Below are positions 1 through 64,000 of a stretch of DNA of 64,000 bases, piece after piece (the first letter of the stretch is position 1; the number at the start of each line of letters is the position of its first letter). Source of the stretch: Planctomycetota bacterium (GTDB taxonomy: Bacteria; Planctomycetota; UBA1135; GCA-002748355). Location: contig JALSSW010000028.1 in NCBI GenBank assembly GCA_026984035.1, positions 5,745-69,744 on the forward strand, read 5' to 3'. Position numbers and translations under genes: made by a program. The notes beneath the pieces are model-generated. The model was not told the DNA's origin and did not search any database. It worked only from the letters and a program-made list of their open reading frames with translations.

Positions 1-2
1 GG

Positions 3-2666
3 GATCGAAAAGCCGCGCTTCGGGCGACACAGCTCCTCCCTGACTTTGGCCCAGCCTGGTTCCTCTATGCCTACACTTTAATCAAGAGGGGAGCATCTAC
101 TGCAGACCGAGAGGAGAATCCGCGATACCATGCCTTGGAAAAGGCTGTTGCAGTTTGGCCCCGCTATGCCGAAGCCATGCGTAACCTGGGAGAGATGGAG
201 CGGATTCTCCGGAAAAATTGGACTCGAGCATCCATGTGGGTTGACAAGGCTCTAGCAATCAATCCCCGTTTCATTCGGGCTCGGATCGAGAAGATTCGAG
301 ATTTGGAGGGGCGGGATTTGGACCTCCTTGCTGAAAGAGAATTGGAGCAACTTCTCGAAGATCCCGAGGGAAAGCGTTCCCAAAGCGTGCTGGCACGAGG
401 AGTGAGCTATGCGTTAAACCGGGATCGGATCCAAGAGGCCCTTGTGTATGCGAAGAAGCGAGTGGAATTGGATGCTCGCGTTTCGGCCCAGCAGTTTCTC
501 GCAAGGCTCCTCTTTCGGAGTGGGAAGCGAGCGGAGGCCAAAGCTGTCCTCGCAAGGCTCATGCGGGATCATCCCCAGAACCGAGAGCTTCCTTTTTTCC
601 TCCAGTTTAATCTCCTTGCCGAGGGAGATTTGGATGGAGCCGAACGAACCTTGAATCGGAGACTTGCCATTTGTCCTGAAGACGAACAGGCCTATTTGGG
701 TTTGGCTCGTATCGCTGCAATGAGAGGGCGAACAGACTTGCAGATTAGCTATTTGGAAAAAGCCTTGAGTCTCGATCCAAATTTGAAAAAAGAGAGGAGG
801 CATCTTGAGTTTCTAAAAAAGGGGGAGAAACCTTTTTATGCAGGCTTCGAGTTTGATGGTAAATCTCTGATTGCCCATGATCCGGGGACTCCAAAAGGGG
901 CAAAGAAGGCCGGAGATTCGCACTATTACTTGCTTCGACATACCTTGGTTCGGGCCTATCGGGATGGGACTCAAAGTCGCTATGTCCACTTTGTTGCGAA
1001 GATTCTCAACGAGGAGGGAGTGAGGCTCTTCGATACCTATAGACCCCCATTTTTCAGCTCAGATCAGGATGCTCGTATTCTTGAAGCTCGGGTGATTCAT
1101 CCCGATGGGAGCTCGACCCGCGCTCGTTTGGGGCGTGCCTACTGGGTTGATCTTCCCCCGATCAAACCGGGGGATTATGTGGAAGTCAAGGCCAGGGTCG
1201 ATGATCGAGAGAGGAGTTTCTTTGGGGATTACTTTGGACTCTCCTATTTGTTTGTTCCCCAGAAGCCTGTGGGAATGTACCACTCCGTCCTGGATTTGAT
1301 CCTTGAAAAAGGGCGTCGCTATTACTTCCAAAAAGTAGGGGATGTTCCTGAACCGACCAAAAAGCAGCTAGAAGATGGCTCGAGCTTTCTCCGCTATGAA
1401 ATCCCCGCTATCCCGCGCAGAGAAATTGAGGAGAGAGCACCCAGCCCGCGTGAGAGAGGTCCTTTGCTCCGAGTCTCCACTTATGGGACTTGGGATGAAT
1501 TTGCTTCTTGGTGGTGGAACTTAATTCGAAAACAAATGGCGCCTACTCCCGAGATCAAAAACAAAGTAGTGGAGCTGACCAAGGATCAAAAAACCTTGGA
1601 GGATAAGGTTCGGAAGATTTATGAGTTTGTCGTGACCGATGTGCGTTATGTGGCATGGGAGTTTGGCGTCCATGGTTATAAACCCTATTCGGTTGGATCC
1701 ATTTTTGGGCGTCGACATGGGGACTGTAAGGACAAAGCCATTCTCCTCAATACGATGCTTTCGGAAATCGGGGTTAAGGCATGGCCTGTTCTCATTCGAG
1801 GTGAGAATGTCCGTGAAAAGGATGATTTAACTCTCCCGCTTGTGGAGCACTTCAATCACTGCATTAGTTATGTCCCCAAACAACCTGGCTTGAAGGGCGG
1901 GTTCTTGGATGGGACAGCCGAATATCATCCTAAAGGCACCTTGCCACTGATGGATGCGGGGGCAAAGGTTCTTCTCGTTGAAGGTGGGAAGGGGCGCATT
2001 GTGCAAGTTCCCTGGACCGACCCTCTCCAAAATCGGGATCAGTACCAGTATTCGATTCAGATCAAAGCCAACGGGGATGCGGATGTGGTGATGAAGCGGT
2101 TTCCTCGGCTTAACTTTGGGCCGCCGGTTCGCCAGGTTTTTGGGAATGAAGCCGGTCGGCGCAAGGAGAAACTTGCAGATCGTTTGGGAGCGATTTTTGG
2201 GCAGGTGGAGATCACGGACTTTGAATTTTCCAACCTGAAGGACTTAGGGGTTCCCGTTCAATATAGAGTGAACTTCAAGGTCAAGAACTTGGCAGAGAAG
2301 ATAGGTGATGGTTTTAGGGTGCGGATCGCCTACCGCCCCATCCGCCTTGCCCGTTTAACAGCAGCTTCCAAGCGTAAGTTTGACATGTTGCTCAATCCTC
2401 CCAGCGGAAGAGATGTGGAAATCCGTTATCTCGCACCCAAAGGGTTTGAGTGGGATGGGATCCCCAAGGGGGAAAAGATCAATTTTCCCGGATTGGGCGG
2501 CTATGAATGTGTCTTGGAAAAGAATGGAAAATCACTAGTGGTCCGCCGATCATTCCAAATGGATGTTCAACGTGTGCCGGCGAAGCGCTACTCAGAACTA
2601 CAAAATTTGTTTGAAAAAACTGAAAAGGCGGAAGGCTTGGACCTGAAACTAAAGCGGAGTCATTAA
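3..2666 (+). CDS. TPR-repeat / transglutaminase-like cysteine peptidase family protein (DUF3857-type architecture); 5' end outside window
   Basis: The frame is open from base 3, with no stop before the TTG at 135 used by the ORF track. Stop is TAA at 2664-2666. N-terminal TPR-like helices. Transglutaminase-core Cys/His/Asp motifs HGDCKDKAILLN, FNHCISYV, FLDGTAEY. Confidence 0.8.
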   Translation, partial: DRKAALRATQLLPDFGPAWFLYAYTLIKRGASTADREENPRYHALEKAVAVWPRYAEAMRNLGEMERILRKNWTRASMWVDKALAINPRFIRARIEKIRDLEGRDLDLLAERELEQLLEDPEGKRSQSVLARGVSYALNRDRIQEALVYAKKRVELDARVSAQQFLARLLFRSGKRAEAKAVLARLMRDHPQNRELPFFLQFNLLAEGDLDGAERTLNRRLAICPEDEQAYLGLARIAAMRGRTDLQISYLEKALSLDPNLKKERRHLEFLKKGEKPFYAGFEFDGKSLIAHDPGTPKGAKKAGDSHYYLLRHTLVRAYRDGTQSRYVHFVAKILNEEGVRLFDTYRPPFFSSDQDARILEARVIHPDGSSTRARLGRAYWVDLPPIKPGDYVEVKARVDDRERSFFGDYFGLSYLFVPQKPVGMYHSVLDLILEKGRRYYFQKVGDVPEPTKKQLEDGSSFLRYEIPAIPRREIEERAPSPRERGPLLRVSTYGTWDEFASWWWNLIRKQMAPTPEIKNKVVELTKDQKTLEDKVRKIYEFVVTDVRYVAWEFGVHGYKPYSVGSIFGRRHGDCKDKAILLNTMLSEIGVKAWPVLIRGENVREKDDLTLPLVEHFNHCISYVPKQPGLKGGFLDGTAEYHPKGTLPLMDAGAKVLLVEGGKGRIVQVPWTDPLQNRDQYQYSIQIKANGDADVVMKRFPRLNFGPPVRQVFGNEAGRRKEKLADRLGAIFGQVEITDFEFSNLKDLGVPVQYRVNFKVKNLAEKIGDGFRVRIAYRPIRLARLTAASKRKFDMLLNPPSGRDVEIRYLAPKGFEWDGIPKGEKINFPGLGGYECVLEKNGKSLVVRRSFQMDVQRVPAKRYSELQNLFEKTEKAEGLDLKLKRSH

Positions 2667-2671
2667 TTCAA

Positions 2672-3490
2672 ATGCCTTCGGGAACCTCTCCAGCCAAGTT
2701 GGACTCGGAGCTTTCTACAAAGCCCTCCCGAGTTCTCATTCTCATTCCAGCGATGAATGAAGAACAAAGCTTACCCGAAGTTTTTGAGGCCTTGGTGAAA
2801 CAGTTCCCTCCAAAAGACATCCTTTTGGTCGACGATGGTTCCTCGGATCGGACACCTGAAATCGCTGCCTCTTATGGGTGTAAGGTTGTCAGCCATATTC
2901 ATAATCTGGGCTATGGGTCTACCTTGTTGACGGGTTATCACTACGCGCTGCTTCACGACTATGATTATGTTGTGCAGGTGGATGGAGATGGCCAGCATCC
3001 TCCTGCTCTCATTCCCAGGCTGCTGCAACCCGTGATTCAAGGTGATTGTGATGTGGCCATTGGATCCCGCTACTTGGAGGGAAAGTCTCCTACTGGATGG
3101 TTACGCCGTTTGGGTGCACTTCCTCTTTCTCTTGTTGCGAGTCTTTGGATTGGATCCAAAATAACGGACCCTACCTCCGGATTTCAGGCCCTTTCCAAAA
3201 AGGCTATCCTGGAGTTGTGTACGGATGGTTTCCCTGATGATTATCCAGACATTGATGTCCTTATTCATCTTCACCGCAAGGACATTCGAATTCGAGAGAT
3301 TCCTGTGGTAATGAAACCGAGGGTGCATGGTCAGACGATGCACGGAGGCTGGAAAGCACTTTATTATTATTACCGAATGGCTGTCTGCTTGCTTTTGATG
3401 CCCATCCGCCGGAACTCTCCTTACCGAAGGCAGCGTCCCATGGATGATCATCCCTTGGATAAGGGATCTTTGCGGGGACTCTATTCGTGA
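2672..3490 (+). CDS. Family 2 glycosyltransferase (polyprenyl-phosphate sugar transferase-like)
   Basis: VLILIPAMNEE...LLVDDGSSDRT and VVQVDGDGQHPP motifs typical of GT2. The ATG lies 5 nt after the upstream stop. Confidence 0.85.
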   Translation: MPSGTSPAKLDSELSTKPSRVLILIPAMNEEQSLPEVFEALVKQFPPKDILLVDDGSSDRTPEIAASYGCKVVSHIHNLGYGSTLLTGYHYALLHDYDYVVQVDGDGQHPPALIPRLLQPVIQGDCDVAIGSRYLEGKSPTGWLRRLGALPLSLVASLWIGSKITDPTSGFQALSKKAILELCTDGFPDDYPDIDVLIHLHRKDIRIREIPVVMKPRVHGQTMHGGWKALYYYYRMAVCLLLMPIRRNSPYRRQRPMDDHPLDKGSLRGLYS

Positions 3491-3924
3491 TGTTCGCATT
3501 AATTCAGGCCGCGGGAGAAGTGGGGGATGTCATCCCTCCAAGGCAACGGTTGGTCGCTATCCTTGTTTCGATTTTGATCCTATTGGGTGTTCTAGAGCTT
3601 GTAAGGCAACGAAAGTTGCGTGAAGAATATTCTGCTCTTTGGGTCTTAACGGCTTTGGGCCTCTTAGTTTTAGCGCTCAACTATCGCATCCTTGTTTGGC
3701 TTACTCATCTGATTGGAGCGGCCCTTCCTACAAGCACGCTTTTTTTTGGCGGTTTAATCTTTCTGATGCTGCTTGCGCTCCAGTTTTCAGTGCGGCTCTC
3801 AAGGCTGACCTATCGCTCTCGCTCGCTGACACGAAGAGTTGCTCTTCTTGAAGAAGAGCTGCGCGAGTTGAAACGACGTATTCCCGATGAAGAGGATATG
3901 CTCGAGGATGATGGGCGACCCTAA
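3487..3924 (+). CDS. Small polytopic membrane protein, DUF2304-like partner of GT2
   Basis: GTG/ATG start (3487/3490) overlaps the GT2 stop TGA at 3488-3490. Four hydrophobic helices are followed by a charged C-terminal helix (EELRELKRRIPDEE). GT2 followed by a DUF2304-type gene is a recurrent arrangement. Confidence 0.6.
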   Translation: MMFALIQAAGEVGDVIPPRQRLVAILVSILILLGVLELVRQRKLREEYSALWVLTALGLLVLALNYRILVWLTHLIGAALPTSTLFFGGLIFLMLLALQFSVRLSRLTYRSRSLTRRVALLEEELRELKRRIPDEEDMLEDDGRP

Positions 3925-5473
3925 GCCTGAAAAAGGAACGAGGCCATTCAATAGGGATCGTAGGAGGGGAAGGATCCCTCCCTTTCGGCAAGGACAGGCT
4001 CTGCTTGTCTCATGGTTGACCCAGGACCTCCTGGGAAGGGCCCGGCGGTCAGGAAAGAAGGGGACCTCTTCCTTGACTCCGACTCTGTTTTCCCAGGGCT
4101 TCTTAACGTTTGCCTTTGCAGCTTTGACCTACCAAGAGGTTGAAACCACTGCTTTTCTGGCTGGTAATATGGCTTTTGCCATCGTTCTCACTTTGATAGC
4201 CATGTTGGGGGAGGTGCTGGGAAAGGACCGGAGGAAGGCTGATGAAGACTTTGTTTTAACGAGTCCGATTCCAACCTTCGTTTTTAACTCGGTCAAAATG
4301 GTACATTCACTCCTGCTCCTTCTCCTCTTCCATGTTGGATTGGTGCTGGCCCCTGCCATCCTGGGAATGTGGAACAGTGGTGTTGCCTATGTTTGGGCTC
4401 TCCCTCTAGTCTCCCTTCTTCTTGTGGGAGGATTGGTTGGGATCCTTGCATCACTGATGGAGCTAATTCATAAGCTGCGGGGTCCTTCGGCGCTTGCTTC
4501 CTTTACGAGCATAGTTCAGACCTTTTTGTTGTCAGGCTTATTTTTAGGCTCTCTGTTGGGTTTGCAGGCCATGTTCCAGGGTGCCCAAAGCTTTCCAGGG
4601 GGGCGAACTCTTTTGCATTCTCTTCCGCCCTATTGGGGGGCGAGGCTGGCTCAGTGGATTGTGGATGGCCGTGATCCGGGAGTGTTTGCCTGGTTGCTTG
4701 TTGGTTTATTTCTTACGCCTTTTTTGATCCAAGGTATGACTTCGGTTCTCCCCCTGCGGCCGGGGGAAGGGCCGCAGAAACGAATGAGGATTCCGGTATT
4801 GGCTCGTCTTTTTGGAGTGGGTGCCGCTGATAAGGGGATTCTTCAATACACCCTTATCCTATTGGGGCGCGACCAAGCTTACCGGCTTCGGGCAATCCCT
4901 CTGCTTGGGCTTCCCGTCGCGGTTGTATTACTGGCCATGCATGCAGGAATTTCAGAGCAAGAGATTCCCTTTTTTTTTGCCTTAGTTCATAACCTTCCTT
5001 TGGCCTGGTTGCCTTTTCTCCTCCACTTCGTTCCCTATGCAACGGATCACGAGGGATCATGGCTGACCAAGCTTGGGCCGGAAGATCCCCTTCGGACGGG
5101 TCGCCGAGGGGTTCTCCTCTCCTTTGCCGTTTGGATGCTTCGCCTCCAATTCCTGTTGTTCCTTTTGGACTTTGGGTTCCGGGGGTTCGGACCGGCTCTT
5201 CTTACAAGCTTGTTGGGTCTGGGGCTGGCATTTACGATTCTTCCTTTCTTAGTGGCGTCAATAAAAGAGCTTCCCTTTTCACAGGATCCTGCCGATCTGA
5301 AGCCCCCCGAGCTGGGTGGAGGTCCCATGCTCCTTGCTGTTCTCATACCGGTTCTTGCGTTGGGATTGGAGGTCATCCCCAAGGGATTGGGAGCCTTGCT
5401 CTGTGCTCTTTTATTGGTAGTCGGAAGAACGTTTGTGGCGAGGAGTTTTCGTCTGGGAAAAAAGAGGTCATGA
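3887..5473 (+). CDS. Large polytopic membrane protein of unknown function (about 12 predicted TM helices)
   Basis: 528-aa ORF with a basic N-terminus followed by repeated hydrophobic helices. Three in-frame ATGs (3887, 3908, 3911) all overlap the upstream stop at 3924, so the exact start is uncertain. Confidence 0.6.
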   Translation: MKRICSRMMGDPKPEKGTRPFNRDRRRGRIPPFRQGQALLVSWLTQDLLGRARRSGKKGTSSLTPTLFSQGFLTFAFAALTYQEVETTAFLAGNMAFAIVLTLIAMLGEVLGKDRRKADEDFVLTSPIPTFVFNSVKMVHSLLLLLLFHVGLVLAPAILGMWNSGVAYVWALPLVSLLLVGGLVGILASLMELIHKLRGPSALASFTSIVQTFLLSGLFLGSLLGLQAMFQGAQSFPGGRTLLHSLPPYWGARLAQWIVDGRDPGVFAWLLVGLFLTPFLIQGMTSVLPLRPGEGPQKRMRIPVLARLFGVGAADKGILQYTLILLGRDQAYRLRAIPLLGLPVAVVLLAMHAGISEQEIPFFFALVHNLPLAWLPFLLHFVPYATDHEGSWLTKLGPEDPLRTGRRGVLLSFAVWMLRLQFLLFLLDFGFRGFGPALLTSLLGLGLAFTILPFLVASIKELPFSQDPADLKPPELGGGPMLLAVLIPVLALGLEVIPKGLGALLCALLLVVGRTFVARSFRLGKKRS

Positions 5474-5604
5474 GTCAGGAAAAGGAGAAAAAACAGGATC
5501 CCAAATCGGCCCTTCGACGAGAATTTATCTCAATTCTTTTGATGTATGTGGCCCTTACCGTTCTTCCTTTCCTTACGGGGTTTGCTTGCAGCGGTTCTCT
5601 GTGA
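5470..5604 (+). CDS. 44-aa single-TM microprotein, translationally coupled to the upstream membrane protein
   Basis: ATGA overlap: ATG at 5470-5472 and the upstream TGA at 5471-5473. Sequence is MSQEKEKKQDPKSALRREFISILLMYVALTVLPFLTGFACSGSL, a charged N-terminus plus one hydrophobic helix. It is the 3' part of the 5059-5604 track ORF. Confidence 0.4.
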   Translation: MSQEKEKKQDPKSALRREFISILLMYVALTVLPFLTGFACSGSL

Positions 5605-5908
5605 CAGAATGTGCGGGGTGAGGGGGAGGACTTTTTCCCCTGGAGGCGACAGATGTCCGCAAACCAACGCTTAGATTCGTCTGAATCGATGACCACCCAA
5701 TCCGAATCGGGTCAAAACCTGGAGTGTGTTTTGAAAGGGCAGGAGGGTTCGCTCAAGGGCAAAGCCAAAGAAACGCCCCTGGTCCTTTCTCCAAAGGGTT
5801 CTTTGCCCATCATTGCCCAGAATTCCTCCAAGGGGAAAACGAGTCCTGCTCTTGGTGGCTCCCCGGACCGTTACCAGGAAGTGCATCCCCTCATCCAGTT
5901 GTAAGCGG

Positions 5909-6709
5909 TCAGCCCTTATGGAGCATGTTACTGTTCAGAAGTTTCCGGGTCATGCGCCTAAGCCTCATTCCTGTGATTCGGAACAAGGTATCCATGAATC
6001 TTAAGGCCAGCTCTGAGTGTCGCTGACGTAACCAGTTGAGGCCGTCCTTGGGTATTGCGATTAGGTCTGTGGGTTCGAGGCATGTGATTTCTAAATCATG
6101 AGGAAGTCCCACCAGAGCGGAGACTTCACCAAAGATTTGGCCGCTCCCTGCAATCTCAATGGAAGCAAATCCCTCTTGCCGCCCTGGCCCACAAAGCTTG
6201 ACAAGCCCCTTTTCTACAATGAAAAGGCTTTTTGCTTCGTCCCCTTGTCTTGCGATTACGGCACCAGCCTCAAGAGAGCGGCGGTGAGCCACGGATGCAA
6301 TGGCCATGAGATCTAACTGATTGAGACGTGAGAAGGCAGGAAGCTCCCTGAAGGTCTGAATCAGATCATTGATGAGTTCCATTGAGATGCGTTGAAAAAG
6401 CTTAACGCGAAGTCCGGAGAGTCCTTCGAAGCGAATCCCTGCCACGTATCGGGGTCCGTCGGTTCCATTGTCGGAAGGAAAAACCCAGCGGACGATTCCC
6501 TGGACCTCTAAGTCGGGATCATTTGGGGTTGGGCGAAAACGGGCTTCGATGTTTGTTCCCACAAAAAGGGGGTGCCTTCCTTGAACCATGATCCCACCCG
6601 CGCTCATGTTGAGGGCTTGGTAGGTCCGTATCTGTCCCGTTTGAGGATGGGTGATTTGGATCGGGAAGTGAACGCCGACCCTTTGGTCTTTACGTTCTTT
6701 GTTTTCCAA
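5909..6709 (-). CDS. PilZ domain + cyclic-nucleotide-binding-like domain protein
   Basis: The N-terminus carries the PilZ c-di-GMP motifs RKDQR (RxxxR) and NMSAGG (D/NxSxxG). The C-terminal half has a CNB fold signature, LFIVEKGLVKL...GQIFGEVSALVGLPHDLEITCLEPTDLIAI. Confidence 0.75.
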   Translation of the reverse strand: MENKERKDQRVGVHFPIQITHPQTGQIRTYQALNMSAGGIMVQGRHPLFVGTNIEARFRPTPNDPDLEVQGIVRWVFPSDNGTDGPRYVAGIRFEGLSGLRVKLFQRISMELINDLIQTFRELPAFSRLNQLDLMAIASVAHRRSLEAGAVIARQGDEAKSLFIVEKGLVKLCGPGRQEGFASIEIAGSGQIFGEVSALVGLPHDLEITCLEPTDLIAIPKDGLNWLRQRHSELALRFMDTLFRITGMRLRRMTRKLLNSNMLHKG

Positions 6710-6711
6710 GA

Positions 6712-7251
6712 TCAGGCCTCTTGACTAAAATCGTAGATATAGGAGATGGCTTCCTTGCGAAGGATTGCGTAAGGGAGTTTTTCGAGCCGTTGGAAGTCTT
6801 TCCCCATTCCATGGTCGAACCCTCGGATCGTGCAATCCTCCATGACAAAGAATCGGTTCTCAAGGGCTTGGGCTTCATAAGCCCCAGGTCGAATTAATCC
6901 TGTGAATTCCAAATTCACGGCTCCGTGGTGAAAGGCTCGAATTCGGATGGATTTATCGCTAACCCCCTCGGAGGCAAGCGCTTTCTGGTAGAAGTCTCCG
7001 GAAGTTTCCACTAACTCATGGGCAAGAACGATCTGGTTCAGGTTGATGTGCACTTGGGGGGTTCGGATTGTTTCTCCTCGTGCAAGGTCAACCATTGTTG
7101 CACCCGAGATGACCAAAAAGTTCCTTCCATAGGTGTTAAGGAGTTTGCTTAGGCGATGGAATTTCCCCTCAACCTTTCCCTTGATGAGGAAAGCTTTGGT
7201 CAAGATGACATCCTCGATCATTTGCGATATTTGGTTTCTTCCATTCGCCAT
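6712..7251 (-). CDS. Hypothetical protein (179 aa) that looks like two tandem related halves; operon partner of the PilZ-CNB gene
   Basis: Its stop lies 2 nt before the PilZ gene start. There are no recognisable catalytic motifs. Both halves share a beta-rich pattern (GKVEGKFHRLSKLLN...INLNQIVLAHEL versus IRIRAFHHGAVNLEFTG...). Confidence 0.55.
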   Translation of the reverse strand: MANGRNQISQMIEDVILTKAFLIKGKVEGKFHRLSKLLNTYGRNFLVISGATMVDLARGETIRTPQVHINLNQIVLAHELVETSGDFYQKALASEGVSDKSIRIRAFHHGAVNLEFTGLIRPGAYEAQALENRFFVMEDCTIRGFDHGMGKDFQRLEKLPYAILRKEAISYIYDFSQEA

Positions 7252-7319
7252 GCTGCTGTCCCTTCATACTGAAATGATGGCCACCCTTGCATTCCCAAGA
7301 TTTCGGAGGTTTTCGGCCA

Positions 7320-8789
7320 TCAATCTTCTAAAACTTTGAGGGCTTCCCCTACCCCATAAAAAGAACCTGTGACGAGGATCCCCCTCTTGGGTGATTTCGC
7401 CAGGATCTTTTTTACTGCTTCTTCGATAGAGCCGGTGGTTTCAAAAGGGATGCCCCGATGTTCAAACCACCCAGCCATTTTTTTGGGGTCTTGGCTTTGC
7501 TTTTCACAAAGCGGTGCCCCGTAGGCTTTATCGACGAAGGGGACTAGGGAGCCTAACCCCTCCTGCCAATGCTTGGTATCCGCAATAGCGAATACCAAAT
7601 CAAAAGGAGGTTCAGGAGCTTGTTCCCCATGACTGGTCTTCCCGAAGATCTTCCGGAGATCTCGGCCCAAGGCAGCCAGAGAGTCGTTGGTGTGGGCCCC
7701 ATCGAGGAGTGCGGTCCTCCCACCCTCGAGCCTTAGGATTTGGAATCGTCCAGGGGGATGGAAACGTTTGAGCGATTCCACAAGGGTGTCAGGGGAAAGT
7801 CCTTTGGTCTGTCTCCTTTCCCAAAGGGGGGTTTGTTGAAAGAGAAGGAGAGCGAGGGCAAAGGAAAAAGCTTGAGTTTCCGTGTGGATAGGAAGTTTCA
7901 ATGGCTTCGGGCCAAGGAAGGGGTGGCTCAAGAGCATTCCCCCGATTCCTTGGTCGAGGATGTTGCATTTGAATTCGGCGGTTAGTGGAATCAGAGGGGC
8001 TTGGACATGCTGGGCTTTTGTCTGGAGAATGGCGGCTGCAGTTCCTGTGAGCCCCGAGACACAGGGAACTCCCGGGCGCAGGATACCTGCCTTCTCGCAG
8101 GTTATGTCTTCGATGCGGTTTCCCAAGGTGCTTGTGTGTTCTCGTTCAATCGAGGTGATACAGCAGGCATGTTTTGGGACTGCGGTGGTAGAGTCCAAGC
8201 GTCCTCCCAGGCCTACTTCCAAAATCACGAGATCAGGGTTCTTCTCGGCGAAAAAGGAGATGGCTACAGCCGTAAAGGCTTCAAACCAGGTTTGGTTGTC
8301 GATGAAATGATCCGCGACGCGTTCTAGGTGGGGAATGAGAGCTTTTTCGGGGGCCATTTCTCCATTTAGGAGGATTCGTTCTCTCACATTTCGCACGTGT
8401 GGGGAGAGGTAGACTCCTACGGATGCCCCTATTGAGCGGGCGAGTGCTCCCGTCATACAGGAGACGGTCCCCTTCCCCTTGCTTCCACCAACCTGGACGA
8501 CGCATTGAAGTTTTTTTTCAGGGTTTCCAAGCCTTTTTAGGAGAGTTTCCATCTTACAGAGATCGAAACGATAATTCCTTGTCACCGGAGCTTTCTCGTA
8601 GTTTGTTAGGTTTGATAGGCGTTTGAAGGCTTTGTCAAATGCTTTAGTGCTCACTACTTCACTCCCCCCACTCCAAAGGGCCTTAATGATGAAACCTTGC
8701 TCAATTTGCCGATATATACAGTATGTGGGTGAGTCTGCTTGGTATTTCTCCTGGACCTTGTTGAAAAAATCCAGAATGGGAGAAATCAA
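7320..8789 (-). CDS. folC: Folylpolyglutamate synthase / dihydrofolate synthase (Mur ligase family)
   Basis: P-loop VVQVGGSKGKGTV preceded by LLKRLGNPEKKL. Mur-ligase middle and C-terminal blocks are present (DSTTAVP, LLDGAHTNDS). The N-terminus is about 40 aa longer than typical, so the start is uncertain. Confidence 0.8.
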   Translation of the reverse strand: MISPILDFFNKVQEKYQADSPTYCIYRQIEQGFIIKALWSGGSEVVSTKAFDKAFKRLSNLTNYEKAPVTRNYRFDLCKMETLLKRLGNPEKKLQCVVQVGGSKGKGTVSCMTGALARSIGASVGVYLSPHVRNVRERILLNGEMAPEKALIPHLERVADHFIDNQTWFEAFTAVAISFFAEKNPDLVILEVGLGGRLDSTTAVPKHACCITSIEREHTSTLGNRIEDITCEKAGILRPGVPCVSGLTGTAAAILQTKAQHVQAPLIPLTAEFKCNILDQGIGGMLLSHPFLGPKPLKLPIHTETQAFSFALALLLFQQTPLWERRQTKGLSPDTLVESLKRFHPPGRFQILRLEGGRTALLDGAHTNDSLAALGRDLRKIFGKTSHGEQAPEPPFDLVFAIADTKHWQEGLGSLVPFVDKAYGAPLCEKQSQDPKKMAGWFEHRGIPFETTGSIEEAVKKILAKSPKRGILVTGSFYGVGEALKVLED

Positions 8790-8808
8790 GGAATGTCGTC
8801 CTTTTTAA

Positions 8809-9246
8809 ATGAGGTGGAGCATGGGGATAAGCCACCAAGTCAAGGTGTTTGTCTTTAGGGTCTTGGGGAGCCAGGTGGATTTTCTCCTGGTTCGAAAATG
8901 GCCCATTGTTGAGCATACCTTCGGGCCGGTGCGGGGAACCATCAAGGTGGAAGAACGACCAAAGGAGGCCGTTCTAAGGGAGGTTCGAGAAGAGACAGGT
9001 TTGATTCAACCTGCCCATCTTATCGATCTCCACCATGTGTCTTCTCTTGTTTTTGGGGAGGAAGCTCTTTGCGAATGGGAATTTGGATATCAAGTTTCCC
9101 CACTAAGCCTGGCAAAAGAAATCGAACCTCGTGGGGAGGTGGTAGATTCACTCTGGGCTGGATTTGATCGGGCTTTTGATTGTCTGGAAATGCCGGAGGA
9201 TCGTTCCGCCCTTGTCCGGCTGAAAATGACTCTGGAGGCGGGTTGA
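8809..9246 (+). CDS. Nudix hydrolase
   Basis: Complete Nudix box GTIKVEERPKEAVLREVREETGL (Gx5Ex7REUxEExGU). An alternative start at ATG 8821 is possible. Confidence 0.8.
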   Translation: MRWSMGISHQVKVFVFRVLGSQVDFLLVRKWPIVEHTFGPVRGTIKVEERPKEAVLREVREETGLIQPAHLIDLHHVSSLVFGEEALCEWEFGYQVSPLSLAKEIEPRGEVVDSLWAGFDRAFDCLEMPEDRSALVRLKMTLEAG

Positions 9247-9312
9247 GAATCCGCAATTAGGGGGGCTTTTTCATCCAAGACTCGCAAGAAGGGGCGGCTA
9301 TGATCCGCAGCC

Positions 9313-10272
9313 GTGTTTGCCGAGATCATAGTTGAACCGCTTTCGATCCTTTTCCTCCTTTTGGTGGGGGGAGGAGTCCTCCTTTGGGCAGGGGCTGAGA
9401 TCCTCGTGAAGGGAGGGGTTGGTCTTGCGAGGTCGTTGGGGTTTTCTCCGATCTTGATTGGATCAACAGTTCTCGCGTTTGGTACTTCGGCTCCAGAAGG
9501 TTTTGTAAGTTTCATGGCTCTTCTTGAGGGAAGGGGAGGGGTCGCGGTTGGGAATATCCTGGGTTCAAATGTTTGCAATTTAGGCTTAGTCCTGGGGGCA
9601 ACGGCTCTTCTTTGCCCCATGAAGATCTCCCGGACGATCCTCTTTAGAGAGCTTCCCATCGTATTTTTTTCAAGTCTTCTGTTCTGGGGATTGCTTGCCA
9701 GGTTGGGTCTTGGTCGGGCAACGGGGGTGATTTCCCTGTTGGCATTTGGGGGAATCTATCTCTACTTGGTTCGGGAATCACGGATCGCTCTTCCCCCAGG
9801 TTTGGAGAAAAAAGGACCTGAGAGCAAGCTTGGACGGGATCTTCTTCTTGTGGGAGGCGGTTTGGCTGCTCTTGCTTTGGGGGGACATCTTTTTGTTGAG
9901 GGTGCAGGTGGCTTGGCCCATCGCTTTGGGATGCCCGAGGAGATGATTGGTGCGACAGTGATCGCTTTTGGGACCAGTCTTCCAGAGCTTGTCACTTCAT
10001 TGGTTGCCGCAATCCGCGGGGAAATCGATCTCAGTCTCGGGAACCTTCTCGGGAGCAATCTGTTCAATTTGCTTTTGGTTGGAGGGGCTTTGGGAGTCTT
10101 TCAGCCCATCCCCGTGTCAGAGCATGTCCTGTTCTTCCTGATGCCTATGGTGGCCGGGATTACCCTCTTGATTTACCCTTTGTGTCTTCTCCCATCCCCG
10201 AGAATGACTTTGGGTCGTGTTGGAGGGGGGATCCTTGTTTTGGTCTACATCGTTTTTCTTGGGTTAGCATAA
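9313..10272 (+). CDS. Ca2+/cation antiporter family protein (YrbG-type Na+/Ca2+ exchanger)
   Basis: Two alpha-repeat motifs, GNILGSNVCNLGLVLG and GNLLGSNLFNLLLVGG. About 10 TM helices. GTG start. Confidence 0.85.
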   Translation: MFAEIIVEPLSILFLLLVGGGVLLWAGAEILVKGGVGLARSLGFSPILIGSTVLAFGTSAPEGFVSFMALLEGRGGVAVGNILGSNVCNLGLVLGATALLCPMKISRTILFRELPIVFFSSLLFWGLLARLGLGRATGVISLLAFGGIYLYLVRESRIALPPGLEKKGPESKLGRDLLLVGGGLAALALGGHLFVEGAGGLAHRFGMPEEMIGATVIAFGTSLPELVTSLVAAIRGEIDLSLGNLLGSNLFNLLLVGGALGVFQPIPVSEHVLFFLMPMVAGITLLIYPLCLLPSPRMTLGRVGGGILVLVYIVFLGLA

Positions 10273-10275
10273 AGC

Positions 10276-11007
10276 ATGGCATTTCTTCCCCGTATTGGTA
10301 TCGATTTGGACCTGGACCATGATGGCCGAAGATGGGTCTATAAGAATCCCGTGACTTACCATAAGGCTGTGCTTCGAGCAGGGGGCATCCCGGTTTTTCT
10401 GTGCCCTGACGATCCAAGGCCTGCCGAAGGAATTGTCGATGGCCTTGATGGGGTTCTTATGACCGGAGGCGATGATTTCCATCCTCGCATTGTGAATAGG
10501 ATTCCCGGGAAAACGCCGATGACGCTTTTGCCTGTGAGACGGGAGAAGTTTGTCTTGCGCCTCATAGAGGCAATCCTGGAGAAGGATGTCCCTTGTTTAG
10601 CTGTTTGCCTCGGAAGCCAAGCTTTGAATTTAGCCTTGGGTGGAGATCTTGTTTTGGATCTTCCTAGCGAATACCCGGGGGCTCTGGACCACTCCGGGGG
10701 AAAAAGGCACCTTGTTGTCCCTGAACCAAAAAGCTTTTTAGGTCGTTACTGGAAAATGCGTCCCCAAAGGCTCAAAAGTCATCATCATCAAGCCGCCAGG
10801 AGATTGGGGCAAGAGCTTGCCCTTGAGGCCCGGGGTGAAGATGGTGTTTTGGAAGCTTTCCGGCATCCCGGTAAGCGCTTCCTCTTTGGTGTGCAATGGC
10901 ATCCAGAGCTTCAATATGAAAGCTTGGGGGGGCATCCGTTATTGGATGCTTTAATTTTCACGAGCCAAGGCAAATCGCTGGAAGCATTTTTTAAATCAAA
11001 ACAATAA
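10276..11007 (+). CDS. Class I glutamine amidotransferase-like, peptidase C26 (gamma-glutamyl-GABA hydrolase family)
   Basis: Nucleophile elbow LAVCLGSQALNLALGG and the GVQWHPE motif. The start lies 3 nt after the upstream stop. Confidence 0.8.
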   Translation: MAFLPRIGIDLDLDHDGRRWVYKNPVTYHKAVLRAGGIPVFLCPDDPRPAEGIVDGLDGVLMTGGDDFHPRIVNRIPGKTPMTLLPVRREKFVLRLIEAILEKDVPCLAVCLGSQALNLALGGDLVLDLPSEYPGALDHSGGKRHLVVPEPKSFLGRYWKMRPQRLKSHHHQAARRLGQELALEARGEDGVLEAFRHPGKRFLFGVQWHPELQYESLGGHPLLDALIFTSQGKSLEAFFKSKQ

Positions 11008-11016
11008 AGAGGGTTT

Positions 11017-12417
11017 GTGTCGCTAAAGAACCATTTGAAACCTCCTTCCGTTTCCATCCGAAGGAAACGGGAAGGACGCAAAAAGAAAGGAGCCCGGGGA
11101 GCATCTATCCGCATAGGGGTATTGATCGTTGCCGTAGTCTTGCTCGGGTCCATTATTTTTGGAGGTTTGGGGAATCTGCTGAATCCTCGGGAAGATACTA
11201 CCCTTATCACTCCACCCCGGAACCAGATCCCCCTTGATGCGGGTTATACGGTTCCCGTTCCCGAAATTGACCCTTCTTTGTTTAAGGATGTAAGAGAAGA
11301 GACTTCTGCACAAAGATATATCAACGAACCTAAGCCTTATTTGCAACTTCTGCGGGCAGCCATCAAATTGGTTCCAGGCTCCCTGCGAGAGATGGGCCTT
11401 CCGGATCGGCCAGTCCCTATCTCCCTCCTCCAGGGAAACCCGGATAAATACCGAGGCGCCCCCCTCTTCTATGAAGGTGAACTTCTTAGTTTGAGGCCTC
11501 CGGAAAAGGTTCCAGGTTTAGAAAGTTTTGAGGTCACGGAAGGTCTGCTCCAGACTGATTCCAAGGAGAATGTCCTTTTTGCGATTATTGAACCTGCTCC
11601 CAAGGACATTCACCCAGGGAGTCGAGTGCGCATAGAGGGTTTTTTCTTCAAGCTTCGTGATGAGAACTTCCCATTCAAGGTAAAAAAAGCTCCGTTCTTG
11701 GTAGGGGCCAATTTGAAGCATGCCTTCAAGGAATTCCCTCCGGTAAAAACCCTCGATAAAAAGATCCTCGGGCAAATCCGGGATAAGAGCCTCCGAGAAG
11801 CAAAAACCATTGAAGACCTCCCTTTCTTTCATCTTGCTTCCTGGATTATGAACCAGAAAGATCGAAAGAATTGGCCCAAGGAAACCCCGGAACTTACTCG
11901 GAAGATTGCTGTCCATATGGCGCAGGCTGATGGGACGATTCCCCGGGGCAAAATGTTCAAGATCATTGCAAACCTCCTTTGGGTGCAGGTAATTAAGGCT
12001 GAGCCGAATCCCCTTAAGGTTTCTTTCTGGTCCCGGGTTTGGCTCTACCACCCCACGATTGGCACCATTGCTTTAAAAATCCCCGGGAAGCTTCCTCACA
12101 ATTGGAAAACCGGTGACGAGGTCGTTGCTTATGGGGTTTTTATGAAGAGGATCTACTACGAGACGGGAGCCTCCCGAAAGGAGTGGAAATATCGGTTTCG
12201 GATCATCCCCTTCTTCGTTGCCGATCAGCTCTATTATTTGAAAGTGATCGATAACCCCCTCAACCAAATCTTGCGAATCTTTTTCGTGGCCCTTACGGCT
12301 TTTTTGGTCTTGGCTTTGATGATTTTAGCAGTTCGGGATTCCAAGGCGGATAAAGAAATTCGAAACCGCCTTCGCGCAAAGAAACTCAAGCGGATGCGAA
12401 ACCGGATGGGAGAGTAG
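11017..12417 (+). CDS. Hypothetical membrane-anchored protein (N- and C-terminal TM helices)
   Basis: 466-aa ORF with a GTG start. Basic N-terminus, then TM helix IGVLIVAVVLLGSIIFGG. C-terminal TM helix FFVALTAFLVLALMILAV followed by a basic tail. No known motif recognised. Confidence 0.55.
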   Translation: MSLKNHLKPPSVSIRRKREGRKKKGARGASIRIGVLIVAVVLLGSIIFGGLGNLLNPREDTTLITPPRNQIPLDAGYTVPVPEIDPSLFKDVREETSAQRYINEPKPYLQLLRAAIKLVPGSLREMGLPDRPVPISLLQGNPDKYRGAPLFYEGELLSLRPPEKVPGLESFEVTEGLLQTDSKENVLFAIIEPAPKDIHPGSRVRIEGFFFKLRDENFPFKVKKAPFLVGANLKHAFKEFPPVKTLDKKILGQIRDKSLREAKTIEDLPFFHLASWIMNQKDRKNWPKETPELTRKIAVHMAQADGTIPRGKMFKIIANLLWVQVIKAEPNPLKVSFWSRVWLYHPTIGTIALKIPGKLPHNWKTGDEVVAYGVFMKRIYYETGASRKEWKYRFRIIPFFVADQLYYLKVIDNPLNQILRIFFVALTAFLVLALMILAVRDSKADKEIRNRLRAKKLKRMRNRMGE

Positions 12418-12422
12418 GAAGG

Positions 12423-13499
12423 ATGAGTTGGGAACTCTCCTTTCCGAGTCGGAGGGAAGCGCAAACTCAAGTTGAACTTGGTTGCGATAGGTTTGGGGAA
12501 CTCATCCACTGGCTCCGGCAACGGGAAGGACGTTTCTACCTGGTTGTAGATGAAAGTGTTCTCCTTTTTCATCCCCATCGCTTGGCCCCCCTTAAGGAAG
12601 AGGCCTTGGGAGTTTCGATTGTTCCAGGAGGGGATCGCTCAAAAAAACCTTCCAAATTGGCGGAACTCTGTTCTGAGATGGCGGAGGTTGGGCTTGGGCG
12701 GAGGGATGCAGTTGTTGTGGTGGGGGGAGGGAGCATCCTCGATTTAGGTGGGTTGGCTGCAGCTTTGTACCTCAGAGGGGTGTCCCTCATTCAGGTTCCA
12801 ACGACCTTCCTCTCCGCTGTGGATGCTTGTCTTGGAGGGAAATGTGCCGTAGATCTCCCGGAAGGGCGAAACCTGATGGGGGTTTTTCATTTTGCAGAGA
12901 AGCTTTTGGTGGACCCCCTTTTCTTAGGAACGCTCCCCCCTTCCGAATTCTCCAACGGCCTCGGCGAAGTGGCAAAGTATGGACTCGGTTTTTCCGAAGG
13001 GCTGATGGATTGGCTTCTTGCTCTTCCACCTCTTGGTCCTTCATCGGATCCGGTTTTACTGGAAGACCTCGTGGGGAAGTGTCTTCGAATTAAGTCCGAA
13101 GTGGTGATGCGGGATCCTTGGGAGAGGGATGGAGTTCGTCGTACCCTTAATCTAGGGCACAGTCTTGCGCATGCCCTTGAGGCTTTTTCTGGACCGGGAA
13201 GGATTGGTCATGGAAGGGCTGTCGGCTTGGGTCTTCGGGCAGAGTTGCGTATGGGGGGGCTTCCTGCAAGGGAGCGGAGGAAAGCAGAGGTTTTCTTGGA
13301 TCATTTAGGCCAGGCATCTTCCCTTGTAGAGGTTTTCTCTCGTCCTCCTGGAGTCAAGGAACTCGAACCTTTCTTTTTGCGAGACAAGAAAACTGAGGGG
13401 GCATTCTTGTTCGAACCAAGAATTGAAACTCTAGGTTCATGTTCCATGAAGCGAGTAGATCCTGTCTTGCATTTGAAAGATCTTCTCAAAAGTCTTTAA
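12423..13499 (+). CDS. aroB: 3-dehydroquinate synthase
   Basis: VVVVGGGSILDLGGLAAALYLRGVSLIQVPTTFLSAVDACLGGKCAVD and LNLGHSLAHALE are typical of AroB. Confidence 0.9.
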   Translation: MSWELSFPSRREAQTQVELGCDRFGELIHWLRQREGRFYLVVDESVLLFHPHRLAPLKEEALGVSIVPGGDRSKKPSKLAELCSEMAEVGLGRRDAVVVVGGGSILDLGGLAAALYLRGVSLIQVPTTFLSAVDACLGGKCAVDLPEGRNLMGVFHFAEKLLVDPLFLGTLPPSEFSNGLGEVAKYGLGFSEGLMDWLLALPPLGPSSDPVLLEDLVGKCLRIKSEVVMRDPWERDGVRRTLNLGHSLAHALEAFSGPGRIGHGRAVGLGLRAELRMGGLPARERRKAEVFLDHLGQASSLVEVFSRPPGVKELEPFFLRDKKTEGAFLFEPRIETLGSCSMKRVDPVLHLKDLLKSL

Positions 13500-13507
13500 T
13501 CGCTAGT

Positions 13508-13566
13508 GAGGACCCGGTTCTGGGTCCTCCAGGTTCGATTGCTGCTGGGAGCAATCCTTTTCTTGG
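13508..13566 (+). terminator. Two tandem hairpins between convergent aroB and the GT4 gene; the second is followed by a T-rich run
   Basis: GAGGACCC-ggttct-GGGTCCTC (13508-13529, perfect 8-bp stem). GATTGCT-gctggg-AGCAATC (13537-13556, 7-bp stem) followed by CTTTTCTT. Confidence 0.5.
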
Positions 13567-13630
13567 CTTGCTCACTCAATTCCCCCAAGGGCTCTATCGT
13601 TTTCTTGCTAGGGTCTTATGGAGAAACCGA

Positions 13631-14947
13631 CTAAACCGAGATTTCTTTTTTTCGAGAGCTGTCTTTTGTGGGCCTCGTCGAGTTTCGGCCCTTTTTCTCC
13701 AAATCCGGAATGAGGCGGCATTCACAGAGTGACTCAAGGGCTTCTCGATAATTGTTGAACTCTTGATCCCAGGAGTGTTCGTTCAGGAATCTTTTTGCCC
13801 TCCTCGCCATGGCTTGAGCTTCGGCAGGATGTTCGTAAAGGAATACAAGGTGGTTGGCAAAAGTCTCGATGTCGCCGTCTTCAAAATAGAGAACTTCTCC
13901 CTCCTGAAAGAGGGTTCGCATGATCTTGGTGTTTACCGTCACGATGGGCAGGCTCATTGCCACATATTCCGGGACTTTGAGGGATAATGCTATGTCGATG
14001 TGGACATCCATATGAGGTGTGAAGGTCCCAACCGAAGAATGACTCATGACTTCGGGAACTTGTCGGAGATCAATGGAGGGCCGAATATCCAATCGATGGG
14101 AAACTCCTAATTCCCCTGCCAATCGTTCGAGTGCAGCAAGGGGTTCTCCTTCTCCATCGGCAAGTTTGGGGTGAAGCACCAGGCGAATCCCCGGTATTCG
14201 GTCTTGGGCCATGGCCAAAACTTTGACTAGCTGATCCGGGCCGTGTCGGTCGGAAACCGTTCCCAGGTAAAGGAGTCTGAATTCTTCAGGATCTTCTGGT
14301 CCTTTCCAGGGATGCGCCCCCTCATTGAAAAGCTCTGTGTCGGGAGCGTTAAGGACAACTAGCGAATCTTTCTTTTGGCAGGTTCCGCGACCAATGGCGA
14401 TGTTTTGAAAAATGGAGGTCGCAAAGATCACTTTATCAGCAAAAAGATGTGAGGCTATCTCTTGGACACGAAGGGGAAAAATCATGGGGTGGTTCAAGTT
14501 GCAGTGGAATTTACTGGCATACACCTCTGGCATCAGGTCGTGAACGTCCAGAACTATTTTGGTTCCGAACACCTTTGGGATCAGGGCGCTGAATACTAAA
14601 AAGTCGGGCATGTTGTGGACATGAACGACATCGAAACGCTTGTGAAAGGTTTTTTTTGTCAGGTGCCAGAAGGCGAGGAAGAGAAAGACAAAGTACTCGA
14701 ATAGATAGCGAAACGTTCCGCCTCGTTTGCGATCCAGGGGGGCTCGAACCAGGTGTACACCTTCAAGGATTTCCTTCTTGGGGAGGCCCTTTCCCCTAAG
14801 AGCAATGATCTCGACATAGTGTCCTAATTTGGCCAGTGATTCGGCATATCTCCGAACCCGAGCGTCCTTTTCGTAGTACGCATGGACCACCATTCCGACC
14901 CGGATCTTCCTATGGGGCTTCCCTTGCTTTGTTTCTTCAGTTTTCAT
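13631..14947 (-). CDS. Glycosyltransferase family 4 (GT-B fold)
   Basis: KIRVGMVVHAYYEKDARVRRYAESLAKLGHYVEII is a typical GT4 N-terminus. I use the internal ATG at 14947 (MKTEETKQ...), because the track ORF start (15091) would overlap the upstream gene by 155 nt. Confidence 0.8.
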   Translation of the reverse strand: MKTEETKQGKPHRKIRVGMVVHAYYEKDARVRRYAESLAKLGHYVEIIALRGKGLPKKEILEGVHLVRAPLDRKRGGTFRYLFEYFVFLFLAFWHLTKKTFHKRFDVVHVHNMPDFLVFSALIPKVFGTKIVLDVHDLMPEVYASKFHCNLNHPMIFPLRVQEIASHLFADKVIFATSIFQNIAIGRGTCQKKDSLVVLNAPDTELFNEGAHPWKGPEDPEEFRLLYLGTVSDRHGPDQLVKVLAMAQDRIPGIRLVLHPKLADGEGEPLAALERLAGELGVSHRLDIRPSIDLRQVPEVMSHSSVGTFTPHMDVHIDIALSLKVPEYVAMSLPIVTVNTKIMRTLFQEGEVLYFEDGDIETFANHLVFLYEHPAEAQAMARRAKRFLNEHSWDQEFNNYREALESLCECRLIPDLEKKGRNSTRPTKDSSRKKEISV

Positions 14948-16181
14948 CAATCTTTTGTTCGAGGATTGTTCCACAGAGATTGAGCAGGTCCAGGACTCTT
15001 TGATCCCAGGAGTCATTGTGGACAGCCGCTTTACGCAGCTTGGCTTTTTCCTCGTTGCGATCCTTGTCCAGAGCGATTTGGATGGCTTCAAGGAACTCCT
15101 CTGGGTTCTGAGCGATTCTCACAATGTTTTCGTAGCGATGGATTTCTGGGAAATCCATCGTCACCACGGGTAAGCCGAGCGCAAGATATTCCTTAAGTTT
15201 GATCGGGTTGCAGTTTTTGATCCAGTCGTTTTTCTTCCATGGCATGATGGCAACGTCGAAGGCTGATCCAAGTTTGGGGATTTCCTCAAAGCTTCTGGGG
15301 CCTAACCACCTCACATTTGGAAGCTCTGTAATGCTCTCCAATGAGCTTGTTGCATCTCCAATCAGCAGGAGTGTGCCCTGGGAAAATCGTTGAGCGATTT
15401 TTTTTAGAAGGGAGAAGTCAACCAGATGTTCTCGCAGCCCTCCAAACCATCCAATGATAGGCCTTGGCAAGTCCTTTAATTCCTTTGGCAGTTCAGATGA
15501 GGGGACCTGTTTGAAATGATTTGTATCAACCCCATGATCGAAAAGGATTGCTTTGTCGCCGCATAGGTAGCTCTCTTCTTCCATGAGAGCTTTGCTGACA
15601 TAAAGGACGATGTCAGCTTTTTCCATTAATTCTTTTTCCAGCCTTTCGATGTATCCCCCATCGGCTTCTCCAAAGGCGGAGTGTTTGTCCGAGCGGTTAT
15701 AGATCAAGCAGTCCATCGGTTCATCGCGAAGAACCTCCATGGCGGTTGGTACCGTGACAAAATAAATGGGGTTTTGAATCCTATTCTTTTTCTTTGCCAG
15801 GTTGACTTGAGCCCTGATCATCCGGGCATTGAGAGCCCGCATTTTTGGCGAGCCATAGAGAGGGAGAAGGATAGGGCTGAGTACATGATATTTGGGAAGG
15901 TGGGGTAGCGGCGTCTTTAGAAACTTGGCCATACTTTTGGCCTTACGAAGAATCCGCTTGAGAAAGCCGCTACTCTTTCCCGGAGTTGGCATGCGCATAC
16001 CAATACTATTGATTAGTAAAACTTCCCTCGTTTCAGCAAGGCGCGTCATAAGCTGAAAATCGGAATGAGCCCGGTTGTGATACCACCAATCCAGCCCGCA
16101 AAAACAGACAAAGGGTCGGTTGGCACAAGAATCCATCCGCGTGCTTAAGATCGCCTCTCCCATCTTCGGCTTTTCACTCAT
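14937..16181 (-). CDS. Glycosyltransferase (GT1-like, TuaH-type)
   Basis: C-terminal block FDVAIMPWKKNDWIKNCNPIKLKEYLALGLPVVTMDFPE is typical of GT-B sugar transferases. It overlaps the downstream GT4 start by 11 nt. Confidence 0.7.
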   Translation of the reverse strand: MSEKPKMGEAILSTRMDSCANRPFVCFCGLDWWYHNRAHSDFQLMTRLAETREVLLINSIGMRMPTPGKSSGFLKRILRKAKSMAKFLKTPLPHLPKYHVLSPILLPLYGSPKMRALNARMIRAQVNLAKKKNRIQNPIYFVTVPTAMEVLRDEPMDCLIYNRSDKHSAFGEADGGYIERLEKELMEKADIVLYVSKALMEEESYLCGDKAILFDHGVDTNHFKQVPSSELPKELKDLPRPIIGWFGGLREHLVDFSLLKKIAQRFSQGTLLLIGDATSSLESITELPNVRWLGPRSFEEIPKLGSAFDVAIMPWKKNDWIKNCNPIKLKEYLALGLPVVTMDFPEIHRYENIVRIAQNPEEFLEAIQIALDKDRNEEKAKLRKAAVHNDSWDQRVLDLLNLCGTILEQKIDEN

Positions 16182-16491
16182 TCTGTGAGTTGTGCTTTCC
16201 AGAATTCCCCCATGCTTCTTGGAAGAGGTTTCTTGGTAGAAAATCCCCCATATCCTACCCTTGGCTTCTCGACTTCCTAATAGGATCCACTTAACCCGAT
16301 CTCACGAATAAACCGGATAAGGGAGATCCTGTTCTCAGTGAAAAACGCCTGGTAGATCGGGGGAGGGTCTGAATAATGCGGGATGGGTCATGCAAAAGCC
16401 CGAGAAGAACATGGTCGCTTATCCTCTTTGGGGAGAAAAGCGGAAAAAGAGGCTTCGATGGAGGCCTTCCAAGTGCCGAAACACTATAGAT

Positions 16492-17379
16492 ATGGAAGAA
16501 CAACTAAAGCATCTTGACGGGGATTTGGAGACTTCCTCTTCTGCGGGGAGGACTTTCACTTGGGCTTCCTTCTTCCTGCTGTTTTTTGTTTTGGAGCCGT
16601 TTTTGGAACTAGAGGTCCGCCTTTGGTTTTCTTCCTCTAAGCAAAACTCTGCGGCACTGATCGGTTTTGTTGGAGCCCTTTGGATGTTGCTTGGCAGGCG
16701 CAAGGAAGTGTTCGGGAAACCGGGTCGGTCTCGGAACTGGTCGGTGTTCTTCTCTGCGCTGTTCATCGGATGTCTCTGGTTTTCGCTTCTAATGGATGTC
16801 CGCTCTGGTGTTGCTTTTTTCTCCATTTTGCTCCTTTTTTCTTCCCTCCACTATCTATTTGGGTTCCGCTTTGCCCCTTCGACCCTTTTTGCGGGACTCT
16901 TTCTCCTTGCCACAGTTCCGATCCCAGGTGGGTTCATGGCAAAAATGGGACAGGTTTTAGTGGAAGCTGCGGCCGCCTTGGCTTTCGGGATCCTTAGGCC
17001 CTTCTATTCGGGTCTCGACCTTTTGGGTTATAGCTTGGTTCTCCCCTCTGGGGCGGCCGTGGAAATCGTAGATGATTGCAATGGTTTGGCCGGGATTCTC
17101 CTCTTTCCCATTTTAATCTTGACCCTCCTTGCCTTTTGGAGAGTGAGAAGTTGGAAGGTCGGGGGGCTATTCCTTGGACTTTCTTTTTTGGCCGCGTTTG
17201 GAGGGAACCTCCTCAGGATCTTGCTCACAGCATTCTTCGAGTTCCAGGGTTTATCTTGGAATCATTCTCCCGTTTTTCATGAGGTGCTGGGATTGGTCAG
17301 CTTGGCGCTCTTTTTTATTCCTTTGGCTTGGCTTCTTTACAGGTTCAAAGGTCCAGGATGCGAGGGGGAGAAGCCATGA
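16492..17379 (+). CDS. Exosortase family protein (EpsH/Xrt-type transpeptidase)
   Basis: Polytopic membrane protein with Cys motif EIVDDCNGLAGILLF, Arg motif GGNLLRILLTAFF and a downstream His (FHEVLGL). The start is taken at ATG 16492 (MEEQLKH); the track ORF begins at 16390. Confidence 0.75.
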   Translation: MEEQLKHLDGDLETSSSAGRTFTWASFFLLFFVLEPFLELEVRLWFSSSKQNSAALIGFVGALWMLLGRRKEVFGKPGRSRNWSVFFSALFIGCLWFSLLMDVRSGVAFFSILLLFSSLHYLFGFRFAPSTLFAGLFLLATVPIPGGFMAKMGQVLVEAAAALAFGILRPFYSGLDLLGYSLVLPSGAAVEIVDDCNGLAGILLFPILILTLLAFWRVRSWKVGGLFLGLSFLAAFGGNLLRILLTAFFEFQGLSWNHSPVFHEVLGLVSLALFFIPLAWLLYRFKGPGCEGEKP

Positions 17380-18023
17380 GAACCCGAATCGTATTTTTCC
17401 TAATTCTCCTTTGTGGGAGTGGCTTAGTTTTAGGGGAGCGTTTTTTTTCTTCTTCAGGTGATGCGCGTTTTGACTTTCCTGCCTTGGGGGAGTCCATCGC
17501 TGAGCTTTTTCCAGGCCCACAATGGGTTGAGGATCGTTTTCAGCCCAGCCCTCTGCTCCCCAAAGACTATATTCTTTTTGTCACTAAGGAAGGAGAGACC
17601 CCCAAACTCTCGATCTATCTAGGGTATTATCCAGGGATCATCTTTTTGGGGGAACAACCTCATGATCCTGAAGTTTGTTACCAGGCCCAGGGTTGGGATC
17701 TGGCAAAGCATCGAAGCGTTGAGGCCGTTCCCATGGGGGAAGGGAAGGTTGCCTATGTCCAGCGTTTGGAGGTTGCTTATGGGGAGGAGCAACGTGAAGT
17801 GGTGTTTTGGAGGCAAGAGCCTGGGCGCATCCCCGAAAAAGAGGAGAGCGGAATCGTAGCTCTTGGGAGAGATCTTGTTGGAAGGGTTGGGAGGGGAAGG
17901 CGGGACTACGCTTGGGTCAGGATCGAAAGCGATCCTGGCTTTCTACCAAGACCCCTAAATGATGTTTGGAAAGCCCAGATCAGAGCTCTGATCTTAAGAG
18001 TCTCCTCATGCTTTGGTGATTAA
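17376..18023 (+). CDS. EpsI-family exosortase-associated protein
   Basis: ATGA overlap with the exosortase stop (17376-17379), preceded by GGGGGAG. N-terminal TM helix, then LSIYLGYYPG...HDPEVCYQAQGWDL, which matches the EpsI hallmark HxPxxCxxxxGW. Confidence 0.7.
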   Translation: MRTRIVFFLILLCGSGLVLGERFFSSSGDARFDFPALGESIAELFPGPQWVEDRFQPSPLLPKDYILFVTKEGETPKLSIYLGYYPGIIFLGEQPHDPEVCYQAQGWDLAKHRSVEAVPMGEGKVAYVQRLEVAYGEEQREVVFWRQEPGRIPEKEESGIVALGRDLVGRVGRGRRDYAWVRIESDPGFLPRPLNDVWKAQIRALILRVSSCFGD

Positions 18024-18416
18024 GAGCCCAAACCATTTCTATGACCATTCGGTCCGCTGGATGAATGACCTGGCAACAACAACGAGGCGTTCTTTCTCCC
18101 AAACATGGTGGTTTCGGATCCCCTTTGCGTTTCCCGAGCTTTAAGGCGCAAAAGGGATCGATGGCCTTTTTGCAAAAGGAGAATTTGGAATAGCCTTGGC
18201 ATAGCCCTTTTGGGCGAAGCCTTCTTCTTTAGGCCGTTCATGCAAGCCTTATCAGGAGCAAGGCATTTCCCCATCTCTTGTTCGTGAATCCATCGGGTTA
18301 ATAGGGATGAGGCCCACATGCTTTTGAAAGACCCAATGGCTGCTTGGGGGCTTCAGCATTGGTTCATGGGGCATGGGGATTTGAAGGTGCCGGGGTTGGG
18401 GTTTTTAGGATGCGAA

Positions 18417-18635
18417 TCAGCGCCTTTTCTTTTTAAATGCCAAGAGACTCATTCCTGCCAAGGTTGCGCCGAGGATGGCGAGAACCAGGGTTGAACTTGG
18501 TTCGGGAGTAGGGCGGCCAGGATTGCTGTGGCCATAAAGGGTCGATGCTCGATTCATCCTGCTCGTCTTCATTTGGGACGGAAGGGCAGGAGTCAAGATA
18601 AAGAGCAGGAGGGTTACTGTGATGATTTTATTCAT
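18417..18635 (-). CDS. 72-aa PEP-CTERM sorting-signal miniprotein
   Basis: N-terminal signal peptide MNKIITVTLLLFILTPALPSQ. C-terminal TPEPSSTLVLAILGATLAGMSLLAFKKKRR gives a PEP motif, a TM helix and a basic cluster. Confidence 0.75.
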   Translation of the reverse strand: MNKIITVTLLLFILTPALPSQMKTSRMNRASTLYGHSNPGRPTPEPSSTLVLAILGATLAGMSLLAFKKKRR

Positions 18636-19316
18636 TTTGGGTGATGATACTTAGGTCGGACAATTACGGAACAAGAGGGCCTTTGCTCTAAGAGAAAGAA
18701 ATCTGCCAATTCTCTTCCCAAGCTGAAAGAACCCCCATTGGGGATCCCAAGCTCACAAAGAAAACCTGGAACAAAGCTCCATCTTAAGCTTGCTCATGCA
18801 AATTGCTTCGAAAACTTTGCATTCTCTTTGGCCGCTTTCATCAAGGAACCGGGAAGAGTGGAGCATCCACAAAAGGTGGGGAGCTAAGTTGGCTATGAAT
18901 AATTGCGTATTAAATATGGCGGGTAGCCATGAGAAAGCAAGGGAGAAGGGAGAAAAGAACTGGACTTTGTTTCTTCGTGGATTGGATAAAGGAAGGAATA
19001 GAATATTTTTAAAAAGCCGGAGAAAATTTGAAACTTTGGGAATTCGCCCTTCTATTTGTCTGTCCCAAGGGACGGGGATTCTATCCTTTGTCCTAAGTGG
19101 AGAGAGAGAATATACTCCGAATGGCGGGCTAACTGATCTTGGCCTTGCCAAAAAGGATTTAGAGAGAAAAGAACAGTACGCACGAGGGTTCACACCGAGA
19201 GATTCCGGGCACGGGGTTCGGGATCTCGGGGGCACGGGGTGGACCCTCGGCTTTTTTCTGTACGACCCGTCTGCTCGGCCCGGGGGAGTACCGGAGTAAA
19301 GCTCCTAGGGGAGCCT

Positions 19317-19346
19317 CAGAAAAAGGGCAACCCCCCGAAGGAAGCC
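19317..19346 (-). terminator. Possible intrinsic terminator about 200 nt downstream of ettA
   Basis: The minus strand reads GGCTTCC-TTCG-GGGGGTT GCC followed by CTTTTTCT. It forms a C(UUCG)G tetraloop hairpin containing several G-U pairs. Confidence 0.3.
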
Positions 19347-19548
19347 AAAATCGACTCCAACGAGGGGCTTGGGGTTCAAAACTGGGGGACTTATCGGGGC
19401 CAGCTGGTATTTAGGACGACATCTACGGCCTTTCGAGTTCCCTAATTCTCAAAAAATGTTTTTTTTAGAGTCAAAGAGTCCCTCGGAACAAGCTGGTTCC
19501 AATAGGGATCCCAATAGTGGCAAGAACCCCTGGGTTTTCGGGCTAAGC

Positions 19549-21210
19549 TTAGGCGAGCCTCCTGTGAACCCCTTTTCGCTCAAGCGGATCGATCCCTTCC
19601 TCTCGGATCTTTAATTCTCGATAAGTGTCATAATCACCCAAGAGGAAGCGCCATTTTCCTTCTCCCTCAAGGGCAAGGATGTGGGTGGCGACTTTATTCA
19701 GGAAAAAGCGGTCATGGGAGACAATCAAGGCAGAACCCGGGTAATGTTCCAGGGCTTCCTCCAGAACCTGAAGGGTGGGAATGTCCAGATCATTGGTCGG
19801 TTCATCGAAAATCAAGAAATTGCCCCCATTGCGGAGCATCTTGGCAAGTTGAACCCGGTTCCTCTGCCCTCCCGAGAGGTTCCCTACCAGCTTTTGTTGG
19901 TCCTCCCCCCGAAAATGGAAGCGGGCAAGATAAGCTCGGGAGGACATAAAGGACTGTCCAAAAGGGATTTCATCCGCTCCATCTGCGATTTCCTGAAAGA
20001 CGGTTTTTTTGTCATCCAGCACGAGGCGGCTTTGGTCCAGGTAGCAAATTTCCACGGTTGAGCCGATCTCGATACTTCCAGAATCCGGTTCCTCATTTCC
20101 CAGGATCATCCGGAGAAGAGTTGTTTTGCCCGCTCCATTTTCTCCTATGACCCCAACGATGGCACCGGGAGCAACCTCGAAGCTTAGATCATGGATTAGG
20201 GTGCGATCCCCGAAGGATTTGCTGATTCCATGTAGGTTGAGGACTTTATTCCCCAGCTTCTTTCCGGGAGGGATTTGGAGGTCGATTTCCCCTGATTCCA
20301 TATCCTTTTGTTCTTGCCGAAGTTCCTCATAGCGGCGAAGTCTGGCTTTATTCTTTGTCGCACGGGCTTTGGGACTTGTTCGAATCCAGGCAAGCTCCTG
20401 TTTGAGCTTTCTTTGCCTGGCGGCTTCTTGTTTTTTCTCGGCGTTCATGCGGGCGGCTTTTTGCTCAAGATAGGCCGAGTAATTGCCTTGATAGGGAATG
20501 GCCTTTCCTCGCTCGATCTCGAGCATCCAGTTGACGACTTTGTCCAGGAAGTATCGATCATGGGTAATGAGGACAATCGTTCCCTTGTAATTCGCGAGGT
20601 GAGTTTCGAGCCAACCGACGGTGTTGGCATCCAAATGGTTGGTCGGTTCATCCAAAAGAAGGAGGTCAGGGTGGGAGATCAAGGCCTTACAGAGGGAGAT
20701 TCTACGTTTTTCTCCTCCAGAGAGCTTGTCCACCAAAACGTCGTCCGGGGGGAGGGCCAGGGCCTGCGCGGCCTGATCCAATATGCGATCAATCTCCCAT
20801 CCATCCGCATGGTCGATTTCGATCTGTAGACGCTCCATCTTGGCCATGGCCTTTTCCATCTCTTCCCCCTCGAAGTCACCGAGAGAGCTTGCCAGGTCTT
20901 CGTAATCTTGGACCAGCTGATGGATATGCGAGACGGCTTCGTCCAAGTGTTCCCGGACGGTCATTCCCGTTTGGAGTTCAGGCTCTTGTGGGACATAACC
21001 TATTTTCAATCCATCAATCGGCTTGGCTTCGCCGTCAAAGTCTTTGTCCACCCCGGCAAGAATACGTAAAAGGGTGGTTTTACCCGCACCATTGGAGCCA
21101 ATGACGCCAATCCGAGCATCTTCGAGGAAGGCCAAGGAGATTTCGTCCAGGATGACATGGGTCCCATAGGCCTTTTTTAGCTTGTTGATATGAAAAACTG
21201 GTTTGCTCAT
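19549..21210 (-). CDS. ettA: Energy-dependent translational throttle protein EttA (ABC-F ATPase)
   Basis: 553 aa with two ABC cassettes (GVIGSNGAGKTTLLR, GVIGENGAGKTTLLR; LSGGEKRR, LSGGQRNR). The arm/linker region is typical of EttA. Confidence 0.9.
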   Translation of the reverse strand: MSKPVFHINKLKKAYGTHVILDEISLAFLEDARIGVIGSNGAGKTTLLRILAGVDKDFDGEAKPIDGLKIGYVPQEPELQTGMTVREHLDEAVSHIHQLVQDYEDLASSLGDFEGEEMEKAMAKMERLQIEIDHADGWEIDRILDQAAQALALPPDDVLVDKLSGGEKRRISLCKALISHPDLLLLDEPTNHLDANTVGWLETHLANYKGTIVLITHDRYFLDKVVNWMLEIERGKAIPYQGNYSAYLEQKAARMNAEKKQEAARQRKLKQELAWIRTSPKARATKNKARLRRYEELRQEQKDMESGEIDLQIPPGKKLGNKVLNLHGISKSFGDRTLIHDLSFEVAPGAIVGVIGENGAGKTTLLRMILGNEEPDSGSIEIGSTVEICYLDQSRLVLDDKKTVFQEIADGADEIPFGQSFMSSRAYLARFHFRGEDQQKLVGNLSGGQRNRVQLAKMLRNGGNFLIFDEPTNDLDIPTLQVLEEALEHYPGSALIVSHDRFFLNKVATHILALEGEGKWRFLLGDYDTYRELKIREEGIDPLERKGVHRRLA

Positions 21211-21339
21211 ATTGGCTCAATCTCGTGATGAAATGCGGGACAGAAGGGATTTCTGCCAACTCCCCCTTTTTTTGGCGAAGAATCATAGTCTGAATGGGCC
21301 GAGAACAGAAGAGGGACTCGGATGAAGTCTGGCGATGCG

Positions 21340-23406
21340 TCAACCTAGGATCAGCTGGATCTTACCCCGTTTGTCCACACCTTTGACTTCTACTTCAAGT
21401 TCTTCACCTTCTTTAGGGCGAAGTTTGCCTAGGGCCGATTTATGGACCAGGCCTTCGGCAGAATCAAAGATCTTGACGAAAACCCCAAAATCTTTGACCC
21501 CAGTGACCTTTCCTTTGTAGCGTTTTCCTACCTGGACCTTTGCCCCGCAACGGCGGACGGCTTCGACGGCAGCGCGGGCGGAACTGCCGTCTTTAGCATA
21601 GATCGTGACCAATCCCTCCTCATTGACCGAGACCTGTGCGCCTGTCTTGGCCTGGAGTTCTTGGATGTTTTTACCTTTGGGGCCGATGAGGGTCCCGATG
21701 AGGGAGCGTTGGATCCGAACCGTCTTTACTTGTGGAGCATGTGCAGCCACCTCTTTGGGTTGACCAGCTTCCGGTAGGATCTTGTTCATTTCTGCAAGAA
21801 TGTGATTTAAACCTTTGCGGGCCTGCCGGATTGCTTGTTGAAGGATCTCTTTTTTCAAACCGCCTAGCTTATTGTCCATCTGGAGAGCAGTGATTCCTCT
21901 TGGAGTTCCAGTAATTTTGAAGTCCATATCCCCAAGGTGGTCTTCATCCCCAAGGATGTCACTGAGGATGGTTATTGTGGATTCCTCCTTGATGAGGCCC
22001 ATGGCGATACCGGCCATGCGGGTTGTAAGGGGGACACCCGCACTGAGGAGGGCGAGGCAGCCACCGCAAACGGTAGCCATGGAGCTGGATCCATTACTTT
22101 CGAGGATGTCTGATTCAACCCTTATGGAGTAGGGGAAGGTTTCAAAAGGAGGGATGGCCACGGAAAGGGCCCGCCAGGCCAAATTCCCATGGCCGATTTC
22201 GCGGCGCCCTGGGCCTCGGAGGGGGCGGGTTTCTCCAACTGAGAAAGGGGGGAAGTTATAGTGAAGCAGGAACCGACGCTCCTCCCTTCCGAATAAGCCT
22301 TCGACGCTCTGAAAGTCGCGTGCAGTTCCAAGAGTGCAGGTGCAGGCAGCTTGAGTTTGGCCCCGAGTAAAAAGGGCGGAGCCGTGGGGGCCTTCGAGCC
22401 ATTCGGTTTTTCCCCAGATCGGTCGGATCTCATCAGGTTTCCGGCCATCCATTCGGGTTTGAGTTTGGGCAAGTTGGGAGCGGAGGACCCGTTTCTGGAG
22501 CTGGGCGAAAAGTTTCGGGGCCGCCTCAATCTGTTCTTGAGAAGCTCCATCCTCTTTGAGTTGTTCCAGAAGCTCGTTCAGGAGGGTGGAAACCTTTTCC
22601 TGGCGTGCGGTCTTGTCCTGGAGCTTTTGCGCTTCGATGAGGCTTGCTTCACAAGCCTGTCTGATTTTCTTCTCGAGTCCCAAGGGGGCAGGGGGTGGAA
22701 CGAAGCTTTGCTTCTTTTTGCCCACGACTTCCCTCCATGAAGCGAGTTTTTTCTGGAGAATCTCGAGTCGGTCCACGGTCAGGAGAAGGTGGTCGAGGAT
22801 GGTGTCCTCGGGGATATCTTTGGCGCTCCCTTCCACCATAACGATCCCTTCAGGCCCGACGGAAACGATGAGGTCGGCATCAGCGGATTCGCGCTCTGCC
22901 AAAACTGGGAGCAGGACACTTTGGTCGCGAAATAGGGTGCTCCGGCAACCCGCGACGGGGCCGGAAAAAGGAATGCTGGAAATATGGAGAGCGACCCCAG
23001 CCCCCAGGAGGGCGAGGCTGACGGGATCCCCTGTTTCATGGGCTGAGAGGACCATGGTCATCACTTGGACTTCCCTTCGATAGCCTTCGGGGAACAGGGG
23101 GCGGATGGATCGGTCGATGATTCGACTTGCGAGGATTTCATGGTCTGAGATTCGACCCTCTCTCCGCAAAAAATTTCCTGGGATCCGCCCTGCAGAGGCC
23201 AACTTCTCCCGATATTCAACCGTCAGAGGGAAGAAGTCCATCCCTATCCGATCTTCCCTTGCTCCGGTTACGGTGACAAGGACACTCGTTTTTCCATCAC
23301 GGACGAGGACTGCCGCGTCGGCCTGGCGGGCGACTTGGCCTGTTTCAAAGCGGATGGGGTGGCCCCCGATTTCCACTTCTAGAGTGGAGGGTTCGATACA
23401 GTTCAT
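21340..23406 (-). CDS. pnp: Polyribonucleotide nucleotidyltransferase (PNPase)
   Basis: Two RNase PH-like domains followed by KH (IGPKGKNIQELQ) and S1 (GKVTGVKDFGVFVKI) domains; 688 aa. Confidence 0.95.
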   Translation of the reverse strand: MNCIEPSTLEVEIGGHPIRFETGQVARQADAAVLVRDGKTSVLVTVTGAREDRIGMDFFPLTVEYREKLASAGRIPGNFLRREGRISDHEILASRIIDRSIRPLFPEGYRREVQVMTMVLSAHETGDPVSLALLGAGVALHISSIPFSGPVAGCRSTLFRDQSVLLPVLAERESADADLIVSVGPEGIVMVEGSAKDIPEDTILDHLLLTVDRLEILQKKLASWREVVGKKKQSFVPPPAPLGLEKKIRQACEASLIEAQKLQDKTARQEKVSTLLNELLEQLKEDGASQEQIEAAPKLFAQLQKRVLRSQLAQTQTRMDGRKPDEIRPIWGKTEWLEGPHGSALFTRGQTQAACTCTLGTARDFQSVEGLFGREERRFLLHYNFPPFSVGETRPLRGPGRREIGHGNLAWRALSVAIPPFETFPYSIRVESDILESNGSSSMATVCGGCLALLSAGVPLTTRMAGIAMGLIKEESTITILSDILGDEDHLGDMDFKITGTPRGITALQMDNKLGGLKKEILQQAIRQARKGLNHILAEMNKILPEAGQPKEVAAHAPQVKTVRIQRSLIGTLIGPKGKNIQELQAKTGAQVSVNEEGLVTIYAKDGSSARAAVEAVRRCGAKVQVGKRYKGKVTGVKDFGVFVKIFDSAEGLVHKSALGKLRPKEGEELEVEVKGVDKRGKIQLILG

Positions 23407-23518
23407 GGGGGGAAGGCTAACCTGCTTGATTCCGGAGAGCGAGGGAAGAAGGGGCGCTTTTGTTGACCCCTCACAAAAACCTCATGGGGGCATACCCAAG
23501 CCCATGAACTCAAGCCCG

Positions 23519-23947
23519 CTAATTGACGAAAGGGAATCGCATGGTTCGTAGGCTTGTTCTGACAACTCGGACTTTGGACAGCCCTGTTCCCTTATTATCT
23601 TGATAGAAGGTAAGTCCCGAAAATTTCCGAAGAACGTAATCACCATTGACGAAGAAGATCTCCATCCAAGGGTCCCTGTCTTCTTTGGCCTCGAGAAGCC
23701 TCAGTTCACGGATGTTCTCTGAGGGGATTTTGGTGAAATCTTTGCCTTTGCCATCTCTGATTCCCAGGGAGGAGAAGGTCACAATGGCGGCGATTTCTTC
23801 ACCTTTTTGGGTTTCGGGAAGCTTCGTTCCTTGACGTGGAGCTGCGAAAAGGTCCTTAGGAAGGACTTTCCCGATCCCCATGGTCAGAACGCTTCCGAGA
23901 AGGATAAGTCCACAAAGGAAAAGGCGGGAAGGGTTGGGATGATTCAT
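23519..23947 (-). CDS. Hypothetical secreted protein
   Basis: From the internal ATG at 23947 the sequence is MNHPNPSRLFLCGLILLGSVLTMG (signal-like). No known motif recognised. The track ORF starts at 23995. Confidence 0.5.
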   Translation of the reverse strand: MNHPNPSRLFLCGLILLGSVLTMGIGKVLPKDLFAAPRQGTKLPETQKGEEIAAIVTFSSLGIRDGKGKDFTKIPSENIRELRLLEAKEDRDPWMEIFFVNGDYVLRKFSGLTFYQDNKGTGLSKVRVVRTSLRTMRFPFVN

Positions 23948-24065
23948 TGCTATCTCCAAAGGTTTTTCTGAGGGCTTGTGTGTCCTATTCTTCAAGTTCG
24001 GTTCTTATCAAAGGCCGAACCAACGGAGTTGGTTTTTTACTTATTTTTTTTGGGACGGATCCTTT

Positions 24066-25100
24066 TTGCCGCGCTTCCCCCTCTTTTGCCTGTTTTTACT
24101 CCTGTCCTCAGGGTTTTTCTTGGGCTGCAGTGAGAGTCCAGGCTTTTCCAGGGGAAAGATCGAGGTGGAGGCAGCGTTTCTCAATCCTCGAGAACGTGTC
24201 TCCCTGGGGGGGCAGGCAATGCACTCTTTGGCCTTCGTGGAGCGCAAGCTGGGGGAAAAGCTGGAATCCAGGGTGGTCCTTCGTGTTTTTCGGACGAAGG
24301 AAGAACTCCCTCCTTCGATTCGTCCCAGTTTTCGCAGTTTCACCGTGGCCTTGGCCGAGCGGCCCATTCCTCGGATCACTGTTTTGCGAAACCGGCTTCA
24401 AGGAGCTCCTCCTGGAGATCTTCGCTCTGTTTTGACCCATGAATTCGTCCACCTTGTTCTCTTCCAGATGGCGCGAAAAGGGGGAGCCGGGAGGCACCTT
24501 CCGCTTTGGTTTCATGAAGGTTTGGCCCAGGAGATCGCGGGAGCTCGGCTTTTCGACCGTTCAGGGGAAATACTTGCAGCAAGGGCTGCTGGGGGCCATC
24601 TCCTCTCGTGGATGCAGTTGCGTGAGCGCTTACCCTCCGACGAAGAAGATGCCCGTTTCGCCTATGTGCAGGCTGCCGATTTCTTTGCTTTCCTGATTCA
24701 GGAGCTGGGTCTTCCCTTAATCCTGGAGATGGCAAGGGACTATCTATCAGGGAATGCTGATTCCCTCGATGCAGCACTTGCAAAAAATCGCTGGGAATCC
24801 TTTACCGCTCTCCAAGGACAATGGAAGAGGTTGGTGGAAGAAGGGAGGGGCATCTGGTGGGTTTTTGGGAATCATCTTTTTGACCTTCTTTTAATTCTTA
24901 GTGTTCCTCTTCTTTTCCTTGTCCTTCGGCGTCGGTACTTTCGAGAGAAGGAAGCCGGGAAACGGCTGGAAGAATGGGAAGCCTATACCGAGAGATGGGA
25001 TGGAATCGAAGCAGAAGGACCTGAAGAGCCATCAGAAGAAGATCCAGAAGAAGTGGAGGAAGGCGATTTGGACCGCCAGAATTGGGACACCTATCTATAG
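24066..25100 (+). CDS. Putative lipoprotein with an MA-clan (gluzincin-like) HExxH...E motif
   Basis: LTHEFVHLV followed 22 aa later by WFHEGLAQE. A possible TTG start at 24066 gives the leader PRFPLFCLFLLLSSGFFLGC (lipobox-like). C-terminal TM helix and an acidic tail. The track ORF starts at TTG 23976. Confidence 0.55.
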   Translation: MPRFPLFCLFLLLSSGFFLGCSESPGFSRGKIEVEAAFLNPRERVSLGGQAMHSLAFVERKLGEKLESRVVLRVFRTKEELPPSIRPSFRSFTVALAERPIPRITVLRNRLQGAPPGDLRSVLTHEFVHLVLFQMARKGGAGRHLPLWFHEGLAQEIAGARLFDRSGEILAARAAGGHLLSWMQLRERLPSDEEDARFAYVQAADFFAFLIQELGLPLILEMARDYLSGNADSLDAALAKNRWESFTALQGQWKRLVEEGRGIWWVFGNHLFDLLLILSVPLLFLVLRRRYFREKEAGKRLEEWEAYTERWDGIEAEGPEEPSEEDPEEVEEGDLDRQNWDTYL

Positions 25101-25716
25101 GTTGATTGGGTCCACTTGGAGGGTGCATGTTGAGGGCGGGGAGTTGAAGGAAATCCTTGCGCGTCCTGAGGGGGTTTTGGGAGCCTTTTTACATGGTCGC
25201 TTGTTGGCAGCGGGGGTGGCTTTTCAAAACCTTGGGATAGGAATCATGAGCAGCCACCATACGGATGGGGAGATCATCCATCGAGTGGTACGCAAGATGG
25301 GCTATGTGACAGTAAGGGGGTCTACGACTCGGGGAGGAGCCCGGGCCTTGCTCGAACTGTCTCGATTGGAATCTCAAATTCCCCTTGCGCTTACTCCTGA
25401 TGGGCCACGTGGGCCCGAGGGAAAACTCCAGGATGGATTTGCCCTTCTTGCTTCCAAGACAGGCAGGGCGATCATCCCTGCAGGAATCGCAGCCACCCCT
25501 TGCGTGCGCTTGAATTCTTGGGATCGCATGGTCATTCCCCTGCCCTTTGCCAGGGTCCAGGTCTTTCTTGCTGAGCCTATTGTTCTTTCTCAGGAACTTT
25601 CCCGAGACGAGATTTCAGCGTCAACGGATCTGGTAAGAGAGAGAATCCTGGAAATGGAGCGCCTTGCATGGGAGAAACTCGGCAAGGATCCTCTTAAAGA
25701 ATTACCGCCGGCCTGA
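25000..25716 (+). CDS. DUF374-type (lysophospholipid acyltransferase-like) protein
   Basis: SSHHTDGEIIHRVVRKMGYVTVRGSTTRGGARALLEL...LALTPDGPRGPEGKLQDGFALLASKTGRAIIP matches the DUF374 pattern. The start is uncertain: ATG 25000, or TTG 25102 just after the upstream stop. Confidence 0.65.
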   Translation: MESKQKDLKSHQKKIQKKWRKAIWTARIGTPIYRLIGSTWRVHVEGGELKEILARPEGVLGAFLHGRLLAAGVAFQNLGIGIMSSHHTDGEIIHRVVRKMGYVTVRGSTTRGGARALLELSRLESQIPLALTPDGPRGPEGKLQDGFALLASKTGRAIIPAGIAATPCVRLNSWDRMVIPLPFARVQVFLAEPIVLSQELSRDEISASTDLVRERILEMERLAWEKLGKDPLKELPPA

Positions 25717-27256
25717 AGTCTTCATTCTCCGACATCGAGAAATCTTGAGATTGCAAAGAGAGTGTTTGCTCTTGGAGTTCCAAGGGGGTTCCTGGGAATG
25801 GAGCAAGAACGGGATCCGTTTGATCTTGGGCCCAATCTCGGTGCCAATGGGCCAGGCAGTTGAGGTCTTGGCTGCGAAATGCCTTTCCGAGGGCCAGGGA
25901 GTATTCTACCTGCCTTCCATGGAAGCCCAAGGGGAGGATGGCTCCATCGAACTGCTCAAAGCGGAGAGGGCCTTTCAAGATCTCCAAACATTGTTGCCCC
26001 AATTGGTCAGCTTCTCTGTTCATGCCTAAAGCTCGCAAGAGAAAACGCAGGTTTTGACGGGGAGGGAGATAGTCGTTCATATTTTTTGCTGCACGCTCAA
26101 GGAGTCCGATCCAGTATTCTCCCACCTTTGGGTTCGTGGGATGGTTCTCGCTTAAATGGCGGTGGATGAGAGCCGCTGCAAAGTTGTTGTAGACACGTGG
26201 ATCGTTCGGGCTCAGAGAATGAGCGAATTCGAAGGCAGCAACCAGATTGGAAAGAGGTGCCCAAGTTAGGGTCATCATCTCTGCTCGACAGAGAGCTCGT
26301 GTCGCTTGTTGTGTTGGATTTCGGTGAGAGAGGTCAATGGAGCGAAACAACTCTTCGAGAGGTTCACAAAGCTTTGCCATGCGATAGTTCTGCACCCTTT
26401 GGTGGGCTGCTTTTGCGATGGCTTTTCTCTCTTCATTGTGCTCAAGGAGCCAATGAACCTTTTGTTCGAAGTCATTTGGCCCATAGAGCACCACTTCTTT
26501 ATCTGGTTCAAAGAAGTTCCGAATCTCCGTGTTCTCCCGTTCCATTAAGAGTGCGGCACCGCAAGCAGGCGCCTCGAAGCAGCGCAGGTTGATCTCTCCG
26601 CGGATGCTCCGATTGAAGGCGATTTTCGAACGCGAGAGAATGCGTCCATAAGCTTCCCCTTGGGGGGCATTTCCGAGGAAGACTTTACAGCTTGAAAGGT
26701 CCTTGAGGCGTTGGGTCCAAACGTGTCTTTCTCTTTGGATCTCTGGATTCAAATTGCCTAAAAAACAGAGGTCAATGTCACGTTCTAGAGGGTTTCCTGC
26801 GTTGTCCTTGTAGATCTTGTGTACATCAGGTCGGAAAGAAAATTGACACCAGGGTTCAATTCTATGAAAGGGAAGACGGCCAAGGACTTGGAGGCCGGGA
26901 TGATCCACGAGAAGTAGATCAACAACGGACCAAAGCCTGGTTTGGCAAGGCAGAGTTAGATTGTAGTCCGATATGACTCCCACAACGGGATAGGGGCAAC
27001 GCTCAAGCCCTTCCGGTAAGGGCTCTTGGTCTGGCCACCAGAGCATCATTGCATCGGGTTGAAAACCTTTTGCCCGGTTTCGGACTTCTCTATGGATGTC
27101 CTCGATGCATATGGAAGATGTGTCCAAGGGAATGTCGTAGGAGTAGGTTCGATCGCCCACCCTGCGTCCCGTGGCAGGGCCAAAACTCAAGAATTCGAAG
27201 GGAAAATCCTCTCTCTTCCCAAACATCTCGAAAGGAAAGTTGGTTAGGAGGCGCAT
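25694..27256 (-). CDS. CgeB-like glycosyltransferase (Glyco_trans_1_2 type) with a C-terminal helical-repeat extension
   Basis: DLCFLGNLNPEIQRERH...AFNRSIRGEINLRCFEAPACGAALLMERENTEIRNFFEPDKEVVLY is typical of CgeB/DUF3880-type GTs. About 190 aa of helical tail follow. Confidence 0.7.
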   Translation of the reverse strand: MRLLTNFPFEMFGKREDFPFEFLSFGPATGRRVGDRTYSYDIPLDTSSICIEDIHREVRNRAKGFQPDAMMLWWPDQEPLPEGLERCPYPVVGVISDYNLTLPCQTRLWSVVDLLLVDHPGLQVLGRLPFHRIEPWCQFSFRPDVHKIYKDNAGNPLERDIDLCFLGNLNPEIQRERHVWTQRLKDLSSCKVFLGNAPQGEAYGRILSRSKIAFNRSIRGEINLRCFEAPACGAALLMERENTEIRNFFEPDKEVVLYGPNDFEQKVHWLLEHNEERKAIAKAAHQRVQNYRMAKLCEPLEELFRSIDLSHRNPTQQATRALCRAEMMTLTWAPLSNLVAAFEFAHSLSPNDPRVYNNFAAALIHRHLSENHPTNPKVGEYWIGLLERAAKNMNDYLPPRQNLRFLLRALGMNREADQLGQQCLEILKGPLRFEQFDGAILPLGFHGRQVEYSLALGKAFRSQDLNCLAHWHRDWAQDQTDPVLAPFPGTPLELQEQTLSLQSQDFSMSENEDFRPAVIL

Positions 27257-28815
27257 TTGGTTTTCCCTTGAGTCGAGAGATAAAAAATCTCCTTTTGGAT
27301 GCGTTCCCTGGCTTTCCCATGAGGGCCGTGACGAGGCATTCTTTTTTTTGCTTCTTCAAGTGCTTGGATTGCAGAAGAACTATCCCCCTTGCTCAGGTGG
27401 ATCAAAGCCAAGTCCAAGTGAGGGCGGGGACCGGGCAATCCGAGCTCCAAGGCTTTGTTGTAGGACTCGATTGCTTGATCCGAGAGACCGAGCTGGCATT
27501 GACAGAAGGCGAGGGCGCCTAGGGTGGCGGGAGAATTGGGAACCAGGCTGGATGCACATTGGAGTGCCTCCAAAGCCTCTTCAAACCGGTTGGCCCGTCC
27601 CAGAATGCGGCCAAGAGACTCCCAGAGGGGAAAGGAAGAAGGGTGTCCCTTTAAGGCATTTTTGGCGAAGTCGATGGCGCGGGTAATTTCTCCCTGCTGC
27701 TCCAATACAAGGCTCTGCCTGCTTGCCTCCCAGCCCTCATAGATTAGATCTTCAATTTTAAGAGGTTTGCTCAAAACCTTTTGCAACCTTTGTTCAAGTG
27801 CCGCCATATGGGAATCGAAGGAATATTTTTTGGCTGTCGCAAGCCCTTTTGTTCTTAGCCTCTGGCGAAGCTCGGGATGATTCCCCAGGGAGATGATCCC
27901 TTTTGCGAGGGCTTCGGAGGAACCTGCCGGGAAAAAACACGCATAGTCAGAAGGCTTATTGTAGCTATGAAAACAAGGGATGTCCGAAAGAAGGCAAGGA
28001 ACTCCCGAGGCCATAGCTTCTAAGGCGGGGAGAAAAAAACCCTCACCCCCTCCCCGACTCGATCCCACGAACATGTCCATAGAGCGATAGAGGACACCCA
28101 TTTCTTGTGGGGTAAGCCTTTCATAGGCCTCAACTTTGAGGTTTCCCCAGGCCTTTTGCTCATCTTCTGGGATGGGGACAGGGCTTAACCTAACAAGGGT
28201 TATGTCCAGGCCTTGAGCGCTGGCTTGTTGTACCCCTCTAAGGCCGGTTGGGAGATCCTTCCATTCGATTTCCCAAGGGCCGACTAAGCCGATTCTGAAC
28301 TGGGAAGAGTTCGTTTGTGGACCTGGGCCTTGGTGGAATTCAGGTCCAATTCCATAGGGGATGACTGGTGCCCGCCAACCGAAAAGAGTTTCGCAGCGCT
28401 TGGAGAGGAAGTTGTTGATGGTGATGTGTTGAATCCCTGGGATTCGGTAGTTGTTCTCAATCCAGGAAAGGTAATCAAAAAGATCTGCTGAATCACCTTC
28501 ATATCCCTGGCAATAGTGAACGGCTCTACCCTTACCCAGGCGCGCCGCTTCCCAGGCTGTTGGGATGGTCGAAAAATAAGTGGCAATGATGATATCGGCA
28601 TGAGGGAGGTTTTTGGCCTCCAGGGAATCCACTTGTGTATAGGAAACCGTGAACTCTTTGTAGCACTCCCCTAGCTCAGTGGGGCAAATGATCCGACAAT
28701 TATGCCCCAGCCTTTGGAAAGCTTGGGCCTCTCGAAAGATATTCATCACCCCTCCCCAAAGTAGGTGGGCTTCTTGGAGCAAGTAGATGATGTCGAGTTG
28801 GGGGGAATTGGACAT
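27244..28815 (-). CDS. GT-B glycosyltransferase (GT4/GT1 type) fused to C-terminal TPR repeats
   Basis: GEGFFLPALEAMASGVPCLLSDIPCFHSY GT motif. C-terminal TPR units are present (AIDFAKNALKGHPSSFPLWESLGRILGRANRFEEALEAL...). Its stop overlaps the downstream gene start by 13 nt. Confidence 0.8.
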   Translation of the reverse strand: MSNSPQLDIIYLLQEAHLLWGGVMNIFREAQAFQRLGHNCRIICPTELGECYKEFTVSYTQVDSLEAKNLPHADIIIATYFSTIPTAWEAARLGKGRAVHYCQGYEGDSADLFDYLSWIENNYRIPGIQHITINNFLSKRCETLFGWRAPVIPYGIGPEFHQGPGPQTNSSQFRIGLVGPWEIEWKDLPTGLRGVQQASAQGLDITLVRLSPVPIPEDEQKAWGNLKVEAYERLTPQEMGVLYRSMDMFVGSSRGGGEGFFLPALEAMASGVPCLLSDIPCFHSYNKPSDYACFFPAGSSEALAKGIISLGNHPELRQRLRTKGLATAKKYSFDSHMAALEQRLQKVLSKPLKIEDLIYEGWEASRQSLVLEQQGEITRAIDFAKNALKGHPSSFPLWESLGRILGRANRFEEALEALQCASSLVPNSPATLGALAFCQCQLGLSDQAIESYNKALELGLPGPRPHLDLALIHLSKGDSSSAIQALEEAKKRMPRHGPHGKARERIQKEIFYLSTQGKTKCAS

Positions 28816-28957
28816 GAGAGCGCTCTTCCCTTGTTATCGGATTTTTCCCCTATCGACTAAATCTACTTTTTTTGGTGATTCGACGGAAAGAAAGAAGAGG
28901 AGTAAAGCCTCAGAAAACGTCTTTCCGATTCCCGCAGATCGTGAATAATCCTCAGAG

Positions 28958-29617
28958 ATGGAGAGGATTCCAGAAGTCGAGTGTATGGATGATCCTGAGG
29001 AAGCTCGGGAATATGCCGCCATGGATCATAGTGAGGTGAACGCATCCTTTGTTGATGCATTGATCGCCTTTCAGATGGTGGAAGGGGACCTTCTTGATTT
29101 GGGGACGGGGCCTGGGGATATCCCGATCCGGCTTGCGGAGCTTTGTCCGAAGGTCCAAATACGGGCAATTGATCTTTCGGAGGAAATGCTCAAGATCGCT
29201 CGCCTCAAAGCAGCCAAGGCCCGTTTTTCGAGAAGAATCGATTTTCAGCTGGTCGATGCAAAAGATCTTCCTTTTGGGGCAGCTTTTTTTGATGGGGTTT
29301 TCAGCAATACCATTTTCCATCATGTATCCGACCCCGTAACTTTTTTGAGAGAAGCCTTCCGAGTGCTCAAACCTGGAGGGCGCTTGTTGATCCGGGATCT
29401 TTTTCGCCCCAAAGATCGGGCGACCTTGGACCAGTTAGTTTCTCTTTATGCTAAAGGTGGGAGTAAGAGACATCAGCAGTTGTTTCGGGATTCGCTGGCA
29501 GCTGCCTATACCCCAAAAGAATTGTCTGCGATCTGTAAGGATGCGGACCTTCCATGTGCGGATATCCGATTGGATTCGGATCGTCATATGACTCTCAGGT
29601 TGGTTCGGCCATGCTGA
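28958..29617 (+). CDS. Class I SAM-dependent methyltransferase
   Basis: Motif I LLDLGTGPGDIPIRLA, acidic loop IRAIDLSEEM, and motif II/III FDGVFSNTIFHHV...LKPGGRLLI. Confidence 0.85.
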   Translation: MERIPEVECMDDPEEAREYAAMDHSEVNASFVDALIAFQMVEGDLLDLGTGPGDIPIRLAELCPKVQIRAIDLSEEMLKIARLKAAKARFSRRIDFQLVDAKDLPFGAAFFDGVFSNTIFHHVSDPVTFLREAFRVLKPGGRLLIRDLFRPKDRATLDQLVSLYAKGGSKRHQQLFRDSLAAAYTPKELSAICKDADLPCADIRLDSDRHMTLRLVRPC

Positions 29618-30690
29618 CATCTTTCCGGGATGAGGATCCTTCAAGACTTTTTTCAATCTATGAGGGTGACAGAGTGGATGCTTGGGCGCCACAAACTCTC
29701 CAGGACTTTGCTCTGGAAATGGGTTTTGCATTGCCTGAAAACTGTGGCGATCCTGCGCTGCTTGGAGAGGCTAAGGACCTGGCCGATCGGATTGCCTTAA
29801 TTTGGGATGCGAAGTCAGCCAGCCCAGAAATGAAAACAGCATTGTTAGGATCTCTGCGATCAGAAACCTTTGGCTGCGCTCAGGGAGAAGAAGGGGGCTT
29901 ATTTTCTTTGGCTCTTCTTCGTCAGATGGCAAAGTTTTTGGAGATTCCACGTTTTCCCCAATTTGAACTCCTTTCAACTGAAAAAATCCCGAAAAGGGTT
30001 CCCCGTTATGAGTTTAAGGGCAAGGGGATGGATCTCTCTTGGAGTCGTGGCAAAGGTTTGTCTTGGGCTGTTCATGGGTGTAGGCCCAGCCTGGGGTTGT
30101 TTTCTCTCGAAGTTCAGGGAGACAGGGGGGGGCTTGAAAGTTTTATACCAGGTCTTCCTGAGAGGCCTCGACGGTTCTTGGTCGCTCATATGCGGCCTTA
30201 CTCCGTTGCCCGCAAGCAGGGGGCTTTTTCTTTGGGTTTAAGGCGGGAATTGCGCCTACCTCAGGATTCCGAAAACCCTAAAGGGAGGATCCAAAAGGTA
30301 GATTGGGAGCTTCTTCTTAGAGGGGATCTTGCCCATGGATCTCTTGATGCTCTGGTTTCCCTTCGATGTTTGCCTCCAGGTCAGCGGGTGCGCCTTCTGA
30401 TTCCCTTCGCCTTTTTTCCAAGATCACTTCGTTGGGAGTCCTTGGATGGAGAGAGGAAGCAAGAGGGTCCCTTGCCTCGAAGCGGTTTCCGGGGATCTCT
30501 ACTTATGCAAACAAAAGACATCAATCTTGAGATTAGTGGGCCAGGTTGGAGGGAAATGGAGGTCTATCCCTATAAAAATGATCACATTCTTGCCTTGACT
30601 CTATACAGAGCTCCCCGCGAATGGCAGGCACCTGAAAGGATTGTTCGGCGTCTTACTCTTCGGTTTCTGGATTCTTCTCAAAGATCTTGA
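29611..30690 (+). CDS. Hypothetical protein (359 aa)
   Basis: ATG 29611 overlaps the methyltransferase stop (ATGCTGA). No recognisable motif. The 3' end overlaps the convergent TPR gene by 38 nt. Confidence 0.5.
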   Translation: MLTSFRDEDPSRLFSIYEGDRVDAWAPQTLQDFALEMGFALPENCGDPALLGEAKDLADRIALIWDAKSASPEMKTALLGSLRSETFGCAQGEEGGLFSLALLRQMAKFLEIPRFPQFELLSTEKIPKRVPRYEFKGKGMDLSWSRGKGLSWAVHGCRPSLGLFSLEVQGDRGGLESFIPGLPERPRRFLVAHMRPYSVARKQGAFSLGLRRELRLPQDSENPKGRIQKVDWELLLRGDLAHGSLDALVSLRCLPPGQRVRLLIPFAFFPRSLRWESLDGERKQEGPLPRSGFRGSLLMQTKDINLEISGPGWREMEVYPYKNDHILALTLYRAPREWQAPERIVRRLTLRFLDSSQRS

Positions 30691-32479
30691 GAACTCGCTT
30701 CACACTAGGATGTTCTGGATCAAGGAGTTCAGCGATTTCGATGGCATCGTTGGCCTCCTCTTTAAAACCCATTCGATGAAGTAGAAGAGCGTAGTCAGCT
30801 TGGATTCCTGCATCTTCGGGCTCGAGATCCAGAGCCTCTCGGATTGCTCTGAGAGCTTCCTCCATTTCGCCACAGCGGAAATGACAAAGTGAGAGTTGTG
30901 CATAGAGTTCTTTTCGGTCACGCCGAAGGAAGGTTGCACGTTGGAAATATGAAAGCGCCGTTTCCCAATCCTGGCGAAGGGCAGCCAGTTTTCCGAGCTG
31001 AGATATGGCTGGCCAAAGCTGAGGGATTTCCTTGGTCGCTGTTTGCAAAAAGTTTTGGGCTGCTTGGGCCTCTTCACCCAGCTCCCGTACTTCTAAAGTC
31101 TTCTTAAGTTCTTCTAAAAAATTAGGAAAGAGGAGTTGGCCTAAAAATTGACAGCCAAGATCTCGCCGGTCGGGATCTTCCACGTGCGGGATGCTTGCTT
31201 GGAGGGCCCGCTTGGCTTCTTCTTCCTCTCCCAAAAGGCTCAGGCAAATCCCGAGATCCAAACGATCTTCCGGTTCGTGGATCTGCTTCGTTAGGTCTAG
31301 GAGGATTTCTTTGACATCTTCGGGAGGAAGATGTTTTGGATCCTTTCGGCCAAGGATCTCCTCAAGATGTTCCCCGAGGTACCGCAACAATACACCACCC
31401 CGGTGTGCATCTTGGCCCCATTCGCTGGAATGGAGACTCCGCTCATAGATTCTGCGAAGACCTCTAAGAACCTTGTCCCAAGCTTCGTCATAGTTTTTTT
31501 CAAGGAAGGCTAAGCGAGCAAGGTGGGCGAAGAAATCCGGGTTCCCATCAAGATGTGCCGCCGAACGCCAAAGATTCCGCGCTCGAATGGTTTCACCTCG
31601 GTTGGCAAGCAGGATTCCTAGACTCTCCAGGGAGGCTGCAGGAGGTGGATCTCCTACCTCTACGGCTGCCTGTAACCAAGCTTCGGCTCTTTTGTTTTCA
31701 TTTTGTGACGCAAGGAACTCTCCAATTCCTGTGATTGATTCGCTGTCCTCCGGGTGAGCTTCAAGGGCTTGATCGAATAGCTCGAGAGCTTCCTTGTCGT
31801 GAAGGATGTGAGAATCCCAAGCTTCGTGAATCGCCCCAAAAAGTCGATTCAATGAAAGCCCAAAGCTGGGGTCGATTTTGAGGGCTTGAATAAATGGCCG
31901 AAGGCTCTCAACGGCGTCCACCGGCGCAAGGAAGTTGGGATCAAGGCTTGCAGCCCCATCGAGACCTCGAAGAAAATGCCAGAATGCTTCAGGGTCACTT
32001 GTTCGCTGGGACTCCTCAAGGCGATTGGGAACTTTGATTCCCAAAATTTTCCCCAACTTCTGAGCGAGCGCCAGGAAGGAGGAACTTGGATCTCCCAAGT
32101 CCACTTTCCAGGGGACCTCCACAGACTTTCCAGGGTGGGTTCCAAAATGAACAGACAAGGAAAGTGAAAGAGTTTCTGAAGAAAGTCCACGAATCGCCCC
32201 AGAAATTGCGATGGAGTGTTCCGGGTCCGGTAAAAGGTAGAGCGCTTCTTCCCATGAAGGTTCTTCGCGAAAGCGCGCCCAGTCTCCCGTGGGCTCACCC
32301 TTCTCGTTGGCAGCTCGAATCTCCAACATCCCCACCCGGTCCTCTTCTCCACTGTTGAGACAAATACAGAGAAAGTCTGGGATCCGGCGGGCGAGAATCG
32401 AGGAGGCTGTATCCCCAAGGGTCATTTCCTTGGGTTCAGCGAATGGAAAAAAGAAGATGTTTGTGTTTTCCATTTCCAT
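30653..32479 (-). CDS. TPR-repeat protein (cytoplasmic, 608 aa)
   Basis: Multiple 34-aa helical repeats, e.g. AWDKVLRGLRRIYE and YAQLSLCHFRCGEMEEALRAIREALDLEPEDAGIQADYALLLHRMGFKEEA. No signal peptide. Confidence 0.7.
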   Translation of the reverse strand: MEMENTNIFFFPFAEPKEMTLGDTASSILARRIPDFLCICLNSGEEDRVGMLEIRAANEKGEPTGDWARFREEPSWEEALYLLPDPEHSIAISGAIRGLSSETLSLSLSVHFGTHPGKSVEVPWKVDLGDPSSSFLALAQKLGKILGIKVPNRLEESQRTSDPEAFWHFLRGLDGAASLDPNFLAPVDAVESLRPFIQALKIDPSFGLSLNRLFGAIHEAWDSHILHDKEALELFDQALEAHPEDSESITGIGEFLASQNENKRAEAWLQAAVEVGDPPPAASLESLGILLANRGETIRARNLWRSAAHLDGNPDFFAHLARLAFLEKNYDEAWDKVLRGLRRIYERSLHSSEWGQDAHRGGVLLRYLGEHLEEILGRKDPKHLPPEDVKEILLDLTKQIHEPEDRLDLGICLSLLGEEEEAKRALQASIPHVEDPDRRDLGCQFLGQLLFPNFLEELKKTLEVRELGEEAQAAQNFLQTATKEIPQLWPAISQLGKLAALRQDWETALSYFQRATFLRRDRKELYAQLSLCHFRCGEMEEALRAIREALDLEPEDAGIQADYALLLHRMGFKEEANDAIEIAELLDPEHPSVKRVLKIFEKNPETEE

Positions 32480-32743
32480 AGGGCTTAGGCCTTTTTCACT
32501 GCGGAGGCTCTGGTCTTAGATAGCCTTGCAAGCCTCCAATGTATCCAAGCCATTTTGATTCTTCTTCCTCCTTATCGTCATTGACGATGTTCAACTCCAG
32601 CTGTTCTCATGAACTCGCCTTGGGATTGGGAAAAAGCCGGAAAAAAGTTTCCTATACCAATCTTTATTTTCTCATGAATCACTCTGGGTCAAAGGACCTT
32701 GCAAAGTTCTCCTGCCAGGTGACCCGGGAGTTAAACCACGTTG

Positions 32744-34183
32744 CTAAAGCTGGACCCAAATACTTTTCGTCTCTAAATAGGACTCAAGTGCTTCCAACCC
32801 AAGCTCTCTTCCGAAACCACTCTGCTTGAATCCGCCAAAAGGAAGCCCTGGGTCATAAAGATTATAGGCATTCACCCAGACGGTTCCCGCTGAAATTGCC
32901 TTAACCGTTCGGAGGGCTCTTGAAATATCCTGAGTCCAAATCCCTGCCGCGAGGCCGTAGGGTGTTGCGTTTGCGATATTCCATGCCTCTGTTTCATCTT
33001 CGAAGGGAATGACCGAAAGGACTGGACCAAAGATTTCTTCTTTTGCGATTCGCATCTCGTTGGAGACATCTGCAAAAACAGTGGGCTCCAGATAGAAGCC
33101 CTTGTCAAACTCTGTGAGCCGTTTTCCACCGGCGACCAGGCGTGCCCCCTCATCTTTGGCTGATTGAATAAAGGACAGCGCATTGTTTAGTTGGGAATCA
33201 CTGATCACCGGACCCATTCTGGTTCCTTCTTCCATGGGACCCCCGACCTTGAGTTTTCTTGCCTTTTCCCCGAGTTGTTCAACAAAGTTGTCGTAGATGG
33301 AGCGCTGAACTAAAACTCGGCTCCCCGCTGCGCAGACTTCTCCTTTGTTGTAAAAGATCCCCGTGAGGGCCCCTCGAAGAGCTGCTTTAATATCGGCATC
33401 CTCAAAAATGATGTTAGGAGATTTGCCACCAAGCTCCAATGTAATACGTTTGCAGGTTTTTGCCGCTTCAGCTTGCACGATTTGACCAACCTCTGTTGAT
33501 CCTGTGAAGGCAATTTTGTCGACACCTGGATGTTGCACAAGCCCCATTCCAACGGTGGAGCCTGAACCCGTTAGAATATTGAAGACTCCAGGAGGGACTC
33601 CGGCCTCTTTACAGAGTTTCGCAAAATGAAGAATGGAGAGGGGTGTGAGGCTTGCAGGTTTGATGATCATTGTGCAGCCTGCGGCGAGGGCGGGGGCGAT
33701 TTTCCAAGCACTCAAAAGGAAGGGAAAGTTCCAGGGAACAATGGCAGCCATGACGCCAATCGGTTGCTTGATAGTCATCAAGAAGGCATCTTCTCGGGAG
33801 GGAAGGGTCCGGCCTCCGATTTTGTCAGACAGCCCGGCATAATAGGAAAAAACCTGTCCTGCAAAGGGGATTTCGATCTTTCTTGAGTCAAACCAAGTTT
33901 TCCCCGTGCATAGTGTTTCCAACCTTGCAAGCTCGTCTGCGTCTCTTTGGATGAGAGAAGCGAGCTTATTCAAAATTCTTCCTCTTTTGGCTGCTTGCAT
34001 CTTCGGCCAGGGGCCTTCATCGAAGGCCTTCCTCGCAGCTGATACCGCAGCGTCAACATCTGCCGTTGATGCAGAAGCACAGGTGGCAACTTGACTTTCA
34101 TCAGCCGGGTTGATGCAGAAAAAAGATTCTCCGTTTTTGGCCTCAGTCCAGGACCCGTTGATGAAAAGTTTTGCTTCGATCAT
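32744..34183 (-). CDS. NAD(P)-dependent aldehyde dehydrogenase (betaine/aminobutyraldehyde dehydrogenase-like)
   Basis: Catalytic Glu block ITLELGGKSP and Cys block FYNKGEVCAAGSR, plus the EEIFGPV motif. The start is taken at ATG 34183, preceded by AGAGGAAAT; the track ORF starts at 34246. Confidence 0.9.
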   Translation of the reverse strand: MIEAKLFINGSWTEAKNGESFFCINPADESQVATCASASTADVDAAVSAARKAFDEGPWPKMQAAKRGRILNKLASLIQRDADELARLETLCTGKTWFDSRKIEIPFAGQVFSYYAGLSDKIGGRTLPSREDAFLMTIKQPIGVMAAIVPWNFPFLLSAWKIAPALAAGCTMIIKPASLTPLSILHFAKLCKEAGVPPGVFNILTGSGSTVGMGLVQHPGVDKIAFTGSTEVGQIVQAEAAKTCKRITLELGGKSPNIIFEDADIKAALRGALTGIFYNKGEVCAAGSRVLVQRSIYDNFVEQLGEKARKLKVGGPMEEGTRMGPVISDSQLNNALSFIQSAKDEGARLVAGGKRLTEFDKGFYLEPTVFADVSNEMRIAKEEIFGPVLSVIPFEDETEAWNIANATPYGLAAGIWTQDISRALRTVKAISAGTVWVNAYNLYDPGLPFGGFKQSGFGRELGLEALESYLETKSIWVQL

Positions 34184-34430
34184 ATTTCCTCTGCACTTTG
34201 ATTTGTTTTCGATGAAAATGCCTTCCAAGCTCTCATGATGAGCCAAGAAAGGTGAATAAGATAGGATAAGGGAAGCATGGAAGAAACCCAGCTGCGCTTC
34301 ACTTTCTCTTGTCTAAGATCTCATTGTCCCTGGTTTCTTTGGGGAAAAACCTAGGGGATCGAAAGATCTGATACCCAGGGCAGTGACGATGATCTTGAAC
34401 AGAGCCTGAAAAAATCTGAGGGATTCCGGC

Positions 34431-35429
34431 TTAGCCAAGGTCGGACATAAACTTTTTTCGAGCGGAGAAGCGAATCCTCCTATTGATCTCATCGGCTGCA
34501 TCGACAGCCTCATCCCAGGCGGTATAGATCTGCATTTTTTTCCCGGAGACAAGGTCACCAACGACAAAAAGGTTGGGTATGTTCGTTTCGTAGTTGGAGT
34601 CGACGATGGCTTTTCCTTGTGCGTCGATCTTCCCGCCTAGAGAAAGAAGAAGTTGGTTTGTGGGAATGATCCCCAGAGAGACAATACAACAGTTGCTTTC
34701 TACTATGGTTCCATCATCCAAGAGAAACCCAGTAAGACCTTCTCCACGAGGATTACCTTCAATCTTGGCAATAGGGGATGTATGAATCAGGCACCCATAG
34801 GCTTTGGCGAGTTCTAAGCTTTGGGAATCAAAACCTGTTTGAAGCCCATTGGTTAGAATGGAGACACCTTCATGACCATAACGTTCGGACATCATTGTGG
34901 CGATGGAAATGGTGGAAGGGGATGAGCCGATGATGCTGAGTTTTTTTCCAAGGGTTCGGTGTCCATCACAACGGACGCAGTAGATAAAGTCACCTCGATT
35001 GGCGAAGGGAAGAACAGCCTTGATAGATCCTTTGATTTCCGGTTGGCGATCCATAATCCCGGTTGCAAGGATGACATGTTGAGCGCGGAGGGTGCAGGCT
35101 TCGCGCTTTTCCTCGAAGTGGAGGATGAAGATACCGGCCTTCCTCTCGATTTTGGTGACAGAAGCCTTAAAGGTTTCTCCGTGATAACCAATTTCTTTGT
35201 GGGCTTTAAGCCATTTAAGGGTCTCCTTGGTGGCGCTCACGATGGGGCGCTGGATACCCTGCCTGCCGGGGATATTGTCGACGTCCTGGACCCAGATTGC
35301 GCGACCTTTCCTCTTTGTGTCTGGGTTCCCTAAAAAGAAAGCACTACGATCTCCGTTGAGGACGGAGCGGAGGTAAGCCATGGTCCCTGCACCCCCTCCT
35401 CCAATGACTGCGATCTGAAATGTTTCCAA
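34431..35429 (-). CDS. Thioredoxin-reductase-like FAD flavoprotein with a CxxC redox motif and no recognisable NADPH-binding motifs
   Basis: FAD motif IAVIGGGGAGTMAY, redox motif YCVRCDGH (compare CATCDG), and C-terminal FVVGDLVSG. GxGxxA is replaced by IIGSSPST, and no HRR motif is present. Confidence 0.75.
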   Translation of the reverse strand: METFQIAVIGGGGAGTMAYLRSVLNGDRSAFFLGNPDTKRKGRAIWVQDVDNIPGRQGIQRPIVSATKETLKWLKAHKEIGYHGETFKASVTKIERKAGIFILHFEEKREACTLRAQHVILATGIMDRQPEIKGSIKAVLPFANRGDFIYCVRCDGHRTLGKKLSIIGSSPSTISIATMMSERYGHEGVSILTNGLQTGFDSQSLELAKAYGCLIHTSPIAKIEGNPRGEGLTGFLLDDGTIVESNCCIVSLGIIPTNQLLLSLGGKIDAQGKAIVDSNYETNIPNLFVVGDLVSGKKMQIYTAWDEAVDAADEINRRIRFSARKKFMSDLG

Positions 35430-35491
35430 TTTGCTCTCCTACTTTTCCGTGATTCCATTCAAATCCTAGACGACAGGTTTAAAATTCTCAC

Positions 35492-36754
35492 ATGGACTCT
35501 TTCCTCCCTCTTTCTCTGGCCCTGGGAATTGGCCTTTTGATGGGAATTGAGCGAGGTTGGCATGAGCGAAAGGTTGCCGAAGGTCGGCGAGTTGCAGGGA
35601 TGCGGACCTTTGCCCTGATTGGGTTATTGGGAGGCGTTCTCGCGTTATTGGATCAAGGCCAAGGTTGGGTCTTGGGTCTTGGCTTTTTAGGTTTCTCAGG
35701 TTTGGTTGTTGTCGGTTATGTCTTAGGTAGAGAGCCTGGGAACTTTGGAGCTACCACCTTAGTTTCGGCCCTTCTTACTTTTGGCTTGGGAGCGCTGGCG
35801 ACGCGAGGACAAACCTTTTTGGCTGTTTCATCAGCGATTGTTGCTGTCAGTCTTTTGAGCTTCAAGCCTGAGCTTCATCGATGGCTTCGTCATCTGGAGC
35901 GCAAAGAACTTCAAGGAACTTGGAAAATGCTCCTCATTTCAGTGGTGCTTCTTCCGGTGCTTCCTGACAAAGGGTTGGGGCCTTATGAATCTCTTAATCC
36001 CCACCAAATCTGGATGATGGTGGTCATCATTGCCGGAGTAACTTTTGTCGGTTATTTTTTGGTTAAGCTTGCCGGCCTCAAGATGGGAACCCTGCTTACC
36101 GCCTTTATCGGGGGGCTTGTTTCCTCGACAGCCGTAACCCTTGATTTTGCCCGCAAAGGAAAAAGACAGGTACAACATCGAAAGCTCTATGCTGCCGGTA
36201 TTTTGATCGCCTGGGGGGTCATGTTTATTCGCCAGGGGGTTTTAGTCTTGGCCATTCATCCCAGTCTTCTCCAGAGGATATGGAAACCGTTTCTGGGAAT
36301 GAGCTTTTTGGATTTTTTTGCTGTTTTGCTTCTCTTGCTCCCCAAGAAAGATGGACATGTAGAAACCGACTCTCATTCCCTTCGGGAGACAGAGGCGGCA
36401 ATCCCAAACCCATTCGAGTTTTTTCCCGCCTTGATTTTTGGGCTTTTCCTTGGGCTTATCCTCCTTTTGGCCGAAGTTCTTCGGCACCGTTTTGGAAACT
36501 CGGGCATTTATTGGCTTGCCGGTTTCTCTGGACTTGCTGATGTGGATGCAATTACTCTTTCCCTTGCTCAGCTGTCTACCAAGGATCTGAGTCCGATCGT
36601 GGCTGTTCAAGGAATTACCATTGCTGCTGCTTCCAATACATTCGTCAAATGCCTTCTTGCTCAGTTTTTTGTCCCGGGGAAGATTGGGCGCTACCTTTGG
36701 CCCGTTACGATTGGAGTGCTTGTTGTAGCGGGAGGATCCTTGATTCTAACCTAA
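35492..36754 (+). CDS. MgtC/SapB-family N-terminal domain + DUF4010-type membrane protein
   Basis: LALGIGLLMGIERGWHERKVAEGRRVAGMRTFALIGLLGG is typical of the MgtC family. The 420-aa polytopic architecture is typical of MgtC+DUF4010 fusions. Confidence 0.8.
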   Translation: MDSFLPLSLALGIGLLMGIERGWHERKVAEGRRVAGMRTFALIGLLGGVLALLDQGQGWVLGLGFLGFSGLVVVGYVLGREPGNFGATTLVSALLTFGLGALATRGQTFLAVSSAIVAVSLLSFKPELHRWLRHLERKELQGTWKMLLISVVLLPVLPDKGLGPYESLNPHQIWMMVVIIAGVTFVGYFLVKLAGLKMGTLLTAFIGGLVSSTAVTLDFARKGKRQVQHRKLYAAGILIAWGVMFIRQGVLVLAIHPSLLQRIWKPFLGMSFLDFFAVLLLLLPKKDGHVETDSHSLRETEAAIPNPFEFFPALIFGLFLGLILLLAEVLRHRFGNSGIYWLAGFSGLADVDAITLSLAQLSTKDLSPIVAVQGITIAAASNTFVKCLLAQFFVPGKIGRYLWPVTIGVLVVAGGSLILT

Positions 36755-36777
36755 CCGGGGATTTCCATGCCGGGGGC

Positions 36778-38610
36778 CTATTTCTTGGGGAGAGTGATCA
36801 ATATTTTGGGAGGGGGGGATCCTGGACCCTTCCAAAGCGAAGATCCACTGTAAATGGTTTGCTTAAAAAAGACGTTGGCTTCAAGGGAAAGGGAGGGGCA
36901 GTCCGCCGGGATTTCAAGAGAAAATCCCCCTTGGGAATCGGAATAGGCCTTTTGGATAAGAAGAGAGAGAACTCCTCCTTCGGTCCAGGATCCATGTCTT
37001 CCATAGATTGACATGGGATGGATCATGCCCTGAGAGATGGGTGTCCCCGTTGGAGTGTTCAGAGAACCGCGGATTGTAATCCCCTCCTTAAGGTTGAGAT
37101 GAATCATCCTGGTCAATGGGCCTTTTTCTATTTCGATGCTCAACTTGGCAAACCCTTGATGTTTTCGGTGAGCGAAGAGGGCATAAGTTCCAGGGAATAG
37201 TTTGAGAGTGAGTGGACCTTTGGGCGGGGTGCTAAAAAAGAGGGGGAAGGTTGACCTCCCTCTCCTTCGGAGGAGGATGGCTATGCGAGCTCTTCCGACA
37301 TGGTTTCCATCACCCCTTATACAATCAATGCTGACCCTGCGCTGATCTGTGAGATCGATCTTCCAACCTTTGCGGAGTTGGGACAAGCTTGGGGGAGGGA
37401 GAAGGATGGCCCCATATTTGGGATGCATGAGGAGGGTTGATTGGAGGCTGACTTGGCTCGTTGGGAAGCCGAAAGATCCTTCTGGATCCAGATGAAAGGG
37501 GAGCCATGCAGTGACAGATTTTCCACGTGTGGGGTCTCCCCATAGAGACGAGATGTAGAGGGTTCCGCCGCCGGCACCCTTGATTTGCCCTGTTCCATTC
37601 TTTCCCCATTTCAAGCTGAAAACCTTGGCTGGATTGACCAGTTGGAGCCTTTTTTCTTTGGTTGTATTTGTTTTTTTCTGCTGGCCTTTGAGGAGGGCAC
37701 TGCTGCTTGTGATGAAGGGTTGGAAATGGGGATGGAGGATCATGAAGGAATATGTCCCCACATGGGGCTCCGGCTTGGCCAAGTAAAAATGAAACAAGCC
37801 CTTGTTGTCTGTTTGGACTTCGCGATGGGGGATGGCCCCATTGGTGCTAAGAAGAATGACTCTGGCTCCTGGGATGGGTGTCCCTCTTGGATCAACAGCC
37901 TTTCCCTGAATCGAAATGGGTGTCCCAAGGGGAAACCGCTTTAGTGGATAATCCCGTTCATAGAGACTTTGGGAGGTGGGAGCATTTGAAAAAGAAGGTC
38001 CCAGATACATGAACCCCAGGGTGCCCTCTTTTTTGTGAATCAGGAGGGGGTAGTAGGTGTCCCAAGGTAATGGGGGGATCTTAAGGATGGGGTCTGGCCC
38101 CTTAGGGATGTCTCTCGAGAAGTGTGCTCGGATCCCATCTGGAAGGTAGTAGGGCAAGCTTGACCATTCAATCCGAAGTTGATCTCCATAAATCTTGCGC
38201 CAGGCTTCCAATCCTACCAGCCTAACAAATGGGACTGGAAAACGTCTTAGCCTCAGCTGCGCTTTTCCTCCTGGTTCAATGAGAATGGCTTTAGAAGCGA
38301 AGCGCTTTCTTCCCCGGTCCAAGCAGGCCCATACCATCCAGCCCAGGGTGGATGTTAATTCTGCCCGAGCAATCCCCCGCTTGTCCGTTCGCATTTCCAT
38401 TTGCTTCCCCCAATCCGGAAAAAACTCAAAAGGGCTCCTCTTTCCCACAAACAAGACCCGGGCTCCGGGGACACCCTTTCCTTTGCTGTCCACGACTCTG
38501 ATGGCTGCCCTGTTGTGGGGGGATTGCTTAATTCCTCTTATTTGCAAGGAAGGGTTGATTACGACTAAGGCGCCCAAGCTCAGGAACTCCCCAAAAGCGA
38601 TTCTGCTCAT
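36778..38610 (-). CDS. Hypothetical secreted protein with carboxypeptidase-regulatory-like (Ig-like beta-sandwich) segments
   Basis: Segments such as IRVVDSKGKGVPGARVLFVGK and GKAVDPRGTPIPGARVILLSTNG...TDNKGLFHFYL resemble CarboxypepD_reg repeats. The N-terminus is hydrophobic. Confidence 0.55.
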   Translation of the reverse strand: MSRIAFGEFLSLGALVVINPSLQIRGIKQSPHNRAAIRVVDSKGKGVPGARVLFVGKRSPFEFFPDWGKQMEMRTDKRGIARAELTSTLGWMVWACLDRGRKRFASKAILIEPGGKAQLRLRRFPVPFVRLVGLEAWRKIYGDQLRIEWSSLPYYLPDGIRAHFSRDIPKGPDPILKIPPLPWDTYYPLLIHKKEGTLGFMYLGPSFSNAPTSQSLYERDYPLKRFPLGTPISIQGKAVDPRGTPIPGARVILLSTNGAIPHREVQTDNKGLFHFYLAKPEPHVGTYSFMILHPHFQPFITSSSALLKGQQKKTNTTKEKRLQLVNPAKVFSLKWGKNGTGQIKGAGGGTLYISSLWGDPTRGKSVTAWLPFHLDPEGSFGFPTSQVSLQSTLLMHPKYGAILLPPPSLSQLRKGWKIDLTDQRRVSIDCIRGDGNHVGRARIAILLRRRGRSTFPLFFSTPPKGPLTLKLFPGTYALFAHRKHQGFAKLSIEIEKGPLTRMIHLNLKEGITIRGSLNTPTGTPISQGMIHPMSIYGRHGSWTEGGVLSLLIQKAYSDSQGGFSLEIPADCPSLSLEANVFFKQTIYSGSSLWKGPGSPPPKILITLPKK

Positions 38611-38912
38611 TCTTTTAGTAAACCAGAGACGGGACCTTAGTGTCTAATCTGCATTGTCCGCGACGTTACTTCATTTAAAGAGAGGTGTGTTGCACTGGCC
38701 AGGTGATGGCCTCCGTTGGCAATCTCCTGTTAGAAGGATCCCAAGGGATCTCTTGCACTTTGGTAAGGGGGATCGGAGCAAAGCTAAGCCTTCAGGTGAT
38801 TTGGTAAACCAATTTTAAATCTTTTGTTGAGGGGATGTTACGGCTACATCCGTCTGAGTTCCCTTTGCTGTTGTAGGGGGGTGTCAAGGGATCTTGGGGT
38901 GGGGAAGGAGGT

Positions 38913-38989
38913 TGGTGGGCCGTACTGGACTTGAACCAGTGACTTCTACCGTGTGAAGGTAGCGCTCTAGCCGACTGAGCTAACGGCCC
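38913..38989 (-). tRNA. tRNA-Val (anticodon CAC), CCA encoded
   Basis: The minus strand reads GGGCCGTTAGCTCAGTCGGCTAGAGCGCTACCTTCACACGGTAGAAGTCACTGGTTCAAGTCCAGTACGGCCCACCA. Acceptor stem GGGCCGT/ACGGCCC, anticodon stem CTACC/GGTAG with loop TTCACAC, T-arm ACTGG-TTCAAGT-CCAGT. Confidence 0.9.
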
Positions 38990-39107
38990 TTGTGGCAAAG
39001 GCCCGAATCCTGACACCTTGCCAGTTCCTCGGGCCTAGGTTTGTAAAGCCTGGGCAAAGAATTGCAACGCCGAGCTTGCACGAATCCTTTGGAGAGATGT
39101 CTGAGAG

Positions 39108-40037
39108 CTAGCTCCCGGCTTTGTGGATATCCATAACTTTATGAAGGAGGTCGATCGCCTCGGCTTTTGGCCGTTGGAAGGCGTTTCTTCCCATGATTGA
39201 TCCAAAAGCACCACCTTTGGCTAAACCATGGATCTCTTCAAGGACCTGATCGGTTCCTTTGGCGGCTCCTCCCGAAAAAATAACGATGCGACGCCCATCG
39301 AATGCAGCTTGGATCACGTGGCGGACCCTGTCAGCAAGGGTGTCGATCTTGATGCCCTCAGTCTCGTAAACCTTTCGGGCCGCATCTTGTTCGATGTGGG
39401 CCGTTGGTGGTTTGACCTTGATAACGTGGGCTCCGAGTTGCGCAGCGATTTGGGCGGCATAAGCGATGACATCAATGGCGGTTTCCCCCTCCTTGGAGAG
39501 GCTTTTTCCCCGAGGGTAAGACCATACAACCGTTGGAAGCCCGGCTTCTTTCGCTTCTTCGATCAGAATCCGAAGGTTTTCATACATCTCATTGCGGTGG
39601 GCAGATCCAGGATAAATGGTATACCCAATCGCTGAGCAACCGAGTCGAAGGGCATCGGCCACCGAGCCCGTAACGGCAGGGCAGGGGTCTCCTCCGGACA
39701 GGAGGGAATCCGAGTTGTTGAGCTTGAGGATCGTCGGGATTTTTCCCGCAAATTCCCGCGCACCTGCTTCAATGAAGCCCAGGGGGGCAGCATAAGCATT
39801 GCAGCCTGCATCAATTGCGAGCTGATAGTGGTAATAGGGATCATAACCCTGACTATTTTTGGCGAAGCTCCGGGCTGGACCATGCTCAAAACCTTGGTCC
39901 ACAGGGAGGATGACCATCTTGCCGGTTCCCGCAAGACGGCCATGCATCAGCATGCGTCTAAGGTTGGCCAAGACCCCAGGAGAATCGGATTGGTAATTGG
40001 AGAGGATTTGATCAACGCGTTCAGTCATCGTTCTCAA
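39108..40037 (-). CDS. Class I fructose-bisphosphate aldolase (DhnA/FbaB family)
   Basis: [22 protein letters not shown] parallels the E. coli FbaB block [27 protein letters not shown] is the candidate Schiff-base Lys region. Confidence 0.85.
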   Translation of the reverse strand: [309 protein letters not shown]

Positions 40038-40104
40038 TTATTGGGGGAGGAAAAAAAATTCAATGGAATCAAAGTATCGGCAAATTCACTCTGAGGAATG
40101 ACAC

Positions 40105-40124
40105 TTAAAAAGCTTGCTAGCAAG
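40105..40124 (-). terminator. Weak candidate terminator after the zinc-ribbon/DUF1570-like gene
   Basis: 12-nt perfect palindrome CTTGCTAGCAAG (40113-40124) followed on the minus strand by CTTTTT. It lies 19 nt after the stop at 40143. The stem is short. Confidence 0.3.
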
Positions 40125-40142
40125 TGACTTGGGGAAAGTTCA

Positions 40143-41957
40143 TTATCGATTGGCCAATCTCCGCATGGTCCGGAAGCAAAACAGGAAGTATTCCTTGTTT
40201 AGCCGAGCCCAATCTTCATCGGATTTCATACCTAAATACTTGGCGCAATGATCAAAGCTGTATTGATAGCGCAATTCGTCATGGACGATTTTTTCGAAAG
40301 CTTTTTTGTATTTTCCATCCTTGAAGTTGTAGCAGAAATAGATGAAAGCCCATCCTTGGGCATAGATGAGGCTAACAGTTAAGCCAGCTTCCATTTTTTG
40401 CTGTGGTGTTCCTTTGACCCGACCATCCAGGATTGCCTTCATGGCGACGAATTTCTGTTGGTCGATATTGAGCATTTGTTTTGGAGTTAAAAAGGCCCCT
40501 GTCTTTTTCCCAGCTTTCAAGGCTTGGTAGTACGATTTTGCTGCATTCTGGATCGTTGGAAACCTACCCTCGAGAAAATGTCCAAAAGTGAAACCTTTAT
40601 ATTTATTACCCCGATAGGTGCCCCAGTACTCAGCAATACCTTCTTCCAGCCAGGGTGTAGGACCCATTTGTTCGCCTTGGCAAGCGTTGTGCATTAACTG
40701 GTGGGTGGCTTCATGGAAGACTTCATGGAAGAACTGGGATTCTTTCGCACCTTGCCAAACATAAAGGACTCCCCTAAAGGCTTCGGGGATTTCAGATCGC
40801 GATGTATAAAAAGCTGCTGCCAGTCCTGTCCCAGGGAAAAATCCATGCCCATTTTTCCGATAATTTTCATAACTCTTTTCGTTAGCAAACACCATGACTG
40901 GGACTACAAACTCCGTGTCATCCCAATTGGGGAAAGTCCCCTTGGGATAACCTTGGGCAAAGGCTTTGCGGAGGGCAGCGAGGCCTGGGCCTAAAATCTC
41001 CGCGGTTTGAGTGGGGTCCGGAGAAGTCCTGTCTTCGACCATCAGGAAATAGGGCTTAGGGACTTGTGGCGTGTCGAAGAAAAACCGGAGCTTGAGTCCG
41101 GGGACTTTGGCGACATCTTTTTTAAAGTAGTCGCGGGTTTTCGCCGCCTTTTTGGCGAATGCGTCCTTGGTCCATTTTAATCGTTCTGCCGCTTCCGCCT
41201 TGCGCTTTGCTTCTTCCTCGCGGAGCTTTCTCCACTCTTTTTGGACTGAAGCATATTTTTCCTTAGAGAGCCATTTACCTTTGTATTTTTTGTAATCACC
41301 GAGGTATTGAATTTCTCCTAAGGCTTTGTGGGCATTCTTGTCATCCGGAGCCAATGCGAGAATTTTTCGGTTCAGGTCTTCAAGGCTGGGTGGGCTTTTT
41401 AAGGCAACTTGGGAGACAAGTGCGATTGCTTGGCGCAGAGCCTCGATGCGGTCGGAAGTGTTACCCTCGGTACTTCTTGCGAGAAGGTCTTTGAGGAGAT
41501 CCTCATTCGTTTGTGGGGCTTTTTGGGGTGAGGTCCCTTGATTCCCACCTTGGGCGGTCTTTTGATCCCCCTTGTTAGGGAGAGCATGTTTATCCCCTCC
41601 CTTCAAGAGGAAAAAAAGAGCGATTCCTAGCACCACTAAAGCCCCAATGGCGATTGGAATAATGGATTTTTTTTGGTCCTCTGGCTTTGTTCGGTGTTTT
41701 TGGGTTTTTGAGGTTGAACGGTTTCTCTTGCTGCCCCGTGAAGCCCTTGAAGAGGCCGATGATGAGCGGATGGAACTGGACCTGGATGCCCCTCTTGGGG
41801 ATCGGTCTTCTTCTAGGTGTTCATCTGTGGGGATGGTTGCCGGGGGAATGGCAAAGACTTCACCACAGCCCGGGCATTTGACCTTCTTCCCTTCCGGGAG
41901 ATTCCCCCTCTTGAACTTTTTTTCACAAGAAGGACAGGAGAATGTTGCTTCGCTCAT
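40143..41957 (-). CDS. Zinc-ribbon - TM - DUF1570-like (MA-clan HExxH...E) protein
   Basis: N-terminal CPSCEKKF...CPGCGEVF zinc ribbon, a disordered basic linker, and TM helix IIPIAIGALVVLGIALFFLL. The C-terminal domain has FHEVFHEATHQLMH and WLEEGIAEYW. Confidence 0.6.
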   Translation of the reverse strand: MSEATFSCPSCEKKFKRGNLPEGKKVKCPGCGEVFAIPPATIPTDEHLEEDRSPRGASRSSSIRSSSASSRASRGSKRNRSTSKTQKHRTKPEDQKKSIIPIAIGALVVLGIALFFLLKGGDKHALPNKGDQKTAQGGNQGTSPQKAPQTNEDLLKDLLARSTEGNTSDRIEALRQAIALVSQVALKSPPSLEDLNRKILALAPDDKNAHKALGEIQYLGDYKKYKGKWLSKEKYASVQKEWRKLREEEAKRKAEAAERLKWTKDAFAKKAAKTRDYFKKDVAKVPGLKLRFFFDTPQVPKPYFLMVEDRTSPDPTQTAEILGPGLAALRKAFAQGYPKGTFPNWDDTEFVVPVMVFANEKSYENYRKNGHGFFPGTGLAAAFYTSRSEIPEAFRGVLYVWQGAKESQFFHEVFHEATHQLMHNACQGEQMGPTPWLEEGIAEYWGTYRGNKYKGFTFGHFLEGRFPTIQNAAKSYYQALKAGKKTGAFLTPKQMLNIDQQKFVAMKAILDGRVKGTPQQKMEAGLTVSLIYAQGWAFIYFCYNFKDGKYKKAFEKIVHDELRYQYSFDHCAKYLGMKSDEDWARLNKEYFLFCFRTMRRLANR

Positions 41958-42132
41958 GGTGGCCTCACGTTGATTTTAAGGGATAAGCATAAGCCCGTTC
42001 CCTAGGATAGGCCATGTATCTCCTAGACAGAGAGGGCGAAACTTGAAGTTTCTTTTTCTACCGGATTCCCAACCTTTCCCAGTTGGGACTCTTTCCCTAA
42101 GACCGATTTGGCTTCATGGAGAAGAGGGCCTC

Positions 42133-43860
42133 TTAGCGGGGAGCTTTTGCATTCCTTCCACTCTTCTGTCGCTTTTTCTCTCGAATCATTCTCAAATTCT
42201 TCAAGATCGCAGAGCGATGCAGCAGAAGATCCCGCTTTCTTCCCTTAAGTGCTCTCAGAAAAGCTTTTTCTGCCTCCGCCCCTCGCCCGAGGTTCAAAAG
42301 GGACACCCCTAGTAAGTTCCATGCGGAGGGGTTCCGAGGGTCAAGGGCCACCCCATCCCTGAAAAATATGAAGGCCTTTTCGAAGTCATTGCGGAGGAGC
42401 CATTCTTGGCCGGCACAGAGTTGCATCTTGATGGATTCGGGATGCGCTGCTGCCTCATGGAGAAACAGGGATTGATTGTCCTTCCAGATTTTTTGCCGTT
42501 TTATTGCGGTGATTCCAGATGCTCCAAGCCAGAGGCCCAGCATGAGGACGAAGGTTGTTCTGGTATTGGAACGAATCCTGGATCCAATGAAACCGAGGAA
42601 AATCGCCCATCCAAGGCTTGGGGCAAACATGAGGCGTTCGCCATAGATGGTTCCGATGGGGAAGGCAAGATTGGAGGTCAGGAATGAGAAGCCAAAGAAA
42701 GTTCCTACTGAAAGAAAGACAACAGGCCTGCGGCGCCATTGGCTGATCCCCAGACAAATCAGCAAAAACAGAAGGAACCCTACAAGGAGGGCGGCAATTC
42801 CTGTGGGGCTGCTTAGTTCTGGGACCAGGGGAGAAATGTGGGGACCGTAATCTGCTGAGAGCCAGAAGGGGGCGATGGTTTGCAAGAGGCCCCAGCCTTG
42901 GAAGAGGAGGGCCGTTAGGATTCGCGAGCTGGTGGAAACAAAGTAAAGGGGGTTGGCTGTCCAATTGATGGTTAAATCTGGGCCGCTGGGAAGTTGAGAA
43001 ATCATTCTTCCCCGGAGGTAAAAGAAGATGATGGCTGGGAGGATGGCGGCGAGGCTGTCAAAAAAGAAGCGGGGATCATGGAGGGGAGAAACTAAGGTTC
43101 TCCAACCCGAAGATTGAGGGATGCGGTGACCAAGGCTTTGTTCTGTCTTTGCTTTCTGGTGGAAGCAGAAGCCCAAGAGGGGGAGGAAGGGGAGCCAATT
43201 GAGGGCATTCTCTTTTGAGCAGAAGGCAAGGAAAAAGAGGGCTGAACTGCAAAGGCGCAAGAGTCCCGCTTTGATGCCGGAAGTCTTGCGTGCATGAATG
43301 ATTATGAGGCAAGCGGAGAGGCCGAAGGTAAAGCCCAGAAGCTCGGCTCGCCCAACAACATTTGCAATGACTTCACTGTGGAGTGCATGGGTTGAAAAGA
43401 CAATGGCTCCCACAGCAGAGGCTGCATTTCCAAGGTTTAAGAGCTTTAAGAGAAGGAAAACAAGGATGGCTCCGAAGGAGGCAAGGAGGATATTTAATAA
43501 GTGAGCTGGGAGAGGATTATCGCCAAAAAATCGATGTCGGAAGGCGTATGAGAGAACTGTGATTGGACGGAAGAGCGTGCTCTTTGTGCTAAAAGAATCC
43601 CAGTAGTTGGTGGAGAAGTAATGCCCCAGTGACTTCTCCTCCTGGACCGAATGGTTGATACCGTTCTCATGTTTTCCCATGGCGGCAGGACGGTCGTCAT
43701 AGGTAAAACCATTGCGAGAAGATGGTGCCCAAAAAACAAAGGTAATCAAAAAAACAAAGGCACAAACCCAGGCATTTTTGTTCCACATACCACCGAAGCC
43801 CTGATGCGTCCGCGAATCATCCATCGCCCATTCATCGGTCCCAAGGCCTCCAAAACCCAA
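42133..43860 (-). CDS. TMTC-like GT-C fold membrane glycosyltransferase with C-terminal TPR repeats
   Basis: The first-loop motif NGFTYDDRPA, more than 10 TM helices, and a C-terminal TPR region (AWNLLGVSLLNLGRGAEAEKAFLRALK). The start is uncertain: ATGs at 43860, 43824 and 43788. Confidence 0.7.
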   Translation of the reverse strand: MGFGGLGTDEWAMDDSRTHQGFGGMWNKNAWVCAFVFLITFVFWAPSSRNGFTYDDRPAAMGKHENGINHSVQEEKSLGHYFSTNYWDSFSTKSTLFRPITVLSYAFRHRFFGDNPLPAHLLNILLASFGAILVFLLLKLLNLGNAASAVGAIVFSTHALHSEVIANVVGRAELLGFTFGLSACLIIIHARKTSGIKAGLLRLCSSALFFLAFCSKENALNWLPFLPLLGFCFHQKAKTEQSLGHRIPQSSGWRTLVSPLHDPRFFFDSLAAILPAIIFFYLRGRMISQLPSGPDLTINWTANPLYFVSTSSRILTALLFQGWGLLQTIAPFWLSADYGPHISPLVPELSSPTGIAALLVGFLLFLLICLGISQWRRRPVVFLSVGTFFGFSFLTSNLAFPIGTIYGERLMFAPSLGWAIFLGFIGSRIRSNTRTTFVLMLGLWLGASGITAIKRQKIWKDNQSLFLHEAAAHPESIKMQLCAGQEWLLRNDFEKAFIFFRDGVALDPRNPSAWNLLGVSLLNLGRGAEAEKAFLRALKGRKRDLLLHRSAILKNLRMIREKKRQKSGRNAKAPR

Positions 43861-43890
43861 ATTCCCCCAAAGGGGACACCCTTTCTTTGG

Positions 43891-44730
43891 TTAACGTCGT
43901 CTTCGGATCGAAGGGTAGAGGCGGTCTCGAGAGTCCAAAAGCCTTCGGCGAAGAAGGAGAACCGCTAGGGCGCTTCCCAATGCGGTACTCCCTGCAAGCA
44001 AGAACATCACGAGAATCTGGTAGCGGACTGCGGTCCCAGGACTGTTCCCTCCAAGGATTTGGCCAGTCATCATTCCGGGAAGACTGACTAAACCGACCAC
44101 GAGCATTGCGTTAATCATGGGGGTCATTCCTGTTCGTATGGCATCACGTAGAGGGGCTTCGGTAGCCCTATATCGATCAAATCCAAAGGAAAGGAGAAGT
44201 TCAATCTGGGATCGATTTTCAACCATTGCATTGGTGAAGCGGTCCATGGCTAAGCTGATGGCAGTTAAGCTGTTACCAAGGACCATTCCCATGAGCGGGA
44301 TCAAATATCTTGGGTCTGCCCAGTTGGGGGGGTGAACGACTACAAAGACTGCGTAGCCAGTCATGAGAAAGGCGGGAAAGGTAATGGAGAGGATAGAAGT
44401 AGTGAGGATTCCGGGAAAAGTTCTCTTTGTTCTTCGGCTAATCGTCCAACCAGCAAGAAGGGCCATCATGACGAGTACAAGGAAGACCAAAAGGGGCCGA
44501 TTGATGGTGAATACCTTGTCGAGTATGAAACCGATGGCGAAAAGTTGGATGACCGTTCTTGTTCCGGCGATTAGAAGCTGTTTTCCAATCCCCATCCTAA
44601 AGCGGATGGAAAGGGCAACATTCACAAGGAGGCAGGCTGCAATGAGGAGCAGATCCACCCAAGAGAGGGGGATCGGGCTTGGGCGAGCAGATGTTTGGAT
44701 CCCAATGTTTTCGAGGGATTCCAAAATCAT
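43891..44730 (-). CDS. UPF0014-family ABC transporter permease (FetB/YbbM-like)
   Basis: LLIAGTRTVIQLFAIGFILDKVF and a polytopic profile. ATG 44730 overlaps the upstream stop (ATGA at 44727-44730). Confidence 0.75.
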   Translation of the reverse strand: MILESLENIGIQTSARPSPIPLSWVDLLLIAACLLVNVALSIRFRMGIGKQLLIAGTRTVIQLFAIGFILDKVFTINRPLLVFLVLVMMALLAGWTISRRTKRTFPGILTTSILSITFPAFLMTGYAVFVVVHPPNWADPRYLIPLMGMVLGNSLTAISLAMDRFTNAMVENRSQIELLLSFGFDRYRATEAPLRDAIRTGMTPMINAMLVVGLVSLPGMMTGQILGGNSPGTAVRYQILVMFLLAGSTALGSALAVLLLRRRLLDSRDRLYPSIRRRR

Positions 44731-45404
44731 GTTTTGAAGATGTGAATGGTTTGGTCGGGACGGAGTGGTCCAATAGTTTTTTGGTGGGAGGTCCAAAGTG
44801 TTGTTAGGCCAAGGGTTATCCTGTTTTGGATCGCGCTGGCTGCATCTTTTATCCTTGTCTCATCCAGGCCAGCAAAGGGTTCGTCTAATAGGAGGATTTT
44901 GGGATTTTTGCAGAGTGCGGCAACTAGGATAAGCCTTTTCCATTCTCCCCCTGAGAGTTGAGAAGTGGGTTGTTTAAGTGTGTCCATGAGATCCAATCGC
45001 TCTAAAAGTTTCTTTTTTTGGGCTTCCTCAATTCTTCCTTCTCTATCACTTAGCAGGGTATTGAGAACTTCCATCGTTGTACCTTGAAATCGGGGGGGTT
45101 CTTGGGGGATGAAAAGAATTTGTCTTCGTAAATGTGGGAGGGGATAGGTCTGAACATTTTGCCCCTCGAAGTGGATATCCCCCATGGGTTCAGGATCTAA
45201 ATCTGTGATCCTCCGGAAAAGGCGTGTTTTGCCTGAACCTGAAGGGCCTTCCACGAAGGTTGCGGTACTTTTTTTGATCACAAATTTCCCTGTGCCCAAA
45301 ACACTCCTTACTCCGGGGTAATTTTTTACTTCCAGTAATATGGGTGAACTCAATCTTCCCCCAAGTGCATGCAACATTTTTTGAATTTCTTTCCACTTCC
45401 ACAA
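44727..45404 (-). CDS. ABC transporter ATP-binding protein (FetA/YbbL-like)
   Basis: Walker [11 protein letters not shown], signature LSGGEWKRL, Walker B ILLLDEP; 225 aa. An alternative start at 45377 is possible. Confidence 0.8.
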
Positions 45405-45853
45405 GGGCAGGGATCATTGCGTCCCACCTTTTTCCCTCGATGGCGAACGGGCTCTTTTTGGTTCCCAAGGGGTTGCCCATCTCCCGTACCTTTTCCTTCT
45501 CGGATGCGTTTTTCAAACTCTCCTCCTCCCAAGGCAAGCTGGTTTCTTAGTTCGAAAAGGGAGGGAACTACATGCTGCTCTTCTAGGAAATCGAGATAAT
45601 TCGAAAAAATTTCGATGCTGTACTTTCCCAAGGGATCTCTTTCGGAAAAATGCATGGGGAGAAGTTCTGAGAGTAGGGTCCTCATATCTTCTCCATCCAG
45701 GTCTTGAGGCCTTTTTCCGAGTTGATGAAAAATGGCTCTAAAAAACCTGAGCATAATGGTTCGAATCTCTTCCCGAGAAGCGCAGGAAAGCCTTTGTCCC
45801 TGCCGGGATTCCAGAAACGAAATCGTCTCGAGCAATACCCTCTTCTGATCCAT
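45350..45853 (-). CDS. SEC-C metal-binding motif protein with an unknown N-terminal domain
   Basis: The C-terminal [18 protein letters not shown] is the SEC-C motif. The N-terminal ~130 aa are helical and unassigned. Confidence 0.65.
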
Positions 45854-46032
45854 TCTTGGACTCTATTCGAGAGAAGGGGGACATCCATGTTTTCCTGTCA
45901 GAATTTTTTGAAATTCTACAGCCAATTTTTGGCGCGGAGCGTCTGTGTTCTTGCCGGAGGCCTTTTTAGGGGATCCTGAAACAGCTTTGGGAGAATGCGT
46001 CCGGTTTTATGCCTTTACTAAGAGGGGGGAGC

Positions 46033-47094
46033 ATGACCAGGCCGAGGAAGGAGATTATCGATGAGAGCCAACCTGGGTTCTATCACATCATTGTTCGTTG
46101 TGTTCGTCAGGCCTTTCTCTGTGGTTATGACAAGTATTCGAAGCGCAATTTTGACCATAGGAAAGCTTGGATTCGTGATCGACTGAAACACCTCGCCGGG
46201 ATTTTTGGGGTTCAAGTGTATTCCTACGCAATCCTTTGTAACCATTACCACCTTGCGCTGCGGAATCGTCCCGATTGGGTTGCGAGTTGGTCCAAGAAGG
46301 AGGTGGCCAGGCGCTGGTGGAAGCTTTTTCCGAAACGTCGGAAGGCGAATGGGGAGCCTGCCCGTCCCTCGAAGGAGGAGTTGAAAGAGCTGATGAAGGA
46401 TGTGGGGCTATTGGCCCGGGCTCGCGAGCAGCTGTCCAGCATCAGCTTTTTTATGCAGTTGCAGAATCAGTATATTGCGACGATTGCGAACCGAGAGGAT
46501 GGCTGTAAGGGTCGTTTTTTTGATGGCCGCTTCAAGTGCACGCGGCTGGAGGATGTTCCTGTGGTGGCGGTCTGTATGCAATATATCGATTTAAATCCTG
46601 TGCGTGCGGGGATGGCAAAGTCGCTGGATGAATCGGAGTATACGAGTGCTTTTGAGCGATTGATGGGGGAGAAGGCTCGGTTACGTGTAAGAGCGTATGA
46701 AAGGAAGAGGCGTAAGGGAGAAAGTCTGAGCAAGCGTCAGAGGGCGTTACTGAAGAGCGAACGAAAGAAGTTACGGGAATCACAGTGGTTGGCAGGTTTG
46801 GACGAGAAGGGCTCTCCTTTTGTTGGCTTTGAGGTTACGGAATATTTGGCGATGGTGGAGGCGGCTGGTAGGCGCATGCGTCGAGGGAAGCGCGGCTGGG
46901 TGCCAGATTCTGTGCCCCCCCTCTTAGAGAGATTGGAGCTGGATACGGAGAGCTGGCTTGAGGTTGTGGAGGGCTTTGGGCGCTTGTTTTTCCGTGTGGC
47001 CGGCAAGGCTGGCAGTATGGCGATGGCCGCAGAGAAGGCAGGGCGAAAGACCTACCATGGCGTCCGGGCCTGTAGGAGGTTGTTTGGGGTGTGA
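46033..47094 (+). CDS. HUH/Y1 transposase-like protein (IS200/RayT superfamily domain) with a long basic C-terminal extension
   Basis: FYHIIVRC...YAILCNHYHLALR (HUH-type HYH) and QYIDLNPVRAGM (Tyr motif region). ATG 46033 is preceded by GAGGGGGGAG. The C-terminus is RKRRKGESLSKRQRALLKSERKKLRES-rich. Confidence 0.65.
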   Translation: MTRPRKEIIDESQPGFYHIIVRCVRQAFLCGYDKYSKRNFDHRKAWIRDRLKHLAGIFGVQVYSYAILCNHYHLALRNRPDWVASWSKKEVARRWWKLFPKRRKANGEPARPSKEELKELMKDVGLLARAREQLSSISFFMQLQNQYIATIANREDGCKGRFFDGRFKCTRLEDVPVVAVCMQYIDLNPVRAGMAKSLDESEYTSAFERLMGEKARLRVRAYERKRRKGESLSKRQRALLKSERKKLRESQWLAGLDEKGSPFVGFEVTEYLAMVEAAGRRMRRGKRGWVPDSVPPLLERLELDTESWLEVVEGFGRLFFRVAGKAGSMAMAAEKAGRKTYHGVRACRRLFGV

Positions 47095-47096
47095 GG

Positions 47097-48389
47097 TTAT
47101 AAGTTTGGACATAAAAAGCCGCTTTTTGCGGCGCCTTCGAGAGTAGAAGGAAATCCCGTTGCGGTCCAGTCACCTGCAATCCAAAGGCCCTTGATGTTTG
47201 TTGGGCCTGGAGGGGGACGGAAGTCGGCTGTTTCTGGGGTGGCAGCAATGGTGGCTTTAGATTCGCGCCGGATTTCTGCGAGATCCTTATGGTTGTCAGG
47301 AAGAGGAAGAGCCTTTCCCAAAAAAGATTGAAGGCATTTTGAGCCTGCGAGGACCCAATCATTCTTTGTCCGAAGGTGTGGATTTGTTGCTGCTCCGGCC
47401 AGAAGGGTGAGCCAGCTTTTTGGGCCAGGTTGTCTACAAATAAAATGAAAAGGTTCCCCGCCTTGGAGGGCAATGAGTAGATCATGAAAGGGGAGGGGGA
47501 GCCTTGGTGGTGGAAAGGAAACGCTCACAATCGGGGATGCTTCAATCTTTATGGCTTTTTTTGCAAAGGAAGCGAAAGGGCTAAGGCGGGCAGCTTCCAA
47601 CCAAGGAACGGCGAGGACGATCCGGTCAAAACCTGTTTTTTTCTTTCCATGCCTAAAGGAAACAGCCTCTAGGCCCCCATCTCCTGCGGGAATGATTTCT
47701 GTGACCCCGGAATGAATCCATTCAATATGGTTCTTGTGAATGTATGTCTCTGCTCCTTGATGAATAATTTCGGACCAAGGAACTGTTGGACACCAAATAG
47801 CCCCCTCTCTCCGGGAGGAGCCAAAGGCCACCCTAAGAGTGCCAAGAAACAAGCGAGCATCGGCTTTGCCCGCTTCTACATTCATGACCGCACGACAGAG
47901 GGGTTCGAAGAACAATGATTGGGTGTCCCTATTCACCTTTTGGATTTCGAACCAGCGCTGCAGCGTGGTTCCAGTAGGGGGTAGTTGTCGCCGAAGGGCA
48001 ACGCTTCCTTTAAGAAGGCCAAGCCGTTTTTTGATGGGGAGATCGAGCTTGAGAAGTCCTACAAGAAGGTGGATGGGAGCTGGAAGGCGTGGAGGCTCCA
48101 ACCTGAGCAGCTTGCCGCCGGGGAACATCCAGGTCAAATTAAGGGTGTCCTGTTTTTTAAAGAGGTGTTCAGTTCCGAAAGCGCGGAGGAGTCTGCGGAA
48201 GTTTTTGTAGCAACCGAGGATGACATGGGGGCCATTATCTATTCCATCCTCATCCGACCAAACGCGCCCACCAAGCTTCTGGCGTTTTTCGGCAATGCTG
48301 ACTCGAAATCCCGCTTCATTATGGGCAATTGCAGACGATAGGCCTGCGATTCCTCCCCCGATAACGAGGACAGATGGCCTGTTGCCCAT
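47097..48389 (-). CDS. hpnE: Hydroxysqualene dehydroxylase (FAD-dependent amine-oxidase/phytoene-desaturase family)
   Basis: VLVIGGGIAGLSSAIAHNEAGFRVSIAEKRQKLGGRV dinucleotide fold. It lies immediately downstream of hpnD (2-nt gap with the start at ATG 48389; the track ORF starts at 48431). Confidence 0.75.
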   Translation of the reverse strand: MGNRPSVLVIGGGIAGLSSAIAHNEAGFRVSIAEKRQKLGGRVWSDEDGIDNGPHVILGCYKNFRRLLRAFGTEHLFKKQDTLNLTWMFPGGKLLRLEPPRLPAPIHLLVGLLKLDLPIKKRLGLLKGSVALRRQLPPTGTTLQRWFEIQKVNRDTQSLFFEPLCRAVMNVEAGKADARLFLGTLRVAFGSSRREGAIWCPTVPWSEIIHQGAETYIHKNHIEWIHSGVTEIIPAGDGGLEAVSFRHGKKKTGFDRIVLAVPWLEAARLSPFASFAKKAIKIEASPIVSVSFPPPRLPLPFHDLLIALQGGEPFHFICRQPGPKSWLTLLAGAATNPHLRTKNDWVLAGSKCLQSFLGKALPLPDNHKDLAEIRRESKATIAATPETADFRPPPGPTNIKGLWIAGDWTATGFPSTLEGAAKSGFLCPNL

Positions 48390-48391
48390 GC

Positions 48392-49261
48392 TTATTTCAG
48401 AGTTGAGAGCGCTAACCAAAGCTTCTTCCACTTTGGGACACGGACCTTCGGTTCCACAAGTGTTCGAAGACCCTTCTTCTCGACACTGTCTAGAAGAGCT
48501 TCATATATTTTTCCCATGATTCTAGCTGGCCTAAGATTTTTTTTCTGGCTGGAGGGGAGAGCTTGTTCTGCCTTCCGATACAACCCACGTGCCCTTTGAA
48601 ACTCTTCAATTAAAAACATATCCAGAGCAGACCCTTCGCAAAGCAACTCTTCAGAAACGGGTTCCCGGAGCTCCTCCGGTGAAAGCCCAAAAAAACCCAT
48701 CCGATCCATGGGGAGATAACAACGCCCCTCCTTAATATCCTCCCGAATGTCTCGGAGAATATTGGTATATTGAAGAGCCAAGCCCAAAGCCTCCGCGTAG
48801 GGTTTGGCGACAAGAGGGTCAGCACCAAAAATGGGAAGGCACGCAATCCCAACCGTAGAGGCCACCCGATGCATATAAACTTTGAGGGCTTCAAAATCAG
48901 CAAATGGCTTGGGGGCCAGATCCATTCGAACACCAAGGCAGAGTTCCCGTAAGGGCTCCGGGTCCAAGCCAAACCTTAAACCTGCTCGATGCAAGGCAAA
49001 ACCTAGGGGGGTTTTTGGCCTTCCTAAAAAAACACGATCCAACTCTTCTTCCCAAAATGCCAGGTGCTTCTCCGCTATGTCCTTTCCTTCTGTTGCGCTT
49101 AGATCCACAGCGTCATCCACAACCCGGCAAAAGGCATACAAGGCTAAAAGTCCTCTCCTTCTTCCGGGAGAAAGGAAGAAAAAGGAGATTAAGAAGTTGG
49201 ACCCAGAAGCCCGTGCGATTTGGGCTGGGCTTTGGTCCGCGGCTAAAATGAGAGTCCGCAT
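48392..49261 (-). CDS. hpnD: Presqualene diphosphate synthase (squalene/phytoene synthase family)
   Basis: ARASGSNFLISFFFLSPGRRRGLLALYAFCRVVDDAVD (first Asp-rich motif) and NILRDIREDIKEGRCYLP (second motif). Confidence 0.8.
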   Translation of the reverse strand: MRTLILAADQSPAQIARASGSNFLISFFFLSPGRRRGLLALYAFCRVVDDAVDLSATEGKDIAEKHLAFWEEELDRVFLGRPKTPLGFALHRAGLRFGLDPEPLRELCLGVRMDLAPKPFADFEALKVYMHRVASTVGIACLPIFGADPLVAKPYAEALGLALQYTNILRDIREDIKEGRCYLPMDRMGFFGLSPEELREPVSEELLCEGSALDMFLIEEFQRARGLYRKAEQALPSSQKKNLRPARIMGKIYEALLDSVEKKGLRTLVEPKVRVPKWKKLWLALSTLK

Positions 49262-49274
49262 CGGCCAAAGAGTA

Positions 49275-49319
49275 GGGGGAGAAGGGCTGCAATGCTAGCA
49301 GTGGCACAGCCCTTCCCCC
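49275..49319 (-). other. Strong intercistronic stem-loop between the toxin gene stop and the hpnD start
   Basis: GGGGGAGAAGGGCTG ... CAGCCCTTCCCCC gives 13 Watson-Crick pairs with a 2-nt bulge and a 17-nt loop containing TGCTAGCA. On the minus strand it is followed by TACTCTTTGG, only a partial U-tract, and lies 14 nt upstream of the hpnD ATG. Confidence 0.45.
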
Positions 49320-49335
49320 AAAAAAGGGTGTCCCC

Positions 49336-52300
49336 TTATGGGCAGGAGCCGAATCCGATTCCGCAGAAGGATGCGCCTCCGAGATGAGGACCACCGAAGA
49401 AGATGGAGTAGCTTGTGGAGCTGTGGGGGCTAGAGAAGCCGGAGCCTGTCAGTTTTCCGAGCGAGAAGAGGGATCGGATCATTGTGATGGGGTTCCCGTT
49501 GAGACCAGCCAGGTTGGGAACGGCGTCTGTGGGATTCACATAAAACCCTCCAAAGCTCGCATTTACTGCCTTTACAGCACCAAGAGCGGCGCCTTGGTGG
49601 ACAGCGGCCCCAACAAAGGTGACTTGGACCCCGGATAAGCTCACCCCTTCGCGGGCAAGAATTCCCAAAGCATTTGTTGTAATGATACCGCCCTGGGAAT
49701 GGGCGATGATTTCTTTGAGACCAGGAGCATTTTTTAACCATTGCGCAAGTTGCGTTGCTTCACCAGAGGGACCAAGGACCTTTCCGGAGAAGGACTCGAG
49801 CATGTCCATGAAGAAACCGTTTGACGGATTGTGGAGCAATGTGAAGCTGTCCCCATAGAGTTCAAATCCGTTTTTTATTGCAATGGTAGGGTCTCCGGCA
49901 TTTCCGTTAAGGATCCCATTCACAAATAACCGGGGTCCCTTGATGGCATCCACTTCGGTGATTTTGTAGACATTATCCCCAATGTGTTCTGCATAATAGA
50001 GCTTAGCATCCTTGGGGATAAAGCGATCGAGAGCCATTCGGAGGCCGGTTTTTATGCCCCACATGATACCCCCTGTGATGCCCCCGATTACGGCTCCTCG
50101 TAAACCTGCCTTGAGAGCATCGCCAAGACTCCCTCCATTGAGAAGTGTCAGTGTTGCCGAGCTGGCAAATCCTGCAGCGATCCCCGAAACAATTGCCCCG
50201 CCTAAGGTGAGGCTCGAGAGCCCCAGAAGTCCCAGGGCCGCTCCTCCGGTAATCACTCCGATGGCAATCGCAACAAGGGGTTTCCAAATCTTCTTAAAAA
50301 ACTTTCCAATTTTCTTGAAGAGTTTTCCTAAAAAGAAGCCAGAGGGGTCAAGTGAAGAAAGAGGGTTATTTCCTACATAGTTGTAACGGTTGAGGTTTTG
50401 ACCTGCGAGCCGGCCTTTGACCAAAGGGTCTGCCGAGAGCATCCGCCCCAGGATCGGATCGTAGACTCTTCCATTCATATGGATGAGTTCCCCTACCTCT
50501 AGGTGCTCGTGCCCCGTGTATCCCCGATGGTAAATGGAGGAAATTCTGTTCCCCGGGGCCCAATTCCTCCCATATCGCCGACGACCCCAAGGATCATAAC
50601 TTGCTACTTGGAGGACGCGCCCTGTGCGATTAGTGATTGCTTGAACAGAGCCTAGGTGATCGCGGTGGAAGTATTGAGTGTCAGCACCAAAGCCCGTTTT
50701 ATGAGCTGCGATGATGCGTCCTCCGGCAAGGATATAGTTGAAGTGGGTGAGCCGGTTCCCTACTACTTGGAGCTCATAGAGAGGTCCAGCGTAATAGCGG
50801 GAAGCTTTCCATCGACCATTCAGATACCCTTTTTGAACCCTCCGGTCCCGTCCGGGACCATAGGCAAAGGAAAGCTTTATGTGATTCCCAGTAATCGTCC
50901 TTACTTTATTATAGGACGTGTAGCTGAGGTTGGATGCCCCGTCCCGAAGAACATTGCCTGAGGCATCGTAAAGAAGTGTGCGATTGGGCTTGTTTGAATA
51001 TCCAATCACCTGTGTGACGCCGTGAGGGTGCCGTCCGGAATATCGGTAAGAACCCACATCACTTTTCGAAACAATGTTTCCTGTCCGATCATAAGCAATC
51101 CGGACAGGGGAAAACCCACGGACTGTGGAGTTGACTAAGCGATTGAGCCGGTCATAACCGAAGGTTTCCGATGTCTTCAAAAAGGCATCACTTCGCCATG
51201 CCAGGTTCCCTAGGGCATCAAATCCATAACGTTGATCCAGGACCCCATTGGTAAGGATTCGGGAAACTCTACCGCTACCAGGATTGTAGGAATATGTAGT
51301 TGTTTTTCCGTTTCCAAAGCTTTCGCTAATGACCTGTCCCCTTGCATTTTTGGAGTTGAGTTTCCAAAAGAGGGCATTGGTCCTGACGTCTCGAACTTCC
51401 GCCAAATAACCATAGCGGTTGTAAATATTTTTTACGCGGAACCCACTTGGATAATGGATCTGAACGACACGGCCTGAAGCGTCATAAACATTGGACATCC
51501 GGAAAGCACGTCCACCTCCCGCATAGAGAGTAGAGACCAAGCGGCCATATTTGTCATAAGTGTTGGTTTCGGAAAAACCTCCGGGTCCCACGACTCGATA
51601 GAGTTTCCCTTTGGCGGCCAAGCCGATGTCATAGGTCCAATAAGTCCACCCTTCCCGTTCATGCCTCTGGGTCCTTCTCCCCAGAAGGTCATAGCGATAG
51701 GTGGTAACCATTCCGTTTGCGTTTCGTTCGGCAATTTGCTCGGAGAAACCATTAAACCAGTAGTAGCTTGTCCCCATGTCGGGATCTGTAATCCGCACTT
51801 TGCGATCGAGAACGTCATAGGCCATGGTTGTAACGTGCCCATTTGGATCCCTAACAGAGATCAAATTGTCATGACTGTCGTAACTGTAGGTCGTGACACT
51901 TCCGTAGGCATCAATGGAGCGCAGAATCTTCCCAAATGTGTCTTGAACTTCTGTCTGCCTGTTCCCTTTGGCATCGACCTTTGTAATGGTCATTCCAGAG
52001 TAATAAGTCCTAGATGTAGAATTGTCCGGAAGCGTGACAGAAACCACTCGACCGAGGAGGTCGTAACGCCTTGTTGTCCAGAGCTTGCGGATATTGCCCC
52101 ACCAAAAGTACTGCTGATAAGGCTCAGAAACTCTTGAAACACGCCCCAGACGATCGTACTCCGTGACCCTGGAGCTGAATCGGCCATTAAAGGTTCGGAC
52201 TGTTTGCAACCGTTCCCTATCTAAAATGTCATAGTAGAGGAAGCGCTCCGGGGCATTGTCCTTGCGTATGGTGACAATGTAGGCGAAATAGCCCCATCGG

Positions 52301-55300
52301 TACCGGCCATAGGTCCAAGTCGTCCTCCCTGAACCGGGAGTATAGGTCGAAGTCTTCCTCCCGAAACCGTCATAAGAGGAATAGGTCGGGACGCCGTTTG
52401 GACTGACTGTAGCTGTTACCAAACCAAGCAAGGGTTCCCGGAAATAGGTTTGCTTTTGCCCGAGAGGGTTGTACTCGGTGGAGACAAAACGGCCTTGACT
52501 ATCATAGTATTGCCGAACTGTTCTCGTTTCCGTGTAGCGTCCATTCCAGGCCCTTGTACTTTGGATGACAACGTTCCCGAAGGCATCGTATCCGTAGGTG
52601 ACGGTTTTCCGAAAGGCCGCAGAAGAAGTCGGTTCGATCGTAGTCTGAATCAAATGAACCAGTGAAGAGTCAAAGCGATAGGTCTCTCTTCTTGTGATCG
52701 GCGTTTTACCAAAGCGCGTCCTTGTGACCGTTTTGCTTGTGAGTCTTCCTAGGATCCAGGCCCCCACATTATTGGCATAGGTATAAGTCTCTACCTTTTG
52801 GTGTCCTCCTTGGTACCGATACCTTGCCTGAGTCAGGTTTCCATAAGCGTCATAGGAGAAGGAGCTGGAAGTAGAGGAAACTAAGGCTCCATTGAGTTCA
52901 TAATTCCTGGTTAGGCTGGACGAGACATAGGCTCTATGGACTCTTCCATAAAAAGAGCTGATGAACTGAAGGCTATTCCATGTCGCAGAAATCAGGCGAT
53001 TATTAGCGATTTGTCTTTGTTCGACCTTTCGGAGTTTTGCTCCAGCAAATCGGTCATCCAATTCAAAATGGGAGATTCTGCGGATGCCCGCGGTGTAGTC
53101 ATTCACGATAATGCGACGAAAACCTCGAAACCCCTTTCCAGAGAGATTCAGCACCCCTTCCTCAAAGCGGTACCGTTTTAGATCCAGGTCATTTTGATGA
53201 ACCCCCGTACTCTCTTGCGTTTGGTAAACGACGAAGATTGGTGCTTGGAAATCCAGGTCTGGATATTGCGCATGGGTTCCTTTTCCATAGACTGCCGCGT
53301 TGGTAATCGGGCGATAGGAGATGTAGGTTTTTCTCCCATTGTTATTGATTAACGTGATCCGTTGATCATTGTCCCCCAGGTTGGATTGTGCTAGGTCCGT
53401 TCCCCAATCCCCGAAAGCAACCAGGTCAGGAAGCCCATCCCCATCGGTATCCCCCAAGGTCCGGATGTGCAAACGATCATCCCATCCACCGATCCGATTA
53501 CCATAGCCCCGGTACCAAAGTCGGGCTGGAGCAAAGTTTTGTCCCGTAGAAAGTGCCACCGTTGGACCGGTGCTGGAGAATCCAAGGATATCTGCACGTC
53601 CATCTCCGTTCATATCCAGGACATAGCGAGGGTGTTTTTGGATTTGCCAACCACTAGAAGAGCCATAGCCGCCAATCCACTTGCGTGGGGCCGTAAACCC
53701 TGTCCCCGTGGACAAAGCTACTTGGACTTCTCTGCTTCCAAACCCAACGACATCGGCGAGTCCATCACCATTGACATCGGCCATCATTCGTGGGTGGTAA
53801 GCGGTTCTCCAACCTCCCGCGCTGTACCCAAAGCCTCTAACCCAAAGCCTAGGAGGGCTAAAGGATGCCCCTGTTGACAGGCTGACCAAAACTCCGCTGC
53901 TGCTGAAACCGATAACATCAGCCCTCCCATCACCGTTGACATCGGCCATCATCCGGGGATGGTAGGCTGTTCTCCAACCTCCGGCCGAATACCCGAAACT
54001 TCGCACCCATGTCCTGGGAGCAGTAAATCCCGTCCCTACAGAGAGGGAAACCACCACCCCATGCCCAGCAAAACCAACGATATCCGCTCGGCCATCCGCA
54101 TTGACGTCCGCAAGGAGCCGCGGGTTTTCTTTGTTTCTCCAAGAACCGGCCGAATATCCAAAATAACGCACAGCCAAACGAGGAGGAGTAAAAGAAGAGC
54201 CTGTAGAAAAGGACACTTGCACCCCGTTGCTCGCAAAGCCAACGATGTCCGCCTTTCCGTCTCCATTGACATCCGCAAGGCTGCGAATGTGGTATTTGGA
54301 TCTCCATCCTTGGTTGTATCCAAAACCCCTGACCCAAGTTCGTGGGGCTGTAAAGCCTGTCCCCGTTGCAAGGGCAACTTGAACTCCATGACTTGCAAAC
54401 CCGACAATATCTGCCTTCCCATCTCCATTGACATCGGCCAAGGTTCGCGGATGTTCTGAGACACTCCAGCCTCCTGCTCTCCGACCAAAGGTGTTTAAAA
54501 CGCGCCTTGCCCTGGCGAAGTTTTCAACCCCATAGCTTCCCCAAGTAAACCGAATGGGCTCGAGATGCTTCCCGCGGCTCCCTCCCTCGGTGAGTGAGAT
54601 AAGCCTGGTTTCCTTGTTGGGACCACGTGTTCCATAACCCATGGAGTAGGAGCGAACCAAAGTATTCCCAAACAAGGATCGGATCTGAGTGAGCCTTCTG
54701 CGTATGAGAATCCTTCGTCCCGAGATCCAGTGAGTGCTTGGATCACTTCTAAAGGCATAGCTGAAAAGCACAGAAGCATAAGGAGTGGTCCTGCGAATCG
54801 TGTTCCCGGAATAGTCGATCCGGTAGGGAACGGATTCTCCTGTGGCTCGATCTTCGATATATCGAAAAGTCATGTAATTCCCAGAGCGGTCTACAATGCG
54901 GTTTACCCGCCAGAGGAGAACACTCGAGGTTCCGGGAGCTTCAATGCGAGAATCCGCAGTCCCCCCGAATTCCATGTAAAGTCCCTTTTTCGTCCACACT
55001 CTGAAGAAGGAAGGCCCGTCCCCTGAGCGCCCATAGGAAATAATGCGAGCGAAACTCTCTTGCTCAGTCCGGTATTGAGTTCCACTTCCGCCATAAACAC
55101 CAACAATGTTGACGAGGCGCTCCCCTCCTAAAGCAAAACGGTCATTTCCATCAAAATCCACCGGGTCCAGAAACCCATCCTTAGCTTTTGTAGCTGGAAT
55201 CCTGGAAATTGTTGTAAGCCCCGAAAGATTGAACCCTCGGCCTAAGAGACCATTACCTATTTGGCTGTTGTAGACGACAGCGATTTTGGGTTGCATCCCA

Positions 55301-55584
55301 TTTGTCCCAGGAGAGACCAAGATGGGAATGCTGTAAGTGGCCCCACCGGTATCGCTGACCGAAAACTTTGCAGCGGTAGAACCCGCTTCCTGGCTGGGGA
55401 GATCCTTTCCAAGGACTCCAAAAAGAAATGCGCAAAGAAAGAGACTGGATCGTGAAAACGAAAACAGAATCCTCGGAGCCTTCCGAGAATCCTGCTTCCA
55501 AAGCTCAAAACCCTTTCGATCAATATGAGATCGAAGCATAAAACCTCCATGGTGTTCGAGAGAGACGGTTTTTTCCAAGCCCAT
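49336..55584 (-). CDS. Giant secreted Rhs/YD-repeat polymorphic toxin with Tc-toxin BC-like architecture (SpvB-like N-domain, FG-GAP propeller, RHS cocoon, RHS core, 332-aa C-terminal payload)
   Basis: Hydrophobic leader [12 protein letters not shown]. SpvB-like block [34 protein letters not shown]...GRGFNLSGL. Seven (L/M)ADVNGDGxADxVGF units. Many YD repeats ([32 protein letters not shown]...). RHS core [12 protein letters not shown]...YTGHEHL...[16 protein letters not shown]...[11 protein letters not shown]. An alternative start at ATG 55539 is possible. Confidence 0.9.
   Translation of the reverse strand: [2082 protein letters not shown]
53380..54441 (-). repeat. Seven tandem ~54-codon FG-GAP/VCBS-like units (in-frame coding repeat inside the toxin gene)
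   Basis: Units start [15 protein letters not shown] (twice), [60 protein letters not shown] and [15 protein letters not shown]. The period is about 162 nt. Neighbouring units share long nucleotide stretches (for example around 53770 and 53930). Confidence 0.85.
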
Positions 55585-55681
55585 GCCTTACAAGTCCCAT
55601 AAGAAGGGGCTTCTGGCATAACTATGAGAAAAGGAGGTTACTTTTCCATTGGTTTTTGGTCAATCCCTTCTTATCGGGAGT

Positions 55682-56419
55682 TCAAAACAGAAGAGGGGCC
55701 CCAAGAACCATGAGTAAACCAAAAGCCATCCTTCGCATGCCGCGCTCCGAAAAGGGCGGTGGAAATTTCCGTCCAAGGAAGGTTCCCAGGGCAACAATGG
55801 GAAGGGTCAGGATGCTTAAGTAAAGCATGTTGGCCTCAAAGCTCCCTTCCAAAATGACGAGGACAATCCTCGAACTCGAGGAGATGAGGAAGATTGCGAG
55901 GAGGGTGGATCGGATGACATCAACCCGATCAGGCTGGCGGTATAGGTGGTAGATCAGAGGCGGCCCTGAAGTGCTGAAGAGGCCACCAAGGATTCCTGAT
56001 AACCCTCCAGCCACAAAATCCTGCCAGTTTGTGGCTCTCTTCCTTTTTGGGTGGGGCTTCACCATCCCCAGGCCTCCACCCAGAAGGATGACAGCTCCCA
56101 GAATCCTTTGGAGGATCGAAGAGGAGCTTTGGTCCATGAGATGTAGAAGCCCAAGGCCCACCAGGAGCATGGGAACCAGCCCCAGGCATGCTCGAAAGAA
56201 TACCCGTTCGTTGATGTGCCCTCTTCTTCCAACCAAGGCCATGAGGATGCTCGCGAAACCTGTCATGCTGATGACAACGGCGGTGAAGGCGACGGGTGCT
56301 AGACCCAGGAGCGTAACCGACCCCATGACAATCAGCCCATGGGCGAAACCGGCCACGCTCTGCACATAAGAGGCGACTAAGAGGATGGCGCTGAAGCCGA
56401 GGAGAAGTTCGAGGGTCAT
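55682..56419 (-). CDS. TSUP-family (TauE/SafE) anion permease
   Basis: 245-aa polytopic protein with Gly-rich helices (GGLSGILGGLFSTSGPPLI). Its ATG overlaps the hpnC stop (ATGA at 56416-56419). Confidence 0.8.
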   Translation of the reverse strand: MTLELLLGFSAILLVASYVQSVAGFAHGLIVMGSVTLLGLAPVAFTAVVISMTGFASILMALVGRRGHINERVFFRACLGLVPMLLVGLGLLHLMDQSSSSILQRILGAVILLGGGLGMVKPHPKRKRATNWQDFVAGGLSGILGGLFSTSGPPLIYHLYRQPDRVDVIRSTLLAIFLISSSSRIVLVILEGSFEANMLYLSILTLPIVALGTFLGRKFPPPFSERGMRRMAFGLLMVLGAPLLF

Positions 56420-57330
56420 TGGATCCGAGGGGGGAGTGGGGGCGCGCTTTGAGCAAGATGAAGGAGGATCTTTGAGGGGCCTTTTTTTCGAAGAGCCCTA
56501 AAGAGCACTCGTAGGCTGTCCCTTTTCCCTACCTTTGGGCGTTTGCGTAAGGGGTTAAAGCCTCCAGCTTCCAAACGTTCCAGGACAAGAGTGGCAGATT
56601 GAAAAATTGCCCTGATTTCGAGCGACATGCGTCCCTTCAACAGATCGCAAAGAGGGTGTCCCCTTTTGAAAAGCGATGCGGTGGTTTGGGCAAGTTCACG
56701 GATGAGGGTTTGGAGTGGGGGGGGCGCAGAGTCTTTTCCGAGTTCTTCTTCGGCGATTCCAAGGGTGTTCATCCTGTCCTTTGGAAGGTAAATGCGGTCC
56801 CGTTCCAAATAATCGGATTGGATGTCCTGGATATGATTCAACAGCTGAAGCGCGGTACAAATCTGATCAGAAAGATCCATTGCTTCAGGTTCTCGTTCTT
56901 CGAATAGCTCTAAGACAAGGCGTCCCACCGGGTTGGCGCTCATGCGGCAATAATCGAAGAGCTCAAGGATGTCCCCGTAGCGGTTTTTTTCGAGATCCTG
57001 CTCGAAGGCATCGAGGAGGAGAAAGAAATACTCTGGACTTAGTTTGTGTTGATGTATGCACGAAACCAGTGGCCCCGTAAGTGAATCGAAGGGGGTGTGG
57101 GCTTTTTTGCCCCCTAATGCCTCATCCAGGCTTACTCGAAGAGCGTGAAGGCCCGCAAGATCTTGGACTTCATCCGCAAGATCGTCGGCGGTTCGCGCAA
57201 AGGCATAAATCCATTTAAAAGCCCCCCGTTTGGGCTTTTGAACCAGAAAAGACCCCACAGGGAAGTTTTCGTAGTGCTTGGAAGCCAAGTCCTCCCATCT
57301 ACCAATATCTTCGTTTTCTTCCCTCTCCAT
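56416..57330 (-). CDS. hpnC: Hydroxysqualene synthase (squalene/phytoene synthase family)
   Basis: SKHYENFPVGSFLVQKPKRGAFKWIYAFARTADDLADE is the typical HpnC N-terminus. The second Asp-rich region is HIQDIQSDYLERDRIYLP. Confidence 0.8.
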   Translation of the reverse strand: MEREENEDIGRWEDLASKHYENFPVGSFLVQKPKRGAFKWIYAFARTADDLADEVQDLAGLHALRVSLDEALGGKKAHTPFDSLTGPLVSCIHQHKLSPEYFFLLLDAFEQDLEKNRYGDILELFDYCRMSANPVGRLVLELFEEREPEAMDLSDQICTALQLLNHIQDIQSDYLERDRIYLPKDRMNTLGIAEEELGKDSAPPPLQTLIRELAQTTASLFKRGHPLCDLLKGRMSLEIRAIFQSATLVLERLEAGGFNPLRKRPKVGKRDSLRVLFRALRKKGPSKILLHLAQSAPPLPPRIQ

Positions 57331-57352
57331 GGCGGAAGGTTATAACTCCTTC

Positions 57353-58369
57353 ATGAGCGTGGAACACAAATCCCAAAGGAAACTCATGGATGAGGGCATG
57401 GATGAGGGGACACCCTTCTTCCTTGACTGTCATGTGGACACCATCATCAAGGTTGTTGATGACGGGGGGGATTTCATCCATGGGATCCCGGATGGCCAAG
57501 TAGACCTCCCCAGATTGGAGAAGGCAGGAGTGGGTGTCCTCTTTTTTGCTTGCTGGGTGGATCCCGGCTACCTCCCTGACCGCTGCTTTGAACGAGTCAA
57601 CGAATTGATCGATGGTGTCGAAGCTCTTGTGGCAACCAACCCAGACAAAATAGGTCTTGCCCGGACCATGCAGGAGGCCAGGGACATCCAAGCAACAGGG
57701 AAACTTGCCGTGGTTCTCGGGGTCGAAGGAGGACATGCAATTGAAGGAGACCTAGGAAAGCTCCTCCACCTTGCCGATCGTGGGGTTCGCTATATGACCC
57801 TTACCTGGAACAACCATCTCTCTTGGGCTGAGAGCTGTCAAAAGCCCACAGAGTCCTCGCCGAAGGGCCTGACTGATTTCGGAAGAGAAGTCGTAAGGAC
57901 CATGGCCCGACATGGAATGGTTGTGGATCTTGCCCATGTTTCTCCACAAACTTTTGACGATGTTCTCATCATGGATGTCCCAGCTCCGATTGACTCCCAT
58001 ACAGCAGCCCGCAGCATTTGCGACCACTGCCGGAATCTCAGCGATATGCAGATTGAAGCCCTCGCGACCCGAGGAGGAGCCCTGGGCCTTACACTTGTTC
58101 CCGGCTTTCTCTCGTCTCAGAGTGAAACTGCTGACCTTGACTTAGCCGTGACTCATGCCCTCCATATTCTTTCTGTGGGAGGTTCAGATGTCCTTGGGAT
58201 AGGCTCTGACTATGACGGGATTGATCGAGCGCCCATCGGTCTCGAAGACTGCTCAAAGTTGGCTCAGCTTGGAGCCAGCATTGCAGAAAATGCGGAGCTT
58301 TGTCCCGAAGATTTGAAAAAAATTGCACACGGCAACCTCATGCGTGTTTTTGAAGCCTGGGAAGTCTGA
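57353..58369 (+). CDS. Membrane dipeptidase (peptidase family M19)
   Basis: FFLDCHVDTI (HxD zinc site), GVGVLFFACWV, VVLGVEGGHAIEGDL, RYMTLTWNNH, VVDLAHVS, LGIGSDYDGI. The start is uncertain (ATGs at 57353 and 57386). The track ORF start at 57278 would overlap divergent hpnC. Confidence 0.85.
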   Translation: MSVEHKSQRKLMDEGMDEGTPFFLDCHVDTIIKVVDDGGDFIHGIPDGQVDLPRLEKAGVGVLFFACWVDPGYLPDRCFERVNELIDGVEALVATNPDKIGLARTMQEARDIQATGKLAVVLGVEGGHAIEGDLGKLLHLADRGVRYMTLTWNNHLSWAESCQKPTESSPKGLTDFGREVVRTMARHGMVVDLAHVSPQTFDDVLIMDVPAPIDSHTAARSICDHCRNLSDMQIEALATRGGALGLTLVPGFLSSQSETADLDLAVTHALHILSVGGSDVLGIGSDYDGIDRAPIGLEDCSKLAQLGASIAENAELCPEDLKKIAHGNLMRVFEAWEV

Positions 58370-58492
58370 GTTATCCCACCTCTCCTTATGCCTCAAGGGC
58401 TGGGTGCATCATTGGGTTCTACGAAGGGTAAGCAATCGATCCCGAAACCCAGAACCAAATCCCCTTTGCGAGGCCTTTAAGTCCATGGGAGC

Positions 58493-60124
58493 TCAAAGGT
58501 TTTCCCCCCTTTCTTTCTCTTCCTTTAAAGCTTCCCAATAATCCCAAAAAAAGAGCACCGTCGGGACGCTCTTGCCTTCGCAATTCATGAGAACTTGATG
58601 CAAAGAAGCCAAAGACCTTCCCCGATATCGGATGCGTTCCAAAAAACTGGTGAAAAACCTTTCCCCTGTTTCATCATAGATATCCATTAACCAAGAAAGC
58701 AGTTTGGTTGTAGAAGCCTTGGAGAGCTTTTCCACGGGAGCCCCTGCCTTTTTCTCTTCCTCGATCTGGTCACAAATCAATTTCCGCATTTCCCTCCTTT
58801 TTCTTTGCTTCTCAGCCGCGAAGCGCATGAGGTTCTGTTTTTGATGGAACTCATTGTTTACCCCTTTCCGTTGTTTAGGGATCCCTTGCCCCTTCCCCTG
58901 GGTTCCTTCGTTCTCGGGTGCACAATCATTTTTTTCGCTTGAGACCTCTCCTTGTAGAAAACCTTCCCTTGGAGCATGCATCTCCCTGGCCTTTCTGGTT
59001 TTTTTCTGCTCGATTCTTTGTGGAGCACAATCGGAAAAAACTTGGGCCTGAAAAGCCTGCCTTTTTTGAATCCCCGCAGGTTTTCCTTTGCGGACCTTGA
59101 AGATGGGACACCCATCTTTCCCAATGTCTTCAACCAAAATGGCTCTAACTCCCTGTTCCTGGAGGTCAGGGCATTGGAAACGGAGGTCTTCTATGATGTT
59201 CCCCAAGATCGTAGAAAGTGCTCGTGCTCCCGTCGAAAGTTTGAGAGCTTTGCGCGCTGTCGTACGAATCGCATTTTTTGAGAACTCCAACTCAATTGCA
59301 TGAAGCCTGAAAAAATCCTGAACAGCTTTTAAGGGGCTGCCTTTTGCATAGAGAAGGATGCTTTCCATGACCCTTTCTCCGAGAGGCTGCAGGGCCGCGA
59401 AGTCCCCCATTCGACCAATAATCTCAGGGAGGAAACCAAGTTTGTCGAAATCCTCCGGAAGGGCTTGGGAAAGGAGTTCAAAGTCACGCTTTTCTTGCTT
59501 TTTGGATGAGGAAGGGCAAGGAAACCCAATCCTCTCGGCTCCGATACGCCTTTCGATGATCTTGGGGAGGGAAGGAAAGGCCCCCGCGAAAATAAAGAAA
59601 ACTCCCGAAGAGTTCAGGACATGTTCAGCCCCTGCACGGTCTCTCCAAGAATGGACCCCCCCCTCCATCATTTTGCGCAATTCGGCTTGGAGGGCAAAAC
59701 CAGTAACGTCTTTTTCTCTCATTTGACTCCCTGCAATCTTGTCGAATTCATCAAAGAAGAGAATGGCTTTTTCAGCATGCCAACGGTTCTTTGAAGCGCC
59801 TAGAATCTTCTGGATGATGGAGCCAAGAGGCTCCCCCACATAGCCCGTGGAGACAAAGTGGGTAAGGTCCACTTGGATAAAGGGGAGTTTCAGGAAGTCA
59901 GCCAGGGTTTTTGCGATTAGAGTTTTGCCGCTCCCGGTCGGCCCAAAAAGAAGGAAATTGGAGCGAGGAGTGCTTTCAATCGCCCCCATCGTTTTGGCGG
60001 AATGAGTCATGTAGTGTTGATAGGCTGCAGCTGCGATTTTCCGCTTTGCATCGTCCTGTCCCATGATGGACTGATCCAAGAAGGAGAGAATTGTTTTCGG
60101 AAAAGGGAGCAAGCTTGTTTCCAT
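58493..60124 (-). CDS. ClpX-like AAA+ unfoldase paralog lacking the N-terminal zinc-binding domain, with a ~200-aa C-terminal extension
   Basis: IMGQDDAKRKIAAAAYQHY, Walker A LLFGPTGSGKTLIAKTLA, pore loop STGYVGEP, Walker B ILFFDEFDKIA, IGF-like loop AERIGFP, and sensor-2 TGARALSTIL. These are followed by a basic low-complexity linker and a helical C-terminal domain. Confidence 0.8.
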   Translation of the reverse strand: METSLLPFPKTILSFLDQSIMGQDDAKRKIAAAAYQHYMTHSAKTMGAIESTPRSNFLLFGPTGSGKTLIAKTLADFLKLPFIQVDLTHFVSTGYVGEPLGSIIQKILGASKNRWHAEKAILFFDEFDKIAGSQMREKDVTGFALQAELRKMMEGGVHSWRDRAGAEHVLNSSGVFFIFAGAFPSLPKIIERRIGAERIGFPCPSSSKKQEKRDFELLSQALPEDFDKLGFLPEIIGRMGDFAALQPLGERVMESILLYAKGSPLKAVQDFFRLHAIELEFSKNAIRTTARKALKLSTGARALSTILGNIIEDLRFQCPDLQEQGVRAILVEDIGKDGCPIFKVRKGKPAGIQKRQAFQAQVFSDCAPQRIEQKKTRKAREMHAPREGFLQGEVSSEKNDCAPENEGTQGKGQGIPKQRKGVNNEFHQKQNLMRFAAEKQRKRREMRKLICDQIEEEKKAGAPVEKLSKASTTKLLSWLMDIYDETGERFFTSFLERIRYRGRSLASLHQVLMNCEGKSVPTVLFFWDYWEALKEEKERGENL

Positions 60125-60930
60125 AGAATTTGTTTCCTCAAGGATTCAACGAGAATGAGAAGGAAGAGAGACCTGTTAAATGAGGGCAAAATGAGGAAAT
60201 AGTGGGGTTTAGGTTTCCGGTCGCCATAAAGACAGCCTGATTGATACCAGCTAAGCTCCTAAGGAACCTTGCCTACCTGATTCATGCCTCTTTCCCCTGA
60301 AGCTGCAAAATCCTTAATGGGCTCACCAAAACTCTTTGGAAAAGGAAATGATTACATGAACAAGCCCGTTTTTTTTCACGACCTCCAGTTCCCCGAAGAA
60401 TGCCCCTGAAGCCAGTCCTTGGCCTAAGAAAAGGATCCTACAAATCCTTTGTTTTTGGATCGCAAGGACCTCAAAGGGTTCTTGCGGCTCGAAAAAACAA
60501 CTTATGACCAATCCCTTTTTCGGGGGACACCAATTGTGAAGAAATCAGGCTAAGTGAGCGAGCGTCCACTCAATCATGAAAAAATTAAGTGGTATGCAAG
60601 TCGACTTAGGAAGGAAGAAACCTAGAGAAAGCTTTGGATTCTCCATGTTCCCACAGCTGATCCCCGAAACCTAACCTTGTATTTCCTGCTTTTTCCCACG
60701 AACAACGAAGAGGCCCAAACCCAAGCTCCGTTGCCATGGGGAGTCTAGTCCACTTCTGAAATCTTGAAAAGCCCCCCTGGAATCTTCTGCCCAGGGTGGG
60801 GTAAGCCTTTGTGGTTCCAAAGGCTTCAATGAACAGGGAGGTTTCGGTTTGGAGCGGGAAGAAAAGAAAAGCATGGCTGTCCCCTTTTAGGGAGGGGGGC
60901 GGCAAAGGCGGTTGTCGCTTGGATGGCTGC

Positions 60931-61575
60931 TTAGGGGATGGGATGGCTTTGGCAGCAAGGTGGCAATAACGAGCGAATCACCTGGATGGCTTTGTGAGCC
61001 TTGGCCATGAAGTCCTCGGTTGCTTGGACCGTGATGAAGTTGGGATGACCGTTCCAGGCTTCGATGATCCTCTTGTCGATTGCTTGGGCTTCAGCGGGAG
61101 ATTCGGTCCTCAAAGGGTTCTGGTGGTTATAACCCTCGTCCGCACTCGGGGTTTCGAGATGGATGACCGCCGCAAACCGCGCGAATTCTCGCTCCCGGGT
61201 CGTATGGCATTCTTTGAAGAAGGACTCCGGAGTCCCCGGCCAATAAGCGAGCCCGTCGATGGTTCCCCGATCGCAGAGCCCCACGGCCAAAAAGGCCTCA
61301 CTGACCACAAGAGTCTGGAGCTCGTCCTGAACATGGTAAATGGCTCGCTGCGCTGCCCGTCTTGCCGGGGCACTCTCGAATCGAGGGAATCCACAACCGA
61401 AAAGCATGCTTGCCGCTTCAGGGAGAACACCCACATGCTTACAAAAAGAGCGCAGGCAAAGCTCAAGGATCGCGGTCTTACCCGCCCCAGGTCCACCCGT
61501 GACTGCAATAAGCTTGGTCTGGTGGACAGATTCTTTGCAAGAACAAGGAGCACTTCCGAATTGCAGGCTGGTCAT
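60931..61575 (-). CDS. P-loop NTPase (AAA_28 / nucleoside-kinase-like ATPase)
   Basis: Walker A LIAVTGGPGAGKTAILE and a Walker B-like VGLCDRGTIDGLAYW; 214 aa. Confidence 0.65.
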   Translation of the reverse strand: MTSLQFGSAPCSCKESVHQTKLIAVTGGPGAGKTAILELCLRSFCKHVGVLPEAASMLFGCGFPRFESAPARRAAQRAIYHVQDELQTLVVSEAFLAVGLCDRGTIDGLAYWPGTPESFFKECHTTREREFARFAAVIHLETPSADEGYNHQNPLRTESPAEAQAIDKRIIEAWNGHPNFITVQATEDFMAKAHKAIQVIRSLLPPCCQSHPIP

Positions 61576-61636
61576 GGTTGGATGATAGCATCCTTTACTT
61601 GCGCCATTTAGAAGGAAGGCCTCTTAACTTGTGTTT

Positions 61637-62596
61637 TTACTGAGTTTGTTTAAGCCTAGTGAGGACAAGGGTGAGGGATGCAACTTTTCTTTTTTCGAGT
61701 GATATACGGAGTTCTAGTTGACGGATTTTTTTTCGTTTGTTGGTGTGTAAATCATGTTTCCTTGATGGGGGGGTGCGGAGATAGTCTCGACATCTTTGAA
61801 TGTCATCCTCAGCCCTGGAGATGACCCTATTTCTTTGTTCAAGCTCTTTTTCACACTTTTTCTGCAGTCTTAAAATCGTGGATTTTGGAGTCATCAAAAA
61901 AAGAGGCCTTTTCTCTTTAAGTTGTTTGATGTAAGCGTGAACCATCATCCTCACTTCGGCCAAATCGCTTTCCCTCCCAAGTGTCGAAAACTTACGAAGT
62001 GAATCTGCCAGTTCTGATGGGGTATAAATGGATCCAACGTGGAATTGATCGTCGACAGTAAGTTTTAAAAATTTCTGAAAGAACCGCAAGGATCTTTGAA
62101 GGTTATACTCCTTTCCAAAAGACCCGTAGACAACTCCCATGCCAAAATGGACCAAAGGGTCTTCGGGACGAAGCTTGTTGAGCTTTTTCCAAACTCTGAG
62201 CAGGTTTTTTGGGTCGCGTTCACGACGGAACAAGATCGCTTTTTCTATGAGAGTTTGAAGCTCGCCCTTTGTTTTACGAACAAGGTCCACAAAGGGGCGA
62301 AGCGCCTCTTTTTCCATTCCCTTGGGAAGGGCTTTGAGCAGGGCTTCTGCTACGATCATCGCCTCCCGATTCCTCCGCATGCCCAATAGAAGGTACATTT
62401 GGGCGCGAAGCAAAGTCGGATCGGATGCCCTCTGTTCCAACATGGAATGCAGGATTTTGAGAGCCTTCTCTTTGTTCCCTGCTCGGATGGCTTCCGTCAC
62501 CTGCTGTGGTGTTTGGTGGAGGTTTTGGGACACAAGATGTGTCGTAAAGAAAAAACAGGCTGAAAGAAAAACAAGTGAAATCTTGGGTTTGAGCAT
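61637..62596 (-). CDS. Hypothetical secreted helical-repeat (TPR-like) protein
   Basis: Signal peptide MLKPKISLVFLSACFFFTTHLVSQ, then helical repeats and a basic coiled C-terminus. Confidence 0.5.
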   Translation of the reverse strand: MLKPKISLVFLSACFFFTTHLVSQNLHQTPQQVTEAIRAGNKEKALKILHSMLEQRASDPTLLRAQMYLLLGMRRNREAMIVAEALLKALPKGMEKEALRPFVDLVRKTKGELQTLIEKAILFRRERDPKNLLRVWKKLNKLRPEDPLVHFGMGVVYGSFGKEYNLQRSLRFFQKFLKLTVDDQFHVGSIYTPSELADSLRKFSTLGRESDLAEVRMMVHAYIKQLKEKRPLFLMTPKSTILRLQKKCEKELEQRNRVISRAEDDIQRCRDYLRTPPSRKHDLHTNKRKKIRQLELRISLEKRKVASLTLVLTRLKQTQ

Positions 62597-62747
62597 GACG
62601 GCTTCTTTGTGAGCTGGAGGTTATTCTTTTTTGGGCGAAAGGATGTTTAGATCAACCTTTAAATCTTGGGAAATGCCCAGGATGTTGCAATGAAAAATTG
62701 ATCTTTTCTCCCTAACAATCTTGCTGTAACTTATTCAAAACAAGGAT

Positions 62748-64000
62748 TCAAAGGTTCTTTCGGATAAAATTCATCCGAAGGATTTGGGCGTGCAAGTTTC
62801 CGATCCCGTGTCGGGAGAGAGCATAGGGCATAAAGACGAAGTTCTGCTTTCCCGCTCTTTGGAGGGCATTGACGAGTTGGATGGCGTTTTGAAAGTGGAC
62901 ATTGTCATCTTTGACGCCGTGAAGGATGAGAAGTTTGCCCCTTAGGTTTTTGGCGGCCTCGGCAGTAACAACGGAGCTGCGGTTGTACCCATCCGGGTTG
63001 TGTTGGGGTGTTTGCATAAACCGTTCTGTGTAGATTGTGTCGTAGAGTCTCCAGTCATAGACACCCGAACTTGCGACGCCGCATTTGAACTTTTTGCTGT
63101 GCGTGAGGGCGAAGGCCGTCATGAAACCGCCATAACTGCCTCCGGAAATGCCGACCCTGGAAGGGTCAACCCAAGGGATGTTTTTGGCCATCCAGTCAAT
63201 GGCGTCTTCAAGATCTTTGAGTTCTTGGACGCCGAGCTGTTTGTAGCAAGTCTTTGTGAATTTCATGCCCCGTTTGGTGGCCGAGCGGACGTTGACCTGA
63301 AGTTTCCCAAACCAAGTGGGCCGGATGGGGCCCCTGTAACTGTCGCGGATCGTGGGTGCCGCAGGACCGGAATAGGTGTTGATCCAAAGGGGGTAGCGCT
63401 GACCCGGTTTCAAATGGGCGGGTGGGGTAAAGGTAAGATCGAGGGCTTCTCCATCCCTGGCATGGATGCGCCTTAGTGTGGGGAAAGATGCCCCTTTGGG
63501 CGGTTGTCGGGCGTAAACCCTGTGGAGGTCCCTGCCCTCAACGCTGCGAAGCCATTGTTCCCCCGGGTTTTCGAGGGAAGAAAAGCTGTCCAGCAGGAGG
63601 CTGAAATCCCCGTTGAAGGCCACCCTATGAGTCCCCCGGCCTCGTGTAACCATGCGCTGCCAGGATCCATCCAGAGCCGCCACATAAGCTTGTCGCCCAA
63701 TCCAATTCTTCTCGGTTGTTCCGTAAAAGGCGATCCTCCCCCGGGCCTCGTCCACCCGGATGATCCCCTCCGTGCTCCAAGCGCCATGGGAGATGGCGCA
63801 GATCAGTTTTCCCTTCGAGTCATAACGATAAATGTGGTGATAGCCCGTCCGGTCACTTTCCCATAAAAAGCTCCCGTCCTCCAACCAGCGAGGCAGAGCA
63901 GGTCTTTCCACCCAAGCATCCTTCCTTTCTTCATGCAACACCCTTACAAAGCTGCCGGTCTTCGGGTCTGCGAAGTTTAGGTCCATCCAAGTTTGCTCTC
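62748..64000 (-). CDS. Dipeptidyl-peptidase IV / prolyl oligopeptidase family S9 serine peptidase; N-terminus outside window
   Basis: Catalytic Ser block GISGGSYGGFMTAF, Asp block LHGVKDDNVH, and a His near ALSRHGI. The upstream beta-propeller region is GYHHIYRYDSKGKL. The frame stays open beyond the first ATG (63986) to the window edge. Confidence 0.85.
   Translation of the reverse strand, partial: EQTWMDLNFADPKTGSFVRVLHEERKDAWVERPALPRWLEDGSFLWESDRTGYHHIYRYDSKGKLICAISHGAWSTEGIIRVDEARGRIAFYGTTEKNWIGRQAYVAALDGSWQRMVTRGRGTHRVAFNGDFSLLLDSFSSLENPGEQWLRSVEGRDLHRVYARQPPKGASFPTLRRIHARDGEALDLTFTPPAHLKPGQRYPLWINTYSGPAAPTIRDSYRGPIRPTWFGKLQVNVRSATKRGMKFTKTCYKQLGVQELKDLEDAIDWMAKNIPWVDPSRVGISGGSYGGFMTAFALTHSKKFKCGVASSGVYDWRLYDTIYTERFMQTPQHNPDGYNRSSVVTAEAAKNLRGKLLILHGVKDDNVHFQNAIQLVNALQRAGKQNFVFMPYALSRHGIGNLHAQILRMNFIRKNL

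Follow-up and report, generated by a model that had tools for sequence, protein, structure and literature searches.

The XrtA/PEP-CTERM system (EpsH, EpsI, PrsK/R/T; Haft 2006) combines an exosortase-fold membrane protein carrying a Cys/Arg/His triad, EpsI as its partner, encoded next to it or fused with it, neighbouring glycosyltransferases, and dozens of targets scattered through the genome, which exhibit a signal peptide, a PEP motif, a helix and a basic tail. The dedicated subtypes catalogued in NCBIfam, such as XrtJ/PExPT-CTERM (TIGR04200), XrtC/VPDSG-CTERM, XrtD/VPLPA-CTERM and XrtY with the glycosyltransferase XYAG1, each unite a specialised exosortase with a C-terminal signal peculiar to it, and some include a very small target (57 positions in TIGR04200, the model of the XrtJ target) and a dedicated glycosyltransferase. 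A dedicated exosortase with a small target is thus not a new idea, XrtJ and its PExPT-CTERM target being already in NCBIfam. Adjacency of the enzyme and its sole target is a mark of such one-to-one sorting systems (PMC3237569; bioRxiv 10.1101/2023.06.07.544157). Archaeosortase A (ArtA), which acts on PGF-CTERM targets, is homologous to the exosortases and shares their proposed triad; it is the only member with experimental evidence that the loss of the C-terminal helix is coupled to the attachment of a lipid (summarised in bioRxiv 10.1101/2023.06.07.544157). The cleavage site or the acceptor has been determined for no exosortase (PMC12188702; bioRxiv 10.1101/2023.06.07.544157).

The sequence analysed here, a stretch of 64,000 nucleotides from a Planctomycetota bacterium (hereafter the window), encodes at position 13631 to 18635 an overlapping pair of GT-B glycosyltransferases, a divergent exosortase, an ATGA-coupled EpsI and a 72-aa PEP-type protein. 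This cassette shares with the XrtA system the exosortase fold, the triad, the adjacent EpsI partner, the neighbouring glycosyltransferases and the architecture of the target. It differs in that PrsK/R/T and Wza/Wzc/Wzx/Wzy are missing, in having one tiny adjacent target instead of dozens of scattered ones, in a target signal below the TIGR02595 cut-off, and in an associated RNA gene. Its logic is that of the dedicated subtypes, but with a different motif, PTPEP, followed by a longer helix. ArtA, in contrast, is archaeal and lacks an EpsI; it recognises a different motif, and its substrates are large S-layer glycoproteins.

The exosortase ORF opens at 16390 on the plus strand, but translation probably starts at M35, giving a protein of 295 aa (16492-17379) that matches its relatives. 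It scores above the cut-offs of the family-level models PF09721 (72.4 bits, cut-off 25.7, E-value = 5e-20) and TIGR04178 (38.4 bits, cut-off 23), the only models that it passes. The signatures DDCNG, NLLRI and FHEV, pointed out in an earlier note on this DNA, were all found in the ORF, and their Cys, Arg and His residues account for three of only seven positions that do not vary when 28 diverse exosortases are aligned. Cys196, Arg242 and His263 form an intact proposed catalytic triad, from which catalysis is predicted. The hydropathy profile exhibits eight hydrophobic segments, two pairs of them overlapping, and AlphaFold2 predicts a helical bundle (pLDDT 89).

None of the NCBIfam subtype models accommodates this protein. 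The best subtype score, against XrtA (TIGR03109), is 47.6 bits with a cut-off of 208, followed by XrtT (32.4 vs 250), XrtD (28.6 vs 400), XrtN (27.2 vs 200) and XrtV (24.6 vs 313). Scores against the XrtB, C, F, H, J, O, Q, W, X, Y, Z and CrtA, B, C models are lower still or absent, XrtJ giving no match, and the 8TM EpsH subfamily model TIGR02602 is not reached either (54.8 vs 105.55 bits). XYAG1, the glycosyltransferase model associated with XrtY, scores 18.7 against a cut-off of 400 in the cassette. A well-described subtype such as XrtA is ruled out, every Xrt subtype score being far under its cut-off. In a search of 1.84 billion representative proteins the nearest relatives of the exosortase were also unclassified, and its clade consists of only two 50%-identity clusters. 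The earlier note had made its proposal of a separate exosortase subtype depend on this classification, and the proposal survives it.

The EpsI-like partner (17376-18023, plus strand) is 215 aa long and has a membrane helix at the N-terminus. The start codon of its gene, an ATG at 17376, overlaps with the TGA of the exosortase gene (17377-17379), as had been claimed. It scores 44.4 bits against PF11984/DUF3485 (cut-off 26.1) and 29.4 bits against TIGR02914 (cut-off 42.8), and does not reach the models of EpsI types B and V.

The small gene lies on the minus strand at 18417-18635, 393 nt past the EpsI stop, in agreement with the distance of 0.4 kb and the opposite strand previously noted. Its designation as a PEP-CTERM gene needs qualification: the protein is a PEP-CTERM by architecture only, under the curated cut-offs. 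It scores 9.5 against TIGR02595 (cut-off 16) and exhibits no match to PF07589 at E-value≤10, the orthologues of the L003 and L007 lineages scoring 8.6 and 7.7 (cut-off 20.7). Such a sub-threshold variant signal is expected for a tail co-evolving with a private enzyme. The precursor reads as a signal peptide, a basic core of about 25 residues, PTPEP, a hydrophobic helix of about 21 residues and a KKKRR cluster. An N-terminal signal peptide and a tripartite C-terminus (Pro-Glu-Pro, hydrophobic helix, basic cluster) are read in all six lineages where the cassette was found, in agreement with hydropathy. In each of the five close relatives it is exactly 72 aa long, in L007 75 aa. The mature part has 23-25 residues, is basic (pI 8.7-11.5) and contains a conserved [ST][ST][LF] motif. 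The peptide is under purifying selection (dN/dS 0.06-0.20, with saturated dS). When 5.8 billion protein clusters were searched with a profile, its family turned up only in the lineages with the cassette.

These six lineages, all represented by metagenome assemblies, comprise five close relatives with shared flanks and a deep-branching one (L007), the flanks of which differ on both sides, so that it shares with the window only the parts of the cassette. The order is kept in all of them: GT4, second glycosyltransferase, then divergently exosortase, EpsI, peptide and RNA. The synteny which the earlier note proposed to look for in relatives thus extends from the five close lineages to L007, where the exosortase identity is only 34-38% (38% by phmmer, 34% by BLASTP). 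In L007 the EpsI and the exosortase are one 529-aa protein, the EpsI part being 38% identical to the window EpsI. The small target gene adjoins the exosortase-EpsI genes in six of six lineages, and no other PEP-type C-terminus occurs in the window or in any relative locus (≤21 kb). The cassette is rare, being present in a few Planctomycetota, is self-contained, and moves as a unit between unrelated flanks.

The GT4-family glycosyltransferase (13631-14947, minus strand) has a GT-B fold according to Pfam (Glyco_transf_4, 44.3 bits; Glycos_transf_1, 43.5 bits). It exhibits no hydrophobic segment in the hydropathy profile and no predicted membrane helix. Gene calls in the relatives place its start at 14947, giving 438 aa. 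The second GT-B glycosyltransferase (14937-16181, minus strand, 414 aa) matches Pfam Glyco_trans_1_4 (43.4 bits). The earlier description of two overlapping genes transcribed divergently from the exosortase holds, with the overlap corrected to 11 nt. The label "GT1-like" given to the second of the pair denotes the Pfam Glycos_transf_1 clan; in NCBIfam this enzyme has its best match with TuaH, at 93.5 bits with a cut-off of 550. The earlier observation that Wza/Wzc-type export genes and PrsK/PrsR regulators are lacking for at least 10 kb on each side extends to the whole 64 kb, in which no Wza/Wzc/Wzx/Wzy or PrsK/R/T gene turned up, the PrsT model scoring at most 46.8 (cut-off 312). Other glycosyltransferase genes are located nearby, a GT2 at 2672-3490 and two genes at 25694-28815.

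The intergenic region between the two divergent gene groups contains a block (16252-16294) with the inverted repeat ATCCTA-N24-TAGGAT. This block is nearly invariant in four close lineages, in the midst of intergenic DNA that is not alignable, and occurs as a single copy within the window; it was not recognisable in L007. We consider it a candidate promoter or operator.

Beyond the peptide gene, on the plus strand, lies a conserved gene for a structured RNA of about 195 nt (~19065-19258). Its ends and promoter are putative: promoter-like boxes are located at 19028-19033 (TTGAAA) and 19053-19058 (TATTTG), followed by a 5' hairpin (~19063-19104), a 3' hairpin (19180-19251) and a U-run (19252-19257). 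The region contains no consistent reading frame. Its nucleotide identity is 78-80% to L003 and L006 and about 70% to L004, the identity of the peptide gene being about 70%. Folding yields -48.3 kcal/mol (z -4.9) with the plus strand and -32.3 with the minus strand. The 3' hairpin does not vary among the four close lineages where the RNA is assembled, and its identity in L007 is 90%; an 81-nt core with 90% identity occupies the same position of the cassette there. In its main stems every substitution preserves pairing, including one double change, and only the two outermost predicted pairs beside the U-run are unpaired in L007; covariation is present in the 5' hairpin as well. Nothing in Rfam reaches the gathering score, the matches at E-value≤10 being noise of 15 bits or less, and the covariance model built for this RNA matches the cassette loci only. 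This is a previously undescribed RNA and a conserved part of the cassette, and the word "minimal", which the earlier note applied to the exosortase subtype, has to be amended to include it.

Taken together, the unclassified subtype, the constant adjacency, the synteny and the confinement of the peptide family to the same lineages support the suggestion of a dedicated exosortase subtype with its own substrate. We judge it probable that the cassette is a self-contained one-enzyme/one-substrate exosortase system of an unnamed subtype, in a small group of Planctomycetota, working as follows. The 72-aa precursor would be exported by Sec and its signal peptide removed after a conserved LPSQ, the C-terminal helix and the KKKRR cluster anchoring the precursor in the cytoplasmic membrane. 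The membrane-embedded exosortase, with its predicted catalytic residues, and EpsI would then cut at the PTPEP motif, and the basic, Ser/Thr-containing core would be transferred to an acceptor, by analogy with sortase and archaeosortase. The two GT-B glycosyltransferases, located in the cytoplasm, would most likely make this acceptor, a lipid-linked glycan or a glycolipid, so that a small glycoconjugate associated with the envelope would result. The structured RNA, divergently transcribed, probably regulates the cassette. The term "single substrate" is used here on the basis of neighbourhood and co-distribution, one candidate being present in the 64-kb window and in each relative locus, and the peptide and the RNA being known as sequences. 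A priming transferase, a flippase and an outer-membrane export gene are all missing from the cassette, which therefore does not account for the passage of a glycan acceptor to the periplasm.

The locus might instead be the core of an ordinary PEP-CTERM/EPS system with many substrates, of which the small gene would encode just one; most substrates, like the export genes and the regulators, would then be located in other parts of the genome. Planctomycetes were among the first phyla reported with PEP-CTERM proteins, and positive species often possess twenty or more (PMC1569441, PMC3237569); the window covers 64 kb of the genome, and contains other glycosyltransferase genes and TPR genes within 7-11 kb. 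However, the exosortase is far below the cut-off of every subtype including XrtA, the target is adjacent in every lineage, an arrangement that the literature describes for dedicated systems but not where a genome has many substrates (PMC3237569), and its signal is a variant of its own that stays under the canonical cut-offs. The movement of the cassette as a unit between unrelated flanks, and the lack of any further PEP-type C-terminus in the 64 kb or in any 20-kb relative locus, also argue against this reading, which we regard as improbable.

The peptide could also be a ribosomal natural product or a signal, the exosortase being the maturation protease that releases the core of 23-25 residues and the glycosyltransferases modifying its conserved Ser/Thr residues. 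The short, basic mature part and its [ST][ST][LF] motif would fit such a product. A precursor, a protease and tailoring enzymes in a compact layout resemble the clusters for peptide natural products, and the paired GT4-fold proteins GtfA/GtfB glycosylate serine-rich proteins in the Gram-positive cytoplasm. However, neither an exporter nor an immunity gene is present in the cassette, glycosylation in the cytoplasm ahead of Sec export would be unusual, and the experiments on exosortases and archaeosortases favour retention or attachment over release (PMC12188702; bioRxiv 10.1101/2023.06.07.544157), which makes this proposal improbable as well.

The dedicated exosortase system also allows a bolder version, which we put forward tentatively, the chances being clearly against it. 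The cassette would be a complete portable machine that supplies the cell envelope with a ribosomally encoded glycopeptide or glycolipopeptide, and in which the exosortase joins the 25-residue basic peptide to a glycan from two private glycosyltransferases, under the control of a dedicated, hitherto undescribed small RNA. If this is true, it would be the smallest natural exosortase system and the first with the long-sought acceptor of exosortase transpeptidation encoded alongside, and mass spectrometry of one short peptide would suffice to read that acceptor. In any case, the cassette is an unusually small system for learning what exosortases attach their targets to. The link between the glycosyltransferases and the peptide is by association, because the pair is present without an exosortase in one locus (L015) and GT4 homologues of 55-58% identity are located in classical EPS loci without exosortase. 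These EPS loci at the same time speak for a glycan-building role of the GT4 enzyme, its homologues having as neighbours a priming-transferase-like, an O-antigen-ligase-like and a Wza-like gene (identified by ORF inspection, not by HMM).

That the glycosyltransferase pair, the RNA or both are mere conserved neighbours of a functional unit made of exosortase, EpsI and peptide only would agree with the pair in L015, with the GT4 found alone in two EPS loci (L018 and L019), and with two exosortase loci (L009 and L013) where the RNA model finds nothing, L013 leaving no room for an RNA past its peptide gene, but it is highly improbable given that the flanks of L007 are unrelated, yet both glycosyltransferases (62% identity for the GT4 protein, 49% for the second) and the RNA core hold their order and orientation and are better conserved there than the exosortase. 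The contigs of L009 and L013 end before glycosyltransferases could be seen. In favour of the dedicated system, both loci share the layout of an unclassified exosortase (30-35% identical to that of the window, reaching no subtype cut-off), an EpsI and then, on the opposite strand, a small Lys/Arg-rich PEP-CTERM gene. Their targets, unlike the cassette peptide, are 103-106 aa long and exhibit canonical PEP-CTERM scores of 26-27 bits (cut-off 16).

The window carries a cassette of two glycosyltransferase genes, a divergently transcribed exosortase gene, an EpsI gene, a gene for a 72-aa peptide and a conserved RNA. Its protein-coding part had been described in an earlier note from the sequence alone as an exosortase module, and this gene set is borne out by the ORF listing and by profile searches. 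The exosortase ORF (plus strand, divergent from the glycosyltransferases) spans positions 16390 to 17379; since the relatives start at the equivalent of its residue M35, the gene is probably 16492-17379 (295 aa). A conserved 9-mer, GCCGAAACA, lies immediately upstream of this start. The signatures DDCNG, NLLRI and FHEV noticed earlier are all present; when 28 diverse exosortases are aligned, just seven columns are invariant, and three of these are the Cys, Arg and His of the signatures. The AlphaFold2 model obtained from this alignment is a confident helical bundle (pLDDT 89, pTM 0.83), and simple hydropathy gives eight hydrophobic segments, two pairs of which overlap. Searches of the PDB by sequence and by fold matched no solved structure to the exosortase.

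The exosortase exceeds the cut-offs of family-level models only (PF09721, 72.4 against 25.7; TIGR04178, 38.4 against 23). The suggestion that it represents an unnamed subtype held against the NCBIfam Xrt subtype models: every one stays far under its curated cut-off, with scores of 47.6 for XrtA (cut-off 208), 54.8 for 8TM_EpsH (105.55), 32.4 for XrtT (250), 28.6 for XrtD (400), 27.2 for XrtN (200) and 24.6 for XrtV (313), and the XrtJ model gives no match at all. A HMMER search over 1.84 billion representative proteins returned one cluster below E = 1e-30, that of the exosortase's own clade. The next match exhibits 38% identity (96 bits), and just 38 matches fall below E = 0.001, the ten nearest relatives among them being also unclassified. 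In a genome collection the single exosortase sequence found nothing and an exosortase alignment found one locus; in a metagenome collection the alignment query found nothing.

The exosortase stop codon overlaps the ATG of the EpsI-like gene (17376-18023, plus strand), in agreement with the ATGA coupling reported earlier. The EpsI-like protein passes the Pfam DUF3485 model, scores 29.4 with TIGR02914 (under the cut-off of 42.8), does not pass the B-type and V-type EpsI models, and has one N-terminal helix by simple hydropathy.

On the opposite strand to EpsI, 393 nt beyond it, a 72-codon ORF (18417-18635) encodes MNKIITVTLLLFILTPALPSQ/MKTSRMNRASTLYGHSNPGRPTPEP/SSTLVLAILGATLAGMSLLAF/KKKRR. The position and strand of this gene are as first noted, but its designation as a PEP-CTERM gene is not matched by the canonical models, which stay below their cut-offs: TIGR02595 scores 9.5 against 16, and PF07589 does not match the window peptide at E≤10 and reaches just 8.6 against 20.7 for the orthologue in L003, a close-relative locus. 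Since the curated models failed, we classify the tail by its architecture, that is by the succession of PTPEP, a predicted helix of about 21 residues and a Lys/Arg cluster, as a PEP-type signal of its own flavour. A match to the LPXTG anchor model (17.1 against 15.9) was rejected, as it reflects a generic helix with a basic tail and the LPXTG motif is absent. When all six reading frames were scanned for C-termini with P-[ED]-[PA], a hydrophobic stretch and a basic cluster, the 64 kb window exhibited exactly one candidate and the scanned related loci one each, in each case the ORF that follows EpsI. The length of this ORF is exactly 72 codons in five close lineages and 75 in the deep-branching locus L007, and its pairwise dN/dS is 0.06-0.20 (dS at least 0.9); it is therefore a gene under purifying selection. 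The conserved core reads R-[KR]-[AV]-[ST]-T-L-Y-G-H-x-N-P-G-R-P-T-P-E-P, of which L007 retains the basic residues, a [ST][ST][LF] motif, one aromatic residue and PTPEP. Assuming both cleavages, the predicted mature peptide has 23-25 residues (about 2.4-2.8 kDa, pI 8.7-11.5). When 5.8 billion protein clusters were searched with a profile, five peptide clusters emerged, all of cassette lineages; one is annotated at NCBI as a PEP-CTERM protein of a Planctomycetes MAG. The gene was missed by annotation in at least two assemblies (loci L001 and L004). Sigma-54 promoters have been reported upstream of other PEP-CTERM genes; here such a promoter was rejected, there being one match with two mismatches (18693-18708) and, window-wide, 20 matches against 28 expected.

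The two glycosyltransferase genes are on the minus strand, divergent from the exosortase and overlapping as noted before, by 11 nt. The first (13631-14947, 438 aa) belongs to the GT4 family (Pfam Glyco_transf_4, 44.3 bits; Glycos_transf_1, 43.5 bits). The second (14937-16181) is a GT-B enzyme (Glyco_trans_1_4, 43.4 bits), with TuaH as its top NCBIfam match at 93.5 bits, under the cut-off of 550. By simple hydropathy neither has a hydrophobic segment, and a PDB search by sequence gave no informative match for either. Homologues of the GT4 enzyme with 55-58% identity are placed in classical EPS loci, where inspection of the ORF sequences indicates priming-transferase-like, O-antigen-ligase-like (membrane protein) and Wza-like neighbours. 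The nearest homologues outside the cassette (55% identity) lie in the high-GC EPS loci L018 and L019 (about 4000-9300), with no exosortase within 8 kb. A GT4 alignment query of the metagenome collection returned mainly unrelated EPS-type GT4 loci. A 43-nt block (16252-16294) in the intergenic DNA that separates the glycosyltransferase operon from the divergent exosortase gene is almost invariant in four lineages and contains the inverted repeat ATCCTA-N24-TAGGAT; it is a likely operator or promoter.

The synteny anticipated in relatives was found: five further lineages carry the cassette, which is thus known from six lineages in the databases searched, all from metagenome assemblies. The exact exosortase sequence also occurs on two other assemblies. 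Four lineages share the flanking genes of the window, namely L003 (JGI 3300039274), L004/L005 (GCA_054038375.1), L006/L008 ("Planctomycetota bacterium HyVt-539") and L095/L096 (GCA_027024805.1, found through the peptide). The flanking genes differ in the deep branch L007/L014, for whose exosortase a search for close relatives returned the query alone. There exosortase and EpsI are fused in a single 529-aa protein, and, compared with the window, GT4 is 62% identical, the second glycosyltransferase 49%, EpsI 38% and the exosortase 34-38% (38% by phmmer, 34% by BLASTP). In an all-against-all ORF comparison of L007 with the window, the specific matches are only the two glycosyltransferases, the exosortase-EpsI protein and the conserved non-coding region, besides a weak generic ABC-ATPase match (27% identity). 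As order and orientation are kept while the surroundings all change, this comparison of sequences provides strong evidence that the cassette is a functional unit. Two distant exosortase-EpsI loci (L009 and L013; exosortase 30-35% identical, unclassified) exhibit the same layout with one small opposite-strand Lys/Arg-rich gene each, of 103-106 aa, which pass the canonical PEP-CTERM models.

The stretch that separates the peptide gene from the ABC-F gene is conserved better than the genes themselves. L003 and L006 share 78-80% identity with positions 18991-19263, and L004, in a longer alignment, about 70%; the figure for the peptide gene is about 70%. Because the similarity appears in all six frames, this region is non-coding. 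In the four close lineages where it is assembled, a core of about 95 nt does not vary. L007 has 81 nt of this core at 90% identity, with its position and orientation in the cassette unchanged. The plus strand exhibits a long hairpin (19180-19251) followed by six U; it folds at -48.3 kcal/mol (z = -4.9), the opposite strand at -32.3. Among the five sequences that provide the covariation, every substitution in the main stems preserves pairing. One pair changes doubly, from A-U to G-C; several others switch between G-U and G-C or A-U, which is sensible only on the plus strand. In L007, only the two outermost predicted pairs next to the U-run are unpaired. The motif GGGCACGGGGU occurs twice, in the apical loop and in an internal loop. 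A promoter-like block (TTGAAA at 19028-19033, 17 nt, TATTTG) is conserved upstream, together with a 5' hairpin that also shows covariation; L095 has both, its contig ending before the 3' hairpin. Rfam 15 gives no match, and a covariance model of the five sequences matches at cassette loci only, among 94 sources.

In our reading this element is a separate small RNA gene of about 195 nt whose transcription runs away from the peptide gene, with putative ends, promoter and function. It is a new conserved RNA motif, and to our knowledge no RNA gene linked to a protein-sorting cassette has been reported before. A riboswitch or attenuator is unlikely because there is no downstream plus-strand gene in either clade. 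We rejected the idea that the 3' hairpin is a mere terminator or mobile repeat, since it stays unchanged where synonymous sites are saturated, occurs as a single copy, and lies at the end of no upstream plus-strand gene. A duplex scan against 44 translation-start regions gave long meaningless duplexes only, with no enrichment of the cassette genes. Of two core patterns searched in viral contigs, one had no match and the other one chance match. The ORF 18790-19299 (plus strand), called as a 167-aa gene by one public assembly, is probably a false call; it has no family match, its conservation is seen in all six frames, and it overlaps the RNA. Between the RNA gene and the stop codon of ABC-F lies a second conserved non-coding block (19323-19460). 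It shares 78% identity with L003, is aligned in L004 too, and is absent in L006 and L007. Its minus strand has a hairpin with a U-run (19347-19328) as well as a promoter-like site (19474-19445); the block may represent either another small RNA or the 3' UTR of ABC-F. In L006 its place (about 12420-12834, downstream of the RNA gene) is taken by a CCAAGGAGGTC-like unit repeated in tandem and by a longer unit, "GATCCCCAGCACAAAGCTGTTT", that is also repeated.

The cassette would work like other PEP-CTERM/exosortase systems, and its enzyme is of the exosortase family; the enzyme belongs neither to XrtA nor to any other named subtype, and the peptide's signal departs from the canonical PEP-CTERM domain. 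Its parts, the intact catalytic triad, the exosortase-EpsI fusion or coupling and the conservation over deep divergence are established here. By analogy with sortase and archaeosortase, Sec would export the precursor, whose C-terminal helix would keep it in the membrane, exosortase and EpsI would cleave it at PTPEP, and its short basic core would be transferred to an acceptor. Because they have no membrane helices and GT4 homologues lie in classical EPS loci, the two glycosyltransferases would most likely build a lipid-linked glycan or glycolipid, a natural acceptor candidate. This step is weakened because the pair also exists without an exosortase (locus L015), and because the cassette has neither flippase nor priming enzyme.

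According to Haft's criterion, the enzyme of a dedicated system regularly adjoins a single target, while in many-target genomes the targets are not placed beside the enzyme (PMC3237569; bioRxiv 10.1101/2023.06.07.544157). As far as testable, and judged on locus adjacency, the cassette agrees with a dedicated system; exosortase and peptide are distributed one to one. Pfam and NCBIfam scans of almost all large ORFs in the 64 kb window found no Wza, Wzc, Wzx, Wzy, priming transferase, PrsK or PrsR, which extends to the whole window the lack of export and regulator genes first remarked around the module. Its TPR proteins score at most 46.8 bits against 312 for PrsT and are not PrsT. Further glycosyltransferase genes lie at 2672-3490 (GT2) and 25694-28815 (two, one fused to TPR repeats). 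We consider it improbable that the cassette is a fragment of a many-substrate system. Slightly less probable still is a peptide that the exosortase matures into a natural product or signal, a reading to which the small basic mature part would be suited. That the glycosyltransferases and/or the RNA are bystanders, as the pair in L015 might suggest, is the least probable, both being kept in place in L007.

NCBIfam already has dedicated subtypes whose signals or glycosyltransferases are private or whose targets are tiny (XrtJ with its PExPT-CTERM protein, XrtC, XrtD, XrtY/XYAG1); as this kind is established, the dedicated cassette is not a new category. Its value is practical, for exosortase enzymology. 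Model organisms have dozens of large, heavily modified substrates and sprawling EPS loci, and the chemistry is hard to follow. About 20 years after exosortases were predicted, the cleavage site, the acceptor molecule and the role of EpsI are still unresolved (PMC12188702; bioRxiv 10.1101/2023.06.07.544157). The cassette shrinks the problem to about 5.7 kb, in which a single exosortase and a single EpsI are joined by one precursor, with a mature part of just some 25 residues, and by two enzymes that are candidates for building the acceptor. The set could be moved to a tractable host and analysed by peptide mass spectrometry. It is close to the smallest natural system suited to answering these questions.

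Almost all large ORFs of the window were covered by precomputed Pfam matches (identical contig), four Pfam scans and one NCBIfam scan. Housekeeping genes flank the cassette directly: to its left one that is dehydroquinate-synthase-like, to its right ABC-F and PNPase. The region is uniform in base composition, and sigma-70 and terminator scans are at chance level overall. Large ORFs at 11017-12417, 3887-5473, 29554-30690, 46009-47094 (all plus strand) and 40143-41957 (minus strand) have no Pfam match above cut-off, and four of these five have no NCBIfam match; the 466-aa protein at 11017-12417 adjoins the cassette in five close lineages, not in L007. An Rhs/Tc-toxin-like polymorphic toxin of 2082 aa is encoded at 49336-55584 (minus strand); its domains are SpvB, TcdB middle/N-terminal, FG-GAP and RHS-repeat. 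Together with a TauE-family gene, it splits a set of two squalene/phytoene-synthase-family genes and a flavin amine-oxidase gene (47097-49261 and 56416-57330, minus strand) that resembles the HpnC/HpnD/HpnE squalene route.

Follow-up and report, generated by a model that had tools for sequence, protein, structure and literature searches.

A protein that consists of little more than two sorting signals raises the question of what it is there to deliver, and to which enzyme. Such a protein is encoded by a 72-codon open reading frame (ORF) in a contig of a Planctomycetota bacterium, of which we analyzed a stretch of 64,000 nucleotides (the window). The initial annotation described it as a PEP-CTERM miniprotein with an N-terminal signal peptide, a PEP motif at residues 44 to 46, a transmembrane (TM) helix and a KKKRR tail, and put its mature part at about 22 residues. 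All three C-terminal elements are present in the sequence, the gene lies on the minus strand, and the ORF listing and the sequence together give a protein of 72 amino acids (aa), MNKIITVTLLLFILTPALPSQMKTSRMNRASTLYGHSNPGRPTPEPSSTLVLAILGATLAGMSLLAFKKKRR (Table 1). The stretch between the two signals is 23 residues long and is basic as described, with a net charge of +4 that is the same in every lineage we compared.

Table 1. Positions of the mini-protein gene, its parts and the associated features. Coordinates are those of the window unless a locus of a relative (L001 to L007, see text) is named.
Feature	Position	Strand	Description
Mini-protein gene	18417..18635	-	72 codons plus stop; ATG start; candidate dedicated exosortase target
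Signal-peptide-like segment	18576..18635	-	Residues 1-20; from sequence and hydropathy
Putative mature part	18507..18575	-	Residues 21-43; from alignment, tblastn translations, charge and dN/dS
PEP motif	18498..18506	-	Residues 44-46; invariant across lineages
TM helix and basic cluster KKKRR	18420..18497	-	Residues 47-72 (helix 47-67, KKKRR 68-72), then stop
Exosortase	16492..17379	+	295 aa from conserved ATG; ORF open from 16390; divergent unnamed subtype
EpsI-like partner	17376..18023	+	215 aa; PF11984/DUF3485 44.4 bits, TIGR02914 29.4 bits
Two GT4-type glycosyltransferase genes	13631-14947, 14937-16181	-	Pfam Glyco_transf_4, Glycos_transf_1, Glyco_trans_1_4
Candidate ncRNA	~19030-19258	+	~230 nt
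Candidate ncRNA in relatives	L001 9445-9682 (-); L004 8248-8486 (+); L007 8188-8418 (+); L006 ~2960-3190 (+)		

Architecture of the mini-protein and scores of its tail

The N-terminal segment has an n-region with K3, a 12-residue hydrophobic core (Kyte-Doolittle 2.8) and a Pro-containing c-region, in which P16-x-L18-(P/A)-S20-Q21 is kept in the relatives. A hydrophobic region of about 12 residues is shorter than a stable TM helix needs. The segment is probably a Sec signal peptide, and its likely cleavage site is LPS-Q, after S20; the Pro at position -2 of this candidate site is not ideal. In the middle, a half that is basic and varies between lineages (Q-T/M-R/K...) is joined to an invariant block, (S/T)TLYGHxNPGRPT, which lies beside the PEP motif. 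Directly after PEP comes a hydrophobic stretch of 21 residues with a mean Kyte-Doolittle value of 1.85, which carries a conserved LGA(T/A)LAGMS. When the 64-kb window was screened for stop-to-stop ORFs of 35 codons or more, only the mini-protein had a PEP, TM and basic C terminus, and we found no further PEP-CTERM-like tails either in the window or in 11 fetched loci.

PEP-CTERM proteins are defined by a PEP/TM/basic signal at the extreme C terminus together with an N-terminal signal (PMC1569441, PMC12188702), and the architecture of the mini-protein matches this definition. The profile scores were borderline or failing. TIGR02595, which had been suggested as a check of the PEP-CTERM reading, and PF07589 both left the full-length protein unreported at E<=1, and the only match reported was LPXTG_anchor at 17.1 bits. 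On isolated 33-residue tails, TIGR02595 gave 16.0 bits for the window, equal to its cut-off of 16, and 13.8 to 16.7 bits for the homologues, so that the check came out borderline at best. This alignment ran end to end (profile positions 1 to 24) from T43-PEP. The predicted mature forms scored 12.1 to 15.2 bits with the same model (window, 15.2), and PF07589 gave 12.4 to 16.5 bits across the family against a cut-off of 20.7 (window, 12.4). The hydrophobic part of the mini-protein is about 6 residues longer than that of the PEP-CTERM model.

Replacing PEP in silico with AAA or GSG abolished the TIGR02595 match, whereas LPXTG_anchor stayed at 20.7 to 23 bits after the replacement and was itself abolished when the basic tail was removed. 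The tail has the full architecture, and its PEP-CTERM profile match depends on PEP but is borderline or below threshold; we regard it as a divergent variant of the PEP-CTERM signal. An LPXTG anchor (TIGR01167/PF00746) was also considered and rejected: the matches of 17.1 to 20.1 bits covered only profile positions 8 to 33, which correspond to the TM and basic parts, the motif itself is absent, and the match persists or rises without PEP. Cross-matching of LPXTG models to a generic TM segment with a basic tail is a known artifact (PMC1569441).

Conservation and selection in five lineages

We compared the gene across five distinct lineages, namely the window, L001 (JGI 3300039274), L002/L003 (GCA_027024805.1), L004/L005 (GCA_054038375.1) and L006/L007, which is Planctomycetota bacterium HyVt-539 (DROQ01000231.1). 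The loci came from contigs of mini-protein homologues, contigs of exosortase homologues and one GTDB genome match. These lineages are rather close (EttA is 95% identical), and the synteny that they share is partly inherited rather than independently maintained. In each of the five, all of which have this exosortase, tblastn placed an intact ORF at the corresponding site, and its length is 72 codons throughout. The mini-protein is 60 to 67% identical across lineages, which is about the level of the exosortase (66 to 73%).

Nei-Gojobori estimates for the mini gene gave pS values of 0.53 to 0.75, near saturation, against pN values of 0.12 to 0.23, and dN/dS ratios of 0.06 to 0.25. The synonymous excess was significant in five pairs, comprising all four pairs with the window and L005-L002 (Fisher p of 3e-6 to 4e-12). 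Third codon positions varied most, with mean pairwise differences at positions 1, 2 and 3 of 0.22, 0.13 and 0.54. The annotated frame was the only one free of stops in all five lineages, and the other five frames carried stops in most of them. In the DNA alignment, the coding sequence stood out as an island of 77 to 88% column identity between flanks of 20 to 60%. The codon-periodic change, the dN/dS ratios well below 1 and the uniquely open frame indicate that the region is translated, and by these measures of selection the mini ORF is a genuine translated gene. The initial annotation had named conservation alongside the exosortase and codon-level selection as tests of its proposal, and both came out in its favor.

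Constraint differed between the parts of the protein. It was strongest at residues 44 to 72 (dN/dS 0.04 to 0.13), followed by residues 22 to 43 in the middle (0.08 to 0.16), and the N-terminal segment was the least constrained (0.13 to 1.07), as is expected of a signal peptide. Invariant positions are P16, L18, S20, Q21, the run TLYGH-x-NPGRPTPEP and, in the helix, LGA-x-LAGMS..AFKK. We found no convincing Shine-Dalgarno sequence, sigma-54 or sigma-70 promoter or conserved upstream motif for the mini gene. It is intact and yet uncalled in the NCBI contig of one metagenome-assembled genome (MAG; L004 7757-7975, minus strand, GCA_054038375.1). At L002/L003, a called ORF of 134 to 138 aa (L002 3-419, plus strand) overlaps the start of the mini gene and runs antisense over an ncRNA-like region; this call is probably spurious.

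The exosortase, its neighbors and their distribution

The exosortase gene next to the mini gene encodes a clear member of the family, with PF09721 at 72.4 bits (cut-off 25.7) and the TIGR04178 signature at 38.4 bits (cut-off 23). It fell below the NCBIfam cut-off of every named subtype (XrtA, D, H, N, T, U, V, W, X and F, and ArtE), the best subtype-level scores being 54.8 for 8TM_EpsH, against 105.6, and 47.6 for XrtA, against 208. Catalysis by exosortases has been proposed to depend on Cys, Arg and His (bioRxiv 10.1101/2023.06.07.544157). In this clade C230, R276, H292 and H297 (numbered on the 329-aa form) are invariant, and we regard the invariant Cys/Arg/His as candidate catalytic residues. 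The 34-codon upstream extension at window 16390-16491 (plus strand), which accounts for the difference between 329 and 295 aa, is basic and unconserved, and the true start is probably 16492, the ATG used by all homologues. No solved relative of the exosortase was found in the PDB by sequence, and an AlphaFold2 model built from a 4-sequence alignment was poor (pLDDT 47).

The ATG of the EpsI-like gene overlaps the exosortase stop codon (ATGA), and the EpsI protein is 80 to 83% identical across lineages. The mini gene is convergent to this exosortase-EpsI operon and is separated from the exosortase by one gene, EpsI, in 5 of 5 lineages. It had been annotated as adjacent to glycosyltransferases (GTs); its immediate neighbors are in fact EpsI and the exosortase, and the two GT genes lie beyond them, divergent from the operon. 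On the other side of the mini gene, a gap of about 900 nt is followed by EttA and PNPase. The gene order of the locus is identical in all lineages. The co-occurrence of exosortase, EpsI and PEP-CTERM-like mini-protein in all five, together with the conservation and codon-level selection described above, supports the reading of a genuine PEP-CTERM-like miniprotein that is coupled to an exosortase.

Both GT genes are weakly similar to the stp3 and stp1 GTs of PEP-CTERM/XrtA systems. The wider window contains scattered GT and TPR genes, and we found no canonical polysaccharide export locus in its 64 kb. Glycosylation of the peptide had been raised on the ground that PEP-CTERM proteins often carry sugars on Ser/Thr-rich regions, an idea that finds no support here beyond a few conserved Ser/Thr residues: the middle of the mini-protein is not a Ser/Thr-rich low-complexity region. 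GT4 enzymes use cytoplasmic nucleotide-sugar substrates, and an exported peptide would be out of direct reach of the neighboring GTs, which are of this cytoplasmic type.

The syntenic block includes two further genes of note. One (window 11017-12417, plus strand) encodes a 466-aa protein that is 79 to 87% identical between lineages and was matched by neither Pfam nor NCBIfam models at E<=1. A basic/TM segment lies at the N terminus of this protein, and its C terminus consists of a TM segment and a basic tail. The gene is flanked by a Peptidase_C26/GATase gene and by an AroB-like gene. The latter (window 12423-13499, plus strand) is a homologue of 3-dehydroquinate synthase that scores 236 bits against an aroB equivalog cut-off of 305; it is the least conserved gene of the block (57 to 66%) and its product might be a sugar-phosphate cyclase instead of a genuine AroB.

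A block of about 230 nt in the intergenic region between the mini gene and EttA looks like an undescribed small RNA gene, divergent from the mini gene. The block is about 100% identical in four lineages whose coding sequences are saturated at synonymous sites, is single-copy in the window, and has a near-invariant 3' part of about 100 nt (GAGAGAGAAAAGAACAGTACGCACGAGGGTTCACACCGAGAGATTCCGGGCACGGGGTTCGGGATCTCGGGGGCACGGGGTGGAyCCTCGGCTTTTTT). Its plus strand forms three hairpins: one at the 5' end with some compensatory change, a variable one whose changes are compensatory as well, and an invariant one of 28 bp, after which comes a U-tract; the folding z-score was -3.15 on the plus strand versus -1.0 on the minus strand. 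No Rfam family, tRNA or tmRNA matched the intergenic region flanking the mini gene. Directly 5' of the block, at window 18985-19030 (plus strand) and at the equivalent positions of the other loci, is a conserved A/T-rich element, GAATATTTT(T/G)AAAAAG..G.A.AAA.TTTGAAACTTTGG, which may be the promoter region of the RNA. A sigma-70-like site at 19088-19116 falls within the conserved RNA sequence and is possibly spurious. At the end of the HyVt-539 contig, the EttA-proximal part of the intergenic region is replaced by two head-to-tail tandem arrays that reach the contig end and are absent from the window (L007 8428-8504, 10 nt x 7.9 copies; L007 8602-8834, 38 nt x at least 6.1 copies, consensus CCCCTGGCCCTCCGGATCCCCAGCACAAAGCTGTTTCT). 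A CRISPR-like reading of these arrays was rejected since they have no spacers.

Outside these lineages, the system proved hard to find. Among 5.8 billion proteins, a word-indexed search found the mini-protein itself and two homologues, with only 4 candidates sharing words with it and no word-sharing paralogue. A profile of the exosortase clade found 4 members and one relative at 28 bits among the best 8000 word-sharing candidates from these 5.8 billion proteins. The locus of that 28-bit relative (L008) contains an exosortase, EpsI and a GT2, and we looked there for a mini PEP-CTERM ORF and found it absent; as a distant relative without the mini-ORF, this locus is silent on the wider distribution. 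A HMMER profile of the mini-protein family run exhaustively against 1.84 billion representatives found its own cluster only. Scans of metagenome contigs with the exosortase and mini-protein profiles gave no match, a scan of genome contigs gave one locus, and neither protein has a name in any of the sources we consulted. By sequence comparison, the mini-protein family is an orphan, and the exosortase-mini-protein pair belongs to a narrow clade of uncultured Planctomycetota.

Candidate roles of the mini-protein

We propose, with a probability of roughly 0.6, that the mini gene encodes the single dedicated substrate of the adjoining divergent exosortase/EpsI pair, where single refers to the 64-kb window and to the short loci, which are parts of genomes. 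This interpretation is supported by the architecture of the mini-protein, by the position of the mini gene within one gene of the exosortase and by the two being kept together in 5 of 5 lineages. In described one-to-one sorting systems, the enzyme adjoins its one target, typically within one gene (PMC3237569; bioRxiv 10.1101/2023.06.07.544157).

In the mechanism that we envisage, Sec would export the precursor by way of the N-terminal signal peptide, probably cut after S20, and the C-terminal helix would keep the protein in the inner membrane with KKKRR on the cytoplasmic side. PEP, abutting the helix, would then be presented to the membrane-embedded Cys/Arg/His exosortase, which would cut at or near PEP. 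The cut peptide may be released or, more likely by analogy with sortase, archaeosortase A and rhombosortase, its new C terminus may be transferred to a lipid or glycan acceptor. The predicted product is a cationic peptide of about 23 to 26 residues that carries the invariant TLYGHxNPGRPT(PEP). The invariant block that precedes PEP may itself belong to the recognition signal and not to the cargo.

Several known systems resemble this one in part. VPEID-CTERM/exosortase E (XrtE) is reportedly a dedicated single-target pair (Haft et al. in 2012), and a VPEID-CTERM model exists in NCBIfam (TIGR04161). Rhombosortase/GlyGly-CTERM (PMC3237569) and JDVT-CTERM/MrtJ (bioRxiv 10.1101/2023.06.07.544157) likewise consist of an enzyme and a sole target within one gene of it, the two being conserved as a pair. 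Compared with such dedicated pairs, the motif here is PEP with an invariant YGHxNPGRPT prefix, the cargo is extremely short, the exosortase belongs to a distinct lineage with no XrtE match, and the mini-protein has no sequence homology to the targets of the other pairs.

The PEP-CTERM/exosortase system (EpsH, XrtA) with EpsI (PMC1569441) shares with this locus the signal sequence, the PEP-TM-basic tail, the EpsI partner and the nearby GT genes. Classical PEP-CTERM systems, however, are one-to-many, with large and often Ser/Thr/Asn-rich cargo, whereas here there is one adjacent target with a cargo of about 23 residues; the exosortase is also far below the XrtA cut-off, and the tail is at or below those of the PEP-CTERM models. 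Archaeosortase A/PGF-CTERM and sortase A/LPXTG also combine a motif, TM segment and basic residues in the signal with a Cys/Arg/His enzyme, and in them cleavage is coupled to lipid or cell-wall attachment (bioRxiv 10.1101/2023.06.07.544157). Unlike in those systems, transfer by bacterial exosortases is unproven, and the mini-protein lacks an LPXTG motif. What distinguishes this locus is the isolated, unnamed exosortase lineage, the extended YGHxNPGRPT-PEP motif and the near absence of cargo; the single-target mode has already been described.

A more specific version of the dedicated-substrate proposal takes the shortness of the peptide as its point. The mini-protein would be a minimal, cargo-less substrate, and the cationic peptide of about 23 residues would be transferred covalently by exosortase/EpsI onto a lipid or onto the polysaccharide that the adjacent GTs build, and a surface polymer would thereby gain a peptide that anchors, caps or primes it. 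An anchor, primer or signal had been suggested in the initial annotation, and such functions are speculative. We hold this version tentatively and think it unlikely.

The mini-protein may instead never be a substrate in the ordinary sense. As an all-signal pseudo-substrate or accessory subunit, it would dock in the exosortase/EpsI complex as a regulator, a plug, a primer of the acyl-enzyme or a small, stable subunit, perhaps in the form of a two-helix hairpin that stays uncleaved. The distribution of constraint would suit such a role, with the lowest dN/dS (0.04 to 0.16) over the PEP-proximal block and the TM helix and only about 10 variable residues left as possible cargo, and so would the specific small helix residues LGAxLAGMS, which are not conserved in ordinary PEP-CTERM helices. 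A hairpin would also obey the positive-inside rule, with K/R at the N terminus and KKKRR at the C terminus, and partners beside variant exosortases are known, such as the XrtF partner (PMC12188702). However, the short N-terminal core with a dN/dS of up to about 1 looks like a cleaved signal peptide and not like a packed TM helix, and the variable half keeps its +4 charge throughout, which suggests selection for this property in a peptide that is exposed. We consider a subunit role unlikely.

Release without attachment has less in its favor. The exosortase, or simple hydrolysis, would then free a small cationic peptide of about 23 to 26 residues as an extracellular signal, antimicrobial or adhesive, which accords with the short length, the net charge of +4 and the export signals at both ends, and the literature is undecided on whether exosortases transfer or only cleave (bioRxiv 10.1101/2023.06.07.544157). 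The conserved neighbors, however, are EpsI, the exosortase, the GTs, EttA and PNPase, with no immunity, transporter or sensor genes among them, and experiments on PEP-CTERM proteins indicate retention at the cell surface (bioRxiv 10.1101/2023.06.07.544157, PMC12188702). A freely released peptide is in our judgment quite unlikely.

We find it more doubtful still that the product is an unrelated small membrane protein in which the PEP tripeptide and the proximity of the exosortase are coincidental. The marginal TIGR02595 and PF07589 scores, and the 17 to 23 bits that a generic TM segment with a basic tail earns from LPXTG_anchor by itself, would be expected from such a protein; an invariant PEP that abuts the helix, an end-to-end and PEP-dependent TIGR02595 match, and the position beside exosortase/EpsI in 5 of 5 lineages of the sole such tail among the ORFs of the window and loci would not. 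Finally, the idea that there is no gene, and that a chance intergenic ORF or an overlapping RNA element accounts for the conservation, could appeal to the missing Shine-Dalgarno sequence and consensus promoter and to the uncalled copy in one NCBI MAG (L004), but we rejected it as extremely improbable given the codon periodicity, the low dN/dS, the identical length and the one frame open in all five lineages.

The curated PEP-CTERM and Xrt models miss this divergent Planctomycetota system. If the locus is just another dedicated sortase-like pair, then its value lies mainly in annotation. If instead the peptide is transferred onto a lipid or polysaccharide, then the exosortase would be a peptide ligase, and the locus would be the simplest natural system in which to read the cleavage site and the acceptor of an exosortase by mass spectrometry. 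The chemistry of bacterial exosortases, including the cut site in PEP-CTERM, transfer and the acceptor, is still unsolved, and a one-to-one pair with a substrate of some 23 residues plus the sorting signal would serve ideally as a minimal model for it. One MS/MS peptide would cover the entire product together with any adduct at its C terminus, and a heterologous host could receive the genes for exosortase, EpsI and mini-protein as a set of three.
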